The notes: generated by a model from the sequence alone, not told the origin. 64,000 nt of DNA from Terriglobia bacterium (GCA_965198225.1 CBDAOY010000006.1:160001-224000), one strand, 5' to 3'. Positions 1 to 64,000 are shown, counted from the first letter of the stretch. A program made the numbers and translations.

Positions 1-570
1 TATCCGATTCTGGCTGCCGCCAAAAAGGGTCGGGGCGCCGGTGGTTCGATGGATGGCGACAACGAGCGGTTCAATGCGATGGCTGCGGCGATGACCGCGG
101 CTCTCGACGTCGGCATGGAGGCCACGGTCCCGACTGGGAGCGCGCCGGGCGCCGTACCGACGGATAACAGTGCACTGCACGACTACCTTCGGGCAGGCTC
201 GTACAGACAGATGTCGCACATGGAATCGAGCTGGCACCCGTCGGCCGGCCCGCATGCCAAGTACGGTCGACCTGTGCGTGTCTTCCTGAACGAGACCCTG
301 GCCGTGTCCCTGGAGGCGGGCAACGATGAGCATCCCGTCGGCTCCGAGGCCGTCAAGGAAATGTATCTTCCGGACGGCAACCTCGAGGGGTGGGCCGTCA
401 TGGTCAAGACTCAAGATGACAGCGACGGCGGCCAGGGGTGGTTCTGGTACGAAGCGACCAGCACGGAGCCAGGCGCCGATCCCTTCATGTCGGGTAACGG
501 CATTCCTTTGTGTTTCGGATGCCACTCTTCCGGCAACGACTATGTGTTGACCGGTTGGCCGCTGCAGTAG
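1..570 (+). CDS. Cytochrome P460-family domain protein (5' end runs off the window)
   Basis: Frame open from base 1; VKE, AVMVK and GWFWYE motifs; C-terminal CFGCH followed by DYV. Confidence 0.7.
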   Translation, partial: YPILAAAKKGRGAGGSMDGDNERFNAMAAAMTAALDVGMEATVPTGSAPGAVPTDNSALHDYLRAGSYRQMSHMESSWHPSAGPHAKYGRPVRVFLNETLAVSLEAGNDEHPVGSEAVKEMYLPDGNLEGWAVMVKTQDDSDGGQGWFWYEATSTEPGADPFMSGNGIPLCFGCHSSGNDYVLTGWPLQ

Positions 571-675
571 GCGTGCCGCAGGTCGGTGGGCGTGATCACG
601 CCCAGCCCGATTGCGGGAGGCTGAACCAACGCAGGCTCCGGGAGTAGAAACGCGCTTGCAGGAATTCTTAGAGAA

Positions 676-2055
676 ATGATGCCGTTCAGAAAGCTGACGC
701 ACTATGAAGTCCTCGCGTCCCTGGGCAAGGGGGGCATGGGGGAGGTGTGGAAGGCGAGGGACACGAGGCTCGGACGGGACGTGGCTATCAAGACGATACC
801 GGACGAATTGAAGGATGACGAAGCGTCGATGATCCGGTTCGAGCGCGAAGCACGGCTGCTGGCCTCGCTGAATCATCCCAACATCTGTGTCATCTACGAC
901 ATCGTCGACTACGAAGGCCAACCCTTCATCGTCATGGAAATGCTGAACGGTCGCACTTTGAGGGAGAAATTGTCTGCGGGTTCGTTGAGGACGGACCAGG
1001 TACTGCGGTTGGGAATTCAACTGGCGGATGCTCTGGAGGCCGCACACGCGGAAGGAGTCGTCCATCGCGATATCAAACCGGAAAACGTTTTCGTCACCGA
1101 TAGGGGTAAGGCAAAGCTTCTGGATTTCGGATTGGCGAAGTCCATCGCGACGAAGACCGCGAAGGCTCAGCTGGAGACCCTTTCGGAGGCCGGTGAAGGC
1201 CTGACAGTGGGCGGAAACGTAGTGGGGACCCTGTCCTACATGAGCCCCGAGCAGATTAGCGGCCGGACCGTCGACGCCCGGACCGACCTCTTTGCGCTGG
1301 GGGCCGTTTTATATGAGATGACCACAGGGAAACGGGCTTTTACGGGCGCTACCGCTCCGCTCGTCTACGACGCGATCCTCAACAGGGAGCCGCAAGCGCC
1401 GCAAGAACACAATCCCGATGCCCATCCCGAGCTGGAGCTGATCATCGCGAGAGCGCTGGAGAAAGATCCGGAGCTGCGATACCAGCGGGCGTCGGAGCTG
1501 AGGTCGGACCTTGAAACGCTGCAAACCGAGACCGCACCGCATCCTCGACGGAAAGACAAGAGTCGGCATGAGCTCGTCCTTGGCGCGTTGCTGGCGTTGA
1601 TCGCGTTGGTCTACGTGATGTTCAACCTTCTCGGCTCTGTGTCCGAGGCACCACGGTTTTCGGAACTCAGCGCGACCTTCACTCAGTTGACTTCCCTGCC
1701 GGGCGAAGAATTGCATCCAAGTCTCTCCCCTGACGGCCGATCGCTGGTCTACTCCGGTATAGCTTCAGGTAACGTCGACATCTATTCGCGCCGGGTCGAC
1801 GGCGAGAACGTAATCAATCTGACTGAGGATTCAAAGGACTATGATTCCCAGCCGCGTTTTTCGCCTGATGGTGAATTCATCGCGTTTCAATCCGGGGGAA
1901 TCTTTGTGATGGGCGCAACCGGTGAATCGGTGAGGCGAATCACCCATTTTGGCTTCAATCCTGTGTGGTCGCCCGATGGAAACGAGATTCTTTTTGCTGC
2001 CGAGTTGATCGAGTCGCGACGGCGGGGGAATCTTTGTGATGGGCGCAACCGGTGA
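676..2055 (+). CDS. Ser/Thr protein kinase (Hanks type) + TM + start of TolB/PD40 repeats; N-terminal part of a gene broken by a tandem duplication
   Basis: GKGGMGEV, VAIK, HRDIKPEN, DFGLAK, YMSPEQ motifs; hydrophobic TM; SPDG repeats. Confidence 0.9.
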   Translation: MMPFRKLTHYEVLASLGKGGMGEVWKARDTRLGRDVAIKTIPDELKDDEASMIRFEREARLLASLNHPNICVIYDIVDYEGQPFIVMEMLNGRTLREKLSAGSLRTDQVLRLGIQLADALEAAHAEGVVHRDIKPENVFVTDRGKAKLLDFGLAKSIATKTAKAQLETLSEAGEGLTVGGNVVGTLSYMSPEQISGRTVDARTDLFALGAVLYEMTTGKRAFTGATAPLVYDAILNREPQAPQEHNPDAHPELELIIARALEKDPELRYQRASELRSDLETLQTETAPHPRRKDKSRHELVLGALLALIALVYVMFNLLGSVSEAPRFSELSATFTQLTSLPGEELHPSLSPDGRSLVYSGIASGNVDIYSRRVDGENVINLTEDSKDYDSQPRFSPDGEFIAFQSGGIFVMGATGESVRRITHFGFNPVWSPDGNEILFAAELIESRRRGNLCDGRNR

Positions 2056-2142
2056 ATCGGTGAGGCGAATCACCCATTTTGGCTTCAATCCTGTGTGGTC
2101 GCCCGATGGAAACGAGATTCTTTTTGCTGCCGAGTTGATCGA
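1893..2142. repeat. Direct duplication of about 120 bp (offset 130 bp) inside the kinase gene
   Basis: cgggggaatctttgtgatggg...gagttgatcga occurs at 1893-2012 and 2023-2142. Confidence 0.9.
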
Positions 2143-3427
2143 TACCGATCCGAGAAAAAGACCAGGTGACAGTGAACTGTGGACGGTCGGATTTCCTTCG
2201 GGAGAGCCCAAAAAAGTTTTCGAAGGGGATGCAGTGCAACCACACTGGTCCCCTAGCGGCTCGCGCATCGCTTACTGGGCCATCAGCGGCGGCCAGCGTG
2301 ATATCTGGACCATTACCTCAAGCGGCCGTGAGCCGGTTGCAGTGACGAATGATACTGCGGTGGACTGGAATCCGGTTTGGTCGCCGGATGGGAAATATCT
2401 CTATTTTTCGAGTGACCGCCGCGGCAGCATGAATCTGTGGCGGGTGCGGATCGACGAGGAAACTGGCCGGACCCTCGACGAGCCGGAGCCCGTGACGACG
2501 GGAGCGTCGGGCGACGCCATGTATTTGACCTTGGCTGCGGATGGGAAACGACTTGCCTATGGGATTCGGGACACCAGAGCAAACGTCATGAAGGTGGAGT
2601 TCAATCCCTCGACGAGAACCGTTGTCGGGGAACCTGTTCCTGTTACCGAAGGATCGCGCTCGGTCGGTGCCGTCGAAGTATCGCCAGACGGGAAGGCGTT
2701 GACTTTCCACAGGGTCGGTGTTCAGGAGGACCTTTTCACCAGCCGCTCGGATGGAACGGGCACCCGTCGGCTAACGAACGATCGTTACTTTGATCGATAC
2801 GCCAGGTGGTCCCCCGACGGCAGTAAGATCAGCTTCTTTTCCAACCGTAGCGGCAGCTACCAACTCTGGACGATAAACCCGGATGGTAGCGGGATCCATC
2901 AGTTGACCAGGGAACCGTCGGAGCCGGTTCACACCGTATGGTCGCCAGACGGCTCGCGGATTGCCTACACCGACTTCCTGACCGGCTCCTTCATCATGAG
3001 TGCTGGGACGGCCTGGGAGGACCAGTCTGTTGCAGTATTGCCGCGGCTTACGGATGGTAACGAGATCTTTGCGGCGTTTTCCTGGTCTCCCGACGGAAAC
3101 TGGCTGGCCGGTTTCGGCTACGACGAGACACGGACTCCGGATGAAACGGGGATTTACGTGTATTCGTTAGAGTCTGAGCAGTACGAAAAGCTGACGGAGT
3201 CGGGCAGCTATCCCCGATGGCTCAGTGATAGTCGGACGCTGGTTTACGCCGACCGCGGCACTATTTATGTTGTGGATCGAGCATCTAAAGAAACTCAGGA
3301 GGTTCTGTCGTCTGGTCCCGAAAGTATGTCGTTTTTGCCGGCGCCTTCCCCCGACAACCGCACGCTGTACTATGTCTCCCGACCTCAACCGGAAGCCGAC
3401 GTCTGGCTGATCAGCCTGCCCGACTAG
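2036..3427 (+). CDS. TolB-like/PD40 beta-propeller; C-terminal part of the upstream kinase gene
   Basis: Many WSPDG repeats; continues from the second copy of the duplication. Confidence 0.85.
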   Translation: MMGATGESVRRITHFGFNPVWSPDGNEILFAAELIDTDPRKRPGDSELWTVGFPSGEPKKVFEGDAVQPHWSPSGSRIAYWAISGGQRDIWTITSSGREPVAVTNDTAVDWNPVWSPDGKYLYFSSDRRGSMNLWRVRIDEETGRTLDEPEPVTTGASGDAMYLTLAADGKRLAYGIRDTRANVMKVEFNPSTRTVVGEPVPVTEGSRSVGAVEVSPDGKALTFHRVGVQEDLFTSRSDGTGTRRLTNDRYFDRYARWSPDGSKISFFSNRSGSYQLWTINPDGSGIHQLTREPSEPVHTVWSPDGSRIAYTDFLTGSFIMSAGTAWEDQSVAVLPRLTDGNEIFAAFSWSPDGNWLAGFGYDETRTPDETGIYVYSLESEQYEKLTESGSYPRWLSDSRTLVYADRGTIYVVDRASKETQEVLSSGPESMSFLPAPSPDNRTLYYVSRPQPEADVWLISLPD

Positions 3428-3565
3428 CTCTCGAACGACTGGATAGCTTCGGAATTCGAGACCCTGGAATACACCGCCGGGGTCCCCGCCACCTATCTCG
3501 TCACGGTCTACGGCTTCTGTCTCCTCGTCCTCTGTGCGGGGGCTGCCATCCCTTACACACGCACC

Positions 3566-4135
3566 CTACCGGGGAAGGTGCCTTTCGGGGATAGGATTGC
3601 CGGCGCGTTCGGTGTCCCAGACAATACTGACCATCCACCAGCGGATCCCATCAAACATGAGCTGCGTGCTGTTCACTCCGCGCTGAAAAGGCGCGGGGTC
3701 CGTCTCGGCTCTGAGGCTTTCGTAGGTACTCATCACGCTGACGACATTCCCGAATCGCTCCGTCTGGCGCGCTATTTCCCTTTCGAAGAACCCGCTCTGT
3801 CTTGGTTGACCAAACACCGCTTGCACGAACTGATCGACGTCCCGGACATTCATGACGTAGGTGCCGTCGGGCCTGGGCTGCGTCGGGATGAACCGGGCGC
3901 CGGGCGCAAACAGGTTTCGAAAACGGTCGGCATCAAGGACAGCGCCCGCGGGGCCCGAAATCGAAGCGTATGTCGCAGCAATGACAGCGTCGATGGAGAC
4001 GACGTCATCTGCGTATTCCATCGAGCCTTTCTGTGAAGGAACCTCCTGGGCCAGCGCAGAGCCCGGGATCACAACGGCGGTGAGAGCCAGCAGCAGCACG
4101 AAAGCCCGGCAGCAAGGGAAGTGGAAGTTTTTCAT
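3566..4135 (-). CDS. Secreted hypothetical protein, probable NTF2/SnoaL-like fold
   Basis: Signal peptide (ALA-Q); YASISGPAG, FFERE, STYES, RGVNS, RWW motifs. Confidence 0.65.
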   Translation of the reverse strand: MKNFHFPCCRAFVLLLALTAVVIPGSALAQEVPSQKGSMEYADDVVSIDAVIAATYASISGPAGAVLDADRFRNLFAPGARFIPTQPRPDGTYVMNVRDVDQFVQAVFGQPRQSGFFEREIARQTERFGNVVSVMSTYESLRAETDPAPFQRGVNSTQLMFDGIRWWMVSIVWDTERAGNPIPERHLPR

Positions 4136-4199
4136 ACTTGGTACCCGGGTTTGAGGTTGGAGAAATCTCCTGACTGACCAGGGTTGGGGTTCGAACCCT

Positions 4200-4380
4200 T
4201 CAGAGTGTGCGTTCGACCAGCATCACGGTCACGTCGTCAATTTGAGGCTGGCCCTGCACAAAATTCTCGTAGGCTTCGCCAAGGGCATACTCCATTTGCG
4301 TCGCACCGTTGCGGGCTTCCTTCTCTATTACTTCGACGAGCCTCTCTTTACCAAACATCTCCGCGTCCGGCTTCGCCGAA
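4200..4380 (-). pseudogene. C-terminal fragment of a SpoIIE/PP2C-type phosphatase
   Basis: EMFGKERL ... QIDDVTVMLV motifs without the N-terminal part. Confidence 0.6.
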
Positions 4381-6198
4381 GACCTCCAGGCGGTTGCCCT
4401 CACGGTCGAATTGGGCCAGTTGACCAATGCCCCAGTTGATCCCGTTGCGGTACACGATGGCTCCTGTCGCAGAAGCGGAAAACGATGCCCGGCCTGTAGC
4501 GGGATTCAGCCACACGTCCTGCGCTGCCGGAAACGGCTCCCCGACGACAGACAGGGCTTTCGGGTCAAAGGCTTGTGCCATCAGCCGTCCAGCCCGGACG
4601 AAAAGAACATGTCCGGGGGTCAACGCAATGTTGGATTGGGCCCTCAGCACCTCTCCAGCAATGTCGCCGCCGAGGGAGCCTGCCCGAATCATCCGGTTTT
4701 CGGGCTCATCGCTCCACGCGAGGTACAGGAAATGCCGGCCGTCGGGCAGGAACTGTGGCCAGAGGTGCGCGGTTTCGGTCCGAGACGAATCCAGCGAGGT
4801 GATCGGAACCGGCTCTCCGCCGATCGCCGCGACCCTGAAAAGCGGCGCCCGAAGGTTGGGGGCGAACACGATGGCGCCGTCCCGATTCCATGTAGCGCCG
4901 CGGCCGTCCGGGACATCGCAGATGATGGACGGCGGCCCGCCCGAGAGTGGAATTCGCTGCATCGTTCCCTTGGTGAAGAAGCCCACGTATTCGCTGTCGG
5001 GCGACCAGAAAGGAGAGAAGGCGTCTTCGGTCCCACCCAACGCGATCGCGCTGAAGGAATCCAGCGAGTGAACCCACAAGGACTTACTACCATCGTCGCC
5101 GAGCGCGGCGAACACGATCTTGCGCCCGTCCGGCGAGATACTGAGATCGGCCGGGGCGGGGCTGATCATCGTTCCAGCGGGAGCGCCGACGAAGAAGCGC
5201 GTCGTGTAGGAATCGGACTCCGGCCGGGGAAAGTATGCCCACGCGACCAGACCAAGAACGGCTGCCACCGCCGCGGCCGCCGCAACCCACGGAATCTGCC
5301 GCGTCGCTTTCGGTTCGCTTTCAGGTTTGCGGCCGGACTGCCGTCCCTGGGAGACCCAGTTCAGCTCACCGCACAGATCCTGCGCGGTTTGCCAGCGATC
5401 CTCGGGATCCTTGTTGAGGGACTTGTGGATGATGTGCTCGAACTCGGCCGAAACGTCTGAGTGTTCCGATACCGGAGGCGGGTCGAGATGCAGAAGCGCG
5501 CCGATGAGGCTCGCCTGGCTCTTCCCTTCGAAAGCCTTCCTTCCCGCGGTAGCCTCGTACATGACCAGGCCGAGAGAGAAGATGTCGCTTCGGGCGTCCG
5601 CTTCTCTCCCTTCCAGTTGTTCCGGCGACATGTACTGGAGCGTGCCCACGACCGTCCCGGCGTTGGTCAACTGCGAGTCCGTCGGGAATTCCGACGGAGG
5701 GGTCTGGGTGAATACGGAATCAGTCTTCAACTTCGCCAGCCCGAAGTCGAGCAGCTTCACGCCCGATTGTGTCAGCATGATGTTCGCCGGCTTCAAGTCC
5801 CGGTGCACAACTCCCTTTCGGTGTGCCTTGTCGAGGGCGTCGGCGATCTGGATCGAATACTGGAGCAGCTCCTTGATGGGGAGCTTTCCGTCTCCCAATC
5901 GGTTTGCGAGGGTCCTGCCTTCGACGTATTCCATGACCAGGTAATGAATGCCATCCTGTTCGCCCACGTCGTGGAGCATGCAGATGTGAGGATGATTCAG
6001 ACTGGACACCGCCCTGGCTTCTCGCTGGAAACGCTGATGGAGATCCACTCGTTCTGCCAGATGTTCAGGAAGGACTTTGATGGCAACGGTGCGGTCCAGA
6101 CGCGTGTCGGTCGCTCGATACACCTCTCCCATACCGCCGGCGCCGAGTTGCTCGGCAATTTCGTATGGACCCAGGCGTTTGCCAGCTGCGAGCGCCAC
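4348..6198 (-). CDS. Ser/Thr protein kinase + TM + TolB-like repeats, C-terminally truncated
   Basis: GTG start after GAGGAGG; GAGGMGEV, HRDLKPAN, DFGLAK; SPDG repeats end abruptly at the PP2C fragment. Confidence 0.85.
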   Translation of the reverse strand: MALAAGKRLGPYEIAEQLGAGGMGEVYRATDTRLDRTVAIKVLPEHLAERVDLHQRFQREARAVSSLNHPHICMLHDVGEQDGIHYLVMEYVEGRTLANRLGDGKLPIKELLQYSIQIADALDKAHRKGVVHRDLKPANIMLTQSGVKLLDFGLAKLKTDSVFTQTPPSEFPTDSQLTNAGTVVGTLQYMSPEQLEGREADARSDIFSLGLVMYEATAGRKAFEGKSQASLIGALLHLDPPPVSEHSDVSAEFEHIIHKSLNKDPEDRWQTAQDLCGELNWVSQGRQSGRKPESEPKATRQIPWVAAAAAVAAVLGLVAWAYFPRPESDSYTTRFFVGAPAGTMISPAPADLSISPDGRKIVFAALGDDGSKSLWVHSLDSFSAIALGGTEDAFSPFWSPDSEYVGFFTKGTMQRIPLSGGPPSIICDVPDGRGATWNRDGAIVFAPNLRAPLFRVAAIGGEPVPITSLDSSRTETAHLWPQFLPDGRHFLYLAWSDEPENRMIRAGSLGGDIAGEVLRAQSNIALTPGHVLFVRAGRLMAQAFDPKALSVVGEPFPAAQDVWLNPATGRASFSASATGAIVYRNGINWGIGQLAQFDREGNRLEVFGEAGRGDVW

Positions 6199-6483
6199 CG
6201 ACTGCCTCCTCAACGTGTACCGCCACAGACCGCACTGACGCTTGATCCGCGTCAATACGCGTAACAGGCGTTCCTTTGCCAGGTTCCGGCCACTAGAATC
6301 CGTAAATAGTACGGGAGGAAGGGGTTCGGGTCAAATGCCCGCTGTGGGCCCGGCGCATGCTATTGCCGCGTCGAGGCTCTAAGCCCCCGGACCTCGATTT
6401 GATCTCATCATTTTACGGGTCTGGCCGATTCCAATGAACAAACACGGGCACGCGGTCGCAGGACGAAACGGGTCGGGGGTTCA

Positions 6484-6650
6484 CTAGTGGCCTGTAACAG
6501 TGCTATCGGTACCAGCGTTCGGCGGAACGGCGTCGGATTCTAGGAGTGACGCCCGAGCCAATGCTGTTTCATTGCGAGGGTGTTACGACACCGAAGACGG
6601 CGCCGTTCCGACGAACCCTTCGGGCCGATAGCACTGTTACAGGCCACTAT
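6484..6650. mobile_element. 167-bp MITE-like element, copy 1
   Basis: Terminal inverted repeats ctagtggcctgtaacagtgctatcgg / ccgatagcactgttacaggccacta; near-identical copy at 30345-30511. Confidence 0.8.
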
Positions 6651-6708
6651 CAGGTAAGTTCGCGCCGGGGCGAACTGGCGTGGCGAGGAACGGATAGACA
6701 CCGCTATA

Positions 6709-8058
6709 ATGCGCGCTGAGCAGGTAACCGAACATGGGGTAACCAGGTCCAGAACTGCGATTCTGTTGTCCGCTGTGGCGCTCATCGCCATAGGTCTGTC
6801 CGTGTCACTGTTCGACGACCCGGGACAGGACTCGGAGTCCGAGTGGGAGGCTATTTCGGGCCGTTTGCTGGACCGGAGCTTCGAGGGCCCGCTGGCGAAC
6901 CCGTTACCATCGACAGACAATCCGAGAAGAACCTCTACCTACATCGGCATCCTGATTGCCGGGCTTCTGTCGATCCTGTATGCCTACCGCCGCCGGAGGT
7001 ATATCGCGGAATGGATCGGTGCGTGGCTGCTCGTCGCGCTGGTGGGCTACATCATTTCCCGGGGCTATGCGAACGCCGACGAGGCGGGGCTGGCGATGGG
7101 GGTGCTCGAGATTCTAAAGGTGGGGGCGGCGCTCCTGCTCCTTCGCAGCGCGCACAGCTTCGGGGGAACGACCGCGTACTCGAACAAGGATTGGGTACTC
7201 ATTCCTGGCCTCCTGGTGTGGCTTGCCGTCAGCGACGACCGCTTGAGCGTCCCCATGGTTCTGGCGCCCGCGTACATTTTGACAGGCTTGATCCACACCC
7301 GGGCCGCGACCCTGTTCGCGTCGGTTTTCCGACAACGCAGGCTGCTCGGAGCCCTGATGCTGGCTCTCAGCCTGGGCGCGATCGGTGTCGCGAACCTGGC
7401 GTTCGGCACCTTTTTCGAACGCACCCTCACTTCTGACCAGGCGCTCCTTGTTTTTCTCACGGTGAACTCTCTGAGCTTCCTCCTTGCGGCGTTCGGGATG
7501 CATCTGGCTGTCTTCGAAGAAATAGTTCACGAACTGCGGGGGGCCAACCGCGAACTGCGAGAGGCGCAGGGAGAGCTGGAACGCATGGCGACGGTGGACG
7601 CACTGACCGGGTGCAACAATCGCCACTCCCTGGAGCAGAACCTCGACCGGGAACTGGAGCGTCACCGCCGCTACGACACGCCGCTGTCGCTTCTATTTGT
7701 CGATATCGATCGATTCAAGAACATCAACGATTCATTCGGCCACGCCGTCGGCGATCAGGTATTGAAATACGTCGGCGACTTCCTCAGGCACCAGATACGC
7801 GAAGCCGACTATGTGGTCCGATGGGGCGGGGACGAGTTCCTCGTCCTGATGACGTGCAGCGGCGAGGAAGCGGCTGCCAAGGCGAGGGAACTGCGGCAGA
7901 GCCTGGCCGGTGCGGTGGATTCGAACCTTCTGCCGCCAGGATTGAGCCTGAGCATCGGTCACGCCGAGATTCCTTCCGACGCCACCGAAATCCTCTCTTT
8001 CATCCAGCTCGCTGATCAGAATATGTACATGAACAAGATCGGCGGCGAGACCATTTAA
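6709..8058 (+). CDS. Membrane-bound diguanylate cyclase (GGDEF)
   Basis: Multiple TM helices, coiled coil, DALTG, DIDRFKNINDSFGH, RWGGDEF. Confidence 0.9.
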   Translation: MRAEQVTEHGVTRSRTAILLSAVALIAIGLSVSLFDDPGQDSESEWEAISGRLLDRSFEGPLANPLPSTDNPRRTSTYIGILIAGLLSILYAYRRRRYIAEWIGAWLLVALVGYIISRGYANADEAGLAMGVLEILKVGAALLLLRSAHSFGGTTAYSNKDWVLIPGLLVWLAVSDDRLSVPMVLAPAYILTGLIHTRAATLFASVFRQRRLLGALMLALSLGAIGVANLAFGTFFERTLTSDQALLVFLTVNSLSFLLAAFGMHLAVFEEIVHELRGANRELREAQGELERMATVDALTGCNNRHSLEQNLDRELERHRRYDTPLSLLFVDIDRFKNINDSFGHAVGDQVLKYVGDFLRHQIREADYVVRWGGDEFLVLMTCSGEEAAAKARELRQSLAGAVDSNLLPPGLSLSIGHAEIPSDATEILSFIQLADQNMYMNKIGGETI

Positions 8059-8165
8059 TTAGCGTCGGGCCCACCGTCCCACTCTCATCGCACGTCCCGA
8101 GCCGACAAACATGGATCTCAACTGCGGATTCAGGGAACGCCTACGCCGGACGGTCCCCCACGCCG

Positions 8166-8239
8166 GTGTAGGTGCGCTCTATGAGCGCACAAAATGGCCC
8201 TGGATTCACGAGTTGTGCGGTCATAGACCGCACCTACAC
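8166..8239. repeat. REP doublet (GTAG-type REP pair in inverted orientation)
   Basis: gtaggtgcgctctatgagcgcac ... gtgcggtcatagaccgcacctac. Confidence 0.8.
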
Positions 8240-8347
8240 GTTTGGGCTCTATGATTCGTTCACGTCTTCCATGAGCTTGGGGTCACCAGGCTTCGAGGAC
8301 CCCACGCTATTCGCACCACGAACTCTGTGGCCACGGACAGACCTCGC

Positions 8348-8656
8348 TCACACTTCGATCTCGATGTCACCCTCGGCGACACGAACGGCGTAGCAGGAAA
8401 CTCCGGCCGCCGCTGGAGGTCCGAGTACTTCGCCGCTCGTAACATCGAAGGTTGCACCGTGCCAGGGACACCTGACTTCCTTGCCGGCAATACTTCCCTC
8501 CGAGAGCGAACCACCTACGTGTGTGCACGTGTCGTCGATCGCATAGCACTGCCCGTCCACGTTAAAGAGAGCGACCTGCTTGCCACCGGCCTCGACCTTC
8601 TTTGCCTGCCCGGCCGGAATCTCGTCCATCCTCGCCACCTTTACAAACGTACCCAT
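8348..8656 (-). CDS. Rieske-type [2Fe-2S] ferredoxin
   Basis: CTH ... CPWH Rieske motifs, 102 aa. Confidence 0.9.
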   Translation of the reverse strand: MGTFVKVARMDEIPAGQAKKVEAGGKQVALFNVDGQCYAIDDTCTHVGGSLSEGSIAGKEVRCPWHGATFDVTSGEVLGPPAAAGVSCYAVRVAEGDIEIEV

Positions 8657-8992
8657 GTCCTCACCAACCTCCCTCTAGCGTATTTTCGTTTCGCGTTCGG
8701 TAACCTCCCCATCCGACGCGAAGACTCAATGTCTCAATACATTGCAGGTTTTCGACCGCAGAGTCCACATTGGAAATTCACTAAATCCAGGTTCACAATT
8801 TTTCGAGAATGAAAATTGTAGGGATCCAAGCGATCGGCAATCTCGAATCTCCAATCTCGGATTTCCAATAATCAGCTCTTCTGCCGCTGCGCCGGGTCGC
8901 TAAGTGAACTTCAAAGCCCTGCCGATAAGAAACTTGGGGAACCGCTGAAAGTCCCGGTCTATTCAGGAACATACAGCGACATCGAGCAGGAC

Positions 8993-10723
8993 ATGCGGAT
9001 ATTAAGGAAGGACGAGATCGAGCCTGTATTCGAGGGCGCGACCGAGGGTGGCGAGGTTGTGCCGTTTGCGCCACGTTTGCGTCTGGTCCGGGGCGAGCGC
9101 TCGCCGGACCCGGATGATCTGGTCGAGCGATTGGAGCAACTCAATCAGGTCGGTGTCGCGCTCTCGGGGGAAACCGACATCGATCGGTTGCTGGAAACCA
9201 TCCTGGTTGCGGCGCAGACAACGACCAATGCCGACGGGGGGACGATCTACCGTGTCACCGAGGAGCGCACGCTCCAGTTCGAGATGTTGCGAACCGATTC
9301 GCTCGACATCGCGATGGGCGGGGCAACTGGTTCAGAGGTTCCGTTCGGCCCTCTACAACTGTACGACGGGGAAGGTCAGCCGATCCATTCGAATGTCGTG
9401 GCCTACGCCTACCACCACGACACTTCGCTCAACATCACGGACGCCTACACTGAAGAGGGTTTTGATTTCTCCGGTACCAGGGAGTTCGACCGGAAGACCG
9501 GCTATCGCTCGAAGTCTTTCCTGACCGTACCGATGAAGAACCACCAGAACGAGATCATCGGCGTCCTGCAGTTGCTGAACGCCACGGAACGGGCAACCGG
9601 TAGCGTCGTAGGATTCTCATCGGAGGACCAGCAACTAGCCGAGTCGCTGGCGTCACAGGCTGCGATCGCGCTCACCAATCGCCTGCTGATCACCCATCTG
9701 GAGAACCTGTTCGAGTCGTTCATAGACCTCGTCAACGGCGCAATCGACGACAAGTCACCATATACGGGCGCACATTGCGATCGCGTACCGCTGCTGACCA
9801 TGCTGCTGGCAGAAGCGGTCAACGACTGCAGCGTCGGACCGCTCCGAAGCTTCACGATGAGCGACAAGGACCGGCACGAGCTCAAGATCGCCGGACTCCT
9901 GCACGACTGCGGCAAGGTCACCACTCCGGTACACGTCGTCGACAAGGCAACCAAGCTGGAAACGATTCACGATCGCATCGCGACGATCGACACTCGTTTC
10001 GAAGTGATTCGACGGGACGCCGAAATCGCCATGCTTCAGGCAAAGCTCGACGCCCAGAGCGCCGGCAGAATCGAAACCGATTTCGTACAGCGTGTGCAGG
10101 AAATCGAAGAAGACCGCGAGTTCCTCCGTTTTTGCAACGTCGGCGGCGAGGCTATGAAGCCGGAACACGTTCAGAGAGTGAAAGACATCTCGGAGAAGTA
10201 CCGCTGGAGCGACCCCGAGGGCCGTCGGAGGGACTTCCTGACCGACGACGAGGTCCAGAACCTGACGATACGCCGCGGCACCTTGACCGACGCGGAGCGT
10301 CAGATCATCAACCGTCACATCGAGGTTACAAACCAGATGCTCGAGGCGCTGCCGTGGCCGAACCACCTCAAGAACGTGCCCGAGTACGCGGGCGGCCATC
10401 ACGAACGTATGGACGGCAAGGGTTATCCGCGCGGTCTGACTCGTGAACAGATGTCCGTACAGGCCCGGTGCATGGGGATCGCCGACATCTTCGAGGCCCT
10501 CACCGCCGCGGATCGGCCCTATAAGAAAGCCAAGACCCTGTCGGAATCGCTCGAGATTCTGGGCAGGCTGAAACTCGACGGGCATATCGACCCGGATCTG
10601 TTCGACGTGTTCGTGTGGGAAAAAGTCTACCTGAAGTATGCCAGGCAGTACTTGGACTCCGACCAGATCGACGATGTGGATCTCTCAAAGATTCCCGGCT
10701 ACGTGCCCCCGCCTTCCGCCTGA
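8993..10723 (+). CDS. GAF + HD-GYP phosphodiesterase
   Basis: GAF region (SFLTVPMKN, VLQLLN); LLHDCGK; HHERMDGKGYP; ADIFEALT. Confidence 0.9.
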   Translation: MRILRKDEIEPVFEGATEGGEVVPFAPRLRLVRGERSPDPDDLVERLEQLNQVGVALSGETDIDRLLETILVAAQTTTNADGGTIYRVTEERTLQFEMLRTDSLDIAMGGATGSEVPFGPLQLYDGEGQPIHSNVVAYAYHHDTSLNITDAYTEEGFDFSGTREFDRKTGYRSKSFLTVPMKNHQNEIIGVLQLLNATERATGSVVGFSSEDQQLAESLASQAAIALTNRLLITHLENLFESFIDLVNGAIDDKSPYTGAHCDRVPLLTMLLAEAVNDCSVGPLRSFTMSDKDRHELKIAGLLHDCGKVTTPVHVVDKATKLETIHDRIATIDTRFEVIRRDAEIAMLQAKLDAQSAGRIETDFVQRVQEIEEDREFLRFCNVGGEAMKPEHVQRVKDISEKYRWSDPEGRRRDFLTDDEVQNLTIRRGTLTDAERQIINRHIEVTNQMLEALPWPNHLKNVPEYAGGHHERMDGKGYPRGLTREQMSVQARCMGIADIFEALTAADRPYKKAKTLSESLEILGRLKLDGHIDPDLFDVFVWEKVYLKYARQYLDSDQIDDVDLSKIPGYVPPPSA

Positions 10724-10725
10724 AG

Positions 10726-10832
10726 TATCGGCGATCAGCTCTCGGCAATCAGCTTTTGAGAACCGGTAGTGCTCCGCAGACCTGTACTGGCCTGCCTGGC
10801 TGAAAGCTGAAGGCTGAACGCTGACCGGCTAA
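10726..10832. repeat. Heptamer-periodic imperfect hairpin between convergent genes
   Basis: atcggcgatcagctctcggcaatcagc ... gctgaaagctgaaggctgaacgctgaccggct. Confidence 0.55.
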
Positions 10833-10833
10833 T

Positions 10834-11265
10834 TCACCGGCCAGTGATGTAGTTGATCAGCTCGTGGATGTGGAATTCGTTGTCTTCGACGATGCCCCGC
10901 ACCACGTCGCCGATCGAGATCACGCCGACGACTTTCTCGTCGACCACCACCGGCAGATGACGGACCCGTTTGTCGGTCATGAGGGCCATCGCCTCCTCGA
11001 TCGTGAGCTCGGGACGAGCGCAGATGACCGGAAAGGACATGATCTCGCGAACCTGGATTTCCCGCGACGCCTTCCCCTGCAGAATCACCTTGCGAGCGTA
11101 GTCACGCTCGGAAACGATGCCGACGAGCCGCTCGGCCTCCATGACCAGCAGCGCTCCGACACCCCTCTTCGCCATCTGATCGATCGCCTCGTAGACCGTG
11201 GCGTCCGGGGTCAGGGACCAGATTTCCCGACCCTTGTCGTTCAGGAGATGGGAGATCAGCTTCAT
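10834..11265 (-). CDS. CBS domain protein
   Basis: Tandem CBS pair: GIVSERDYARK, RHLPV, ISIGDVV. Confidence 0.9.
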   Translation of the reverse strand: MKLISHLLNDKGREIWSLTPDATVYEAIDQMAKRGVGALLVMEAERLVGIVSERDYARKVILQGKASREIQVREIMSFPVICARPELTIEEAMALMTDKRVRHLPVVVDEKVVGVISIGDVVRGIVEDNEFHIHELINYITGR

Positions 11266-11332
11266 GGAAACCTGCCTCGTCAGGGAGTTGCGGCTATGAG
11301 GTTAGCATTCACTCAGATTCCCGGCCAATGAC

Positions 11333-11548
11333 AAATCGAGCAATTTCCAACCTCCAACTTCCGATCCGGACTTGTACATTAATAAACCTGCGATAGATGG
11401 ACTCGTCTGTCCTATCGCACATCGCGATATCTGAACAATCCACATTGCAGGTTGCTCATTGGAAATTGCTTCATTTCAGATCTATTTCTTGGCCGAAACT
11501 CCGGCCAATTACGAATCGGGCATTTTCCGATCTCCGATTTCGAATGCG
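11333..11548 (-). repeat. TTG-periodic hairpin repeat family, about 1.5 copies in reverse orientation
   Basis: Reverse complement of the arms at 19399-19543, 26848-27023 and 43122-43280. Confidence 0.75.
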
Positions 11549-11760
11549 GCCGGACCTTTGGGTTCCACGGAGGCCGCAAAGCGTTGTAGACTATCCGCGC
11601 GTTTCCGCACAAAAGACCAAAACCCCGGTCGGACTACTGGAAAGGGACCAACAGAAATCATGAGAAGGTTGTCGCTCGGCAACGTTGTCGACTGGACCAG
11701 AGCTCGAAGTCACGCGGTCCACTACTGCGAGATTCACATCTCCGGCAATCAACCCGGCTA

Positions 11761-12294
11761 ATGACCTTGCTTACCGCAACCTTCTATTACCTGGCGGCCG
11801 CCAGTGTCGCAAGCGCCCTCCTCGCCGTTACACGCAAGAACCCGGTCCACAGCATGCTCTGGGTTCTGGCTCTCTTCCTGCACGTGGCGGGCATCTTCCT
11901 GCTTCTGAGTGCGGAGTTCCTTGCAGCAGTCCAGGTCATCGTGTACGCGGGCGCGATCCTGGTTTTCTACCTCTTTGTCCTGATGCTGCTCGACCTTCCC
12001 GGCGAGGAGGCGCGAACACCCTTCGGCGCCCACTGGCCGTTCGCCGCCTTGGCGGGCCTTTCTTTCGCCGTCCTGGCCTGGCTCTCGCAAGTCGAAAGCA
12101 TCGACCCGATTGCGGCCGGGGTCGCACCGCCCGCAGCCGCTACGGAGGGAGGTGCGCCTCTGGGAAGTCTGGCGGACGTGGGTATGGCACTCTTCGGTCC
12201 TTTCGCTCTACCTTTCGAAATGGCCTCGCTGATACTCCTGGCCGCGATCGTGGGCGCGGTCGTGCTCGCAAGGAAGAGGACTACAGAAGCATGA
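11761..12294 (+). CDS. nuoJ: NADH-quinone oxidoreductase subunit J
   Basis: KNPVHS, AEFLAAVQVIVYAGAI, LPFEMASLILL. Confidence 0.92.
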   Translation: MTLLTATFYYLAAASVASALLAVTRKNPVHSMLWVLALFLHVAGIFLLLSAEFLAAVQVIVYAGAILVFYLFVLMLLDLPGEEARTPFGAHWPFAALAGLSFAVLAWLSQVESIDPIAAGVAPPAAATEGGAPLGSLADVGMALFGPFALPFEMASLILLAAIVGAVVLARKRTTEA

Positions 12295-12596
12295 TTGTTC
12301 CGCTGGGTACGATCGTGGGATTGAGCGCTATCCTCTTCGGGATCGGTGTGTTCGGTTTCCTGGCACGGCGCAACATCATCCTGATGTTCGTCTCTGTCGA
12401 GATCATGCTCAATGCGGTTAACCTCAGCCTGGCCGGCTTCAGCCGGTACTTCGAAGATCCGCGGGGGCAGGTCCTGGCCCTTTTCGTGATCGCCGTCGCG
12501 GCCGCGGAGGCAGGGGTGGGGCTGGGGCTCGTGATTGCTTTGAACCGGAACCAGCCCGGAGCCGGCGTGGCGGACCTGACCAAGCTCAAATGGTGA
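12291..12596 (+). CDS. nuoK: NADH-quinone oxidoreductase subunit K
   Basis: ATG overlaps the nuoJ stop; RRNII, EIMLNAVN, AAAEAGVG. Confidence 0.92.
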   Translation: MIVPLGTIVGLSAILFGIGVFGFLARRNIILMFVSVEIMLNAVNLSLAGFSRYFEDPRGQVLALFVIAVAAAEAGVGLGLVIALNRNQPGAGVADLTKLKW

Positions 12597-14056
12597 ATTC
12601 TTCCGTCATCCCCCTTCTCGCGGTACTCGCCCCGGCCCTGGGCGCGCTCCTGATCGCATTTACTGGCGAGCGTCGCGCCAACCTGAGGGAGTTCTGGTCC
12701 GTGGCGGCCGGTGTTGTGATGTTCGCTCTGGTCGCCGCCATGATTCCGGAGGCGCTGGCCGGCCGAACGCCGGGCCTTGTGCTCTTTCGGATCCTCCCGG
12801 GGGTCGAACTCGCCTTCCGGGTGGACGCATTCGGTCTGCTCTTTGCCTCGGGGGCATCGCTGCTCTGGGTCCTGACTTCGTTCTACTCGATCGGCTACAT
12901 GCGTTCGCTCAAAGAGCACGCGCAGACGCGCTACTTTGCCTGTTTCGCCCTGGCCCTTTCCGCGACCATCGGCGTCGCGTTCTCGGCGAACCTTTTCACG
13001 CTGTTTCTGTTCTATGAAGGCCTGACGCTGGTGACCTACCCTCTCGTGGGTCATAAGGAGACTGCCGAGGCCCGTGCGGGGGCCCGCAAGTACGTCATCT
13101 ATCTTCTTGGTGCGGCGAAGGTGTTCCTGATCGCCGCGATCATCCTCACTTACAACGTAGCCGGAACTCTGGACTTCAAGAGCGGCGGCATCCTGCCGGC
13201 CAGCCAGATCGCGGAGCAGTCCACGCTTCTCTTCATGATCTTTGCTCTCTTCCTGTTCGGATTCGCCAAGAACGCGCTCATGCCGCTGCACAGCTGGCTT
13301 CCGGCGGCCATGGTGGCGCCCACGCCCGTGAGCGCGTTGCTGCACGCCGTTGCCGTAGTCAAGACCGGGGTCTTCTCCACGCTCCGGGTTTTCCTGTTTG
13401 TCTTCGGAGCGGACGCCATGCGCCAACTGGGAGCGGACCACCTGGCACTGGGGGCCGCGTCGGTAACGATCCTGGTCGCCTCGCTCCTCGCCCTGGGCCA
13501 GGACAACCTCAAAGCCCGGCTGGCTTTTTCGACGGTGAGCCAGCTCTCCTACATCATCCTGGGAGCGGCGCTCCTGAACGCCAGCGGGGTGCTGGGCGGC
13601 GTTGCCCATATTACGAACCACGCCGTGTCGAAGATCACGCTCTTCTTGTGCGCAGGCTCGATCTACGTGTCGACGCACAAGACTGAAATCAGCCAGATGT
13701 CCGGCCTGGCGCGGCGCATGCCTTGGACCATGGCTGCGTTCTCGCTCGCGTCGCTGAGCATCGTGGGCATTCCCCTCACTAGCGGCTTCGTATCCAAGTG
13801 GTATCTGGTCCTCGGCGCGGTGGAAAGCCAGACCCTCGTCCTGTTGGGCGTCCTGTTGGCCAGCTCGCTGCTGAGTGCGGCCTACCTCGGCCCGATCGTC
13901 TACCAGGCTTACTTCGGCGAGGAATCGCCGTCCGGCGAGGAGGTTCGCGAAGTTCCATGGATGGTCGCGCCCCTGGCCATCAGCGCGGCAGCCAGCCTGC
14001 TGCTGGGCCTCTTCCCTGCTCCTGTCCTCGAACTCGCCGGAAGGGTGATCCCGTGA
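12590..14056 (+). CDS. MrpD-like antiporter subunit in the NuoL position
   Basis: About 14 TM; FYEG, FAKNALMPLHSWLP, PTPVSALLHAVAVVK, LKARLAFST, GFVSKW. Confidence 0.85.
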   Translation: MVNSSVIPLLAVLAPALGALLIAFTGERRANLREFWSVAAGVVMFALVAAMIPEALAGRTPGLVLFRILPGVELAFRVDAFGLLFASGASLLWVLTSFYSIGYMRSLKEHAQTRYFACFALALSATIGVAFSANLFTLFLFYEGLTLVTYPLVGHKETAEARAGARKYVIYLLGAAKVFLIAAIILTYNVAGTLDFKSGGILPASQIAEQSTLLFMIFALFLFGFAKNALMPLHSWLPAAMVAPTPVSALLHAVAVVKTGVFSTLRVFLFVFGADAMRQLGADHLALGAASVTILVASLLALGQDNLKARLAFSTVSQLSYIILGAALLNASGVLGGVAHITNHAVSKITLFLCAGSIYVSTHKTEISQMSGLARRMPWTMAAFSLASLSIVGIPLTSGFVSKWYLVLGAVESQTLVLLGVLLASSLLSAAYLGPIVYQAYFGEESPSGEEVREVPWMVAPLAISAAASLLLGLFPAPVLELAGRVIP

Positions 14057-14316
14057 ACTTCCTCGAGAGACATCTGGAAGATCCCGTTCGCTTCGCCCGG
14101 ATAAAGCGCGTGTTCTATATTGTCCTGGCTGTTGTGGCAGCGGCGGAAATCGTTCTGCCACTGATCTTCCACGGGAGCGAACACCACTTCTCGTTCGAGA
14201 GCTTTCCCGCCTGGGGTTCGGTCTACGGCCTGGTTTCCTGCGTTGCGATCATCGTCGTGTCCAAGCTGATAGGAAAGGTGTGGCTCATGCGCCGCGAGGA
14301 CTACTATGACCGCTAG
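14053..14316 (+). CDS. Small 2-TM membrane protein (87 aa) between the MrpD-like genes
   Basis: GTG overlaps the upstream TGA; two hydrophobic helices; C-terminal LMRREDYYD. Confidence 0.75.
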   Translation: MNFLERHLEDPVRFARIKRVFYIVLAVVAAAEIVLPLIFHGSEHHFSFESFPAWGSVYGLVSCVAIIVVSKLIGKVWLMRREDYYDR

Positions 14317-14328
14317 GCGGGTGCGTCC

Positions 14329-16095
14329 ATGAATCTGGAATGGGTACACCCGGGACTCCTGCTCATCCTGGGCGCGTGGATTCTGCCGCTTCTCAGGGGC
14401 CGGGTCAAGCGCGCGGCGATGCTCGCCCTTCCCGCCGCAGCCCTCATCGATTGCCTGCTAATGACACCCGGAACCTACGGAGTGGCGAGCTTCCTCGGTC
14501 AGGACGTCGTGTTCGGCAGGGTCGACAGCCTGAGCCTGGTCTTTTCCTACGTCTTTTCGCTGATGGCTTTCCTGGGAATGGTTTACGCCCTCCATGTGGA
14601 AGACGATTCCCAGCACGTGGCCGCCCTGACCTACGCGGGGGGTGCGCTGGGGGTGACGTTCGCCGGAGACTTCCTCTCCTTCTACGTTTTCTGGGAGCTC
14701 ATGGCGATTTCATCGGCGCTGCTGGTGTGGCTGCGCCGCGAACCGGGCGCTACGGCGGCCGGGTTCCGGTACCTTCTGGTCCACCTGGTGGGCGGGCTCA
14801 TCCTCCTGGCGGGAATCGTGCTTCACTGGTCCCAGACCGGCTCACTTTCCTTCGGAGACATGGGAGCGTTTTCCGGAAGCATGGCATGGGCCCTGATCCT
14901 CGTCGCCTTTCTGCTGAACGCCGCGGTTCCGCCCCTCGGCGCATGGCTTCCCGACGCCTACCCCGAAGCCACCGTCACGGGCGCGGTTTTCATGACCGCT
15001 TTCACGACGAAGTCCGCCGTCTACGCACTGATCCGCGGTTTCGCCGGTACGGAAATCCTGGTGTGGCTGGGGGCGATCATGGCCATCTACGGCGTGGTTT
15101 ACGCCGTGTTGGAAAACGACGCGCGGCGGCTGCTCGCCTACCACATCGTCAGCCAGGTCGGCTACATGGTCTGCGGGGTGGGAATCGGCACAGCCCTGGC
15201 CCTGAACGGCGCCTCGGCCCACGCCTTCGCTCACATCATTTACAAGGCGCTTCTATTCATGGGAGCCGGCGCCGTCCTCGAGATGACGGGTTTCAGAAAG
15301 CTGAACGAAATGGGCGGACTCTACAAGACCATGCCGGTCACGCTCGGCCTCTACATGATCGGCGCCTTCGCCATCTCGGCCGTACCCCTGTTCAGCGGAT
15401 TCGTGAGCAAGTCCATGGTGGTTTCCGCCGCCGGCGAAGAACACCTGGCGGCGATCTTTCTCATGCTGACCCTCGCCTCGGCCGGGACTTTCCTTCACAC
15501 CGGTCTCAAGCTTCCTTATTACATGTTCTTCGGCAAGGATTCGGGTACGCGCGCCGCAGAGCCGCCCAGGAACATGCTCGTGGCCATGGGGCTTGCCGCG
15601 GCTGCGTGTGTGTTGATCGGCGTTTTCCCGGGACTCCTGTACCCGCATCTTCCGTACCCGGCGGATTACCTTCCGTATACCCTTGCCCACGTGACGAACA
15701 CGCTCGGGATCCTGGCCTTCACGGCGCTGGGATTCTTCCTTCTGCTGAAGCACCTGGACCCGGAACCCAAGATCAGCCTCGACACGGACTGGTTCTACCG
15801 TCGGGGTTCGGCCGGCTTCTTGAAGCTTGTCCAGAGTCCTCTGACGCGTCTCGAGTACGGCTTCGTCGGAGAGATCTATGAGTTTGTGATACGTCGTCCC
15901 GTCTTGAGTGCGGCGAGCGTCCTGCGCAAGTTCGACACCCTCGTTGTCGATTCGGCGGCACTGGGCGTGGGCCGTTCGAGCCAATCCTTGAGCCAGATCC
16001 TGAGGAGGGTGGTGAGCGGCCACACGCAGCAGTACGGGCTGCTCATGGCGGCCGGCATCCTCGCGCTCCTGGTCCTGGCGGTGCTCGCGCGATGA
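14329..16095 (+). CDS. Na+/H+ antiporter subunit D-like protein with NuoL-like C-terminal helix and TM
   Basis: FWELM, LLNAAVPPLGAWLPDAY, RRLLAYHIVSQVGY, HAFAHIIYKALLF; tail DTDWFY ... SGHTQQYGLLMAAG. Confidence 0.85.
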   Translation: MNLEWVHPGLLLILGAWILPLLRGRVKRAAMLALPAAALIDCLLMTPGTYGVASFLGQDVVFGRVDSLSLVFSYVFSLMAFLGMVYALHVEDDSQHVAALTYAGGALGVTFAGDFLSFYVFWELMAISSALLVWLRREPGATAAGFRYLLVHLVGGLILLAGIVLHWSQTGSLSFGDMGAFSGSMAWALILVAFLLNAAVPPLGAWLPDAYPEATVTGAVFMTAFTTKSAVYALIRGFAGTEILVWLGAIMAIYGVVYAVLENDARRLLAYHIVSQVGYMVCGVGIGTALALNGASAHAFAHIIYKALLFMGAGAVLEMTGFRKLNEMGGLYKTMPVTLGLYMIGAFAISAVPLFSGFVSKSMVVSAAGEEHLAAIFLMLTLASAGTFLHTGLKLPYYMFFGKDSGTRAAEPPRNMLVAMGLAAAACVLIGVFPGLLYPHLPYPADYLPYTLAHVTNTLGILAFTALGFFLLLKHLDPEPKISLDTDWFYRRGSAGFLKLVQSPLTRLEYGFVGEIYEFVIRRPVLSAASVLRKFDTLVVDSAALGVGRSSQSLSQILRRVVSGHTQQYGLLMAAGILALLVLAVLAR

Positions 16096-17558
16096 CTGGC
16101 TATCCCATCCTGACGGCGACCACGTTCCTGCCCCTTGTGGGTGCGGTGTTGATCCTTTTCCTCGGCAGTGATCGGCTTGCGCGCTGGATCGCGCTGGCCA
16201 CGACTCTGGCGACTCTGGCGATTTCGGGCCCGCTCTATCTGAACTTCGACAAGAGCTCGAGCGCGCTGCAGTTCGTCGAGTCTGCGGACTGGATCCCGGC
16301 GTGGAACATCGCCTACAGCATGGGCGTGGACGGCATCAGCCTGCCGTTCATCTTCCTGGCCTCGGTCTTGAGCGTCCTGTGCGTCAGCGTCTCGTGGACT
16401 GCGGTTGGGACGCGAGTGCGCGAGTTCTATTCCGCGCTCCTGGTGGCGGAGACCGCGATGATCGGCCTTTTTGCCGCATCGAATCTGTTCCTCTTCTACA
16501 TATTCTGGGAACTCATCCTCGTTCCGATCTTTCTAATGATCGGTGTCTGGGGAGGTCCGACGCGCATCTACGCGGCGGTCAAGTTTCTGATGTTCACCCT
16601 GGCCGGCAGCGTCCTGATGCTCGTGGGTCTGATCGCCCTCTACCAGACCTTCGGCACGCTGGACTTCAAGGCTCTTGCCTCGGCGAGCGGGGACCTCGAT
16701 TCCACACACCAGTCCTGGCTCTTCGCGGCATTCCTGGCCGCCTTCGCGGTCAAAGTACCGATGTTCCCCGTACATACGTGGCTCCCGGACGCCCACACCG
16801 AGGCGCCCACGGCGGGTAGCGTTATTCTGGCCGGGATCCTCCTCAAGATGGGGGCCTACGGTTTCCTGCGTGTTTCGCTTCCCATACTTCCAGACGCTGT
16901 GCAGCTTTTCGCGACGCCCATGCTGATCGTCTCCGCGGTCGCCATCGTCTACGGCGCGTACGTGACCCTGGTTCAGACCGACGTCAAGCGCCTCATCGCC
17001 TACTCGAGCGTCAGCCACATGGGTTTCGTCACTCTGGGCATCTTCACTCTCGACGGCAACGGGGTCGAGGGCGCCCTCCTGCAGATGATCAACCACGGCA
17101 TCCTCAGCGCGGCGCTCTTCCTGTGCGTCGGGATGATCTACGAACGCACGCATACCCGCGAGATCAAGGACTACGGCGGCGTCGCCAGAACCGCGCCGGT
17201 CTACTCCACCCTGCTGGCACTGTTCTGTCTGGCCGCCGCAGGGTTCCCGGGTTTGAATTCGTTCGTCGGAGAGTTCCTCATCATCGGCGGCGCCTTCAGG
17301 ACCCAGCCCTGGCTCGGAGCCATGGCCGTCTGGGGTGTCGCCCTTGGAACCGCCTACCTGGTATGGCTCTACTACCGGGTCGTCATGGGCGAGATCAACC
17401 CGGGTCTTGATGGACTCAAGCTCGAGCTCAACGCGCGTGAGGTGGCAACGCTGGCTCCGCTGGCCCTGCTGGCGTTGGGCCTCGGCCTCTACCCCGAGTT
17501 GGTGCTCTCCTATCTTCATGTTCCCGTGGCGGAGCTGCTCGCCGGGGTCACGCCGTGA
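16092..17558 (+). CDS. nuoM: NADH-quinone oxidoreductase subunit M
   Basis: GVDGIS, FWE, KVPMFPVHTWLPDAHTEAPT, LLKMG, FVGEF. Confidence 0.92.
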   Translation: MTGYPILTATTFLPLVGAVLILFLGSDRLARWIALATTLATLAISGPLYLNFDKSSSALQFVESADWIPAWNIAYSMGVDGISLPFIFLASVLSVLCVSVSWTAVGTRVREFYSALLVAETAMIGLFAASNLFLFYIFWELILVPIFLMIGVWGGPTRIYAAVKFLMFTLAGSVLMLVGLIALYQTFGTLDFKALASASGDLDSTHQSWLFAAFLAAFAVKVPMFPVHTWLPDAHTEAPTAGSVILAGILLKMGAYGFLRVSLPILPDAVQLFATPMLIVSAVAIVYGAYVTLVQTDVKRLIAYSSVSHMGFVTLGIFTLDGNGVEGALLQMINHGILSAALFLCVGMIYERTHTREIKDYGGVARTAPVYSTLLALFCLAAAGFPGLNSFVGEFLIIGGAFRTQPWLGAMAVWGVALGTAYLVWLYYRVVMGEINPGLDGLKLELNAREVATLAPLALLALGLGLYPELVLSYLHVPVAELLAGVTP

Positions 17559-18976
17559 AGGGTGCAACCGTCGCCGACCTCGCCCTGCTCGTGCCCGAGT
17601 TGATTCTTGTCGGGATGGCCCTCGTACTGATTCTTGTGGCGCGTCGAGTCCAGACAACGCCGGTCGCCGCAGTGGGCACTGTGATCGCGGCGCTGGGGGC
17701 AGCCGTGGCCTCCGCGTGGATGTTGTCCGGCGACACCGTTACCGGCTTTGGGGGCATGATCACCCTCGACGGGTACTCCCAATTCTTCAAGGTCCTTATC
17801 GCCGCCACTCTGGCGCTGGCCGCGCTTCTTTCGGTACGGAGCCTCGACGGAGATCAGATCCCGCGTGGGGAGTACCACGCCCTGTTGCTGTTGGGCGCGA
17901 CGGGAATGATGCTCGCGGTGTCGGCTCTCGATCTACTGACTCTCTACCTGGGCCTGGAGCTCATGACGCTCTGCTCCTACATCCTGGTCGGGATTCGGGT
18001 GGACCGACCGGCGTCGAACGAGGCTGCAATCAAATATTTCCTCCTCGCTTCCTTCGCCTCGGCCGTGCTTCTCTACGGGATCGCCCTGACCTACGGCGTC
18101 ACCGGCGCTACGGACTTTGCAGCCATAGCCGTGGCCATTTCCGAGGGCGGGATGGGCGGCAACCCGATACTCCTGATAGCAGTAGGGCTGGTGACGGCCG
18201 GGCTCGCCTTCAAGATTGCGGCAGTACCGTTCCATTCCTGGGCGCCGGATGCTTACCAGGGTGCGAGCGCACCGGTGGCGGCTTTTCTGGCTGCCGGTTC
18301 CAAGGCGGCCGGCCTGGCGGCACTGGGACGGGTCGGCCTGATCGCCTTCGGAGCGGAAGCCCGCGTCCTGTCCATGGTCCTGATCGGGCTCGCGGCCCTA
18401 TCGATCGTCGTGGGTAGCTTCCTCGCGCTGTCCCAGACCGACATGAAGCGGCTACTCGCATATTCTTCGATCACTCATGCGGGCTACGCTCTGCTGGGTC
18501 TGATCGCCGGAACTCCGGAGGGAGTTTCGGCGACGATGACCTACACCTTCTTCTATGTCTTCATGACGCTCGGGGCTTTTGGAGTGGTCATCGCTCTGGG
18601 CGAGCGGGGCGAGAAACTGGACGGCTACCAGGGACTGGCAGCCCAGCGGCCAGGCACATCCCTGCTCATGCTCCTGTTCCTGCTGTCCCTGACCGGCATC
18701 CCTCCGACGGCCGGGTTCGTGGCCAAGTTCGTCGTGATCCTCAGCGCGGTCCGTGCGGGCCATACGGCGCTGGCGGTCCTGGCCGTGGCCTGCAGCGTGG
18801 TGACCGCGTTCGTGTACTTGCGGGTGGCCGTCCTCATGTACATGAGAGAGCCGGAGGAACCGGCACCTTCGCGTTTACCGGTCGCCATATCCGCAGCCCT
18901 TGCAGTGGCCGCGCTAGTCACTCTAGCCGGGGGCATTTCCCCGGGCAGCTTCGTGCCGTGGGCGGTGTCACCCTGA
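17555..18976 (+). CDS. nuoN: NADH-quinone oxidoreductase subunit N
   Basis: GLELM, EAAIKYF, FKIAAVPFHSWAPDAYQG, KRLLAYSSI, GFVAKF. Confidence 0.92.
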   Translation: MKGATVADLALLVPELILVGMALVLILVARRVQTTPVAAVGTVIAALGAAVASAWMLSGDTVTGFGGMITLDGYSQFFKVLIAATLALAALLSVRSLDGDQIPRGEYHALLLLGATGMMLAVSALDLLTLYLGLELMTLCSYILVGIRVDRPASNEAAIKYFLLASFASAVLLYGIALTYGVTGATDFAAIAVAISEGGMGGNPILLIAVGLVTAGLAFKIAAVPFHSWAPDAYQGASAPVAAFLAAGSKAAGLAALGRVGLIAFGAEARVLSMVLIGLAALSIVVGSFLALSQTDMKRLLAYSSITHAGYALLGLIAGTPEGVSATMTYTFFYVFMTLGAFGVVIALGERGEKLDGYQGLAAQRPGTSLLMLLFLLSLTGIPPTAGFVAKFVVILSAVRAGHTALAVLAVACSVVTAFVYLRVAVLMYMREPEEPAPSRLPVAISAALAVAALVTLAGGISPGSFVPWAVSP

Positions 18977-19030
18977 TGCTTAACAATGTACAATGCTAGA
19001 TGTTATTTCTGACTCAGGACACTAAGACTC

Positions 19031-19384
19031 GTGAACGAATACATCGGTATCGCTGTTAGTTTTGTTGTGGCCGCAGGGATCGCCGGCGCGATGGTGTTCC
19101 TGAGCTCCGTGCTGGGTAAGAAGAACCCTACGCCGGAAAAGATGTCGCCGTTCGAATGTGGCAAGGATCCGTTCTCGCTACCGATGGGAAGGTTGGCGAT
19201 CAAGTTCTACCTGACCGCGATCCTGTTCATCCTCTTCGACGTCGAGCTCGTCTTCCTCTATCCGTGGGCCGTCGTGTTCCGACAGCTGGGATTCCTGGGC
19301 TTGACCGAGATGGGCGTCTTCCTGGGCATCCTGATGGTGGGTTTCGTTTACGCCTGGGACAACGGCGCACTTGACTGGCAATAA
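19031..19384 (+). CDS. nuoA: NADH-quinone oxidoreductase subunit A
   Basis: PFECG, FILFDVELVFLYPWA, GALDW. Confidence 0.93.
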   Translation: MNEYIGIAVSFVVAAGIAGAMVFLSSVLGKKNPTPEKMSPFECGKDPFSLPMGRLAIKFYLTAILFILFDVELVFLYPWAVVFRQLGFLGLTEMGVFLGILMVGFVYAWDNGALDWQ

Positions 19385-19398
19385 AGGAGAGGGGCTCT

Positions 19399-19650
19399 AT
19401 CGCAGATTGGTCATCGGACGAGTCCACATTGGAAGTTGGAGATTGTAAATTGCTCGATTTCTACATTGTTCGGAAATCTGAAATGAAGCAATTTGCAATG
19501 AGCAACTTGCAATGCGGATTGTTCAAATATCGCAATTTGCGATAGGACCGGATCTTCTTTGGGTGCTTGAAAGACGGGATCCATCGCAGATTGGTCATCG
19601 AACGAATCCGCTTTGGAAGTTGGAGATTGGAGATTGCTCCATTTGAAATC
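19399..19650 (+). repeat. TTG-periodic hairpin repeat family (full copy 19399-19543 plus a left arm from 19583)
   Basis: atcgcagattggtcatcg...ttggaagttggagattg / aatctgaaatgaagcaattt...caatttgcgat. Confidence 0.8.
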
Positions 19651-19685
19651 TTCGAATACGAGCGAAATCGACTGACAGTGAAGCT

Positions 19686-20192
19686 ATGACGGACACGACC
19701 ACATCGTTCTTAACCAGCCGCCTTGACAAGGCAATCGGCTGGGCTCGGAAATACTCGATCTTCCAATACCCTTTTGTGACGGCGTGCTGCGGGATGGAGT
19801 ACATGGCGACAGCCTGCTCTCACTACGACGTGGACCGCTTCGGAGCGGGCTTCCCCCGGTTTTCGCCGCGCCAGGCCGACGTGCTCTTCGTCGTGGGCAC
19901 GATCAGTCACAAGATGGCGCCCGTCTTGAAACGCATCCATGAGCAGATGGCCGACCCCAAGTGGGTGGTCGCGTTCGGAGTGTGCACATGTACGGGCGGT
20001 TTCTATGACAACTATGCAACGGTGATGGGTATCGACACGATCATGCCGGTGGATGTCTACATACCCGGATGCCCGCCGCGGCCGGAGATGGTCCTTGACG
20101 GGCTGATGAAGCTCCAGGACAAGATCCAGGACGAGCGAACAACCGGCGTGCGGGCCGAAGCCGAACCTCGCCCGGACATCTTCGAAGCATGA
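19686..20192 (+). CDS. nuoB: NADH-quinone oxidoreductase subunit B
   Basis: ACCGME, SPRQAD, PGCPPRPE. Confidence 0.95.
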   Translation: MTDTTTSFLTSRLDKAIGWARKYSIFQYPFVTACCGMEYMATACSHYDVDRFGAGFPRFSPRQADVLFVVGTISHKMAPVLKRIHEQMADPKWVVAFGVCTCTGGFYDNYATVMGIDTIMPVDVYIPGCPPRPEMVLDGLMKLQDKIQDERTTGVRAEAEPRPDIFEA

Positions 20193-20770
20193 ATACGGCC
20201 TCTTTGATCGAGTCCGTCAAGAACCAGTTCCCGGATGCGGTCCGGGGGTCGCATATTTACCGGGGTGATGCCACCCTGGTCTTGCGGCCCGAATGCCTGG
20301 TCGAAGTGGCGCGGTTTCTCAAGGAAGACCCGGCCTTCCGCATGAACTTCCTGGTAGACGTGACCGCCGTCGACTACCTCACCTTCGGAAAACGGCCGAC
20401 TCCGGCTTTCTTCGCGTCCTCCGGAGTGGCGGTGAAGCCCTCTTCTCAGATTCCCGACGAGGACCCCTGGCCCGGCCCGCCCGCCCGGTCGCGCTTCGCC
20501 CTCGTCTACCACTTCTACTCGATGGCCCACAAGCATCGACTCCGTCTGGTGGTTCCCGTCGAAGAGACCGATGCCGTGGTGGACTCCGTGACCGCTTTGT
20601 GGCCTGGAGCCGACTGGCTCGAGCGCGAGGTCTGGGACATGTTCGGGATCGACTTCCGGGGCCACCCGGACCTGAGGCGCATCCTCATGTACGACGAGTT
20701 TGAAGGTCACCCGTTGCGCAAAGACTATCCCGTCAACAAACGACAGCCCCTGATCGGACCCGTCAACTGA
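20189..20770 (+). CDS. nuoC: NADH-quinone oxidoreductase subunit C
   Basis: DVTAVDY, WLEREVWDMFGI, GHPDLRRIL, HPLRKDYP. Confidence 0.93.
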   Translation: MNTASLIESVKNQFPDAVRGSHIYRGDATLVLRPECLVEVARFLKEDPAFRMNFLVDVTAVDYLTFGKRPTPAFFASSGVAVKPSSQIPDEDPWPGPPARSRFALVYHFYSMAHKHRLRLVVPVEETDAVVDSVTALWPGADWLEREVWDMFGIDFRGHPDLRRILMYDEFEGHPLRKDYPVNKRQPLIGPVN

Positions 20771-20779
20771 TCCGCGCCG

Positions 20780-22159
20780 ATGGACACGACTCCAATGCCC
20801 GAGACAAACCCGACACCCGAGAGCCAGACCGAGAATCTCGAAACGCGCGACATGATGCTCAACATCGGTCCCGCGCACCCGGCCATGCACGGCATCATCC
20901 GGATCGTGTCCAAACTCGATGGGGAACAGATCCAGGAGGCCGACGTGGAGATCGGCTACCTCCACCGCGGTTTCGAAAAGATGTCGGAGGTGGTCGACTA
21001 CAACGGCGTTGTCCCTTACACCGACCGGCTCAACTACGTCTCGCCGCTCATCAACAACATGGGCTACTGCATGAGCGTGGAGAAACTGCTGGGAATCTCG
21101 GTCCCGGAACGCTGCCACTATGTCCGGGTCATCCTTTCAGAAATCTCGCGGATCTCAGACCACCTCACCTGCGTCGGGGCGAGCGCCATGGAACTGGGGG
21201 CCTTCACCGTCTTTCTCTACATGGTCAAGGCGCGCGAGTATCTCTGGGAACTCGTGGAGAAGGTGACCGGCGCCCGCCTGACGGTCAGCTACTGCCGTGT
21301 CGGCGGGGTGAAGGCCGACCTCCCCGACGATTTCGCCGAACCCTGCCGCAAGGCTTTTGAGGAGACCCGCAAGGTCCTCTCCGAATCACACGGACTTCTC
21401 ACACGAAACCGCATCTTCGTAGACCGCATGAACGGAACGGGCGTGATCTCGCAGGAGGACGCCATCTCTTACGGGATTACGGGCCCCTTCCTTCGTTCCA
21501 CAGGCGCCGATTACGACGTGCGCAAGGACTGCCCCTACGCCGTCTACGACCAGATCCCTTTCGAAGTGCCGGTGGGAAGCCAGGGCGACAACATGGACCG
21601 GTACCTTGTACGCATGGAAGAGATGGAGCAGTCCATGCGCATCGTGGAAAGGGCGCTCGCGGACATCCCGGCCGGCGCGGTCCAGGTTGATCCGGAGACC
21701 GGACGCGACATCCCGGCGGCAGAGATGGTGGATCTTGCGAAGGTTGGAAACATCGCGGCGATCTCGGGCGGTTGCGCCGTGCCGGGCCCTACTCTCGAGG
21801 GCTCGGGGCGTGCCCAACGTCCCTCTATTGCAGCCGACGAGAAGCGGGCCTTCCTCCCATCGAAGGAGGACACCTACGGCAACATCGAAGGACTGATGAA
21901 CCATTTCAAGCTGGTCATGCACGGCCACGGCGTGCGGCCTCCGGCTGGAGAGGTCTACTTCCCGGTGGAAGGGGCCAACGGCGAGCTGGGATTTTACGTG
22001 ATCAGCGACGGAGCGGGGAACCCATTCCGGGTCCGGGTACGGCCGCCCTGCTTTGCCATCATGTCGGCTCTATCGAAACTCCTTACCGGCGACATGATCG
22101 CCGACATGGTCCCCACCTTCGGGTCGGTCAACATGATCGGTGGAGAACTGGACCGGTAG
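20780..22159 (+). CDS. nuoD: NADH-quinone oxidoreductase subunit D
   Basis: NIGPAHPAMHG, GYLHRGFEK, DRLNY, GELDR. Confidence 0.95.
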   Translation: MDTTPMPETNPTPESQTENLETRDMMLNIGPAHPAMHGIIRIVSKLDGEQIQEADVEIGYLHRGFEKMSEVVDYNGVVPYTDRLNYVSPLINNMGYCMSVEKLLGISVPERCHYVRVILSEISRISDHLTCVGASAMELGAFTVFLYMVKAREYLWELVEKVTGARLTVSYCRVGGVKADLPDDFAEPCRKAFEETRKVLSESHGLLTRNRIFVDRMNGTGVISQEDAISYGITGPFLRSTGADYDVRKDCPYAVYDQIPFEVPVGSQGDNMDRYLVRMEEMEQSMRIVERALADIPAGAVQVDPETGRDIPAAEMVDLAKVGNIAAISGGCAVPGPTLEGSGRAQRPSIAADEKRAFLPSKEDTYGNIEGLMNHFKLVMHGHGVRPPAGEVYFPVEGANGELGFYVISDGAGNPFRVRVRPPCFAIMSALSKLLTGDMIADMVPTFGSVNMIGGELDR

Positions 22160-22262
22160 CATTGGAGATTGCTGGAGTTGTTATTGGTCAGAAAATCTGA
22201 AATGAAGCAATTTCCAATGAACAACCTGCAATGTGGATTGTTCAGATATCGCGATTTGCGAT
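22160..22262 (+). repeat. TTG-periodic hairpin repeat family, partial copy
   Basis: aatctgaaatgaagcaatttccaatgaacaacctgcaatgtggattgttcagatatcgcgatttgcgat. Confidence 0.75.
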
Positions 22263-22318
22263 ACGTCATTCAAAAACGCGATTTGCAACTAGACCACTAA
22301 GCTTTCGGAAGAGCTGAA

Positions 22319-24106
22319 TTGGCAGACCTTGAAAGCAAAGCCGACGAGATCATAGGGCGCTACGAGTACCCCAAGGCCGCCATGTTGCCTCTGTTGTGGC
22401 TCGTCCAGGAAGACCGCGGCTGGGTCTCCCCGGAAGACGAGGCCTGGGTTGGGCGCAAGCTTGGGGTGGCGATCTCCCACGTGCGCGAGGCGGTCTCCTT
22501 CTACAACATGTTCCACACCCGACCCGTGGGCCGGCGAGAGCTCCGGGTCTGCACTTCTCCGCCGTGCATGCTGCGCGGTGCCGACGATCTGATGGAGCAG
22601 ATCAAAGAGCGTCTCAAGATCGGTCCGGGCGAGACCACCTCCGGCCTGTCTGTCACGCTCACGGAGGTCGAATGCCTGTGCGCCTGCGAGATGGCGCCCA
22701 TGGCCCAACTTGACGAACGTTTTGTCGGACCTCTCGAAGGTGAAAGCGTCGATGCCATTGTCTCCGACGCGCTCACCGAACCGGGCAACCCCGAATCGAC
22801 GCCGGAGCCGAACCCCTTCATCTGCTCGGACGGGCCGGTGCTGTCGACACGTCTCGGCAACACCGAGGGAACGTGGTTCCAAGCCTACACGGCGGACGAG
22901 GGTTACCTAGCGGCCAGGAAGGTACTGAGTACGATGAAGCCCGAAGACGTGATCGACGAGGTTTCCAAAGCCAACTTGCGCGGTCTGGGCGGCGCGGGAT
23001 TTCCGGCGGGCAGGAAGTGGTCGTTCGTCCCGAAGGGTTCAAACAAGCCCAGGTATCTGGTCGTAAACGCGGACGAGGGCGAGCCCGGCACTTTCAAGGA
23101 CCGCTACATCATGGAGCGGGATCCTCACGCGCTGCTCGAAGGCATGATCCTCGCCGCCTACGCGATCGGAAGTCACAAGGCCTATGTCTACATCCGCGGT
23201 GAGTACTTCCGGTCTGCCAAGCGCCTGCAGCGTGCCATAGACGAGGCCTACAGCCAGGGCTGGCTGGGCAAGGACATACAGGGAACAGGCTTCGATCTGG
23301 ACGTGGTTGTCCACCGCGGGGCAGGTGCCTATATCTGCGGCGAAGAGACCGCACTGCTTACCTCGCTCGAGGGCGGAAAGGGCTTTCCCCGCCTGAAGCC
23401 CCCGTTCCCAGCTATCTCGGGTCTCTTCGCCTGTCCCACGATCGTCAACAACGTGGAAACACTGGCCTGCGTGCCTTTCATCATGCGCTACGGTGCCGAA
23501 CGCTTCGCCGCAATCGGCACGGCCAAACAGGGTGGCACTCGGCTTTTCTGCGTGAGCGGACATGTGGTCCGTCCGGGTGTGTACGAAGAGCCGGTGGGCG
23601 TGACCCTGAGGGAACTGATCGAGAAAGCCGGGGGCGTCCGCGACGGAAACAAGCTGAAGGCCGTCATCCCCGGCGGAATTTCGGCCAAAATCCTGACGTC
23701 GGATGAGATCGACGTGGGCATGGACTTCGACTCCCTCATGGCCGCCGGCAGCATGGCAGGTTCCGGCGGTGTCATCGTGATGGATGAGACGACTTCCATC
23801 GTCGAGGCGCTGGATTGGGCGGCCAAGTTCTTCGCCGACGAGTCGTGCGGCCAGTGCTCGCCGTGTCGCGAGGGAACCGGCTGGGTCCATCGCATCCTGG
23901 GCCGTATCCTGGACGGCAACGGGAGCGTCCAGGACCTGGACGATCTTCTCGGCATCGCCGGCGATATGGAAGGAAATACGATCTGCGTCTTCGCCGACGC
24001 GGCAGCCTGGCCGGTTCAGTCCTACATCGCGAAGTTCCGTGACGAGTTCGAAGAGTTCATCCGCAGCGGTCGGAGGGCCGGGAGCCGGGAGGCCGCCCAT
24101 GCCTAA
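22319..24106 (+). CDS. nuoF: Fused NADH-quinone oxidoreductase subunits E and F
   Basis: N-terminal NuoE (SFYNMF, CTSPPC, ECLCAC) in frame with NuoF (GLGGAGFP, NADEGEPGTFKD, GAGAYICGEETAL, ESCGQCSPCREG). Confidence 0.92.
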   Translation: MADLESKADEIIGRYEYPKAAMLPLLWLVQEDRGWVSPEDEAWVGRKLGVAISHVREAVSFYNMFHTRPVGRRELRVCTSPPCMLRGADDLMEQIKERLKIGPGETTSGLSVTLTEVECLCACEMAPMAQLDERFVGPLEGESVDAIVSDALTEPGNPESTPEPNPFICSDGPVLSTRLGNTEGTWFQAYTADEGYLAARKVLSTMKPEDVIDEVSKANLRGLGGAGFPAGRKWSFVPKGSNKPRYLVVNADEGEPGTFKDRYIMERDPHALLEGMILAAYAIGSHKAYVYIRGEYFRSAKRLQRAIDEAYSQGWLGKDIQGTGFDLDVVVHRGAGAYICGEETALLTSLEGGKGFPRLKPPFPAISGLFACPTIVNNVETLACVPFIMRYGAERFAAIGTAKQGGTRLFCVSGHVVRPGVYEEPVGVTLRELIEKAGGVRDGNKLKAVIPGGISAKILTSDEIDVGMDFDSLMAAGSMAGSGGVIVMDETTSIVEALDWAAKFFADESCGQCSPCREGTGWVHRILGRILDGNGSVQDLDDLLGIAGDMEGNTICVFADAAAWPVQSYIAKFRDEFEEFIRSGRRAGSREAAHA

Positions 24107-25718
24107 GCTGACCATCGACGGCCGCGAGGTGAACGTGGCTGACGGATCCACCGTCATCCAGGCGGCCGAACAGCTGGGAATCTTCGTTCCGCGCTACTGC
24201 TACCACCCCGGCCTGTCCATTGCGGGCAACTGCCGCATCTGCCTGGTGGATGTGGAGAAGGCCCCCAAGCTCCAGATCGCCTGTAACTCGCCCGCAACGG
24301 AAGGCATGGTGGTGCACACCACCAACGACAAGGCCGAGGACGGCCGCCGGGCGGTCCTGGAGTTCCTCCTGGCCAATCACCCGCTCGATTGCCCGGTCTG
24401 CGACCAGTCCGGTGAGTGCGACCTGCAGAATTTCTACATGAACTTCGGCCTCTACAACCCGCGCTTCCGTGAACACAAGGTCAAAAAGCAGAAAGCCGTC
24501 GAACTCGGCCCCCATGTGATGCTGGACCAGGAGCGCTGCATTCTCTGCTCGCGCTGTGTGCGCTTCACGGACGAGATTACGAAAACCGGCGAGTTCGGCA
24601 TCTTCAATCGGGGGGACCGTGCCGAGTTGGGGCTCTATCCGGGTGACGTACTCGACAACCCCTACTCGGCCAACGTCGTCGACATCTGTCCGGTCGGCGC
24701 ACTGACCGAGAATGATTTCCGTTTCAAGGCCCGGGTCTGGTACCTCTCCAGCGCCCCCACGATCTGCAATGGCTGCAGCCAGGGATGCAACGTGGATATG
24801 CACTATGTCCTCGACCGTCCCCACTTGAACGATGGGGCTCGCGTCGTGCGTCTCAAGCCCCGCTACAACGCGGATGTAAACGAATGGTGGCTGTGCGACG
24901 AGGGGCGATACGGCTTCGGATGGCTGGATCGAGACAGATTACAGAAAGTTCGCGGGCCGGCAGCGGCAAGTGCAGCTGCAACCTGGGATCAGGCCCTCAA
25001 CGCGATCTCGACAGCCCTCGGCGAAGGCTATGGGGACGGCGCTCGGATCGGCGTACTCGCGTCGGCTCAGCTCACCAACGAGGAGCTTTTCCTGATCCGG
25101 GAGGTCTTCCAGCGGGGTCTGGGCGCGCGAGTCAGCGCTGTGGTTCCGGATGAGCCTGGAACCTCGGACGATTTCCTCATCAAGGCGGACAAGAATCCCA
25201 ACACCGCGGGAACCACCATCCTGGGCCTGACCGGCGGGGATGCAACTGACGGCGCGCTGATCGTCGACGAGGCGCTGGCGGGGAACGTCGACGTCCTGTG
25301 GGTTATCGGGCACGACATGGTGGCCCTCTTCGGGGAGGAGAGGGTCCGAGAGCTATCGGAGCGGGTGGGTCTGTTCGTCTTCTCGGGGACAAACCAGAAC
25401 CCAACCGTACCGTTCGCTCATTGGGTCCTGCCGACCGCGGCCTACGTGGAAAAGGACGGCACCTTCGTGAACTGCCACGGTCGGATCCAACGCATCGGTC
25501 TTGCCGTTCCGCCCCTGGATGACTCGAGAGAAGAGTGGCGCATCCTGCTTGAACTGGCTGGAAAGCTCGGCCTCGGGCTCGATTGGAAGGAACCGGAGGA
25601 GATTTTCCGGGCGCTCGCCGAAGCCGAGACGGCGTTCGAAGGGTTGAGCTATGACACGATCGGATCTCAGGGGGTCGATGTCCGCCCGACCGCGCCCGCG
25701 GGGACCATCGAATCATGA
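24099..25718 (+). CDS. nuoG: NADH-quinone oxidoreductase subunit G (short, 539 aa)
   Basis: CYHPGLSIAGNCRIC, HPLDCPVCDQSGEC, CILCSRC, CNGCSQGC. Confidence 0.9.
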   Translation: MPKLTIDGREVNVADGSTVIQAAEQLGIFVPRYCYHPGLSIAGNCRICLVDVEKAPKLQIACNSPATEGMVVHTTNDKAEDGRRAVLEFLLANHPLDCPVCDQSGECDLQNFYMNFGLYNPRFREHKVKKQKAVELGPHVMLDQERCILCSRCVRFTDEITKTGEFGIFNRGDRAELGLYPGDVLDNPYSANVVDICPVGALTENDFRFKARVWYLSSAPTICNGCSQGCNVDMHYVLDRPHLNDGARVVRLKPRYNADVNEWWLCDEGRYGFGWLDRDRLQKVRGPAAASAAATWDQALNAISTALGEGYGDGARIGVLASAQLTNEELFLIREVFQRGLGARVSAVVPDEPGTSDDFLIKADKNPNTAGTTILGLTGGDATDGALIVDEALAGNVDVLWVIGHDMVALFGEERVRELSERVGLFVFSGTNQNPTVPFAHWVLPTAAYVEKDGTFVNCHGRIQRIGLAVPPLDDSREEWRILLELAGKLGLGLDWKEPEEIFRALAEAETAFEGLSYDTIGSQGVDVRPTAPAGTIES

Positions 25719-26830
25719 TTGAGACCCTGGTCATCAAGCTGGTCCTGGTCAGTATCGTGTTTTTCGGTGTCCTGAACCTGGCGGGTTTTCACACCTGGGT
25801 GGAGCGGAAGCAATCGGCCCTCATCCAGGACAGGATCGGGGCCAACCGCGCCGACATTTTCGGCTTTCGGCTGCTGGGAATGCTTCACGGCGTGGCCGAC
25901 GTGATCAAGATGTTCACCAAGGAGGACATCGTCCCGGACGGCGCGGACAAGACCCTCCACACGCTGGCTCCTTTTTTCTCGGTCTTCTTCGCCCTGGTCG
26001 TTTTTGCAGCAGTCCCCTTTGGACCCAGCCTCATCCTGGGGGAAAGGGTCATCGAACTCCAGGTCGCCAAGATCGACGCGGCGCTGCTCTACATCTTTGC
26101 AATGCTCTCACTCGGGGTCTATGGAGTGATCCTGGGGGGCTTTGCCTCGCGAAACAACTACGCCATTCTCGGCGGACTGCGGGCAACGGCGCAGATGATC
26201 TCCTACGAGATTGCACTGGGCATCGCCGTCCTCGGAGTGATCATGGTCCATGGGACCATGGACCTGAATGAGCTGGTCCTGGCCCAGGGGCAGCTGATCG
26301 GCGGCTGGATCCCTCTCTGGGGTATCGTCACCCAGCCGGTGGCTTTCTTCATTTTCCTGACCGCGGCCCTCGCTGAGACCAAGAGACTTCCCTTCGACAT
26401 ACCGGAAGGCGAGTCGGAAATCATCGGCTATTTCGTCGAGTACAGCGGGATGAAGTTCGGAATGTTCTTCCTCACGGATTTCCTGGAAACCATCGTGGTG
26501 GCATGCCTGGCGACGACACTCTTTTTTGGCGGTTGGCAAGTGCCCTTCCTTGTGGCGGATTACGAGACTGCGACCTTCGGCTTCCACTTCCCCTGGGGTG
26601 GGGAGTTGTTGGTCTCCAACATTGTCTACGTCCTGCTCGGGGTCGCCAGCTTTTCGTTCAAGAGCTTCGTCTTCCTTTTTGTATTCATGCAGCTGCGCTG
26701 GACGCTGCCGCGCTTCCGTTACGACCAGCTGATGAGCCTGGGCTGGAAAGGGCTGTTCCCGATCTCGGTGGCGAACGTCGTCGTGACAGCCGTGGTGCTG
26801 TCTTTTTTCGGGCAAGGGTTTTCTGAGTGA
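25715..26830 (+). CDS. nuoH: NADH-quinone oxidoreductase subunit H
   Basis: ERK...QDRIG, AQMISYE, PFDIPEGESE, RFRYDQLM. Confidence 0.95.
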   Translation: MIETLVIKLVLVSIVFFGVLNLAGFHTWVERKQSALIQDRIGANRADIFGFRLLGMLHGVADVIKMFTKEDIVPDGADKTLHTLAPFFSVFFALVVFAAVPFGPSLILGERVIELQVAKIDAALLYIFAMLSLGVYGVILGGFASRNNYAILGGLRATAQMISYEIALGIAVLGVIMVHGTMDLNELVLAQGQLIGGWIPLWGIVTQPVAFFIFLTAALAETKRLPFDIPEGESEIIGYFVEYSGMKFGMFFLTDFLETIVVACLATTLFFGGWQVPFLVADYETATFGFHFPWGGELLVSNIVYVLLGVASFSFKSFVFLFVFMQLRWTLPRFRYDQLMSLGWKGLFPISVANVVVTAVVLSFFGQGFSE

Positions 26831-26847
26831 GCGGCCCGTGAAGAGTT

Positions 26848-27023
26848 ATTGCAGATTGGGTCATTGCACGAATCCGCATTGCAAGTTGGAGATTGGAAAT
26901 TGCTGAATCTGTCATCGGTCGGAGGCCTGGAATCGTCCCCGGCAAGCTTCCCAGAATCTGAAATGAAGCAATCTACAATGAGCAACCTGCAATGCGGATT
27001 GTTGAGATATCGCAATTTGCAAT
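26848..27023 (+). repeat. TTG-periodic hairpin repeat family, full copy
   Basis: Both arms present, matching 19399-19543. Confidence 0.8.
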
Positions 27024-27078
27024 CGAACCCACTGAAACTAAGTTTTCGAACGAGACTCTTCTTCGGGGAGGGGTCATA

Positions 27079-27708
27079 GTGGCTGCAAAGGTAAAGGTCG
27101 TCCGCAGGCCCGAGCTGACCTTTTGGGAGAAACTCTACATTCCCCAGATCGTGTCGGGCCTCAAGATCACCTTCCGACATTTCTTCCGCAACCTCTTTCT
27201 GCACATCGCCCACCAGGCGGGCCGCTACACGAACGTCTCCGCCGCGGCCACCATCCAGTACCCCGAGGAGCTCCGGCCCCTCATGTCTCGGTTCCGCAGC
27301 CGCCACAGGCTGACCCTGCGTGAGGACAAGACCCCGCGCTGCGTGGGGTGCATGCTCTGTGAAACGGTCTGCCCGGCCAAATGCATCACCATCGTGCCCG
27401 GTGAGCATCCCGACCCCATGGTGGAGAAGTACCCGATCCGCTTCGACATCGACTTGGGCGTCTGCGTCTACTGCGGCTACTGCGTCGAGGTGTGCCCCGA
27501 GGACGCCATCCGGATGGACACGGGTATCCTCGATGTCGCCGCCTACTCGCGCGAGGCCATGCAGCTGGACATCCATGAACTGATGGATCCTCAATTGCGC
27601 AAACCGATCGCCGACTGCAGCCTGGAATTTCCCCACAAGTGCGAACTGACCGGCGGAGAAATTAAGGGTAACTGGGACGTGTTGACGAGGCCCGAGTCAG
27701 GTGACTGA
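27079..27708 (+). CDS. nuoI: NADH-quinone oxidoreductase subunit I
   Basis: GTG start after GGAGGGG; TIQYPEE; two CxxCxxCxxxCP motifs. Confidence 0.92.
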   Translation: MAAKVKVVRRPELTFWEKLYIPQIVSGLKITFRHFFRNLFLHIAHQAGRYTNVSAAATIQYPEELRPLMSRFRSRHRLTLREDKTPRCVGCMLCETVCPAKCITIVPGEHPDPMVEKYPIRFDIDLGVCVYCGYCVEVCPEDAIRMDTGILDVAAYSREAMQLDIHELMDPQLRKPIADCSLEFPHKCELTGGEIKGNWDVLTRPESGD

Positions 27709-27746
27709 CGGCATGGAGAATCCAATTCCTTTTTGGTAGCCGCACT

Positions 27747-29428
27747 GTGGTGGAATCCGCGACTCTCCTGAAAGACCTCCAGCGCCTCCAGGACGCGTTT
27801 GGAGGGAATGTTGCCTCGAAACGGCTGCATCTCTTGCGCGGGCTCGAGCGCCGTCCCCTCAGACGTGCCAGTGAGGTTCTCCGCCTTCACGAATGTCTCT
27901 GCTTTCTTCACGCCTACCCCGACGACGAAGCGGTGCTCCTCCAGGTCCGGCTGATGCTCGACGGTTTTGCCCAACGTCCTGATCTGCGTCGTCACCGGGA
28001 CGAGTTGGCGGACACGGGAATCGCGGGCACCCGTATCGATTTTTCGTTCTACTGGTTCACGGCTTTGTGGCTCGCCCGGCGTTGGCCGGATCGGATCAGC
28101 ATCGACTGGGCGATCTTCGACGAGCGCTCCAGGATTCCAGATCTTCTCCATCTCCTTCTCCCCTACAGTGAGACTCCGGCCATCGACTCGTATGACTTCT
28201 CCCCGCGAGAATGGATCAATCTGCTCAAGGGATCCGCGCAAACGGACGCCGCGTTCCTCATTCGAAGGTTCGAGGCGTTGCGCACCGATGGGTTCGGGCA
28301 GGAGGTTGCATACGACAGCCTCGATGTTCCCCTTCGTCTCGAGCCGGGGCCGGATACACCCTCCCGGACCCACGCCCGGTACGCGGGGGTACCCGTCGTG
28401 TTCCAGCGTGGTCCTCTGAGGCGGGAGCGTCCTTCGCTACGAAGGGAGTTCCGGCTCCCTCCGAAAGCCGTGCGCGTGATCGGGCCACGGGATGCGCAGC
28501 ACCTCATCGATCTCGCCCGAGAAGCTATGGTGGTGCGGAGCCGCGATCTCGACATATTCATTCACGCGGATCGAAACGATGTCCGTTTGGTCGATTGGGG
28601 CGACGGTCTCCAGTTCGCGTGCATGGGAGCGATTCCGGAGCGTCGCCTTCTGCTCGAATCGGTGTACGGATTCCTCACCCTCAAAAACGGAGTGCCGATC
28701 GGATACGTACTCGTGAGCGCCCTTTTTGCTTCCTCAGAGGTCGCATACAACATATTCGACACTTACCGCGGAGGCCAGGCTGCATCGACTTACCTTCGTG
28801 TCCTCGCCACCGCGCATCACCTGTTCGGGAGCGACACGTTCGCCGTCGAGCGGTACCAGCTCGGGCACGGGAACCCGGAAGGCCTGAAGTCGGGGGCATG
28901 GTGGTTCTACTACAAACTCGGCCTCCGTCCGGACGATCGTGGCGTTCGACGCATCGTACGGAAGGAGATGCGGAAGATGAAAGCGAACCTGCAGTATCGC
29001 TCCTCGATCGCCACGCTCAGAGATCTCGCGGCTGAACCCATGTTCTTGGACCCGCGAACTCCTGGGCGTCGCGACGCACTAGGCCGCGTCGACTTGGGGG
29101 CGATCGGACTCCGCATCACCGGTACACTTGCGACGCGTTTCGGACCCGACCGCGAGCGGGGGATTCGTACCTGCTCGGACGAGGCAGCAGCGCTTCTGGG
29201 AGTGCGGTCGTGGCGACGGCTCGTAGCGGGAGAGCGTCTCGCCTGGCAGAGATGGAGCCCGCTCGTCATGACGCTCCCCCGTCTTCGACAGTGGAGCTCG
29301 AGCGAGAAGCGGGATCTCGCCGATTTGATCCGCGCCAAGGGGGGCGACGCGAATCCGAGTTCGTACGCCTCTTCAACGAACACCGTCGCCTGCGCCGCGC
29401 CCTCCTGAAACTCGCCGAGGAGGGCTGA
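27747..29428 (+). CDS. Hypothetical protein; probable 1-bp frameshift in a G run near 29340
   Basis: 553-aa ORF; the alternative frame gives a more natural helical end (KGGRRESEFVRLF...EEG, stop at 29428). Confidence 0.65.
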
Positions 29429-29452
29429 GCTCAAGAGCCTCCCTGCCGGCTC

Positions 29453-29980
29453 TCAGTCCTTCCGCAATTCCGCGCACAGGCCCTTCACGGTGACGAGGTC
29501 CTGGATCAACAGCTCGAGCGTCGAGACACCTACGGTGTGGGATACGGCTAGCTCGTCGAGTTGGGATTCGATTCGTATGGACACAGCGGACAGCGCAGCA
29601 AGCTGCTTGGCAAACGACTCGTCCTTGAACCGGCTGGAAGACCTAAGCCTGCGGTCCCCAGCCAGGAAGCGGATCATACTTTCCACTGCCGCTTCCAGTT
29701 CTGGCACTCCGACTTCGACCGCCTCGTGTGCCCAATCTGCCGAAGCCGGAGCGTATCTATAGACGGCAAGATCTCGAGCCAGGCGCCCGAACTCGCGTGA
29801 GGTGTCTTGGAAACCGCCCTCCTCCGCGAGCTTCTTGAGTCGGCGCGCCTCGTCCAGTGCGAGGAATCTTTCCTCGACACCCTTTATCGTCAGTCGGATG
29901 ATGTCGGACAGGGGTTGTTGCTGTGCAGCCGCCACGGAGGGAAACAATAGAACGAAAACGATTGTGAGCTTACCGATCAT
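29453..29980 (-). CDS. Secreted hypothetical protein, alpha-helical
   Basis: Signal peptide (AAA-Q); no family motif recognised. Confidence 0.6.
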   Translation of the reverse strand: MIGKLTIVFVLLFPSVAAAQQQPLSDIIRLTIKGVEERFLALDEARRLKKLAEEGGFQDTSREFGRLARDLAVYRYAPASADWAHEAVEVGVPELEAAVESMIRFLAGDRRLRSSSRFKDESFAKQLAALSAVSIRIESQLDELAVSHTVGVSTLELLIQDLVTVKGLCAELRKD

Positions 29981-30063
29981 GGCACCGATACCTCTTGTAA
30001 ATGGTACGCGAGGGAAGAGCTGTGGTCAATCCAGGGACAGGCGTTGACGCGTCCAGCCCGCAG

Positions 30064-30778
30064 TCACCAGCTAAAGCTGAAGTTCAGCAGCACCTGTCGG
30101 GCAGGCTGGGGGCCGGCCACGCGTTCCCAGTGAGCTGAATCGGGTCCCACGGGTGCTTCATACAGCCGGGTACGCCCTGTGAAGATGGCGTCGATAGCGG
30201 TACCGATTCCGGCGTATATCCCAGTGGAAACACCGACAAAAGCCATCTTGGTCCCGGCACCGCAGCCGCCAGCACGTCCCTCATCGTCGACGCAATCGGC
30301 GATGTTTGCGGTGAGGATTCCCATCGCGAGGCCCACCAACGCCCCTAGTGACCTGTAACAGTGCTATCGGTACCAGCGTTCGGCCGAACGGCGTCGGATT
30401 CTAGGAGTGACGCCCGAGCCAATGCTGTTTCATTGCGAGGGCGTTATGACACCGAAGACGGCGCCGTTGGGCCGAACCCTTCGGGCCGATGGCACTGTTT
30501 CAGGCCACTAGAATTCCCATTCTTGAGGGAGTCGCCTTGCTTGTCTATTCGCCTGACGCGGGCGGCCTCGAAACGACGTTCATTCCCGTCGACCCGCAGA
30601 ACGATGGCGTCATCGTCCAGGCGAATGAGTCTTCCAGCCGTCTCGCTGCCCTGATCGTCAAGGACGTAGACGGTGGCAAGGCTCGTCGATCCAGCCCGGC
30701 CCACCCGGGCACAATGTCTTGCGCCCGCACCACTGTGGGGCAGAGGATCATCACCAGGATCCCGATAGATCGCGTCAT
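30064..30778 (-). pseudogene. Secreted/membrane hypothetical gene interrupted by a MITE and indels
   Basis: Pieces MTRSIGILV..., VYVLDDQG...GDSLKNG and LGALVGLAMG...LLNFSFSW are collinear across the 167-bp insert. Confidence 0.7.
30345..30511. mobile_element. 167-bp MITE-like element, copy 2, bounded by CTAG
   Basis: Near-identical to 6484-6650; lies inside a coding sequence. Confidence 0.85.
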
Positions 30779-30998
30779 GACTCGTAGTTCAGTGGCCGGA
30801 GAGAATGTCGGGCGGCGGCTCCCTGGGTTCCTTCCTTCCCTTCGTTCTTCCCGGGGTGCATACGGCACGCTAAGCTTGGAGCCGGTTCGAGTCAAGCAAT
30901 CATCTAGACCCACGATAACAAAACATCGAACTGCGGCGTATCATGGTGTGAGGTTCCGACGGCCATCCGGGCGGCGTTACGGAAGTCGAGTGATCGCG

Positions 30999-32689
30999 AT
31001 GAACAAAGGCTGGAAGATATGGATTCTGGCGGCTCTGCTGATCAGCTCGATTTCGCTCGCCCAAACCCCGGCTCAGAGCCCGCAGGAGACCTCCGTGATC
31101 GAAGGCTTCGTCGTCCGCATGGGTTCGGGAGAACCCCTGGCGAAGGCGCAGGTGATGCTTCGACCCGCGCGCGGCCGACGACCTGTGTTCGGCGCTCTCA
31201 CCGATTCGGGCGGTCGGTTCCGGGTGGCTAACATCAGGCCGGGTAGCTACCGACTCCATGTCGAACGGGATGGCTACGTCGACCAGCAGTACGGACAGGT
31301 CAGCCCTGCTCGTCCCGGCACTGTTCTGGTACTGGAGCCCGGGCATGAAGTACAAGACGTCGTCATCAGCCTGGTGCCGCCTGTCGACTGGCGGCGATGA
31401 TCGCCCGACGAGGATAGGTCCTCTCCCGGTCCCGCTCGAACGGTCAAGAGCAGGTCAGCCCTGCTCGTCCGGGCGAGTACCGCCTGTACTGGCTGATCCC
31501 CGACGAATACTACGTCAGTGCAACCTACGAAGACGGCTTTCGGGAATTGAGAACCCTGCGCGAAGCTGTCGCGGCATCGGCTCCGCTTGCCCTACCTGGT
31601 AGGGGCGCACCGCACGCTCCTCCGGATCCCGTGCCGGAAACACTCGAGCAAATCTACGTTGACACGTACTACCCCGGCGTCCACGATCCGCTTTCGGCCT
31701 CGCCGATATCCGTCGATCCCGGGGTCGAGATTCGGGCCATCAGTTTCACGCTTCTGCCTACCCGAGCCCGCGCTGTCCGCGGAACGGTCGTCGGACCCTT
31801 CTCACCGGAGGACGGCGTGTCTCCGAACGTGATCGTCGTCCCTCGGGGCGGTGTGACTCGGAACAGGATCAACTTTCGTCGAGATGGCGATCGGAACAAT
31901 CGGCGAAGCCGGGACGGCAGTTTCGAACTGACGGGCGTCGCCCCGGGGTCTTACACCGTTGCGGCCATTCTGCGCGTGGGTCGGCGGGACCGCGGTAACC
32001 GAGGGTTGTTCACAGGTTTCGTCGACATTGAGGTCCGGGATGAAGATGTCGAAGGACTAGTCGTTCCCGTCGAACCCGGAATCCAGCTCGGCGGCAAGGT
32101 CCTGGTCGATGAAAGCGCCAATGAGCTCAACGTCTCCAGGTTGCGCGTCCGGCTCGAGCCGATGACCGGGCTCCCGATCGGCGAACCCAATGCACGTGTG
32201 GACGACGACGGCAGCTTCGTTGTCGACAACGTGCCGAGGGCTCCGCACCGCGTTTCCATAACAGGTCTTCCGAGGGACGCCTACGTTGCTTCAGCCCGGG
32301 TCGGCGGCCGGGACGTACTGATTTCCGGAATCCAGGTCGTACCCGACATGCCCGGCCTGGAGTTCTGGGTCAGTGCTTCCGGGGCGCGCCTCGAAGGAAT
32401 CGTAGGTGTCGGTGACGCGCCCTTCACGGGAGCCCAGGTCGTCCTGATTCCGGATGACCCGTTACGGACCGATCTTTACAAGACTGCCAGCGCCGACCAG
32501 TACGGCCGTTTCTCGATGCGCGGAATTTCTCCGGGGAACTACCGCGTGTTTGCCTGGGAGGATGCACCGTCCGGCGCCTACCGGGATCCGGAGTTTGTTC
32601 GTCGCTACGAGGATTGGGGCGAGCGGATCCATGTGGAACAGGCCGGTCAGGTACAGGTCCAGCCGCGCCTGATTCCCGCCGGGAACTGA
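30999..32689 (+). CDS. Carboxypeptidase-regulatory-like domain protein, disrupted around 31380-31550
   Basis: Signal peptide; TDSGGRFRV..PGSY; GEYRLYWL..DEYYVSA; TYYPG; ADQYGRF..PGNYRVFAW. Confidence 0.7.
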
Positions 32690-32865
32690 CCCACGTCCGC
32701 CGGAACTCCCCGCCATCGGGCGACGAAGCCTTCCTTACGATACCCCCGTAAATTCCCCTTGAGAAAAGCCCCGATCATCCGGCCCTGAGATTTGACGCAC
32801 GGACACTGTTCCGGCAGAATGTCTTCCTCATCCAGTGCAAGATCACAGGGTGCCCAAGGAGGTTC

Positions 32866-33570
32866 ATGCGTCAAGGTTTCCTTTCATGCATCTTGGTACT
32901 CGCCGCAGCCGTGCTGTGGCCCTCCATTGTCCGCGGGCAGAGCTCTGATCTGGTCGGGACCTGGGAAGGCAGCATCCGTGGGCCGGGCTCGGTGCAAGCC
33001 GTTTCCGTCACCATCCGGATCGACGGTGAGGGCGAGTTCACTGGAACGGCGGACATACCGGGTCAAGGTGCCCAGTTACGTCCGTTGATCAACATCGACG
33101 TTCGCGATCAGTATGTTTCGTTCCAGGTCGCCGGGGTTTCCGGCAATCCCCTCTTCGACGGTGCCGTTTCCGTGGACGGAAGCAGCTACACCGGAAGTTT
33201 CACGCAGGCCGGCGAGACCTTTCCGTTTACGCTCGCCAAGCGGGCGGCAGCGATGGAAGGCTCGTCGAGTGATACCGCGGCGTTTCGAGGAGTGTGGGAC
33301 GGAACACTCGACGCGGGCTCGTTGAAACTTCGGTTCCTCCTGACGGTACCGGAATCCACCGACGGCGTTGCGATGACGATGGGGACCGGGGCCCAGGACG
33401 TCCGGAACCTGATCGTGGCTATCATGATTCAGGGTGATGAGGTTCGGTTGAACGTCCCCGCGCTCGGCGCCGTCTACGTCGGGACACTGGACGAGGGCGA
33501 CGAAACGATCTCCGGAACATGGAGACAGGCGGACGCTCGCCTTCCGCTCACCTTCACGAAGACGGACTAG
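32866..33570 (+). CDS. Secreted protein with two tandem beta-rich repeats
   Basis: Signal peptide; GTWEG...GSFTQ..FPFTL repeated as GVWDG...GTWRQ..LPLTF. Confidence 0.7.
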   Translation: MRQGFLSCILVLAAAVLWPSIVRGQSSDLVGTWEGSIRGPGSVQAVSVTIRIDGEGEFTGTADIPGQGAQLRPLINIDVRDQYVSFQVAGVSGNPLFDGAVSVDGSSYTGSFTQAGETFPFTLAKRAAAMEGSSSDTAAFRGVWDGTLDAGSLKLRFLLTVPESTDGVAMTMGTGAQDVRNLIVAIMIQGDEVRLNVPALGAVYVGTLDEGDETISGTWRQADARLPLTFTKTD

Positions 33571-33679
33571 TCCGGCCGACGCAACGCGTCGATTGAACCA
33601 CGCCACTCCGTCCGCTTCCCGGTTTGCGACCCGACGGCCCGACGAACACCAGGATGAAACCCAACCAGGAGGGCTAACG

Positions 33680-35575
33680 ATGGCCGGTACCAGCGATCTG
33701 GAGATCCGCGGAAACCTCAGGGACTCCTACTCCGACGTCTACACGCCGGCGGCCCTGGACGCCCTGTCGGCGCTCGCGGACTTGAATCGACAACGTCTGG
33801 AGGTCATGAGCGCACGTATCGAGCGCCGCCAGAGAAGGGCTCGCGATCACGAGCGAATGAGCTTTCTGGAACCCAACTCGGTGGTCCCGGGAACCACGCT
33901 GACAGTGCAGGACGCACGGTCCGGGGATTTCGACGGGTCCGAGATGCCGGACGACCTCCAACGACAGTGGATCCAGGGCACCGGACCAGCGGCGAAACCA
34001 CGCGCGACGGTCGAAAGCAGTATCCGCAACGTCGCCTATGCTCTCCTGTCAGGCGCGGACGGATGGATGTTCGACGGTGAGGATGCCCTCGGGCAGGTCT
34101 CGACCATGTCGCTGGACAACCAGCGGAACCTGAAGCTGGCCTTCGCGAGGGATCCGATCTTTCTCGCGGCTGCGGAGCGGGTCGCCGGAGAGATGAACGA
34201 GTGGGCCGGCTCGTTCTTCGGCCGTCCGATCGTCGATGACTGGGCGAAACAGCTCGCCTTCACCACGAGGATCTTCCGGGCCAGGGCCCTGCACCTCGAC
34301 GACCGCCACGTCCGGTGCGCCGACGGCACCGGATTCTCGGCTTCCCTCGTCGACACGGTTCTCTACGTGGTGAACAACCACGAGCGCCTCCGTGAGGACG
34401 GCTCGTCGATCGTTCTGTATCTCCCGAAGATTCAAACCGCCGAAGAAGCCGCCGTCTGGAACGATTTACTGGCTGCGCTCGAGCAACACCTGGGCCTGAC
34501 CCTCGGCACCATCAAAGTCTACGTCCTCGTCGAGCAGGTCGAAGCCTGCTTTCAGTTGATGGAGATCCGTGCAGCCCTCGGCACCCATTTCGTCGGTTAC
34601 AACACAGGCCGATGGGACTATATCAACAGCGTCTCCGACGCCATGGCGTGGGGTTCCGACTTTCTGAACCCGAACATCGACGCGATCGTGATGACCTACG
34701 GCTACATGCGGACCTACGAGGATCGCGTCCGGCGCGCCGTCAACACCGTCGACCGCAACGGTCGTCACGCTCTGTGGCAGGGCGGAATGGAACCGAACAT
34801 CCCGGTCGGCTCCGAAGCGGGAATCGAAGCCAGCATGAATAAAGCTGTCGCAGGTGCTGAACGCGAAGAAAGGGAAGGCGCGAGCGGCAAGTGGGTCGCC
34901 CACTGGAAGATGGTTCACATCGTCAGACCGGTCTGGGAAAAGGTGGGCAAGCAAAACCAGCTGGGCCGAGGTTTCCCACCGCTGACTTACACCGACGAGG
35001 ACGCCGAGGGCTTGATGATGCTCGAGCCGGCCCCACGGACCATTCGCGGGGCACGGGACCTGCTCAGTGTGGCCCTTCAGTACGGCAACGCCTTCGGTCG
35101 GGGTTTTCAAGCTGCAGCACTCAAGCCGGCCGACTTCTTCGAGAACGATGACGTCCTGTACCTGATGGAAGACATGGCCACGGGCGAGATCCGCCTCAGC
35201 ATCCTCTGGGAGTGGCTGCACAAGGGCGCCCGCCTCACCGAAGACGACCCCGAAACGGGCATCCAGGCGGGGGACTCCTTCACCGGGGATCTGTTCCATC
35301 GACTCCTGTCCGAGGAGTACGAGAAGTTGCGCGGCGCAAGCAACCGGAACGTCCACGACGATTCGAAAGATACGACCCTGCCGATTGCCCGTGAGATCGT
35401 CGACAGCTACGTAACCGACCCAATCAAGACGCCCTGGTACGTCGACCTTCTAAACATCAACCTGAACAATCACGACCTTGAAACCGCAAAGAAGCGGATC
35501 GTCATGTACATCGAGGGGTTTCGCTCGAACGGCGAGCGGATCACGCGCAACCTCGACTTCGAAGCTTCGAACTGA
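33680..35575 (+). CDS. aceB: Malate synthase
   Basis: ATG after AGGAGG; MFDGEDA, YLPKI, NTGRWDY, WVAH, LMEDMATGEI. Confidence 0.85.
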   Translation: MAGTSDLEIRGNLRDSYSDVYTPAALDALSALADLNRQRLEVMSARIERRQRRARDHERMSFLEPNSVVPGTTLTVQDARSGDFDGSEMPDDLQRQWIQGTGPAAKPRATVESSIRNVAYALLSGADGWMFDGEDALGQVSTMSLDNQRNLKLAFARDPIFLAAAERVAGEMNEWAGSFFGRPIVDDWAKQLAFTTRIFRARALHLDDRHVRCADGTGFSASLVDTVLYVVNNHERLREDGSSIVLYLPKIQTAEEAAVWNDLLAALEQHLGLTLGTIKVYVLVEQVEACFQLMEIRAALGTHFVGYNTGRWDYINSVSDAMAWGSDFLNPNIDAIVMTYGYMRTYEDRVRRAVNTVDRNGRHALWQGGMEPNIPVGSEAGIEASMNKAVAGAEREEREGASGKWVAHWKMVHIVRPVWEKVGKQNQLGRGFPPLTYTDEDAEGLMMLEPAPRTIRGARDLLSVALQYGNAFGRGFQAAALKPADFFENDDVLYLMEDMATGEIRLSILWEWLHKGARLTEDDPETGIQAGDSFTGDLFHRLLSEEYEKLRGASNRNVHDDSKDTTLPIAREIVDSYVTDPIKTPWYVDLLNINLNNHDLETAKKRIVMYIEGFRSNGERITRNLDFEASN

Positions 35576-35632
35576 CGTTATCAGAGGAAGTGTTCTAACT
35601 CTCTGATGTACGAAATCGCGGGATTCGAGCGC

Positions 35633-35657
35633 CTAGTGACCTGTAAGAGGCCACTAG
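35633..35657. mobile_element. 25-bp ends-only remnant of the 167-bp MITE
   Basis: ctagtgacctgtaa + gaggccactag. Confidence 0.55.
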
Positions 35658-35912
35658 CTAGTGGCCGTCCATCTCTTTGTGGAAGTACTCGTGTTCGGCG
35701 TGCGCTTTCTCCTTACCGATCTTCTTGTTCCGCGCAAGGCCAGACTGGCGGGCGCGCTCCCGCGTGCCGTCCGAGCTGACGGCGGGAGCCGATATCATTT
35801 TCTCGACATCCAGACTCTCGCATTCCGGACAGCTGGGTTCGGGTGATTTCGGTCGGATCAGACGCTCAAAAGCGTGCCCGCACTGGCGACACGTGTAGTC
35901 GAACATCGGCAT
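35658..35912 (-). CDS. FmdB-family zinc ribbon protein
   Basis: MPMFDYTCRQCGH...CPECES. Confidence 0.85.
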   Translation of the reverse strand: MPMFDYTCRQCGHAFERLIRPKSPEPSCPECESLDVEKMISAPAVSSDGTRERARQSGLARNKKIGKEKAHAEHEYFHKEMDGH

Positions 35913-36000
35913 TGCTGCCCAGTACCTCCATGGAGATTGATAGCGGTCTACCGCACCCCTCTATTATATCTCCAGAGGCGTTCGTTCCCACTACGACCGA

Positions 36001-36380
36001 CTATCTACCGAGCACTTCGTCGCGAACCGATTCGGCGATCCCAGCAGCTTCGCCGATGAGATCGGACGGCACGCCGAGCTCGGTCAGCGTAGCCCCGAGG
36101 TTCTCCATCACCGCATCGAAATGAGTGTCCGTCAGCCCCAAGTCGTCGACCAGCCGTTTGTGCGCATCGCGCATCGATTTGCCTGGATAGCCCGGTGCGC
36201 CGCCGAAGGCGTAAGTCAGAAAACGCTTCTGCTGGGCCGCTTGGAGGTCCATGTTGACGCCCTCGAAGAAATGCTTGATGCGGTCGTCGGCGAGAACCTT
36301 CTCGTAGAACCTTGTCGACCGCCGCGTCGATTGCGGGCGCTCCTCCGAGCCTCTCGAAAAGAGACGGTGAACTCTCAGCT
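36001..36380 (-). CDS. Group 1 truncated hemoglobin (trHbN), 1-bp frameshift near 36311; start uncertain
   Basis: SLFERLGG..AIDAAVDK / FYEKVLADDRIKHFF..FLTYAFGG..MRDAH..HFDAV. Confidence 0.75.
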
Positions 36381-36404
36381 GTATGTGGTGATGGTCGCTC
36401 GAAG

Positions 36405-37364
36405 CTATTGCCGACCCGCTGCAGCTCGACCGAGCTCGATCGTGGAATCCGCCTCCGGGCCCGACATCAGCAGAACCAGGAATCCCTCCTGGACCCGTTG
36501 CTCGACATTGTCCGCGTTCGCCGTAATCATGTCGGCAATACCGACCCGCTTGGATTCTTCCAGCACCCTCATGTTCATCGCTTCGGCGGTAACGCGATCT
36601 TCCTCTGTTGTCTCTGGGCGCCCTTCCGCTTCCGGGTCTCGCGCTCGCGCGACGGCACCTGTCAGGCTTCCGATACCGCAGGCCAGGATGCTGATCCCCG
36701 GGACCTCAGCGATCTCGGTCACCTGTTCGATGGCTTCCGGGTCCTCGAGCATGATCATTGCGATCTTCTCGCCCGTCGGATTTGCCGGAGTCCAGACATC
36801 CACGCCGAGGCCAGCGAACAAAACCGATATCGCCTGAGCCTGTTCCAGGTTGAGCACATGGGGCAGCGTCACTCCATCGGCACCGGCTTCGAAGATTTCC
36901 GCTATGCGCTCCATCGTGGTTTCCACGCCGGCATCCTCGAGCGACGGTATCCGCACAATGAGGCTCTTCCGGCTGACGGCAGTCGGGCTGCGGAGGCCCT
37001 CGGCGATCGCACGGACTGCGTCGCCGTCGTATCGTCCCTCGAGGTTCAGGAATGCGTAGTCATAGAGCGGGTTTTGCGCAAGGCGTTCACCGCCTTCCAC
37101 CGTATAGACCGGCGCGGGTCTCTCTCCGCCTCGTCCGCGGCCTCCACCCCTCCCTCTTCCTCCGGGAGGAGGCGGCGCCTCGTTGGGAACATAGACGCCG
37201 AACGCCGTGAGGTTGTCCTGCCACAAGTTCAGCAGCACGTTCTCGTGCACGATCGGCTCGGGGGCGGTCGGTTCCGGCTCGGCCGGTGCTTCGGGTGGCG
37301 CGCCTCCGCACGCCGCGGCCAATAGCAGACAAGAGAGAGCAATAACTGTTGTCTTCAGGTTCAT
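36405..37364 (-). CDS. Lipoprotein with HpcH/HpaI aldolase/citrate lyase-like domain
   Basis: Lipobox LAAAC; LNLEG, VRIP, GADGVTLPHV, IMLEDPEAI, PGI. Confidence 0.7.
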   Translation of the reverse strand: MNLKTTVIALSCLLLAAACGGAPPEAPAEPEPTAPEPIVHENVLLNLWQDNLTAFGVYVPNEAPPPPGGRGRGGGRGRGGERPAPVYTVEGGERLAQNPLYDYAFLNLEGRYDGDAVRAIAEGLRSPTAVSRKSLIVRIPSLEDAGVETTMERIAEIFEAGADGVTLPHVLNLEQAQAISVLFAGLGVDVWTPANPTGEKIAMIMLEDPEAIEQVTEIAEVPGISILACGIGSLTGAVARARDPEAEGRPETTEEDRVTAEAMNMRVLEESKRVGIADMITANADNVEQRVQEGFLVLLMSGPEADSTIELGRAAAGRQ

Positions 37365-37521
37365 CCATCCTCCTCAATTCCTTGGGCCGGTCGGCAAACA
37401 GAATTCGTCAGCCGGCTGCGATCGCGCACATTCTACAGCAGATGGGAACGAGTCCAATCTTTTCATCGGGAAACAGCCGTCGTTCTCGAAACCCTGTCGC
37501 TAACTACACCCTTCGTATTGG

Positions 37522-38286
37522 TCAATGCCACTTCGGTGGGCGGCCCGCAGCGTAAGCCGCCCGGGCTTCCTCATGATCCGCCGACTCCAGGCAGATGTTC
37601 TGGCGTCGCAGATATTCAGCGAAGAAATCTCCGTGCGACAGATCTCCATTCGAAGCCAGCAGGCCCTTCGACTGGCGGGTTCCTTCCGAGCAGGTGCCCA
37701 GATACTTCTCGACCAACGCTTCGGTCTCCTCCTCCAGCCGTTCCGGCTCGGTGACGTGGTCGACGAGACCGATCTCGAATGCGCGTCGGCCATCGACGTT
37801 ATCCCCCGAAACGATCATCCACTTGGCTCGCCCCATCCCGACGAACCGCGGCAGACGCAGCGTCGACAGGCCGGGAATGATGCTTTCCTGTATCGCGGGC
37901 AGGCCTATCCGGCAGTCGGCGGTAGCGATGCGAATGTCGGACGCCAGTCCGACCTGCAGACCGCCGCCCAGCGCGTACCCGTGCATCACGCTGATAACGA
38001 TCTTCTCCATCCGCTCCAATGTGAACAGCGCGCTATCCCAGAGACGGAAGTAGTCGCGCGGAGTATTGCCGGCCGACAACTCCTTCAGATCGATCCCCGT
38101 GCAGAAGGCGCGCCCCGATCCCCGGATCAGGACGAGCCGCACGTCCGGGTCATCGCGAATCGACTCGACGGCGCGATTCAAATCCTGCACGGACGCGTAG
38201 TCCATGGCATTCAACAGGTCGGGCCGGTCGAAGGTGAGGCGCGCCACCTTACCGTCTCGAGCCCATCGCATGTTGGCAAGCTGCAT
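37522..38286 (-). CDS. Enoyl-CoA hydratase/isomerase family protein
   Basis: AFCTGIDL, HGYALGGG, DIRIA. Confidence 0.88.
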   Translation of the reverse strand: MQLANMRWARDGKVARLTFDRPDLLNAMDYASVQDLNRAVESIRDDPDVRLVLIRGSGRAFCTGIDLKELSAGNTPRDYFRLWDSALFTLERMEKIVISVMHGYALGGGLQVGLASDIRIATADCRIGLPAIQESIIPGLSTLRLPRFVGMGRAKWMIVSGDNVDGRRAFEIGLVDHVTEPERLEEETEALVEKYLGTCSEGTRQSKGLLASNGDLSHGDFFAEYLRRQNICLESADHEEARAAYAAGRPPKWH

Positions 38287-38333
38287 GTTGGCCCCCTCCA
38301 AGAAATAGGGGCAGAGGTGCCTGTCCCTATTAG

Positions 38334-39902
38334 CTAGAACGCCTCGGGGCGCCCCGTGTACTTCTCCCGCATCTGTGGTTTCATCAGTTTGCCGGTTGGA
38401 TTCCTCATGACCTGGTCGAAAATCACCCTTCGGGGAGCTTTGTAAAGCGCCAGACACTCCCTGGCGAAATCGATGACCTCGCCCTGGGTCATCGACTCTC
38501 CTTCTTTCGTCTGGACGATCGCGAGAACGACCTCCACGAGCCGCGGATCGGGACACCCAATACAGGCGACGTCGTCGATCTTCGGATGATTCATCAGCGC
38601 ATCTTCGATCTCGACCGGGTAGATATTCTCGCCGCCGCTGGAGATCATATCCTTCTTCCGATCGACGATGTAGAAGTAGCCTTCATCATCCATCCGGACC
38701 AGGTCCCCTGTCCGCAGCCATCCCTCCTCGAGTGCCGTTTCGGTCAGTTGCGTGTTGTGAAAGTACTCCTTCATCATTCGAGGCGTTCTGAAGGTCAATT
38801 CCCCGACCTTTCCCGCGGAAACATCTTTCCCCGCATCGCCGACAATCCGTGCCTCGACCCCGAACGTGGGTCTTCCGATGGATCCCGGTTTTCGCAAGAC
38901 GTCGCCGGGGTACAGATTGAACGTTCCACCGCCCCCGCCTTCGGTTATCCCGTAGATGTTCGAAACCCCGCAGGGAAGGTGCTCGACAAGCCCCCTCAGC
39001 ACATCGAACGGCACAGGCTGTGCACCGATCTCGAGATACTTCCAACGGGTCAGATCGTAGCGGGAGATGTCGATATGTCCGGCATCGAGCGCGTTGAGCA
39101 GCGCGATCGCTACCGGGACCACAAACAGGGTATCGGTCCCGCTCTCCTCGGCGATCGCCTCGAGGATCCATGCGGGATCGCTGAACTCGCGGAGGATAGT
39201 CCCCGTCGCCCCTGTCGCGTAGAACGGTGCCCAGAGGAACATCGTCCCGCTGTGGTAAAGCGGCAGAAAGAGGAGGTAGTTGTCGTCCTTTTCGACGAAG
39301 TAGCTCATGCCGTTGCCCATCGCTGTCGCGTCGATCGAACCGTGTGTATGGAGCACGGCCTTCGGTGCGCCGGTCGTTCCGGATGTGAACATCATCGCCA
39401 GCTCGTGATCCGGGGAGACGTCGACGATGGCCTCGGAGGCATCTTCGAAGGAGGAAGCCGTCCGAAAATCGACGGCTCCATCCGGGGTTGCAGCTCCAAC
39501 CAACATCCAGACCTCGACGCTCGAAAGCTCGCCCCGGCATTCCTCGACGAGCGGGTTGAATTCGGACCCGAATATGAAAAGGCGGGGGCGGCAGACCTCC
39601 GCCGCGAACACGACGTCTCGAGCGGCGAAGCGGAAGTTCAACGGGACTACTACGGCGCCAATCTTGATTATCGCGTAGTAGCTGACCAGCCATTCGAGCG
39701 AGTTGTGCTGCAAGTGCAGGACGTAATCGCCCCTCCCTATCCCGAGGCGACTGAACAGATAATTCGCGACACGGTTGATCTCCCCGTTGAACTGTTTCCA
39801 GGTAAGCGTGCGTCGCCGGGCCAGCGAGGGTGTGCGCTCGATCAGGCAGACCTTCCGGGGCAGATGCCGCGCGTGGATGACGGCATATCTCGCGTAGTTC
39901 AT
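38334..39902 (-). CDS. Acyl-CoA synthetase (AMP-binding)
   Basis: FTSGTTGAPK, YGITEG, TGDL, RKKDMISSGGENIYP, PTGK. Confidence 0.9.
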   Translation of the reverse strand: MNYARYAVIHARHLPRKVCLIERTPSLARRRTLTWKQFNGEINRVANYLFSRLGIGRGDYVLHLQHNSLEWLVSYYAIIKIGAVVVPLNFRFAARDVVFAAEVCRPRLFIFGSEFNPLVEECRGELSSVEVWMLVGAATPDGAVDFRTASSFEDASEAIVDVSPDHELAMMFTSGTTGAPKAVLHTHGSIDATAMGNGMSYFVEKDDNYLLFLPLYHSGTMFLWAPFYATGATGTILREFSDPAWILEAIAEESGTDTLFVVPVAIALLNALDAGHIDISRYDLTRWKYLEIGAQPVPFDVLRGLVEHLPCGVSNIYGITEGGGGGTFNLYPGDVLRKPGSIGRPTFGVEARIVGDAGKDVSAGKVGELTFRTPRMMKEYFHNTQLTETALEEGWLRTGDLVRMDDEGYFYIVDRKKDMISSGGENIYPVEIEDALMNHPKIDDVACIGCPDPRLVEVVLAIVQTKEGESMTQGEVIDFARECLALYKAPRRVIFDQVMRNPTGKLMKPQMREKYTGRPEAF

Positions 39903-40045
39903 AGCGGCATTCAGGCGAGGTTCCGCTGGAGAATAGCAGCCGCATGCCCACCTCAGCAAGAATCGAAGTTGACGACAGGCCGTTACAACGGCTTCCAAAC
40001 GGGTGTAGTGTGGTGTTTTCCGGTCATTGAAGCCGTGAGGCAGCA

Positions 40046-40936
40046 TTGAACATCCATCTCGTCGACGGAACCTACGAGCTCTTCCGGCACTTCTTTGCGG
40101 TCCCCTCATCTAAAGATGACGCGGGCAACGAGATTGGCGCGGTTCGGGCGGTGGTCGGCTCGGTTCTTGGAATGCTCGAAGACGGGGCGACTCATGTCGG
40201 GGTCGCGACCGACCACGTCATTGAGTCCTTCCGAAACGGGCTCTATTCCGGCTACAAAACCGGCGCGGGAATCGATCCGGACCTCTTCGGTCAGTTCATT
40301 CCCATCGAAGACGCGCTGGAAGCGCTGGGTGTCCGCGTCTGGCCGATGGTGGACCAGGAAGCCGACGATGCCCTGGCTGCGGCGGCGGCACGAGGAGCGG
40401 AGGATGTCCGGGTGGAACGCGTTTTCCTCTGCACGCCCGATAAGGACCTGGCGCAATGTGTCGTCGGGGACCGTGTCGTGCAACTCGATCGCCGAAAGAA
40501 CGTCGTTCGGGGTGAACGCGGGATCTGGGACAAGTTCGGTGTCGCCCCGGCCTCGATCCCGGACTACCTGGCACTTGTCGGCGACAGCGCGGATGGATTT
40601 CCCGGACTACCGGGTTGGGGAGCCAAGGGAACCTCCGGCGTGCTCGCACGCTACCCCCACTTGGAAGACATCCCACCGAGAGCCGAGGAGTGGACCGTCT
40701 CGGTGCGCGGCGCGAGGCGGCTGGCCGAGGTCCTGTCCGAGCAGATGGATGCTGCCCTGTTGTTCCGGGATCTGGCAACCCTTCGGACCGACTTTGTCGT
40801 CTTCGCCGACATCGACGAACTGCATTGGAAGGCTACGAGTCCTGACTTCGCCGGCATGTGCGAGCGGATGAATGCGCCTTATCTCAGTGAGCGCGCCGAC
40901 CGGCTAGCCAGCCGCCGGGGGGCAGTCAGTAGTTAG
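40046..40936 (+). CDS. 5'-3' exonuclease / flap endonuclease
   Basis: LVDGT, YK, EADD, DKD, LVGDSADGFPG helix-turn-helix. Confidence 0.88.
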   Translation: MNIHLVDGTYELFRHFFAVPSSKDDAGNEIGAVRAVVGSVLGMLEDGATHVGVATDHVIESFRNGLYSGYKTGAGIDPDLFGQFIPIEDALEALGVRVWPMVDQEADDALAAAAARGAEDVRVERVFLCTPDKDLAQCVVGDRVVQLDRRKNVVRGERGIWDKFGVAPASIPDYLALVGDSADGFPGLPGWGAKGTSGVLARYPHLEDIPPRAEEWTVSVRGARRLAEVLSEQMDAALLFRDLATLRTDFVVFADIDELHWKATSPDFAGMCERMNAPYLSERADRLASRRGAVSS

Positions 40937-41030
40937 TGGCCGGTGGTCGGTGGTCAGTTGTAGGTTGAGCAGTCAGAACATTGCGCTACCCAATCTTCAA
41001 CTGACTACTGACTACTAACGACCGACTACT
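40924..41030. repeat. ACTGACT-type heptamer hairpin upstream of bfr
   Basis: cagtcagtagttagtgg...caactgactactgactactaacgaccgactact. Confidence 0.6.
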
Positions 41031-41063
41031 TTCAGATAAACTGTCGGCCGTGATGGAGGCATT

Positions 41064-41519
41064 ATGAACGCACGAAAGAAGAAGAAGGTCGTCGAAACGT
41101 TGAACAAGATTCTGGAGTACGAACTCGCCGGTTCCATTCATTACACCCACTACTCGTTCATGGTATTCGGCTACACCAGGATCCCGATCGTAAGTTGGAT
41201 GCAAAGCCAGGCTGATGAATCAATGCTGCACGCTCGGGAAGCGGGCGAGATGGTCACCCAGCTCGGAGCCCATCCATCTTTGTCGATCGGACCGCTGCTG
41301 GAAACGCACAAGCACGACATCGGCGATATTCTGCGCGAGTCGCTCGGACACGAGAAGGCGACGTTGAAATACTACGAAGAGTTGCTCGATCTGGTCGAAG
41401 GCGCCGACGTGATGCTGGAAGAGTTTGCTAGAGACCACATCGCGCTGGAAGTGAAACACATCGGCGAGGTCGACAAGATGTTGCGCAAGCCGGGCGACAT
41501 CGATCGGTTTGAAAAGTAG
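41064..41519 (+). CDS. bfr: Bacterioferritin / ferritin-like protein
   Basis: ELA..Y, ESMLHA, EKA, EVKH ferroxidase-type ExxH pattern; 151 aa. Confidence 0.8.
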   Translation: MNARKKKKVVETLNKILEYELAGSIHYTHYSFMVFGYTRIPIVSWMQSQADESMLHAREAGEMVTQLGAHPSLSIGPLLETHKHDIGDILRESLGHEKATLKYYEELLDLVEGADVMLEEFARDHIALEVKHIGEVDKMLRKPGDIDRFEK

Positions 41520-41594
41520 TCAGTGGTCAGTAATCAGTAGTCAGTTGAAGATCGCAAGAACTAACTGACTACCGACTACTGACAGCTGGCTACT
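41516..41594. repeat. ACTGACT-type heptamer hairpin downstream of bfr
   Basis: agtagtcagtggtcagtaatcagtagtcagttg...aactgactaccgactactgac. Confidence 0.6.
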
Positions 41595-42972
41595 TGCCAA
41601 AATAGGCTCTTCCCTCCTTCGTCAGAAGGGCCCATCCCGCATAGATGCCCATGGCCGTTCCGAACGGAAACATCGAAAGAAGGACTACCGCGACGATCAG
41701 CGTCACGATGCGCGCTCGGTTGTTGTAGCGGAGCAGTCCCCTACCCGCCCAGACCATCACAGCGCCCACGGCGATGGAGAACACGCTGACCGACTGGACC
41801 AGGAAGAATACCGGCAGTTCCGTTATCTGTGCAAGCCGTCCGATAATCGCTCCCAGCAACCCTCCCAGTATGGTGAATCCTCCCATGACGATCATCAGCC
41901 ATCCATTCACCTTGATGTGGCGCGGCATGTTCCACTCTTTGCCTTGGGCGCCGGCGCCCGGAGGGGTCGGGGGGTAACCTGGGTGCGGCGCAGAACCGCC
42001 TGCGGGAGGAGGTGTTTGCGTGTAACCGGTCGAGATCTCGGCGGTCCTCGGAGGTGGAGGTTGTGGCGTGACCTGCAGTGGAGTCGGCTGCACTGGTAGG
42101 GCATGCATCGAACTGCTGTCGCGACGGACACGCTTTAGATCGGCCCTCAGATCGGCCGCGGTCTGGTAGCGTACGTTTCGATCCTTCTCCAGCGCGCGGT
42201 CGATGACCAGTGGTATACCTGCCGGTATCTTGGGATTCAACTGGGCGATGGGCACCGGCACCCGATTCAGGACCGCGTCGAACAAGAGCCCCGAGGTGTT
42301 TCCATTGAAGGCCGGGCGGCCGGCGATCATTTCGTAGAGAACCGCACCGAAGGAGAACAGATCCGACCGCCCGTCCAGCTCCTCACCGCTGACCTGCTCG
42401 GGGGACATGTAGGCAATCGTGCCCACGGTGGAACCGGGATTCGTCAACTGGGGGTCGCCGGTCAACGTGAGCTCGTCGGCCCCGGTCGATCCCGGGCGGT
42501 CGGCCGCCAGTTTCGCAAGGCCGAAATCGAGCAGTGTGGCATGCCCTCGCGACGAGATCATGATGTTGGCCGGTTTGATGTCCCGGTGGACGATCCCGCT
42601 GGCGTGCGCGGCATCAAGAGCATCCGCCAGTTGAATCGCGACCTCGAGGAACTCATCGGGCTGCAACGGGCGGCGAGCCACGCGATCACGAATGTCTTCA
42701 CCATCGAGCAATTCCATTACGATGAAAGGCCGGCCCTGATGCTCGCCGATGTCGAAAATAGTGCAGATGTGGGGGTGATGGAGAGAGGAGGCAGCCCTGG
42801 CCTCACGCTCGAAGCGTTCCATCGCCTGGCGATTCTTCGCGTAGTCATCCGGCAGGAACTTCAGGGCGACTGCGCGCCCGAGCCTCGGATCGTCGGCCTT
42901 GTAGACGACACCCATGCCGCCACTGCCGAGCTGCGACACTATGTTGTAATGCGAGACCGTCCGGCCGATCAC
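41590..42972 (-). CDS. Ser/Thr protein kinase with Pro-rich linker and C-terminal TM helices
   Basis: GSGGMGVV, HRDIKPAN, DFGLAK, YMSPEQ. Confidence 0.9.
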   Translation of the reverse strand: MIGRTVSHYNIVSQLGSGGMGVVYKADDPRLGRAVALKFLPDDYAKNRQAMERFEREARAASSLHHPHICTIFDIGEHQGRPFIVMELLDGEDIRDRVARRPLQPDEFLEVAIQLADALDAAHASGIVHRDIKPANIMISSRGHATLLDFGLAKLAADRPGSTGADELTLTGDPQLTNPGSTVGTIAYMSPEQVSGEELDGRSDLFSFGAVLYEMIAGRPAFNGNTSGLLFDAVLNRVPVPIAQLNPKIPAGIPLVIDRALEKDRNVRYQTAADLRADLKRVRRDSSSMHALPVQPTPLQVTPQPPPPRTAEISTGYTQTPPPAGGSAPHPGYPPTPPGAGAQGKEWNMPRHIKVNGWLMIVMGGFTILGGLLGAIIGRLAQITELPVFFLVQSVSVFSIAVGAVMVWAGRGLLRYNNRARIVTLIVAVVLLSMFPFGTAMGIYAGWALLTKEGRAYFGK

Positions 42973-43121
42973 GAAATCCCCCCCTGGTCGCTATATGGTA
43001 CCCCCTTGCAGGAGAGCGGTCCACGGACACTAATCGGAAGGGCCCATAAGAGAGCTTTGGCCAAGGACGAAGCGTCGGGGAACGATGGATCTCTTCTTGC
43101 GTTAAGGATGAAACCCCATTT

Positions 43122-43280
43122 ATCGCAGATTGATCAGTGGACAAATCCGCATTGGAAGTTGGAGATTCGAAATTGCTCGATTTGTCATCGGCCGGGACTT
43201 CGATCAGAAAGAATTTGAAATGAAGCAATTTCCAATGAGCAACCTGCAATGCGGATTGTTCAAATACCGCAATTTGCGAT
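43122..43280 (+). repeat. TTG-periodic hairpin repeat family, full copy
   Basis: Both arms match the copies in the nuo operon. Confidence 0.8.
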
Positions 43281-43406
43281 CGACGCAGTGTCTGCGTTTC
43301 GCGAAATGATCCCTAGGAGAGCCAATGTGAGGGGGATAGGGGCCTGGCCCTGCCCCGGGTGGTTGCTGAGCAGAAAAGTCCGTAAAACGTTGTCGCGGTG
43401 CGAAGG

Positions 43407-43433
43407 GTGTGCGGTCATAGACCGCACCTACAC
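43407..43433. repeat. Single REP next to the oadB stop codon
   Basis: gtgtgcggtcatagaccgcacctacac. Confidence 0.75.
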
Positions 43434-44564
43434 TCAACCCACGACGGCCAGCAGGAAACCGGCCGCAACGGCGGATCCGATGACACCGGCCACATTCGGG
43501 CCCATCGCGTGCATCAAGAGGTGGTTGTGATGGTTCGACTCGAGGCCGACCCGGTTGACGACGCGGGCCGCCATCGGCACGGCCGAAACTCCCGCCGCGC
43601 CGATCAGGGGGTTGACCTTGCCCGCGCTCAGGCGGTACATGGCTTTGCCCATCAGGACCCCGGCCGAGGTACCGACGGCGAAAGCGACCAGACCGATCGA
43701 AAGGATACCGATCGTTTCAGCGGTCAGGAATTCTTCGGAACGGAGTTTCGAGCCGACGGCAAGCCCGAGGAAGATCGTAACTGCGTTGATGATCTCGTTC
43801 TGAGCGGACTTCGAGAGACGCTCGACCACGCCACACTCCTTCAAGAGGTTGCCAAAGACCAGCATACCGATGAGCGGAGACGCGGTGGGAAGCAACAGAA
43901 CGACGAGCAGGAGAACCGTAAAGGGAAACAGGATGCGTTCCAGGCGGGAGACCGGCCGGAGCTGCTCCATCACGACTGAACGTTCCTTCTCGGTCGTCAA
44001 CGCTCTCATGATCGGGGGCTGGATGATCGGAACCAGAGCCATGTAGGAATAGGCAGCCACGGCGATCGCGCCGAGGAGCGCCGGGCTGAGTCGAGACGCC
44101 AGGAAGATCGCGGTCGGGCCATCGGCTCCCCCGATGATGCCGATCGCAGCGGCGTCGGCGAGGGAGAAATCCAATCCCGGAATGAGGTTCATCGCCAGCG
44201 ATCCCATCAATGTGAAGAAGATTCCGAACTGGGCGGCGGCCCCCAGGATCAGTGTCGGTGGGTTGGCGATCAAGGCGCCAAAGTCGGTATGAGCGCCGAC
44301 GCCCATGAAGATCAAGAGCGGGAACACTCCGGTTTCGACCCCGACGGTGTATATGTACCCCAGAAGCCCTTCGGAGCCGCTGATCCCGGCAACCGGGATG
44401 TTGCTCAGGATCGCACCAAATCCGATCGGGATCAGCAGAAGAGGCTCGAACTCTTTGGAGATCGCGAGGTAGATCAGTACGCCGCCGACGGCGATCATCA
44501 GCAACTGGCCGAATTCGAAGTGGGCGAGCCCGGTCGTGGCCCACAGTCTTGTGAGGAGTTCCAC
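43434..44564 (-). CDS. oadB: Na+-translocating oxaloacetate decarboxylase beta subunit
   Basis: [51 protein letters not shown]. Confidence 0.95.
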
Positions 44565-44572
44565 CCGTTGCC

Positions 44573-46360
44573 TCAGGCGATGTAGAGAAGAGCGTCCCCG
44601 GCGTGAACCGATGAACCTTCGCGGACGACTATAGACGTGATACGGCCCGCGCGAGCGGCCCGGACCTCGTTCTCCATCTTCATCGCTTCGAGGACGATGA
44701 CGACATCGCCTGCCTGCACCTGTTGCCCCTCGGCAACGGCGACCTTGAAGACGGTGCCGGTCAAGGGAGACGGGAGCGCTTCGCCCTGACTGGACGCTAG
44801 GGCCGGCACCTGTACAGGGCCAGCCGCGGCCGACGCCGGCTGGACCGACGTGACGGCTCCTGCGGGGGTCACTTCGACGTCATAAGGATTACCGTTGACG
44901 GCGACGCGGTAATGCACCGGATGGCTGGGGCCGGACCCGGCGGCCTGCGTGGCGGCCGGGGACGGGGGTTCAGCCTTTTCTTTCCACGGAGGTGGCTCGA
45001 ACTTATCGGGGTCGTCCCTGTTCCTCAGGAAGCGCAGGCCCACCTGAGGGAACAACGCGTAGATCAACACATCCTCGATCCGATTAGCCGCTCGCCGGAT
45101 TCCTTTTTCACCGTTCAACTCCGCGCTGAGTTTCTCGACTTCAGGCGCGAGCAGGTCCGCCGGCCGGCACGTCACCGGATCGGTGCCGTTCAGGACACGC
45201 GTTCTCAACGCCTCGTTGACCGGGGCCGGGGTACGCCCGTATTCGCCCTTCAGCACCGCCGCAGTCTCTTTCGTGATGCTCTTGTAGCGCTCACCGGACA
45301 GCACGTTGACGATCGACTGCGTGCCCACGATCTGAGAGGTCGGCGTTACCAGCGGGATGAAACCAAGGTCCTCGCGAACTTTGGGCATCTCTTCGAGGAC
45401 CTCGCCCAGCCGATCGGCCGCGTCCTGCTCCCGCAGCTGGTTCTCCATGTTCGTGAGCATTCCTCCGGGAACCTGCGCGATGAGTATGCGCGAATCGACC
45501 CCCCGCAGCGAGCCTTCGAACTTGGCGTACTTCTTGCGGACATCCCGGAAATAGCCGGCGATTTCCTCCAGCAGATGCAGGTCGAGACCGGTTTCCCGAT
45601 CGGTGCCCTGCAATATCGCGACGATCGACTCGGTCGCCGGATGGCCGTAGGTGTGGCTCATCGACGATATCGCAGTGTCGGCAAAATCCAGACCCGCTTC
45701 GATGGACTTCACCAGCGTCGAGGTACTCATCCCGGTCGTCGCGTGAGACTGCATCGCGATCGGTACCGACACCGTATCTTTCAGTCTCGAGACCATCTCG
45801 TGGGCGACATAGGGTTTCAGCAGGCCTGCCATGTCCTTGACACAGATCGACTGGCAACCGAGATCCTCGAGCTTCTTCCCCATCTCGACCCACATATCCA
45901 TAGTGTGGACCGGACTGATCGTGTAAGAAATGGTCCCCTGGGCGTGCTTTCCGACCTTGAGCGTCGCCGCGATGGCGGCTTTGAGGTTCCGCATGTCGTT
46001 CATCGCATCGAATATGCGGAAGACATCCATCCCGTTCTCGGCGGCCGTCTCGACAAAGGCTTCGACGACGTCGTCTGCGTAGTGGCGGTAACCGAGGATG
46101 TTCTGGCCCCGGAACAGCATCTGCATCCGGGTGTTGGGCATCGCCGCCCGTATCAGTCGCAGACGTTCCCACGGGTCCTCTCCCAGAAAACGGATGCACG
46201 CGTCGAACGTCGCGCCGCCCCACATCTCGGCCGACCACAGGCCGACCTTGTCCAGCCGATCGCATATCGGCAGCATGTCGTCGATTCGCATGCGCGTCGC
46301 CAGCAGCGACTGGTGCGCGTCACGAAGTACAAGTTCGGTAATGCCGAGTGGTTTCTTCAT
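44573..46360 (-). CDS. oadA: Oxaloacetate decarboxylase alpha subunit
   Basis: [36 protein letters not shown]; biotinyl EAMKM. Confidence 0.95.
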
Positions 46361-46400
46361 GTGTATCTATCGGCCATCCGCCCGGAGCGGCGGCCACATT

Positions 46401-46652
46401 TCATTCCTTCATGCCGACACTCGTCCGGTGCGCGTGTATCGACGCGGCAATGGCTGCGATCACCTCGGCGTCGCTGCTTGCGGAACCCTGGATCAAGGAT
46501 GGTTCGGCCGCGACCGCCGGTTCCGGGAAGAGTGCGGCGAAGCGGGACATTGCCTTGACGGCAAGCACCATCATGCCCAACAGAAAAAAGACGACACCCA
46601 TACCCACCAGCATCAGTTGGGCGCCTTCTCTCAGCAGATCTGTAACCATCAC
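46401..46652 (-). CDS. oadG: Oxaloacetate decarboxylase gamma subunit
   Basis: GMGVVFF TM, Pro/Ala linker, IAAIAASIHAHR; position before oadA. Confidence 0.88.
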   Translation of the reverse strand: MMVTDLLREGAQLMLVGMGVVFFLLGMMVLAVKAMSRFAALFPEPAVAAEPSLIQGSASSDAEVIAAIAASIHAHRTSVGMKE

Positions 46653-46927
46653 TTCCCTAGAACCTTGACGCAGAGCTGAGCATGTTCTTCCGGAATTCCA
46701 CGAGGAACGGCTCGGGTCTCGCTCTCAGGAAGGCACATGTTAGCACATGAAAAGCGCGGTTTCATGGTATGCCCGAACCCCAGCGCAAGTCGTTGACCTC
46801 GCTCAAACGCAACAACGGGCAACCCCGATCCTTCAGGACCAAGGCTGCCCGTTTCTGGCTCGATAAGGAAAATCATTCGACGGCGCCCGACGATCCAACG
46901 AGCGGGCCGGACGCTATCGGTTTGCGA

Positions 46928-48109
46928 TCAGTAGTGGCTGATGCTTTTGTACTCCGGCAGACCCGTTACGTGATCCTTGAACATGTGGTTCCGGACGTGG
47001 CCCTTCGCCATGGTCTTCTCGGCACCCATCATCCACGCCAGGGTCGGAGCCATATCCATCCGGTTCACGACGTCCTTGATGCGCACGCCCTCCTTGAAGT
47101 CCGGACCGAACCAGACGCTGGCCGGGCGGTGCGCGTAGTAGTAACCGTCGGAGTGATGGATCTCACCGTACAGGTTCACCTCGTCATCGCGGCCCGTCTC
47201 CGGACGGATGACGATCGCGGTGTTCGTGCTGAAGTACGGGTCGTTCCGGACGAAGTCGTAGATCTGACCGAACATCTCGTCGGTCGATCGCGCAACGTCG
47301 GAGTAATCCAGATAACCTGTCTCATCACGGAGGTAGCCGCCGGCGCCGTGGCCGGTGTCGTGGGCGACCATCTGCACCGTGATGATCCGCGGCTTGAACT
47401 CCTGCAGAACATGCGGAACCAGCGCCAGGGCGTGGCCTTCCTGCATGTGCGGAGTCCGTTGTGGATACGGCGTCTCGAGTTTCGGTTCCCAGAGCCGGTC
47501 CTTCTGGACGCCGTCGACGAAGTCCTCGATCTGGCTCAACTCTTTCGCCGTCAGGTCCATGTCGGGAGTGAACTGCTGCTTGACGATCTCGGCCGCCGTC
47601 ATGTCCTGGCCATCGTAGAATGCGTCGTGAGCCTGCAGGCTCGCCCCTCGGGTCTCCTGACCGAAGTCCGGGTGGGACGTGTAGTACTTCCGGTGGAACC
47701 GCCACTGGCGGTAGTAGGACACCGGGTTCACGTACCAGTAATTGCTCGCAGCATCCCCGTTTGCCTTCCGGGCGTAATGCTGGAAGGTCGGGAACATCGG
47801 CTGGTCGCTGGAAACATCCAGACCGGTGAGGTACTCGGTGAACATGTATCCATGGTTGGACACGTGCGTTCCGTGATCCTCCTCGAACACGGTGGACTTT
47901 TCCAACATCGGTCTGATCTTGATGGCGACGTCTTCGCGCTCGTAGTACTCCTTCTTGCGCGCGCCGTTGCCGTTCATGATCAGGATGATGTGCTTGGTCT
48001 TCAAGCCATGATCCGAACCCTGGGCCCAGACCTCCGGCCCCAGCTTCGTCATCGCGGCAGCGCCCAGGCCGGCGCCGCCCGCGGTCTTGAGGAATCCACG
48101 TCTGTTCAT
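46928..48109 (-). CDS. Tat-exported alkaline-phosphatase-superfamily-like protein
   Basis: NRRGFLK twin-arginine signal; KHIILI..NGAR, HDTGH, RPETGRD, HHSD, FGPD, DMAPTL. Confidence 0.65.
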   Translation of the reverse strand: MNRRGFLKTAGGAGLGAAAMTKLGPEVWAQGSDHGLKTKHIILIMNGNGARKKEYYEREDVAIKIRPMLEKSTVFEEDHGTHVSNHGYMFTEYLTGLDVSSDQPMFPTFQHYARKANGDAASNYWYVNPVSYYRQWRFHRKYYTSHPDFGQETRGASLQAHDAFYDGQDMTAAEIVKQQFTPDMDLTAKELSQIEDFVDGVQKDRLWEPKLETPYPQRTPHMQEGHALALVPHVLQEFKPRIITVQMVAHDTGHGAGGYLRDETGYLDYSDVARSTDEMFGQIYDFVRNDPYFSTNTAIVIRPETGRDDEVNLYGEIHHSDGYYYAHRPASVWFGPDFKEGVRIKDVVNRMDMAPTLAWMMGAEKTMAKGHVRNHMFKDHVTGLPEYKSISHY

Positions 48110-48183
48110 GATTTCTCCTTACGTTTTGTTGAGCCTTGCTGTTGCTTATAAGTTCCTAACTCTGGAATCGATGGCCACACCTT

Positions 48184-49791
48184 CTACGGAACGTGGCAGT
48201 TCAGGCACGCGCCACGCGGCGGGTGCGGTGGAATCATGTCGACCCTGCGCAGGGTCGGCACCGTGCCCGACCCTGCACGACGCTGTCGATCCGCGTATCC
48301 CGTATTCCCGTAAGCACCCGCACCAGCGTCACTCTCGGAGAACCGCACCTGGACCGTTTCGATCGTCGGGAAATCTCTCGAGATCATGTCCAGGTAGTTG
48401 TTGGCCAGGTCGCGAGCGATGACGCGTTTGACCGTCCACCAGCCCGGTTCATCCAGAGGGTGGATCGAGAACGAGCCCTCGTAGATGTTCTCCTGAACGT
48501 CGTAAGCCGGCTTGATCAGTACATCCGGCTTCGCTTTCGGGGTCAGCGACACGCGACGCTTGTCGATCGAGTTGGGGCTGTGGATGGTCACCGTGATGTT
48601 GTCGATACCCGAGAGATTATCGGTCACGACGGCGGTGAGCTTCACACCTTCGCCCGGTTGGGCGGACCGCTTGTCGATCGACAACGTGATCAACTGTGGC
48701 GGCGTCAGGTCTTCCTGGTCGCCGATAATCATGATCCGCTGGTCTCCGAGGATCGGATTACTGATCGGGAACACCGTCATCTCATTCCTGGCGTGGTCGC
48801 CGATTCGGACCCGCGCGATCCGGTAGGAACCGCTCTCGTAGTGTTTGTTGATCCGGAAGTACCCGACGTACGCATTCGGATGGGCTTCCTGGTCGAGGAC
48901 CGGGGTGAGCGCGACGTCGCTGTACAGGTTCCGTATCGGCGAAGCCAAGGTGACGGTCACCCTATCGACACCCGCAAGATTGTCTTCGATCTCCGCGTAA
49001 ACCGGGATGAGGTCGGTGATCCTCGCCTGGAGCGGCTGCGAGGGCGCGGAACCGTCGAGTGAACCCAGGACGAACTTCTTGAGCACCGGCGGGGACAGGT
49101 CGTAGTTCGGATTGTCCTCGATCTCGAACGACAGCGTCATCTTGTCCATGATGGGGTGATAGTCGGATCGGAACGATTTCCCGTGGCCGAGCTGGTTGTT
49201 CAGGTTCTGGATCGCGAGCGGGTAGTAGATACCGCCGACCTGGTAGGGCGGCACCGACCCTGTCGCTTCCCAGGTCTCGTAGACCATCCCGTCGTCGCGC
49301 TCCTCGGAGCTGATGGCCCTCGCCATGCGCAGGCTCATCCGGGTCTCGCGGCCATCGGGACCCTCATACATGAGGTTGTTCGGGTTGACCGGCGCCTTGC
49401 TCCGCGTGAGCACGCGAACCTTTACCGTGTCGCCGACCGCGACGTTCTTCGGAGTCAACAGCTCCATCTCGATGATCTGCGGCGAAATGTGGTATCCCCT
49501 CAGATTCGCGGCATCGACCCTTCGATCGGCGTTGGACATGAACTCGTCAGGTATCCACTCCGACTCGGGACGCTCGTCGAAGTAGAACTCCATCAGATTG
49601 GGCGCCTGCCCGATCTTGCCGGTTCGTGCACCGCTGTTCAGGATGTCCGCCTGCTTCACACGGTCCGTCACCGGAACCTTCTCCTGTTGCTGGGCGACAA
49701 TCGGGACAGCGATCGCGACCGCAGTCAGCAGAACGAGCGCGACGCGCCATGAGGTGTGGACATATTGCATGTGCTCTCTCCTGTTTCCCAT
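48184..49791 (-). CDS. Secreted Ig-like-repeat protein with C-terminal magnetochrome-like c-type heme motif
   Basis: Signal peptide; repeats DLSPP..DNLAGVD..DHARN / DLTPP..DNLSGID..DLANN; ends PPHPPRGACLNCHVP. Confidence 0.7.
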   Translation of the reverse strand: MGNRREHMQYVHTSWRVALVLLTAVAIAVPIVAQQQEKVPVTDRVKQADILNSGARTGKIGQAPNLMEFYFDERPESEWIPDEFMSNADRRVDAANLRGYHISPQIIEMELLTPKNVAVGDTVKVRVLTRSKAPVNPNNLMYEGPDGRETRMSLRMARAISSEERDDGMVYETWEATGSVPPYQVGGIYYPLAIQNLNNQLGHGKSFRSDYHPIMDKMTLSFEIEDNPNYDLSPPVLKKFVLGSLDGSAPSQPLQARITDLIPVYAEIEDNLAGVDRVTVTLASPIRNLYSDVALTPVLDQEAHPNAYVGYFRINKHYESGSYRIARVRIGDHARNEMTVFPISNPILGDQRIMIIGDQEDLTPPQLITLSIDKRSAQPGEGVKLTAVVTDNLSGIDNITVTIHSPNSIDKRRVSLTPKAKPDVLIKPAYDVQENIYEGSFSIHPLDEPGWWTVKRVIARDLANNYLDMISRDFPTIETVQVRFSESDAGAGAYGNTGYADRQRRAGSGTVPTLRRVDMIPPHPPRGACLNCHVP

Positions 49792-50160
49792 TCAACTACG
49801 ATAATTCAAACGGTCCTGGAAATAGTCGCTCTCCAGCCCCCCGAACGTCGGACCAGCAGCCGAACCGCGCCGGACGGAGCGGAGGGATTCCCATCCATTT
49901 ACAAGACTGTCGTTTGCGCGACTCAGACGCAACAAAACAAATGTTACAAGTTGTTACAGTGCGACGCCAATTCTACCCCAATTCGGGCAGCAAATCGGAG
50001 CATTTGAGCGAGGGGAATTCCACACTTCGGCCAAAGCAGGTACGCGCACGGGCCGGAATCTTGTGTGGCGCGACTCGAACCGGCCGACGAGAGCGCTCTC
50101 TCAGGGCAATCGGCAGTCCGCTACCAAGTTGACGTCACAGAAGTTATACTTCCTCTCGGA

Positions 50161-50515
50161 ATGACAAGACCAGGCTTCTCGCGACCGATTCGAGCGGTTT
50201 TAGGACTCACACTGGTTCCAGGCGGACGTGGCGTACCTGTCTTTCACCGGCAGCACGGACGGAGAGGACAAACCACGCACGAACCTTCGTGGCATCGCCA
50301 CCCTGTTCATGAACGTGATGCACCTGGTCGCGCGACCCGAAAGCGGAATCTCGAACTTCGAAGACCTGACCCGAATCCTGTTCGACACGCTCCCTGGCGT
50401 TGCGCCGATCCACGAAGCATTCGGCCGTCTCGACATCGAGGCCGCGCCGGCAACACCGATCCCCCTGCATCCCGGCGCCGCCCGTTTTTACCGTGAGATG
50501 GAACTTTTTCGCTGA
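50161..50515 (+). pseudogene. Internally deleted TAXI-family TRAP solute-binding protein
   Basis: QADVAY, NLRGIATLF..VMHLVAR..SGI..FEDL joined directly to IPLHPGAARFYRE. Confidence 0.7.
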
Positions 50516-50586
50516 ACGGCGAGCCGGGTCGCTCGATCAGCACTCTTTCGAGCCGGCCTGCTCGATCAGCACTCATTCTTGAGCTG

Positions 50587-51552
50587 GTGAAACTCGAGAA
50601 CCTACGACTTGGCGATCGCCGAGGGACTCGCAGCCTGGCCCCGATTTTTGTCCTGTCGGTCGGCCTGTTCGCGGCAACCGCTGCCCTGGTCGTTCTCGGG
50701 TATCGTGCCACCGGCCAGTGGGTCGAAAGCGCGCGCTTGCTCGTCGAGAGACGTGCCGAGAACGCGTTGACGCTGCTGACCACCGCTCTGGCACGGGACA
50801 TGGAAGGTGCGCAGGAACTCATCCTGCGGCCGATTCAGTCCGAAACTCTCACGCAGTCCGCGACGTATGAACTCACCCGCCGCGTGGCCCAGGCTTTCGC
50901 GCGGTTCCCATACCCCGAATCTTTTTTCGCGTGGACGGCAGGGGCCGGAACCGCGGAAGAGCTGACGTTCTTCAACCGCACGGACCGCCCGCCGCCCTGG
51001 GGGGAGGTGGCGGCGATGACGAACCCGTTTCCGGTCACGGTCGTCGACGACCCCGTCCGCGGCCGGGAATTCGCACTGTTCGAAATGGACCTGGATGGCA
51101 CACCCTACCAGGTCGTGGCTCATCTGCTCTACGAGACGCCGGTCCAGGATCGCCTGTCGGGACTCGTGGGCTTTGCGGTCAACCTCGACTGGGTCGAGGC
51201 GAACTACTTCCCTGAAATGCTTTCCCAGGTGGCTCGCATCGCTGACGTCAGCGATGATCTGATTCTGGCCGTATACGGCCCTGAAGGGACGATCGCCGCA
51301 ACGGGGCCGACTACAGAAAGCCCGCTTCAGACGCGGGAGTTTCCGATGGTCTTCTTCGATCGCGTCTTCCTGGTGCAGGCATCCGCCGACCTGGGCGTCC
51401 GCTACCTGGATGCCGGCATCAGCACGACGACGCAATCCCGCGCCGTCGACACGCTGGTCGTGAGGCTGAGAAAGAAGATCGAGGTGGACCCGCGACAACC
51501 GAAGTACTTGCAGACGGCGTACGGGGACGGTTATCGGCTGGTGGTGGAGTGA
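50587..51552 (+). pseudogene. Fusion of a sensor-kinase N-terminal sensor region with the tail of an OmpR-type DNA-binding domain
   Basis: TM + sensor-like region, no HisKA/HATPase; ends RAVDTLVVRLRKKIEVDPRQPKYLQTAYGDGYRL. Confidence 0.6.
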
Positions 51553-51553
51553 C

Positions 51554-51621
51554 TGTAGGTGCGCTCTATGAGCGCACATTCCTCAAGCGGAAACACTGTG
51601 CGGTCATAGACCGCACCTACA
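51554..51621. repeat. REP doublet
   Basis: Same arms as 8166-8239 with a different spacer. Confidence 0.8.
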
Positions 51622-51633
51622 CTGACTACTCTC

Positions 51634-54567
51634 CTAAAACGTAAACTTCAGCCCCAACTGCGCCTGGAAGGGAGCCAGCGCGGCGCGGGCTTTCCGGAAG
51701 GTGGACGACCGCGCATTCCCGTTGAAATTCGACAGGTTCTGGGTGTTGAAAACGTTGAACATCTCCCAGAGAACTTCCACGTTTTTCGACTCGTCGAAGG
51801 CGAACTTCTTCCACAGACGCAGATCCATCTGGAAGTAATCGTCTCCTCTCAACGCGTTGAAACGGACTCCGGGTGGACGATCGTTTCGGATGAAATCCAA
51901 GTTGTCATCCCTGCCGGTCGTGTGGTTGTAAGGCGGGGCACTGTTTGCGGTCACGATCGATGAGATATTGATCTCATATGGGAAAGCGTAAATGACGTTG
52001 CCGGTAAACCGGTGCCGGACGTCGTTTTCCAGAGGTCCGAAATCCAGATCGTTGAACTTATCGTAAGCGTCGCCGGGCTGGGCGGGACCGAATGTCGCGC
52101 CGGAAAACTGCTTCCCATCGCCTATGGTGTAGCCCAGGAGGAAGCCGAGCCTGTCGGAAAACCTCCGTTCCAAACGTAACGACAGGGTGTTGATGTGGAT
52201 TCGATTCCCCTGATCCAGAGACAGGCGCATGCGCAGACACTCCGCGGCACCTGCCAGTTTGAGCCTGGCGCCGAACGGACACACCCTTTTCCCCCCAGTC
52301 TGGCTCAACGGAAGCGGCGCGTTCACGTTCCGGTTCATTCCGAACTTTAAGCCCAGAATGTGCGTGAAATCCGCGGAGAATGCCATGTCCGGAGTGATCG
52401 CGTACTGAACCCCGCCGTTGCTCTGCTGCGTGTAGGGCGTATTCCCTGTCGGACTGGGCACCGATGGGCGCCCGCTGGCCACGGCAGGGAGCTGGGCGGC
52501 ATTCGGTATGATCGGGAAGAAATCCGGGTTCGATACCTGGACGCTCTGTGTGATCAGGCCGTTGTAACCGAAAACGGTTCCCCTGAGCGTGATCGTGTTG
52601 ATCCGGTCGTGGAAAATCCCGTAGCTGGCGCGAACGACGGTCTTTCCGGTTCCCAATAGATCCCAGGAAAAACCGAAACGCGGAGACAGGTCCAGGGTGT
52701 CGTTGGGCGCCGGGCGCCAGTTCTGAACGCCAAGCGCGCCGGTCCCGCCAAGCGCCACGGCGATCCATACATCTTCGGGATGGTCACGCGAGAAGCCCGG
52801 TTGTTCGAACGGGTCCGGTCCACCAATGTCACCTTCGAACACCCGGAGGTCGTAGCGAAGCCCCATATTGAGAGTGAAATTCGGCCTCACCCGCCAGGTG
52901 TCGTTCACGAAGAAGGCGTACATGTCCAGATCGCGGCTCATGCTGGCGATCGTCGGATCCGACGTTTCGCCGCGGTCAAACCGCAAGTTAAAGCTGGCAC
53001 GGTAGCGAACGGGCTTTCCAAATTCGGCACAAGTGATTTCTTCGCACGTGAAGAGATACGATCCGTTAAAAACATTGTTCGAATCGACCAGCGCCTCGAC
53101 GTCGTTCATCTCGGCGCCCCACTTGAGGCCGTGGTTGCCGAACTGATGACTCATCGTATTGGCGAGAATCCAGTTCTTCTGGATGCGGCCCTGCGGAACG
53201 CTGTCCGAGGTCCCGATTTCTACCGATGGAAACACCAGTGTCGGCAGGAATTTTGTCGAACCCCCCGGCGCGCTCCGGAACAGTCGTTGGATGGAGCGGT
53301 TGAGGCGAAACTCGTTGACGATGCCCGTTCCAATCAATGACGTCACGTTCGCCGAAGCAAAGTAAGAACTGCTCAAGTCGTCGAAGCCGCCGTCGGCCGC
53401 GATAGACGAGTTCACGTCCTTGTTGAATTCGTCGTTGTCGTCGTAGAGATACGTCAGGTTCAGTGTATTTGACGGGTTGAGGTTGAAGCTGAGTTTGCCG
53501 ACTGCGTTGATCTCCTCCCTGTTCTGAGGAACAACGCGGCTCGTGTCGTAGCCCAGGTTGAGAGAATTGACGAACGATTCCACGTCGTCGGGTATCGTCA
53601 CTTCCGTACTCGTGTCCTGGACCTGACGCTCGACGGAACCGAAAAAGAACGCCCGATCGTGGGCGATCGGTCCACCGATGGTTCCGCCGAACTGCTGCTT
53701 TTTCCGCTGGGGCGGATCGGAGACGGGTCCGGCGACTCCGTTGCGCACGATGAAAGGTGGTCTGTCGAAGGAATCGTCTCGCAGGAAATAGAAACCGCTC
53801 CCATGGAGGTCGTTTCCGCCCGACTTGATCACGACGTTGACGGCCCCCGTAGCCGTTCGACCAAACTCGGCCGAATAGCCCGACGACATCACCTGGAATT
53901 CCTGAATCGCTTCCTGGCCGAGCCGCGTTCGTGTGGAGCGAGAGATGTTCGTCCCGCCCGTCGTCACCTCGTCGTTGAAATCGACACCTTCCAGCCAGAT
54001 ACTCTTGTACTGCTCCCCCATGCCGAAGAAGCTGACCGAATCGGTGGTATCCCTTCGAACTGACGACTGGTCTAGCGTGACGCCCGGCGCCAGCAGCATC
54101 AGATCCATGAAATCACGGTTCCGGAGCGGCAGTTCCTCGACCCGCTGGTTGTCGATGACGGTTCGGATTGTGTTCTGGGTCGTCTGCACCAGAGGCGCGA
54201 CTTCGGTCACCGTGACCGATTCGGTAACCTGCCCGACCTCCAGTTGAAAGTCGACCTTCACTTCGCCTGCCACCGGCAGGGTGATGCCGGGTCGCGTCAT
54301 GGACCGAAATCCGCTGAGCTCCACCGACACCGTGTACCGGTCCGGCGCGAGTCCGCTGAATCGGAACGAGCCGGTTTCATTTGTGAGGGTTTCGCGAGAG
54401 GCTCCCGTCCGTTCGTTTGACGCACGGAGGGTCGCACCCGGAAGCACTGCGCCGGACGGATCGGAAACGTCGCCGAGAATTGAGCCGGTTGTCGACTGTG
54501 CCAAGGCGTTGGGCGCCAGAGTCAGGACCGCGATGGCTGTTACGAGAAGACTTCGAAGACGATGCAT
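51634..54567 (-). CDS. TonB-dependent receptor (Oar-like, N-terminal carboxypeptidase-regulatory-like domain)
   Basis: Signal peptide; GDVSDPSGAVLPGA; IQEFQV..YSAEFG; GLRYD; SPRFGFSWD; terminal QLGLKFTF. Confidence 0.9.
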   Translation of the reverse strand: MHRLRSLLVTAIAVLTLAPNALAQSTTGSILGDVSDPSGAVLPGATLRASNERTGASRETLTNETGSFRFSGLAPDRYTVSVELSGFRSMTRPGITLPVAGEVKVDFQLEVGQVTESVTVTEVAPLVQTTQNTIRTVIDNQRVEELPLRNRDFMDLMLLAPGVTLDQSSVRRDTTDSVSFFGMGEQYKSIWLEGVDFNDEVTTGGTNISRSTRTRLGQEAIQEFQVMSSGYSAEFGRTATGAVNVVIKSGGNDLHGSGFYFLRDDSFDRPPFIVRNGVAGPVSDPPQRKKQQFGGTIGGPIAHDRAFFFGSVERQVQDTSTEVTIPDDVESFVNSLNLGYDTSRVVPQNREEINAVGKLSFNLNPSNTLNLTYLYDDNDEFNKDVNSSIAADGGFDDLSSSYFASANVTSLIGTGIVNEFRLNRSIQRLFRSAPGGSTKFLPTLVFPSVEIGTSDSVPQGRIQKNWILANTMSHQFGNHGLKWGAEMNDVEALVDSNNVFNGSYLFTCEEITCAEFGKPVRYRASFNLRFDRGETSDPTIASMSRDLDMYAFFVNDTWRVRPNFTLNMGLRYDLRVFEGDIGGPDPFEQPGFSRDHPEDVWIAVALGGTGALGVQNWRPAPNDTLDLSPRFGFSWDLLGTGKTVVRASYGIFHDRINTITLRGTVFGYNGLITQSVQVSNPDFFPIIPNAAQLPAVASGRPSVPSPTGNTPYTQQSNGGVQYAITPDMAFSADFTHILGLKFGMNRNVNAPLPLSQTGGKRVCPFGARLKLAGAAECLRMRLSLDQGNRIHINTLSLRLERRFSDRLGFLLGYTIGDGKQFSGATFGPAQPGDAYDKFNDLDFGPLENDVRHRFTGNVIYAFPYEINISSIVTANSAPPYNHTTGRDDNLDFIRNDRPPGVRFNALRGDDYFQMDLRLWKKFAFDESKNVEVLWEMFNVFNTQNLSNFNGNARSSTFRKARAALAPFQAQLGLKFTF

Positions 54568-54587
54568 TGGAACCTGGGGGTGTTTCC

Positions 54588-54632
54588 TGTAGGTGCGCTC
54601 TATGTGAGCGCACAGAGCGTTGCGCACCTACA
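54588..54632. repeat. Degenerate REP doublet
   Basis: tgtaggtgcgctctatgtgagcgcac...gcgcacctaca. Confidence 0.65.
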
Positions 54633-54660
54633 GTGTAATAACTGCTTTCCTGTCGCCAAG

Positions 54661-54703
54661 AAAAAAGAGCATTCCAGCCCCGACGAGCGAGGCTGGAATG
54701 CTC
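54661..54703 (-). terminator. Rho-independent terminator after the upstream receptor gene
   Basis: 13-bp stem gagcattccagcc/ggctggaatgctc followed by a T run on the minus strand. Confidence 0.75.
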
Positions 54704-54735
54704 CTGCCAAAAGCTAACTGCTAACAGCTAACCGT

Positions 54736-57715
54736 TTAGAACGTCAGCCGGAGTCCGAACTGACCCTGGAACTGGCCGCTGGGCACGACGCCTCGAGCGT
54801 TATTTGCACTCGACGAACGCTGGTTCCCCTGGAAGTTCACCAGGTTGGCTCGGTTGCCGAGGTTGAACATCTCCCACAGAACCTCGGCGGTCACATCTTC
54901 ATTGACCACGAACTTCTTGGTCAGACGCAGGTCGAGCTGCAAGAAGTTGGCGCCCCGCCCCGTCCAGGAACCGCCGCCCGCAGGCCGATCGTTCCGGCTG
55001 AAATCGAAGTTGTCGTCCCGACCGGTCGTGATGTCGTACGGCGGTGAACTGTTGGCCGTAAAGATCGACGAAACCTGCACGTCAAAGGGCAGCCCGTAGA
55101 TGATGTTACCCGTGAACCGGTGCCGCACGTCGTTGTCGGTCGGACCGAAGTTGGCTTCACCGAATTTCTCGTGAGTCGAGACGCGGTCGAAGTTCTTCGC
55201 CGAGCCGAGCGTGTAGCCGGCCAGGAAACCGAAGTTGTTCGTAAACCGCCGCTCCAGCCGGAAACCCAAGGTGTTGATGTGCGTACGGTTGGAGAAGTCC
55301 AGGATCTGGATGCGCAGGCAGCCGCCGCTGGACGAACGCAGTGCGGAAGCCGTCGGCGTGCGGCCGGCGGCCGCCAGGATCTGCGCCGCAAACGGGCAGA
55401 CCCGCGTTGAAGACGACGTGGCGCCCGGGAGCGGCGAGTTCGGCTCGAAAGTGGCCGTGTCGTAGAACAGACCCAGGATGTGCATGAAGTCGACCGAGAA
55501 CGCCATATCCGGTGTGATCGCGTACTGGAAGCCCGCGTTCGACTGCTGGGTGTAGGGCGTGTTCATCGTCGGCGTCGGAGCGTCCGGCGTCCCGCTCAAT
55601 CTGATACCTGTCGTTCCCGGCAGCAGGCTTGTATCGATCAGCCTCGGGAAATTCCCCTGGATGATCGCGTTCTCTGCCGCGTCATCGTCGTTCAGCTGCG
55701 TCCCCGAAGTCAACAATCCGTTGTAGCTGAAGACACGGCTCCGCAGTGTGCTGGAGTTAATCCGATCGTGGTAGAGGCCGTAGCTGGCCCGAACGACCGC
55801 GCGGCCGTTCCCGCTGACGTCCCAGGAGAAGCCGAACCGCGGCGACAGATCCAGGTTGTCCTCGACACCCGGCCGCCAGTCTGTCTGGCGCCCGAGCGCG
55901 CCGCCACCGACCGCGACGGCAACCCAGACGTCCTGGGGGCGATCCCTTGAGAACCCAGGCTGCTCGAACGCGTCCGGACCGCCGATCGACGACACACCGG
56001 GGACGCCGAGGTAGGTCCGCTTGTCGTAGCGCAGACCCATGTTGATCGTGAAGCGCGGCGTCACCCGCCACGTGTCATTGATAAAGGCGGCGTAAGACGC
56101 GACGTCGCGCCGGATGCTGATGAACGTCGGGTCGGCAATCTCTCCGCGCTGGAACGGCAGGTTGAAGTTCGCCGTGTAGCGGTCCGGGACCGTGGCCGTG
56201 TCGGAAGGGAACCGGTAGATGCCCTGGAACGTCACGTTGGCATCGGCGGTCGCCACGACACGGTTGGACTCCCCTCCCCACTTCAGCGAGTGGTTACCGA
56301 ACTCCCAGCTCATCGTGTCGGCGAAGATCCAGTTCTTCTGGACCCTTCCCTGAGGAACGTTGCCGGCCGTTCCGAAGTCGACCGACGGGAAGTCCAGTTC
56401 GGGAATGAAGCCGCCCGTCGCACTGGCCTGCAGGCTGCGGAACAGGCGCTGGATCGAGCGATTCGTGCGAAACTCGTTCACCACGCTGTTGCCGAACAGC
56501 GATGTCACGTTCGCGGTGGCGTTGTAAGAGCTACGGACGTCGTCGAACCCGTTGGCCTGGCCTGCCTGCTTGTTGCTGAACTCCCGATCGTCGTAGAGGT
56601 ACATCAGGTTCAGCGTGTGCTCGGGCGCGAGGTTGAACGTGAACTTGCCCACGACGTTCCTCTCATCCGCTTCCAGGGGTAGTGAACTGCTGGTGTCGTA
56701 GCCGGCGTTCAGAGAGTCCACAAAGGCCTTCACCGAATCCGGAATGGTGATCTGCACGCTGTTCTCGTCCGTCCGCCGCTCGAGCGACGTGAAGAAGAAA
56801 GCCCTGTCGCGAACGAAAGGACCGCCTACCGTCACCCCGTACTGCTGAGTCTTGAATGGCAGCGCGTTGGTGTCCGGCTCGGCCTTGCCACTTCTTATCC
56901 TGAATGGGTCCTTGTCGAACGCGTCGTCACGGAGGAAATAGAATCCACTGCCGTGGACCTGATTTCCACGACTTCACCACCACGTTGATCGCACCGGAGC
57001 CGGTCCGGCCGAACTCGGCCGAGTAACCCGACGACATCACCTGGAACTCCTGAATGGCTTCCTGTCCCAGGCGCGTCCGGGTCGCTTCGGAAATACCCGA
57101 GCCACCCATCGTCACCTCGTCGTTGAAATCCACGCCTTCGAGCCAGACCGTCTTGTTCCGCTCGTCCATGCCGTAGAAGCTGACCGAGTCGCTGTTTCCG
57201 CCGCGGAACGAACTCTGGTCGATCGTCACTCCCGGTGACAGCAGCATCAGATCCATGAAGTCGCGGCTCTTGGTCGGCAGCTCCTGGACTCTCTGGTTGT
57301 CGACGACAGCCTGAATCGTGTTTTCCGTTGTCTGGACCAGCGGCGCTTCTCCGGTCACCGTGATCGACTCGGCGATCTGTCCGACCTCAAGCTGAAAATC
57401 GACTTTGGTCGTTCCGCCGACCGCCAAGGTCACGCTTGGCCGTGTCGCGGTCCGGAACCCCGGAAACTCGACGGTGACGCTGTAGCCTGCTGGGGCCAGG
57501 CCCGAAAACCGGAAAGCGCCCACCTCGTTGGTCAACGCCTCACGGGTCGCGCCCGTGGCGTTGTTGGTGATTCGGACCGTCGCGCCCGGCAACACTGCGC
57601 CGGACAGATCCGACACGTCACCCAGGACTGACCCGGTGGTCGACTGCGCCATCACCGACGGCGCAAGCGCCAGTACCGTAACCAGCGCCAAAACTGTAAA
57701 TCGTAAGCGATTCAT
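54736..57715 (-). CDS. TonB-dependent receptor paralog, frameshifted near 56970
   Basis: N-terminus nearly collinear with the neighbouring receptor; KSGGN motif broken by a small indel; terminal FGLRLTF. Confidence 0.85.
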
Positions 57716-57868
57716 TGAACCTCCACTATCAGCCCGAAACGGACTGCAGCTTCTCTTGTGTCATTGAGATAAATGGACGATTGCTGCGCAAAGCTAAAGA
57801 AACCGGACAATTTGCGTGATAAAGACGACCAAAAACTATACCAATTCGTATGGGTTGTAGCAATTGTC

Positions 57869-57909
57869 CCGACATCTGGGTAATGGTCTAGACCATTACC
57901 GACATCTGG
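57869..57909. promoter_or_regulatory. Perfect 22-bp palindrome (GntR-type operator) flanked by 11-bp direct repeats
   Basis: ggtaatggtctagaccattacc at 57879-57900; ccgacatctgg at 57869 and 57899. Confidence 0.65.
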
Positions 57910-58175
57910 TGTTACGCGGGAGTTTGAGTGGACCCCGCTAATGCACGGTTTACTGGCAATCGACTTACCAAACAAGGCCAAGCGTTTTCATACGGTTGAG
58001 ACGATGGAGCGGACTGAAATACGGATTTTGGGATACAGAATACCAAAAACTGAATATGTGGGCTCTTTGTCGGCACACAGGTATACGGCTGCGGATCCGT
58101 AGTGCGGTACAGCCGAGAGCATTAAACCAATGAAAGGAAAAGGGCCTGCTTGCCTGCGAATGAGGAAAAAGAAGG

Positions 58176-58315
58176 AACCACGGAGGCACAGAGGCACGGA
58201 GTTTCTGTTTCTGTCTTCGCGCCGGCCGGGAAGGTTGCTCTTTTCAACACGAAGACACGGAAAGACGAAGAAGAGAAATCTGTTCAGACCTCCGTGCCTC
58301 CGCGCCTCCGTGGTT
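58176..58315. repeat. 9-mer-periodic hairpin repeat (CACGGAGG)
   Basis: aaccacggaggcacagaggcacggag ... ctccgtgcctccgcgcctccgtggtt; related copy at 62365-62428. Confidence 0.7.
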
Positions 58316-58413
58316 AAAAAAATCGCCTTAAACGGAAGGAAGGGCGAGCCCTGGGGGTTGTAGGGCTCACCCTACTCCTTTCGTCGGAGACAAACTCCGT
58401 TCCTGCGTTTAGG

Positions 58414-60453
58414 CTAGCGGTTCTGCCTGTCGGAAGTGGTCCCGGATCCCCGTTTGTGCTTGTCGAACCAGTAGCGCAGGTAGAGGTGCGTTCTCATGAA
58501 GTTCGACGGTTTGGAGGTCGTCCCGTGCCACTCGGCATTAAACCGGACCATCGCAGTCGGAACTTTCAGGTACTTCAGAGCGCTGTAGAACTGCTCGGTC
58601 TGGGGCATGGGCGTCCGCAGGTCATTCACACCGGTCATCAGCATCGTCGGCGTGGTCACGTTGCCGACGTAGGTGAGCGGCGAGCGCCGGATGTGCTCGC
58701 TCGGGTCTTCCCAGGGAAGCTTGTCGAAGTTCCGGTACCAGTTCGCCCCGTCTGTCGTACCGACAAAACTTACCCAATCGACAACAGGGCAGTTCGCCGA
58801 CGCAGCCGCGAAACGGTCGGTGTGTCCGACCACCCAGGCGGTGAGGACCCCGCCACCGCTGCACCCGGTGACGAACAGGTTCTGCTCGTCGATGAAACCC
58901 TTCTCGATCAGAGAGTCGACGCCGGCCATCAGGTCGTCGTAGTCCCTGCTCGGGTAAGCCCTCATGATCTCGTTGCCGAACGAGCTGCCGTATCCGGAAC
59001 TGCCCCTCGGGTTCGTGTAAAGAATCACGTAGTCGTTCGCGGCTTGCTCCTGCCAGCCGAAATTGAAGCCCACGTTGTACATGCCGTGGGGACCGCCGTG
59101 GATGTGGAGTTGCATCGGGTACTTCCGCTCCGGGTCGAAGTCGGGCGGGGTGATGTACCAGCCCTGGATCTCCAGGCCGCCGGTGGACGTGTATTTGATC
59201 TCCTGAACGTCGGCGAGCTGGATATCGGCCAGGATGTCGTCGTTGACGGCGGTGAGCTGGGCGATCTCGGACGGACTCTCGACATGGAACCGGATGATGT
59301 CGGCGGGCTTGTGGAAACTCGTGAGGATGCCGACAGCCGTACCGGACGGGTGGATGTCGGTCGTCGTGAGCATGTGGTCGCCCGTCGTGACGGGCCGAAC
59401 CTCTCCGGCGCCGGGGCCATCGACGGGAAGGAAGTAGAGGTTCCGGGTACCGGAATCGCTCGCCGTGAAATAGACGCCCGTGCTGCCGGCGTTCCAGGAG
59501 ATGCTCGAAGGCGACCGATCCCAATCGCCCGAAGCGAGATGTAGATCCGATCCATCGCTGTTGACGACGTAGACCTTGCGTTCGACGAACGTGTCTCTGG
59601 TCCAGTCGTATCCAGCGTAGGCTATCCTGCGTCCGTCTGGTGAAACGACCGGGCCGCTGTCGGGCCCATGATGGTCTGTGATCTGCCGGATCTCGCGCCT
59701 ATCGACGTCGACGGCGTAGATGTGGCTCTCACGCCACTGGTACTCCGCATCGTCGGCACGAAGACCGCTGAAGAGGATGCTCCTGCCGTCGGGCGTCCAC
59801 TCGACTGAAGAATGATTGAAGTCCCCCGACGTCAACTGCCGCGGCGTACCGCCGCTGGCGGGGACGACGAAGATGTGGCGGTAGCCGGTGTCGGTGAAGC
59901 CCTGTCGGTCCCGCCGGTAGTTCAGCCGCTCGACGATTTTCGGCGTCTCGGTCCACTTGGCGCCATCAGGTCGGGGGGGCAGGTCGATCGACCAGAGGTT
60001 CTTGTCTTCGACCGTCATCGTGAAACCGATCTGTTTGCCGTCGGGAGACCACTCGATGGCTCCCGGAGCCTTATCGACGTGCGTGATTTGTGAAACCGCT
60101 CCCTCGCCGTCCATCCAGCGAACGAAAATCTGCGCCCCCTTCGGCTCGCCGGAAGCCGTGAAAGCGATGCGGTCGCCGCTGGGCGACCAACGGGCGTTCG
60201 ACCCATCAATCAAGAAACGGTTTCGGCCGCCGTCGGCGTCCATGATCCAGAGAGACGATTCCCGGCTGTCGTTGACTTTGTCCGTCCACTGTCTGGTGTA
60301 GATGATCTGGCTCCCGTCCGGCGAGATCTGAGGACCCGACACCCGTTCCATTTCCAGGTACAGATCCAGCGATAGCCTGTCGTCCGACTGTCCAAATGAC
60401 ACGGTCGGCACGACCAGGAGAACAAGAATCCAGATGGGTACGCGTTTACACAT
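58414..60453 (-). CDS. S9-family peptidase (dipeptidyl/acylaminoacyl peptidase)
   Basis: Signal peptide, beta-propeller, HGGPH, NPRGS, GCSGGG, DLR, EWH. Confidence 0.9.
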   Translation of the reverse strand: MCKRVPIWILVLLVVPTVSFGQSDDRLSLDLYLEMERVSGPQISPDGSQIIYTRQWTDKVNDSRESSLWIMDADGGRNRFLIDGSNARWSPSGDRIAFTASGEPKGAQIFVRWMDGEGAVSQITHVDKAPGAIEWSPDGKQIGFTMTVEDKNLWSIDLPPRPDGAKWTETPKIVERLNYRRDRQGFTDTGYRHIFVVPASGGTPRQLTSGDFNHSSVEWTPDGRSILFSGLRADDAEYQWRESHIYAVDVDRREIRQITDHHGPDSGPVVSPDGRRIAYAGYDWTRDTFVERKVYVVNSDGSDLHLASGDWDRSPSSISWNAGSTGVYFTASDSGTRNLYFLPVDGPGAGEVRPVTTGDHMLTTTDIHPSGTAVGILTSFHKPADIIRFHVESPSEIAQLTAVNDDILADIQLADVQEIKYTSTGGLEIQGWYITPPDFDPERKYPMQLHIHGGPHGMYNVGFNFGWQEQAANDYVILYTNPRGSSGYGSSFGNEIMRAYPSRDYDDLMAGVDSLIEKGFIDEQNLFVTGCSGGGVLTAWVVGHTDRFAAASANCPVVDWVSFVGTTDGANWYRNFDKLPWEDPSEHIRRSPLTYVGNVTTPTMLMTGVNDLRTPMPQTEQFYSALKYLKVPTAMVRFNAEWHGTTSKPSNFMRTHLYLRYWFDKHKRGSGTTSDRQNR

Positions 60454-60569
60454 GATGGTCTCCCCCTAGTTGCGATGAACTTCCTGACCTTACTACTGCC
60501 GATAGGATCAATAGTCAAGAAAAGCAGGGCGGTGATTTTTGGAAGGCGAGGTTCGGAACGCCGGAGAGG

Positions 60570-61589
60570 CTATCGGCGAAGCAGGCGTGTCTCGGGGTAG
60601 AAGGTCTTCCACGCAAACCAGTAGGATAACGTGACAGGTATTTCCACGAGCTGCTGTCCCTCGGCCGGGCCGCTCAGCGCCCTTCCTGTAGCGCCGTCCC
60701 ACTTCGAACCGGTCGGGCCGTCCGTGACGAGCATGCGACCGCTTTCGCCGGCCTCGAGAGACCACTCCGCCAGCTCCGTCAGGAAGATCCTGGCGGTCCT
60801 CCGATCGGGTGTTCCCACGACCAGAACCCGCCGGTCTCCGGCAAGCACGCTCAGGATTGGGACCGAGGACAGTTCTGCGAGTGGCACGGCGAAAGACACT
60901 CCGCCGATGACGAACGTCGCAACCCTGGCTTTCGGATCGATAGCATTCGACCGAAAGCGCAACGTCTGTGTCACGCCGACCTGCCGGCTGCTGTGGTATC
61001 TCGCATACCCATTTCCCATCCCATCCAGACGACCATTCACGCGCTTGGATAGCACGAGCGTCTTCGGGTGCAGCGCGACCCACTGGCCCCAGGTCATCAT
61101 GCTGGAAGGAAGCATTTCCAGTTGAGCGTCCTCCATTGGGCCCTGTATCGCCCGGCCGTAGGCCTGCGCCCAGAGGGAATCAGTTTGGCGATCGTACATG
61201 ATCAGGTTCTCGCGCCAGAGGCGTCCTGAGACGCCGAAAGTCAGCTCCCTGTCACCAACGGTTCGGACATACACGATGCCCGTGTAGCAGAGCGGTCACC
61301 ACGTGACCGCGATCGCCGCAGAACCGATCTTGTCATTGACGATCTCGTGGCTGTCGAGCAGCCATGTCGAGTAGGCCTTTGCCTGTCCTCCGTCGAAGAC
61401 ACCGATGACCAACTCTTCATCGCTCATGAAGTCGGCCTCTTTGGCCGACACGAAAACCGGTTCGTCGATGGCTGGAATCGCGTCCTTTCCGAGGACGCGG
61501 ATCATGGGATCGCCGTCGACGAGGACGGAGTCCGGAGACTGGAACAGGGTCATCGCGACAACGGCAACGACCGCGGCGAGCTTTGTCAT
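60570..61589 (-). CDS. DUF3179 selenoprotein (in-frame TGA at 61296-61298 read as Sec)
   Basis: DAIPAID..HEIVND..AVTW[TGA]PLCYTG..FGVSGRL..MYDRQTDSLW..YWFAW all in one frame. Confidence 0.8.
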
Positions 61590-61787
61590 ATACCCCAGGA
61601 TGATACATGTCATTCGAGACGCACTGTAACTCCCATTACGGTGAATGCAGGATGGGATGGCAGGCCGGTATGGGAACGTTGCCCGGAGTCGACGCGGCCG
61701 ACGTGCATGCACTGCCGGACCCGATGGCCAAGATGATGATGGAAATGCGCAACATGCAGAAGGGCGGGCGCTGAGAAGTAGTCAGTG

Positions 61788-61813
61788 GTGTAGGTGCGGT
61801 GTATGACCGCACA
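61788..61813. repeat. Single REP
   Basis: gtgtaggtgcggtgtatgaccgcaca. Confidence 0.65.
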
Positions 61814-61960
61814 CGTTTGCGCGTGACGGACGTCTGTGCGCTAGATCGAGGAGTTGCTCGGCAATACACCGAGTTTGTCGAAGACGAAATCCCGAGCGCC
61901 ACACCTTAGCCACCGGTGGCTGTTGACTCCCGGACCGCAAAGGCCGCGCATCCGACGACC

Positions 61961-62257
61961 TCAGAACAGTGCCCGTATCTCGTCCTGCAGGACTTCCTTC
62001 TGAATGAGATCGACGTGCCTGTGGCGCACCGCTCCTTCCCGATCCAGGATGAAGGTAGTAGGAATAGCGTAGACGCCCCCGACCTCGGCCTCGATGTCGC
62101 CGTCGGAAAGCAGGATGGTGTAGTTGACGCCGAGTTCCGCGACCAGTCCAGAGATCGCACCCCCGCTGTCCGGATCGGTCGCGATTCCGATGATCTGAAA
62201 CGTCTTCCTCCGAAGCAGGAGACCAACCCCCGGAATGTGAGGCGGACTACAAACCAC
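61961..62257 (-). pseudogene. TlpA/ResA-like thioredoxin fragment lacking CxxC
   Basis: IIGIATD, NYTIL, IPTTFILDREG; the N-terminal catalytic motif is absent. Confidence 0.6.
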
Positions 62258-62364
62258 CGAACTTCATCAATTGTCAGACGGGAGCAATTCCAAATCGTTT
62301 GCCTGTCGACGTGCAACCTCCTGGAGCCTCCACGGCGAGGACCAATGGTTTCAGAGCCGGGATT

Positions 62365-62428
62365 AACCACGGAGGCGCGAAGACGCGGAGGCGGAACAGA
62401 AACTCCGTGCCTCTGTGCCTCCGTGGTT
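62365..62428. repeat. 9-mer-periodic hairpin repeat downstream of thrS (possible terminator)
   Basis: aacagaaactccgtgcctctgtgcctccgtggtt is the exact reverse complement of 58176-58209. Confidence 0.7.
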
Positions 62429-62437
62429 ATTCCTTCT

Positions 62438-64000
62438 CTACGTTCGGTTGGCGATGGCTTCCCGGGCGATAGCGAGGAATTCGTCGATGGTCTTGGCTTT
62501 GAGGTCTTCGCCGGATCGCAGTCGGACGGCTACGCACTCGGCCTCGACTTCTTTGTCTCCGACGACCAGCATGTAGGGGATCTTCTGGACCTGGGCTTTC
62601 CGGATCTTCGCGTTCATCCGATCGACCCCGGCGTCGAGTTCCACACGCAGTCCTGCCGCCCTCAGGCGTTCACGGACCTGCTGACAGTACTCCATGTGAC
62701 GGTCGGCGATCGGGATCAGCGTCGCCTGAACCGGGGCAAGCCAGGCAGGGAAGGCTCCCGAGTAGTGCTCGATCAGGATGCCGAAGAACCGCTCCATGCT
62801 CCCGAGCAGAGCCCGATGGATCATATAGGGACGATGCTCGGCACCGTCCTCACCTATGAAGCTCAGGTCGAAGCGCTCCGGCAGGTTGAAGTCGAACTGG
62901 ATCGTGCTGAGCTGCCAGGGCCGCCCGATGGCGTCCATCAGGTAGATGTCGATCTTCGGGCCGTAGAAAGCACCGTCCCCGACGTTGATCTCAAACGGCA
63001 GACCGGAACGCTCCAGGGAGGCTTGAAGCGCATTCTCGGCAGCTTCCCAGTCCTCATCGGCACCCACCTTCTTCTCAGGTCGGGTGCTCAGGTAGAGCTT
63101 GAAGGTATCGAAACCGAAAGCCCGTAGGATATGCAGGCTGAAGTCGAGCACCTTGTCGATCTCGGCGGGCATCTGATCGGGACGGCAGAACAGATGAGCG
63201 TCGTCCTGGGTGAAGCCGCGGGCGCGTGTGAGGCCGTGAAGCACCCCACTGCGCTCATAGCGGTAGACGGTACCCCATTCGGCGAGCCGAATCGGGAGGT
63301 CCCGGTAGGAACGAAGGCCGGTCCTGAAGATGTTCACATGGAACGGGCAGTTCATCGGTTTCAGGTAGAACTCCTGTTCGTCGATGGTGAGGGGGGCGTA
63401 CATACCGTCGGCATAGAAATCGAGATGGCCGCTGGTCTCCCAGAGCGTGGCCCGCCCGATGTGTGGGGTGTAAACAAAGTCGTATCCGTTCTCCAGGTGC
63501 TCCCTCTTGCAATACTCCTCGGCAAGATGGCGGACGAGTCCTCCTTTCGGATGCCACAGAACCAGCCCCCCGCCGACCGTCTCCGGGTGGACGCTGAACA
63601 GGTCCAGATCGACGCCCAGCTTCCGGTGGTCCCTCTTCTTCGCTTCCTCCAGGCGGACGAAATACTGCTTGAGCTCTTTTTTCGTCTCGAACGCAACGCC
63701 GTAGACGCGCTGCAACTGGTCGCGGGCTTGATCGCCCCGCCAGTAGGCGCCCGAAACCCGGGTCAGCTTGAAAGCATCAGCCCGGATCTGACCGGTGTCC
63801 TCGATGTGCGGTCCACGGCAGAGGTCGACGAATTCGCCGGTCTTGTAGATGCTCACGGTATCGACGCTTCCACCGACCAGATTCTCGTCCTCCAAGTCGG
63901 CAACCGCCGTCGTTCCGTGACTCTTGAGATCGTTCAACAGTTCGACCTTGTAGTCCTGTGACATGCGGCCGAACTTTTCTATCGCGTCATCGATCGGCAG
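62438..64000 (-). CDS. thrS: Threonyl-tRNA synthetase (5' end outside the window)
   Basis: DLCRGPH, RDHRKLG, KPMNCP, RYERSG, FTQDDAH, GAFYGPK, HRALLGSMERF. Confidence 0.97.
   Translation of the reverse strand: MPIDDAIEKFGRMSQDYKVELLNDLKSHGTTAVADLEDENLVGGSVDTVSIYKTGEFVDLCRGPHIEDTGQIRADAFKLTRVSGAYWRGDQARDQLQRVYGVAFETKKELKQYFVRLEEAKKRDHRKLGVDLDLFSVHPETVGGGLVLWHPKGGLVRHLAEEYCKREHLENGYDFVYTPHIGRATLWETSGHLDFYADGMYAPLTIDEQEFYLKPMNCPFHVNIFRTGLRSYRDLPIRLAEWGTVYRYERSGVLHGLTRARGFTQDDAHLFCRPDQMPAEIDKVLDFSLHILRAFGFDTFKLYLSTRPEKKVGADEDWEAAENALQASLERSGLPFEINVGDGAFYGPKIDIYLMDAIGRPWQLSTIQFDFNLPERFDLSFIGEDGAEHRPYMIHRALLGSMERFFGILIEHYSGAFPAWLAPVQATLIPIADRHMEYCQQVRERLRAAGLRVELDAGVDRMNAKIRKAQVQKIPYMLVVGDKEVEAECVAVRLRSGEDLKAKTIDEFLAIAREAIANRT

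Follow-up and report, generated by a model that had tools for sequence, protein, structure and literature searches.

Which subunits build the membrane arm of a complex I whose operon holds no nuoL gene, in what order do they stand, and how many ions of which kind would they move? These questions are raised by a nuo operon in a 64,000-nucleotide stretch of Terriglobia bacterium DNA (the window), in which three genes, encoding proteins of 488, 87 and 588 residues, lie between nuoK and nuoM. Our overall reading, to which we assign a probability of roughly 0.7, is that the locus encodes a proton-translocating, four-module complex I of the published green type, with the order NuoN-NuoM-488-588 along its membrane arm.

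Gene content of the operon

The features that bear on this reading are the following, in window coordinates.

11761-12294, + strand: nuoJ (177 aa), first gene of the operon; PF00499, PRK06638
12291-12596, + strand: nuoK (101 aa); PRK05715.1-2, 107 bits, cut-off 57
12590-14056, + strand: 488-aa MrpD-annotated antiporter-like subunit ('MrpD1' of green complex I); PRK08375.1-1, 642 bits
14053-14316, + strand: 87-aa membrane protein without a named family, GTG start; identified by linkage and conservation
14329-16095, + strand: 588-aa antiporter-like subunit ('MrpD2'); PRK12668, 753 bits
15778-16020, + strand: predicted lateral amphipathic helix of the 588-aa protein, residues 484-564
16092-17558, + strand: nuoM (488 aa); TIGR01972, 583 bits, cut-off 264
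17555-18976, + strand: nuoN (473 aa); TIGR01770, 392 bits, cut-off 333
19031-22159, + strand: nuoA, nuoB, nuoC and nuoD; family matches
22319-25718, + strand: fused nuoEF (595 aa) and a short nuoG, the NADH input module
25715-27708, + strand: nuoH and nuoI; NCBIfam and Pfam family matches

The reading frames confirm the tight packing of the three genes between nuoK and nuoM that the first-pass annotation had described: nuoK overlaps the start of the 488-aa gene, the 87-aa gene overlaps the stop of the 488-aa gene by 4 nt, 12 nt separate the 87-aa and 588-aa genes, and the 588-aa gene and nuoM share an ATGA overlap. The complete order is J, K, 488, 87, 588, M, N, A, B, C, D, fused EF, G, H, I, ending at position 27708; one nuoM, one nuoN and the NADH module are all encoded, and NCBIfam scoring of the operon's proteins revealed no nuoL among them. 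NuoEF matched TIGR01959 (606 bits) as well as a NuoE domain, and NuoG, whose ATG start lies at 24099, matched TIGR01973; its product of 539 aa is short, as it is in close relatives. The catalytic motifs appear intact in the translations, in keeping with the earlier description of the catalytic subunits. A scan for promoters and terminators stayed at chance level (2 versus 3.2 and 18 versus 14.2).

Fragments of the 488, 588, nuoM, nuoN, nuoB-D, nuoG and nuoH genes, short and 100% identical, turn up in two RNA-library contig sets; their depth is 2-4 and they could represent DNA carry-over.

Relationship of the trio to NuoL and Mrp proteins

The best NCBIfam match of the 488-aa protein, PRK08375.1-1, falls just under its cut-off of 663 bits, and the 588-aa protein exceeds the 564 bits required for PRK12668; against the NuoL family TIGR01974, the two proteins score 203 and 154 bits, respectively, far short of the cut-off of 407.5. 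Fold leaves the class undecided, with MrpA, NdhF and NuoL ranking about equally in Foldseek. In the phylogeny that had been proposed as a check, a tree of 86 rows in which NuoL is represented twice and MrpA is absent, 488-type and 588-type proteins form one clade each (SH-aLRT 100), and both fall outside the clades of NuoM, NuoN and the two NuoL. Each clade holds nuo-type, Mrp-type and rhizobial members. The fork among the 488, 588, M, N/D1 and L clades stays open in this tree, which gives a sister family for neither protein.

A separate Mrp operon with which the trio might assemble was also looked for. Searches of the organism's own genome (97% complete; controls positive) returned 0 matches each for MnhE, MrpG, MnhB and MrpF, so that the absence of nuoL from the operon and of mrp small subunits, noted at the outset from the window, extends for mrpB, mrpE, mrpF and mrpG to the whole genome searched. 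Contig C8 holds the genome's true nuoL genes, in two further clusters of canonical L-M-N type to which its remaining antiporter-like genes also belong. Clades of their own that are shared with Mrp-operon orthologues, and the failure to find another Mrp operon, support the proposal that the 488-, 588- and 87-aa trio, apparently Mrp-derived, stands in the place of NuoL.

Distribution of the trio and the small membrane protein

The neighborhood of the 588-aa gene was followed in 82 loci, made up of the best 80 of 560 from GTDB genomes and two plasmids. Fourteen of these were dropped, namely 12 distant matches (31-36% identity) and two loci that lack a single complete ORF (L052, L062). The 68 orthologous loci in this set of the best 80 of 560 plus two plasmids comprise 50 of nuo type, with nuoM directly behind, 15 of Mrp type and three that are cut or unclear; the small gene accompanies 65 of the 68 588-aa genes, in 49 of the 50 nuo-type and 14 of the 15 Mrp-type loci, and the nuo-type loci further include the 488-type gene in 48 cases and nuoK in 46, the four incomplete ones sitting at contig ends. 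All 50 nuo-type loci drawn from these best 80 and two plasmids have one nuoM and lack nuoL in the fetched flank. By record name, they come from Acidobacteriota, Planctomycetota, Elusimicrobiota, Nitrospirota, Nitrospinota, Pseudomonadota and Thermodesulfobacteriota; the closest proteins among the best 80 of 560, at 84%, are from records named Terriglobia, Bryobacterales or Vicinamibacteria. A search of 40 genomes, the organism's own included, gave a match in 15, and the three matches fetched (51-54% identity) were Mrp operons.

The 87-aa ORF is a real, conserved gene with 1087 homologue clusters. It matched no NCBIfam or Pfam family and no PDB sequence, its ESM Atlas clusters are all labeled 'hypothetical', and 70 members share no common Pfam family, the best being a weak FeoB_C match in seven of the 70. 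The protein is predicted to form a two-helix hairpin with invariant G59, K71 and Y85 (low-confidence model, pTM 0.36), and a fold search with it returned only generic helical-hairpin matches (best Z 6.9). Its linkage to the 588-aa gene makes it likely that the protein is an accessory subunit, which would stabilize the two Mrp-derived subunits. Among 8000 candidates scored for a fused form, the one match, of 184 aa, lies on an 877-base contig that looks chimeric and was rejected.

A hybrid tail on the 588-aa subunit

Three hallmarks of NuoL, TM15, a lateral helix and a TM16 clamp, are present in the 588-aa protein and not in the 488-aa protein. In its AlphaFold model, the core is followed by a TM helix at 452-476, two long helices (487-501, 504-561) and a terminal TM helix at 566-587, pLDDT being only about 40-54 from residue 471 on. 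A profile of residues 512-588 detects the tails of the two own-genome NuoL with 55 and 69 bits and gives all 15 Mrp-type tails 2.9 bits or less; conversely, a profile of residues 470-511 detects the 15 Mrp-type tails with 15-75 bits and misses both NuoL. The last ~75 residues can moreover be aligned to the tails of NuoL and NdhF structures (E 3e-8 to 4e-3). Tail profile, alignment, and predicted helices with a final TM all agree with the clamp-like C-terminus suspected in the first-pass annotation. The two profiles show the protein, as judged from its sequence, to be a hybrid in which an Mrp-type body and proximal tail are followed by a NuoL-type distal clamp.

Landmarks along the helix are an anchor (D485/D487), E509, the equivalent of the NuoM latch (D536), and G564 before the last TM helix. 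From D487 to G564 the 588-aa protein counts 77 residues, compared to 52 in the genome's canonical NuoL646. This span is 76-77 in 46 of the 50 nuo-type proteins (best 80 of 560 plus two plasmids), the other four being three that the pattern missed, whose total tail length is normal, and one protein at 104. D536, which is kept in at least 90% of the alignment, aligns with Paracoccus D648, described in an excerpt of PMC9802314 as the NuoM latch, bound to His239 and Tyr315 of NuoM.

Pumping residues and proton stoichiometry

The 488-aa subunit displays E143, K227 (TM7), H252 and K258 (TM8, MrpA-like), H340/H344/K348 and K403; the TM5 Glu/TM7 Lys pair is kept in NuoN, NuoM and the 488-aa subunit. 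The 588-aa subunit has N197 at the TM7 lysine position, where all other aligned subunits have Lys. This Asn is found in 63 of 64 588-family members, including all 15 of Mrp type, the remaining one being a pattern miss. The TM7 lysine is called absolutely conserved and essential in an excerpt of PMC7419157; its loss (K232Q) abolishes catalysis in Paracoccus NuoM (PMC9802314, excerpt), and K229A in E. coli NuoL lowers activity (as cited in an excerpt of PMC4938563). The replacement of this lysine therefore makes a fifth pumped proton doubtful, and we estimate the chance of five H+ per two electrons to be nearly, though not quite, even.

The driving force for a central charged axis through N, M and the 488-aa subunit would come from the oxidation of NADH at EF/G and the reduction of quinone at B/D/H, and the 588-aa subunit would pump only if His152 of TM6 takes over the gate, a guess from sequence. 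A bolder reading, less likely than not, is that green complex I, with the 87-aa protein as a subunit, ends in a hybrid subunit in which His152 set against Glu123 forms an alternative gate, so that it pumps although it lacks the TM7 lysine. Alternatively, the arm may consist of four modules and three pumps, the 588-aa subunit being a non-pumping cap and clamp carrier and the 488-aa subunit pumping in NuoL's stead, for a total of four protons. We rate this somewhat below even odds. Such an arrangement fits the near-universal TM7 Asn, the essential role ascribed to the lysine in PMC7419157 (excerpt) and the TM8 and TM11 histidines of NuoL/MrpA type in the 488-aa subunit, but in that subunit the acid that follows the TM12 Lys in both own-genome NuoL is missing, and 588-type proteins retain E123, K228, H298, H302, K306 and K361 (invariant in 47 of 47 aligned, the present one among them) together with His152 (64 of 64), residues that a structural subunit need not keep. 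The family offers a natural four-module arm whose likely last module lacks a supposedly essential lysine, and the proton stoichiometry of green complex I would bear directly on the relation between antiporter-module count and protons pumped; pumping without the TM7 lysine, if true, would provide a natural test of the role of the Glu/Lys pair in coupling and of whether each module adds one proton.

Order of the subunits in the membrane arm

In PMC9040806, 26 extra helix residues are linked to one more subunit. The clamp of the 588-aa protein is longer than the canonical one by ~25 residues, or one subunit-width, and it is thus likely that this protein is outermost and the 488-aa protein internal. 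Likewise, with D536 as the NuoM latch, the long span leaves about two helix periods between the 588-aa body and NuoM, as against one in NuoL. A latch-side TM7 His is present in 61 of 61 488-type proteins versus 11 of 47 nuo-type 588 proteins. An internal position for the 488-aa subunit is therefore favored, by the length of the helix and by the latch residues, over the distal docking first envisaged for it. A four-module membrane arm is likely, and the order NuoN-NuoM-488-588 is probable within it; the clamp would start on the 588-aa body, cross the 488-aa subunit, latch NuoM via D536 and end at NuoN/J/K. A predicted complex of the 488-aa (6-480) and 588-aa (3-440) proteins with the 87-aa protein as partner gave a score of 0.06 (mark 0.32).

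The reverse order, in which the 588-aa subunit adjoins NuoM in NuoL's site and the 488-aa subunit occupies the tip, helped by the small protein, draws on the limits of the length argument. Long helices are known without an extra subunit: in the genome's headless cluster, one nuoM accompanies a NuoL whose span is 76 residues, the nuo-type locus with the span of 104 (L058) also has one nuoM, and long-helix inserts are reported in ordinary clusters too (PMC9040806, excerpt). The length of Mrp-type tails ranges between 71 and 154 residues and, with the end of TM15 as the starting point, the 588-aa protein exceeds NuoL646 by only about 12 residues (TM15-to-TM16). The low confidence of the modeled tail (pLDDT near 50) also counts against the favored order. 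The 488-aa protein furthermore bears the TM8 His of MrpA/NuoL type, which usually marks the outermost subunit (PMC4938563 and PMC7419157, excerpts). We nevertheless consider the reverse order unlikely in view of the latch His, invariant in the 488-aa family, and of the 588-aa protein's Mrp-type anchor segment, which stands before a complete NuoL-type clamp. TM15 of NuoL closes the distal face, and the 588-aa protein is predicted to have a TM15 of its own, which also speaks for the 588-aa subunit at the tip.

Coupling ion and assembly with NuoM and NuoN

Na+ coupling had been raised at the outset, and the Mrp ancestry of the 488-aa and 588-aa subunits speaks for it. According to an excerpt of PMC7419157, however, the Na+ path of the Mrp structure lies in MrpBCEFG/MrpA-C, the MrpA-N/MrpD interface being excluded. 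Na+ coupling is unlikely because this Mrp Na+ domain is missing here, with MrpB, MrpE, MrpF and MrpG giving 0 matches in the 97%-complete genome, and coupling to H+ is quite probable instead. Translocation of Na+, or Na+/H+ exchange, conferred on the enzyme by the Mrp-derived pair is thus improbable, even though NuoL/MrpA have been argued to conduct Na+, a property tied to the TM8 motif whose His the 488-aa subunit has (PMC4938563, excerpt).

That the trio is a passenger or part of another complex, not assembling with NuoM and NuoN, is very improbable, for although the same trio occurs in Mrp operons, MrpD-like pairs are found in a terminal-oxidase cluster (PMC9040806, excerpt) and two true NuoL genes, one long-helixed, exist elsewhere in the genome, the NuoL-type clamp end occurs only in nuo-linked copies, the reading frames overlap nuoK and nuoM, no Mrp partner was found in the genome, and the near branching of the trio subtrees is identical to that of the NuoM and NuoN subtrees.

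Comparison with known systems

The rhizobial form of green complex I has two MrpD-like subunits in place of NuoL (PMC9040806, excerpt, citing Degli Esposti 2016), and the locus almost certainly belongs to this published type. It is an intact further member of a widespread complex I variant whose layout is itself not new; the four-antiporter arrangement that had been singled out as unusual was already in print as green complex I (same excerpt). The trio is 56% (488), 46% (87) and 59% (588) identical to that of S. meliloti 1021 pSymA, which shares with it the arrangement J-K-D-small-D-M-N-A-B-C-D-E-F-G without nuoL, a helix span of 76-77 and the TM7 Asn; the order from J to G is also the same in Ensifer canadensis. 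A tblastn search of plasmids gave 101 records, 99 of which are Sinorhizobium, Rhizobium, Ensifer, Phyllobacterium or Pararhizobium. The present operon differs from the rhizobial ones in its host lineage, the nearest relatives being Acidobacteriota (taxa as in the records), in the fusion of nuoE and nuoF, in the length of NuoG (539 aa here, about 870 in rhizobia) and in the placement of nuoH-I, which follow the operon on the same strand here and face it in rhizobia. The literature searched, whose coverage did not extend to the defining 2016 paper, held no biochemistry of any green complex and did not describe its subunit order, its small gene, the hybrid tail or the TM7 Asn. Green complex I, which is present in the tractable S. 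meliloti, appears to be biochemically uncharacterized.

In three-MrpD Mrp operons (mrpE-F-G-B-C-D1-D2-small-D3), known from ANME-2, Geoglobus, Desulfobacterota and further bacteria, orthologues of the 488-type, small and 588-type genes recur in the same order and with the TM7 Asn. Unlike the present operon, these Mrp operons carry Mrp small subunits, found by Pfam in all six of the Mrp-type loci scanned, as well as a third MrpD, and the tail of their D3 protein is devoid of the NuoL-type clamp end. With an unrooted tree, we infer that such an operon would be the source from which a D2-small-D3 module entered a nuo operon, the D3 subunit then having taken on the end of the NuoL clamp.

Two further complexes invite comparison. 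Complex_I_3 of Ca. Manganitrophaceae, compared here by description only, likewise has two MrpD-like subunits for NuoL and is related to the rhizobial form according to PMC9040806 (excerpt), where it is credited with an additional NuoM and another helix insert of 26 aa, making five modules; the present operon has one nuoM, an MrpD2 span of 77 as in rhizobia and no second insert. In 2M complex I (Chadwick 2018, via excerpts of PMC9040806 and PMC7784846), a second NuoM is added and NuoL is kept, whereas here a single nuoM stands in an operon without nuoL; both nonetheless arrive at four antiporter-like subunits, and the clamp helix of the 2M enzyme is, as here, longer than usual, by ~26 residues.

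Composition and surroundings of the nuo operon

Features of the window in and around the operon:
10834-11265, minus strand: CBS-domain gene, divergent from nuoJ
11321-11481, 19398-19638, 22186-22270, 26846-27035 and 43120-43283: dispersed intergenic repeat
20189-25718: NuoC and NuoD with inserts, nuoE-nuoF fusion, NuoG of about 540 aa
27747-29408, plus strand: 553-aa ORF directly 3' of nuoI

The inserts in NuoC and NuoD are apparent against the family models, and the lengths of both proteins, of the fused NuoEF and of NuoG recur in Acidobacteriota, Planctomycetota and Elusimicrobiota loci. The intergenic repeat, with approximately 105 blastn matches genome-wide, lies 5' of nuoJ and in the nuoA/B, D/E and H/I gaps.

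CBS genes occur within the flanks of 17 of the 50 nuo-type loci, both rhizobial ones included, a raw count for genes that are common generally. The 553-aa ORF matches neither an NCBIfam nor a Pfam family. Window 3230-12113, the stretch 5' of nuoJ and reaching into it, is 99.7-99.9% identical to contig C1 of the same genome (L086, G000:C1), which carries a 1634-base multi-copy insertion at window position 8675 and is probably a strain variant with an insertion element.

Long helices and apparent antiporter-module fusions in other loci

Proteins with a long helix (span, residues from the family anchor Asp to the Gly before the last TM helix):
L058:4855-6690: 588-type protein, span 104
L035:15-1538: 588-type protein, span 102, contig fragment
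L083:10406-12511 (G000:C8:478406-480511): true NuoL of a headless nuoA-D,H-N cluster of the same genome as the window

Both 588-type proteins contain a further helix repeat of ~26 residues; locus L058 has a single nuoM, separated from nuoN by a cupredoxin-like ORF. In five loci (L070, L071, L073, L075, L080), proteins of ~1265 aa encoded 5' of hydrogenase-4-like genes look like fusions of at least two antiporter-like modules.

No spare nuoM to pair with the long-helix NuoL of the headless cluster was found in the genome; this NuoL has a helix of the length typical of 2M complex I (span 76), yet its cluster holds a single nuoM.
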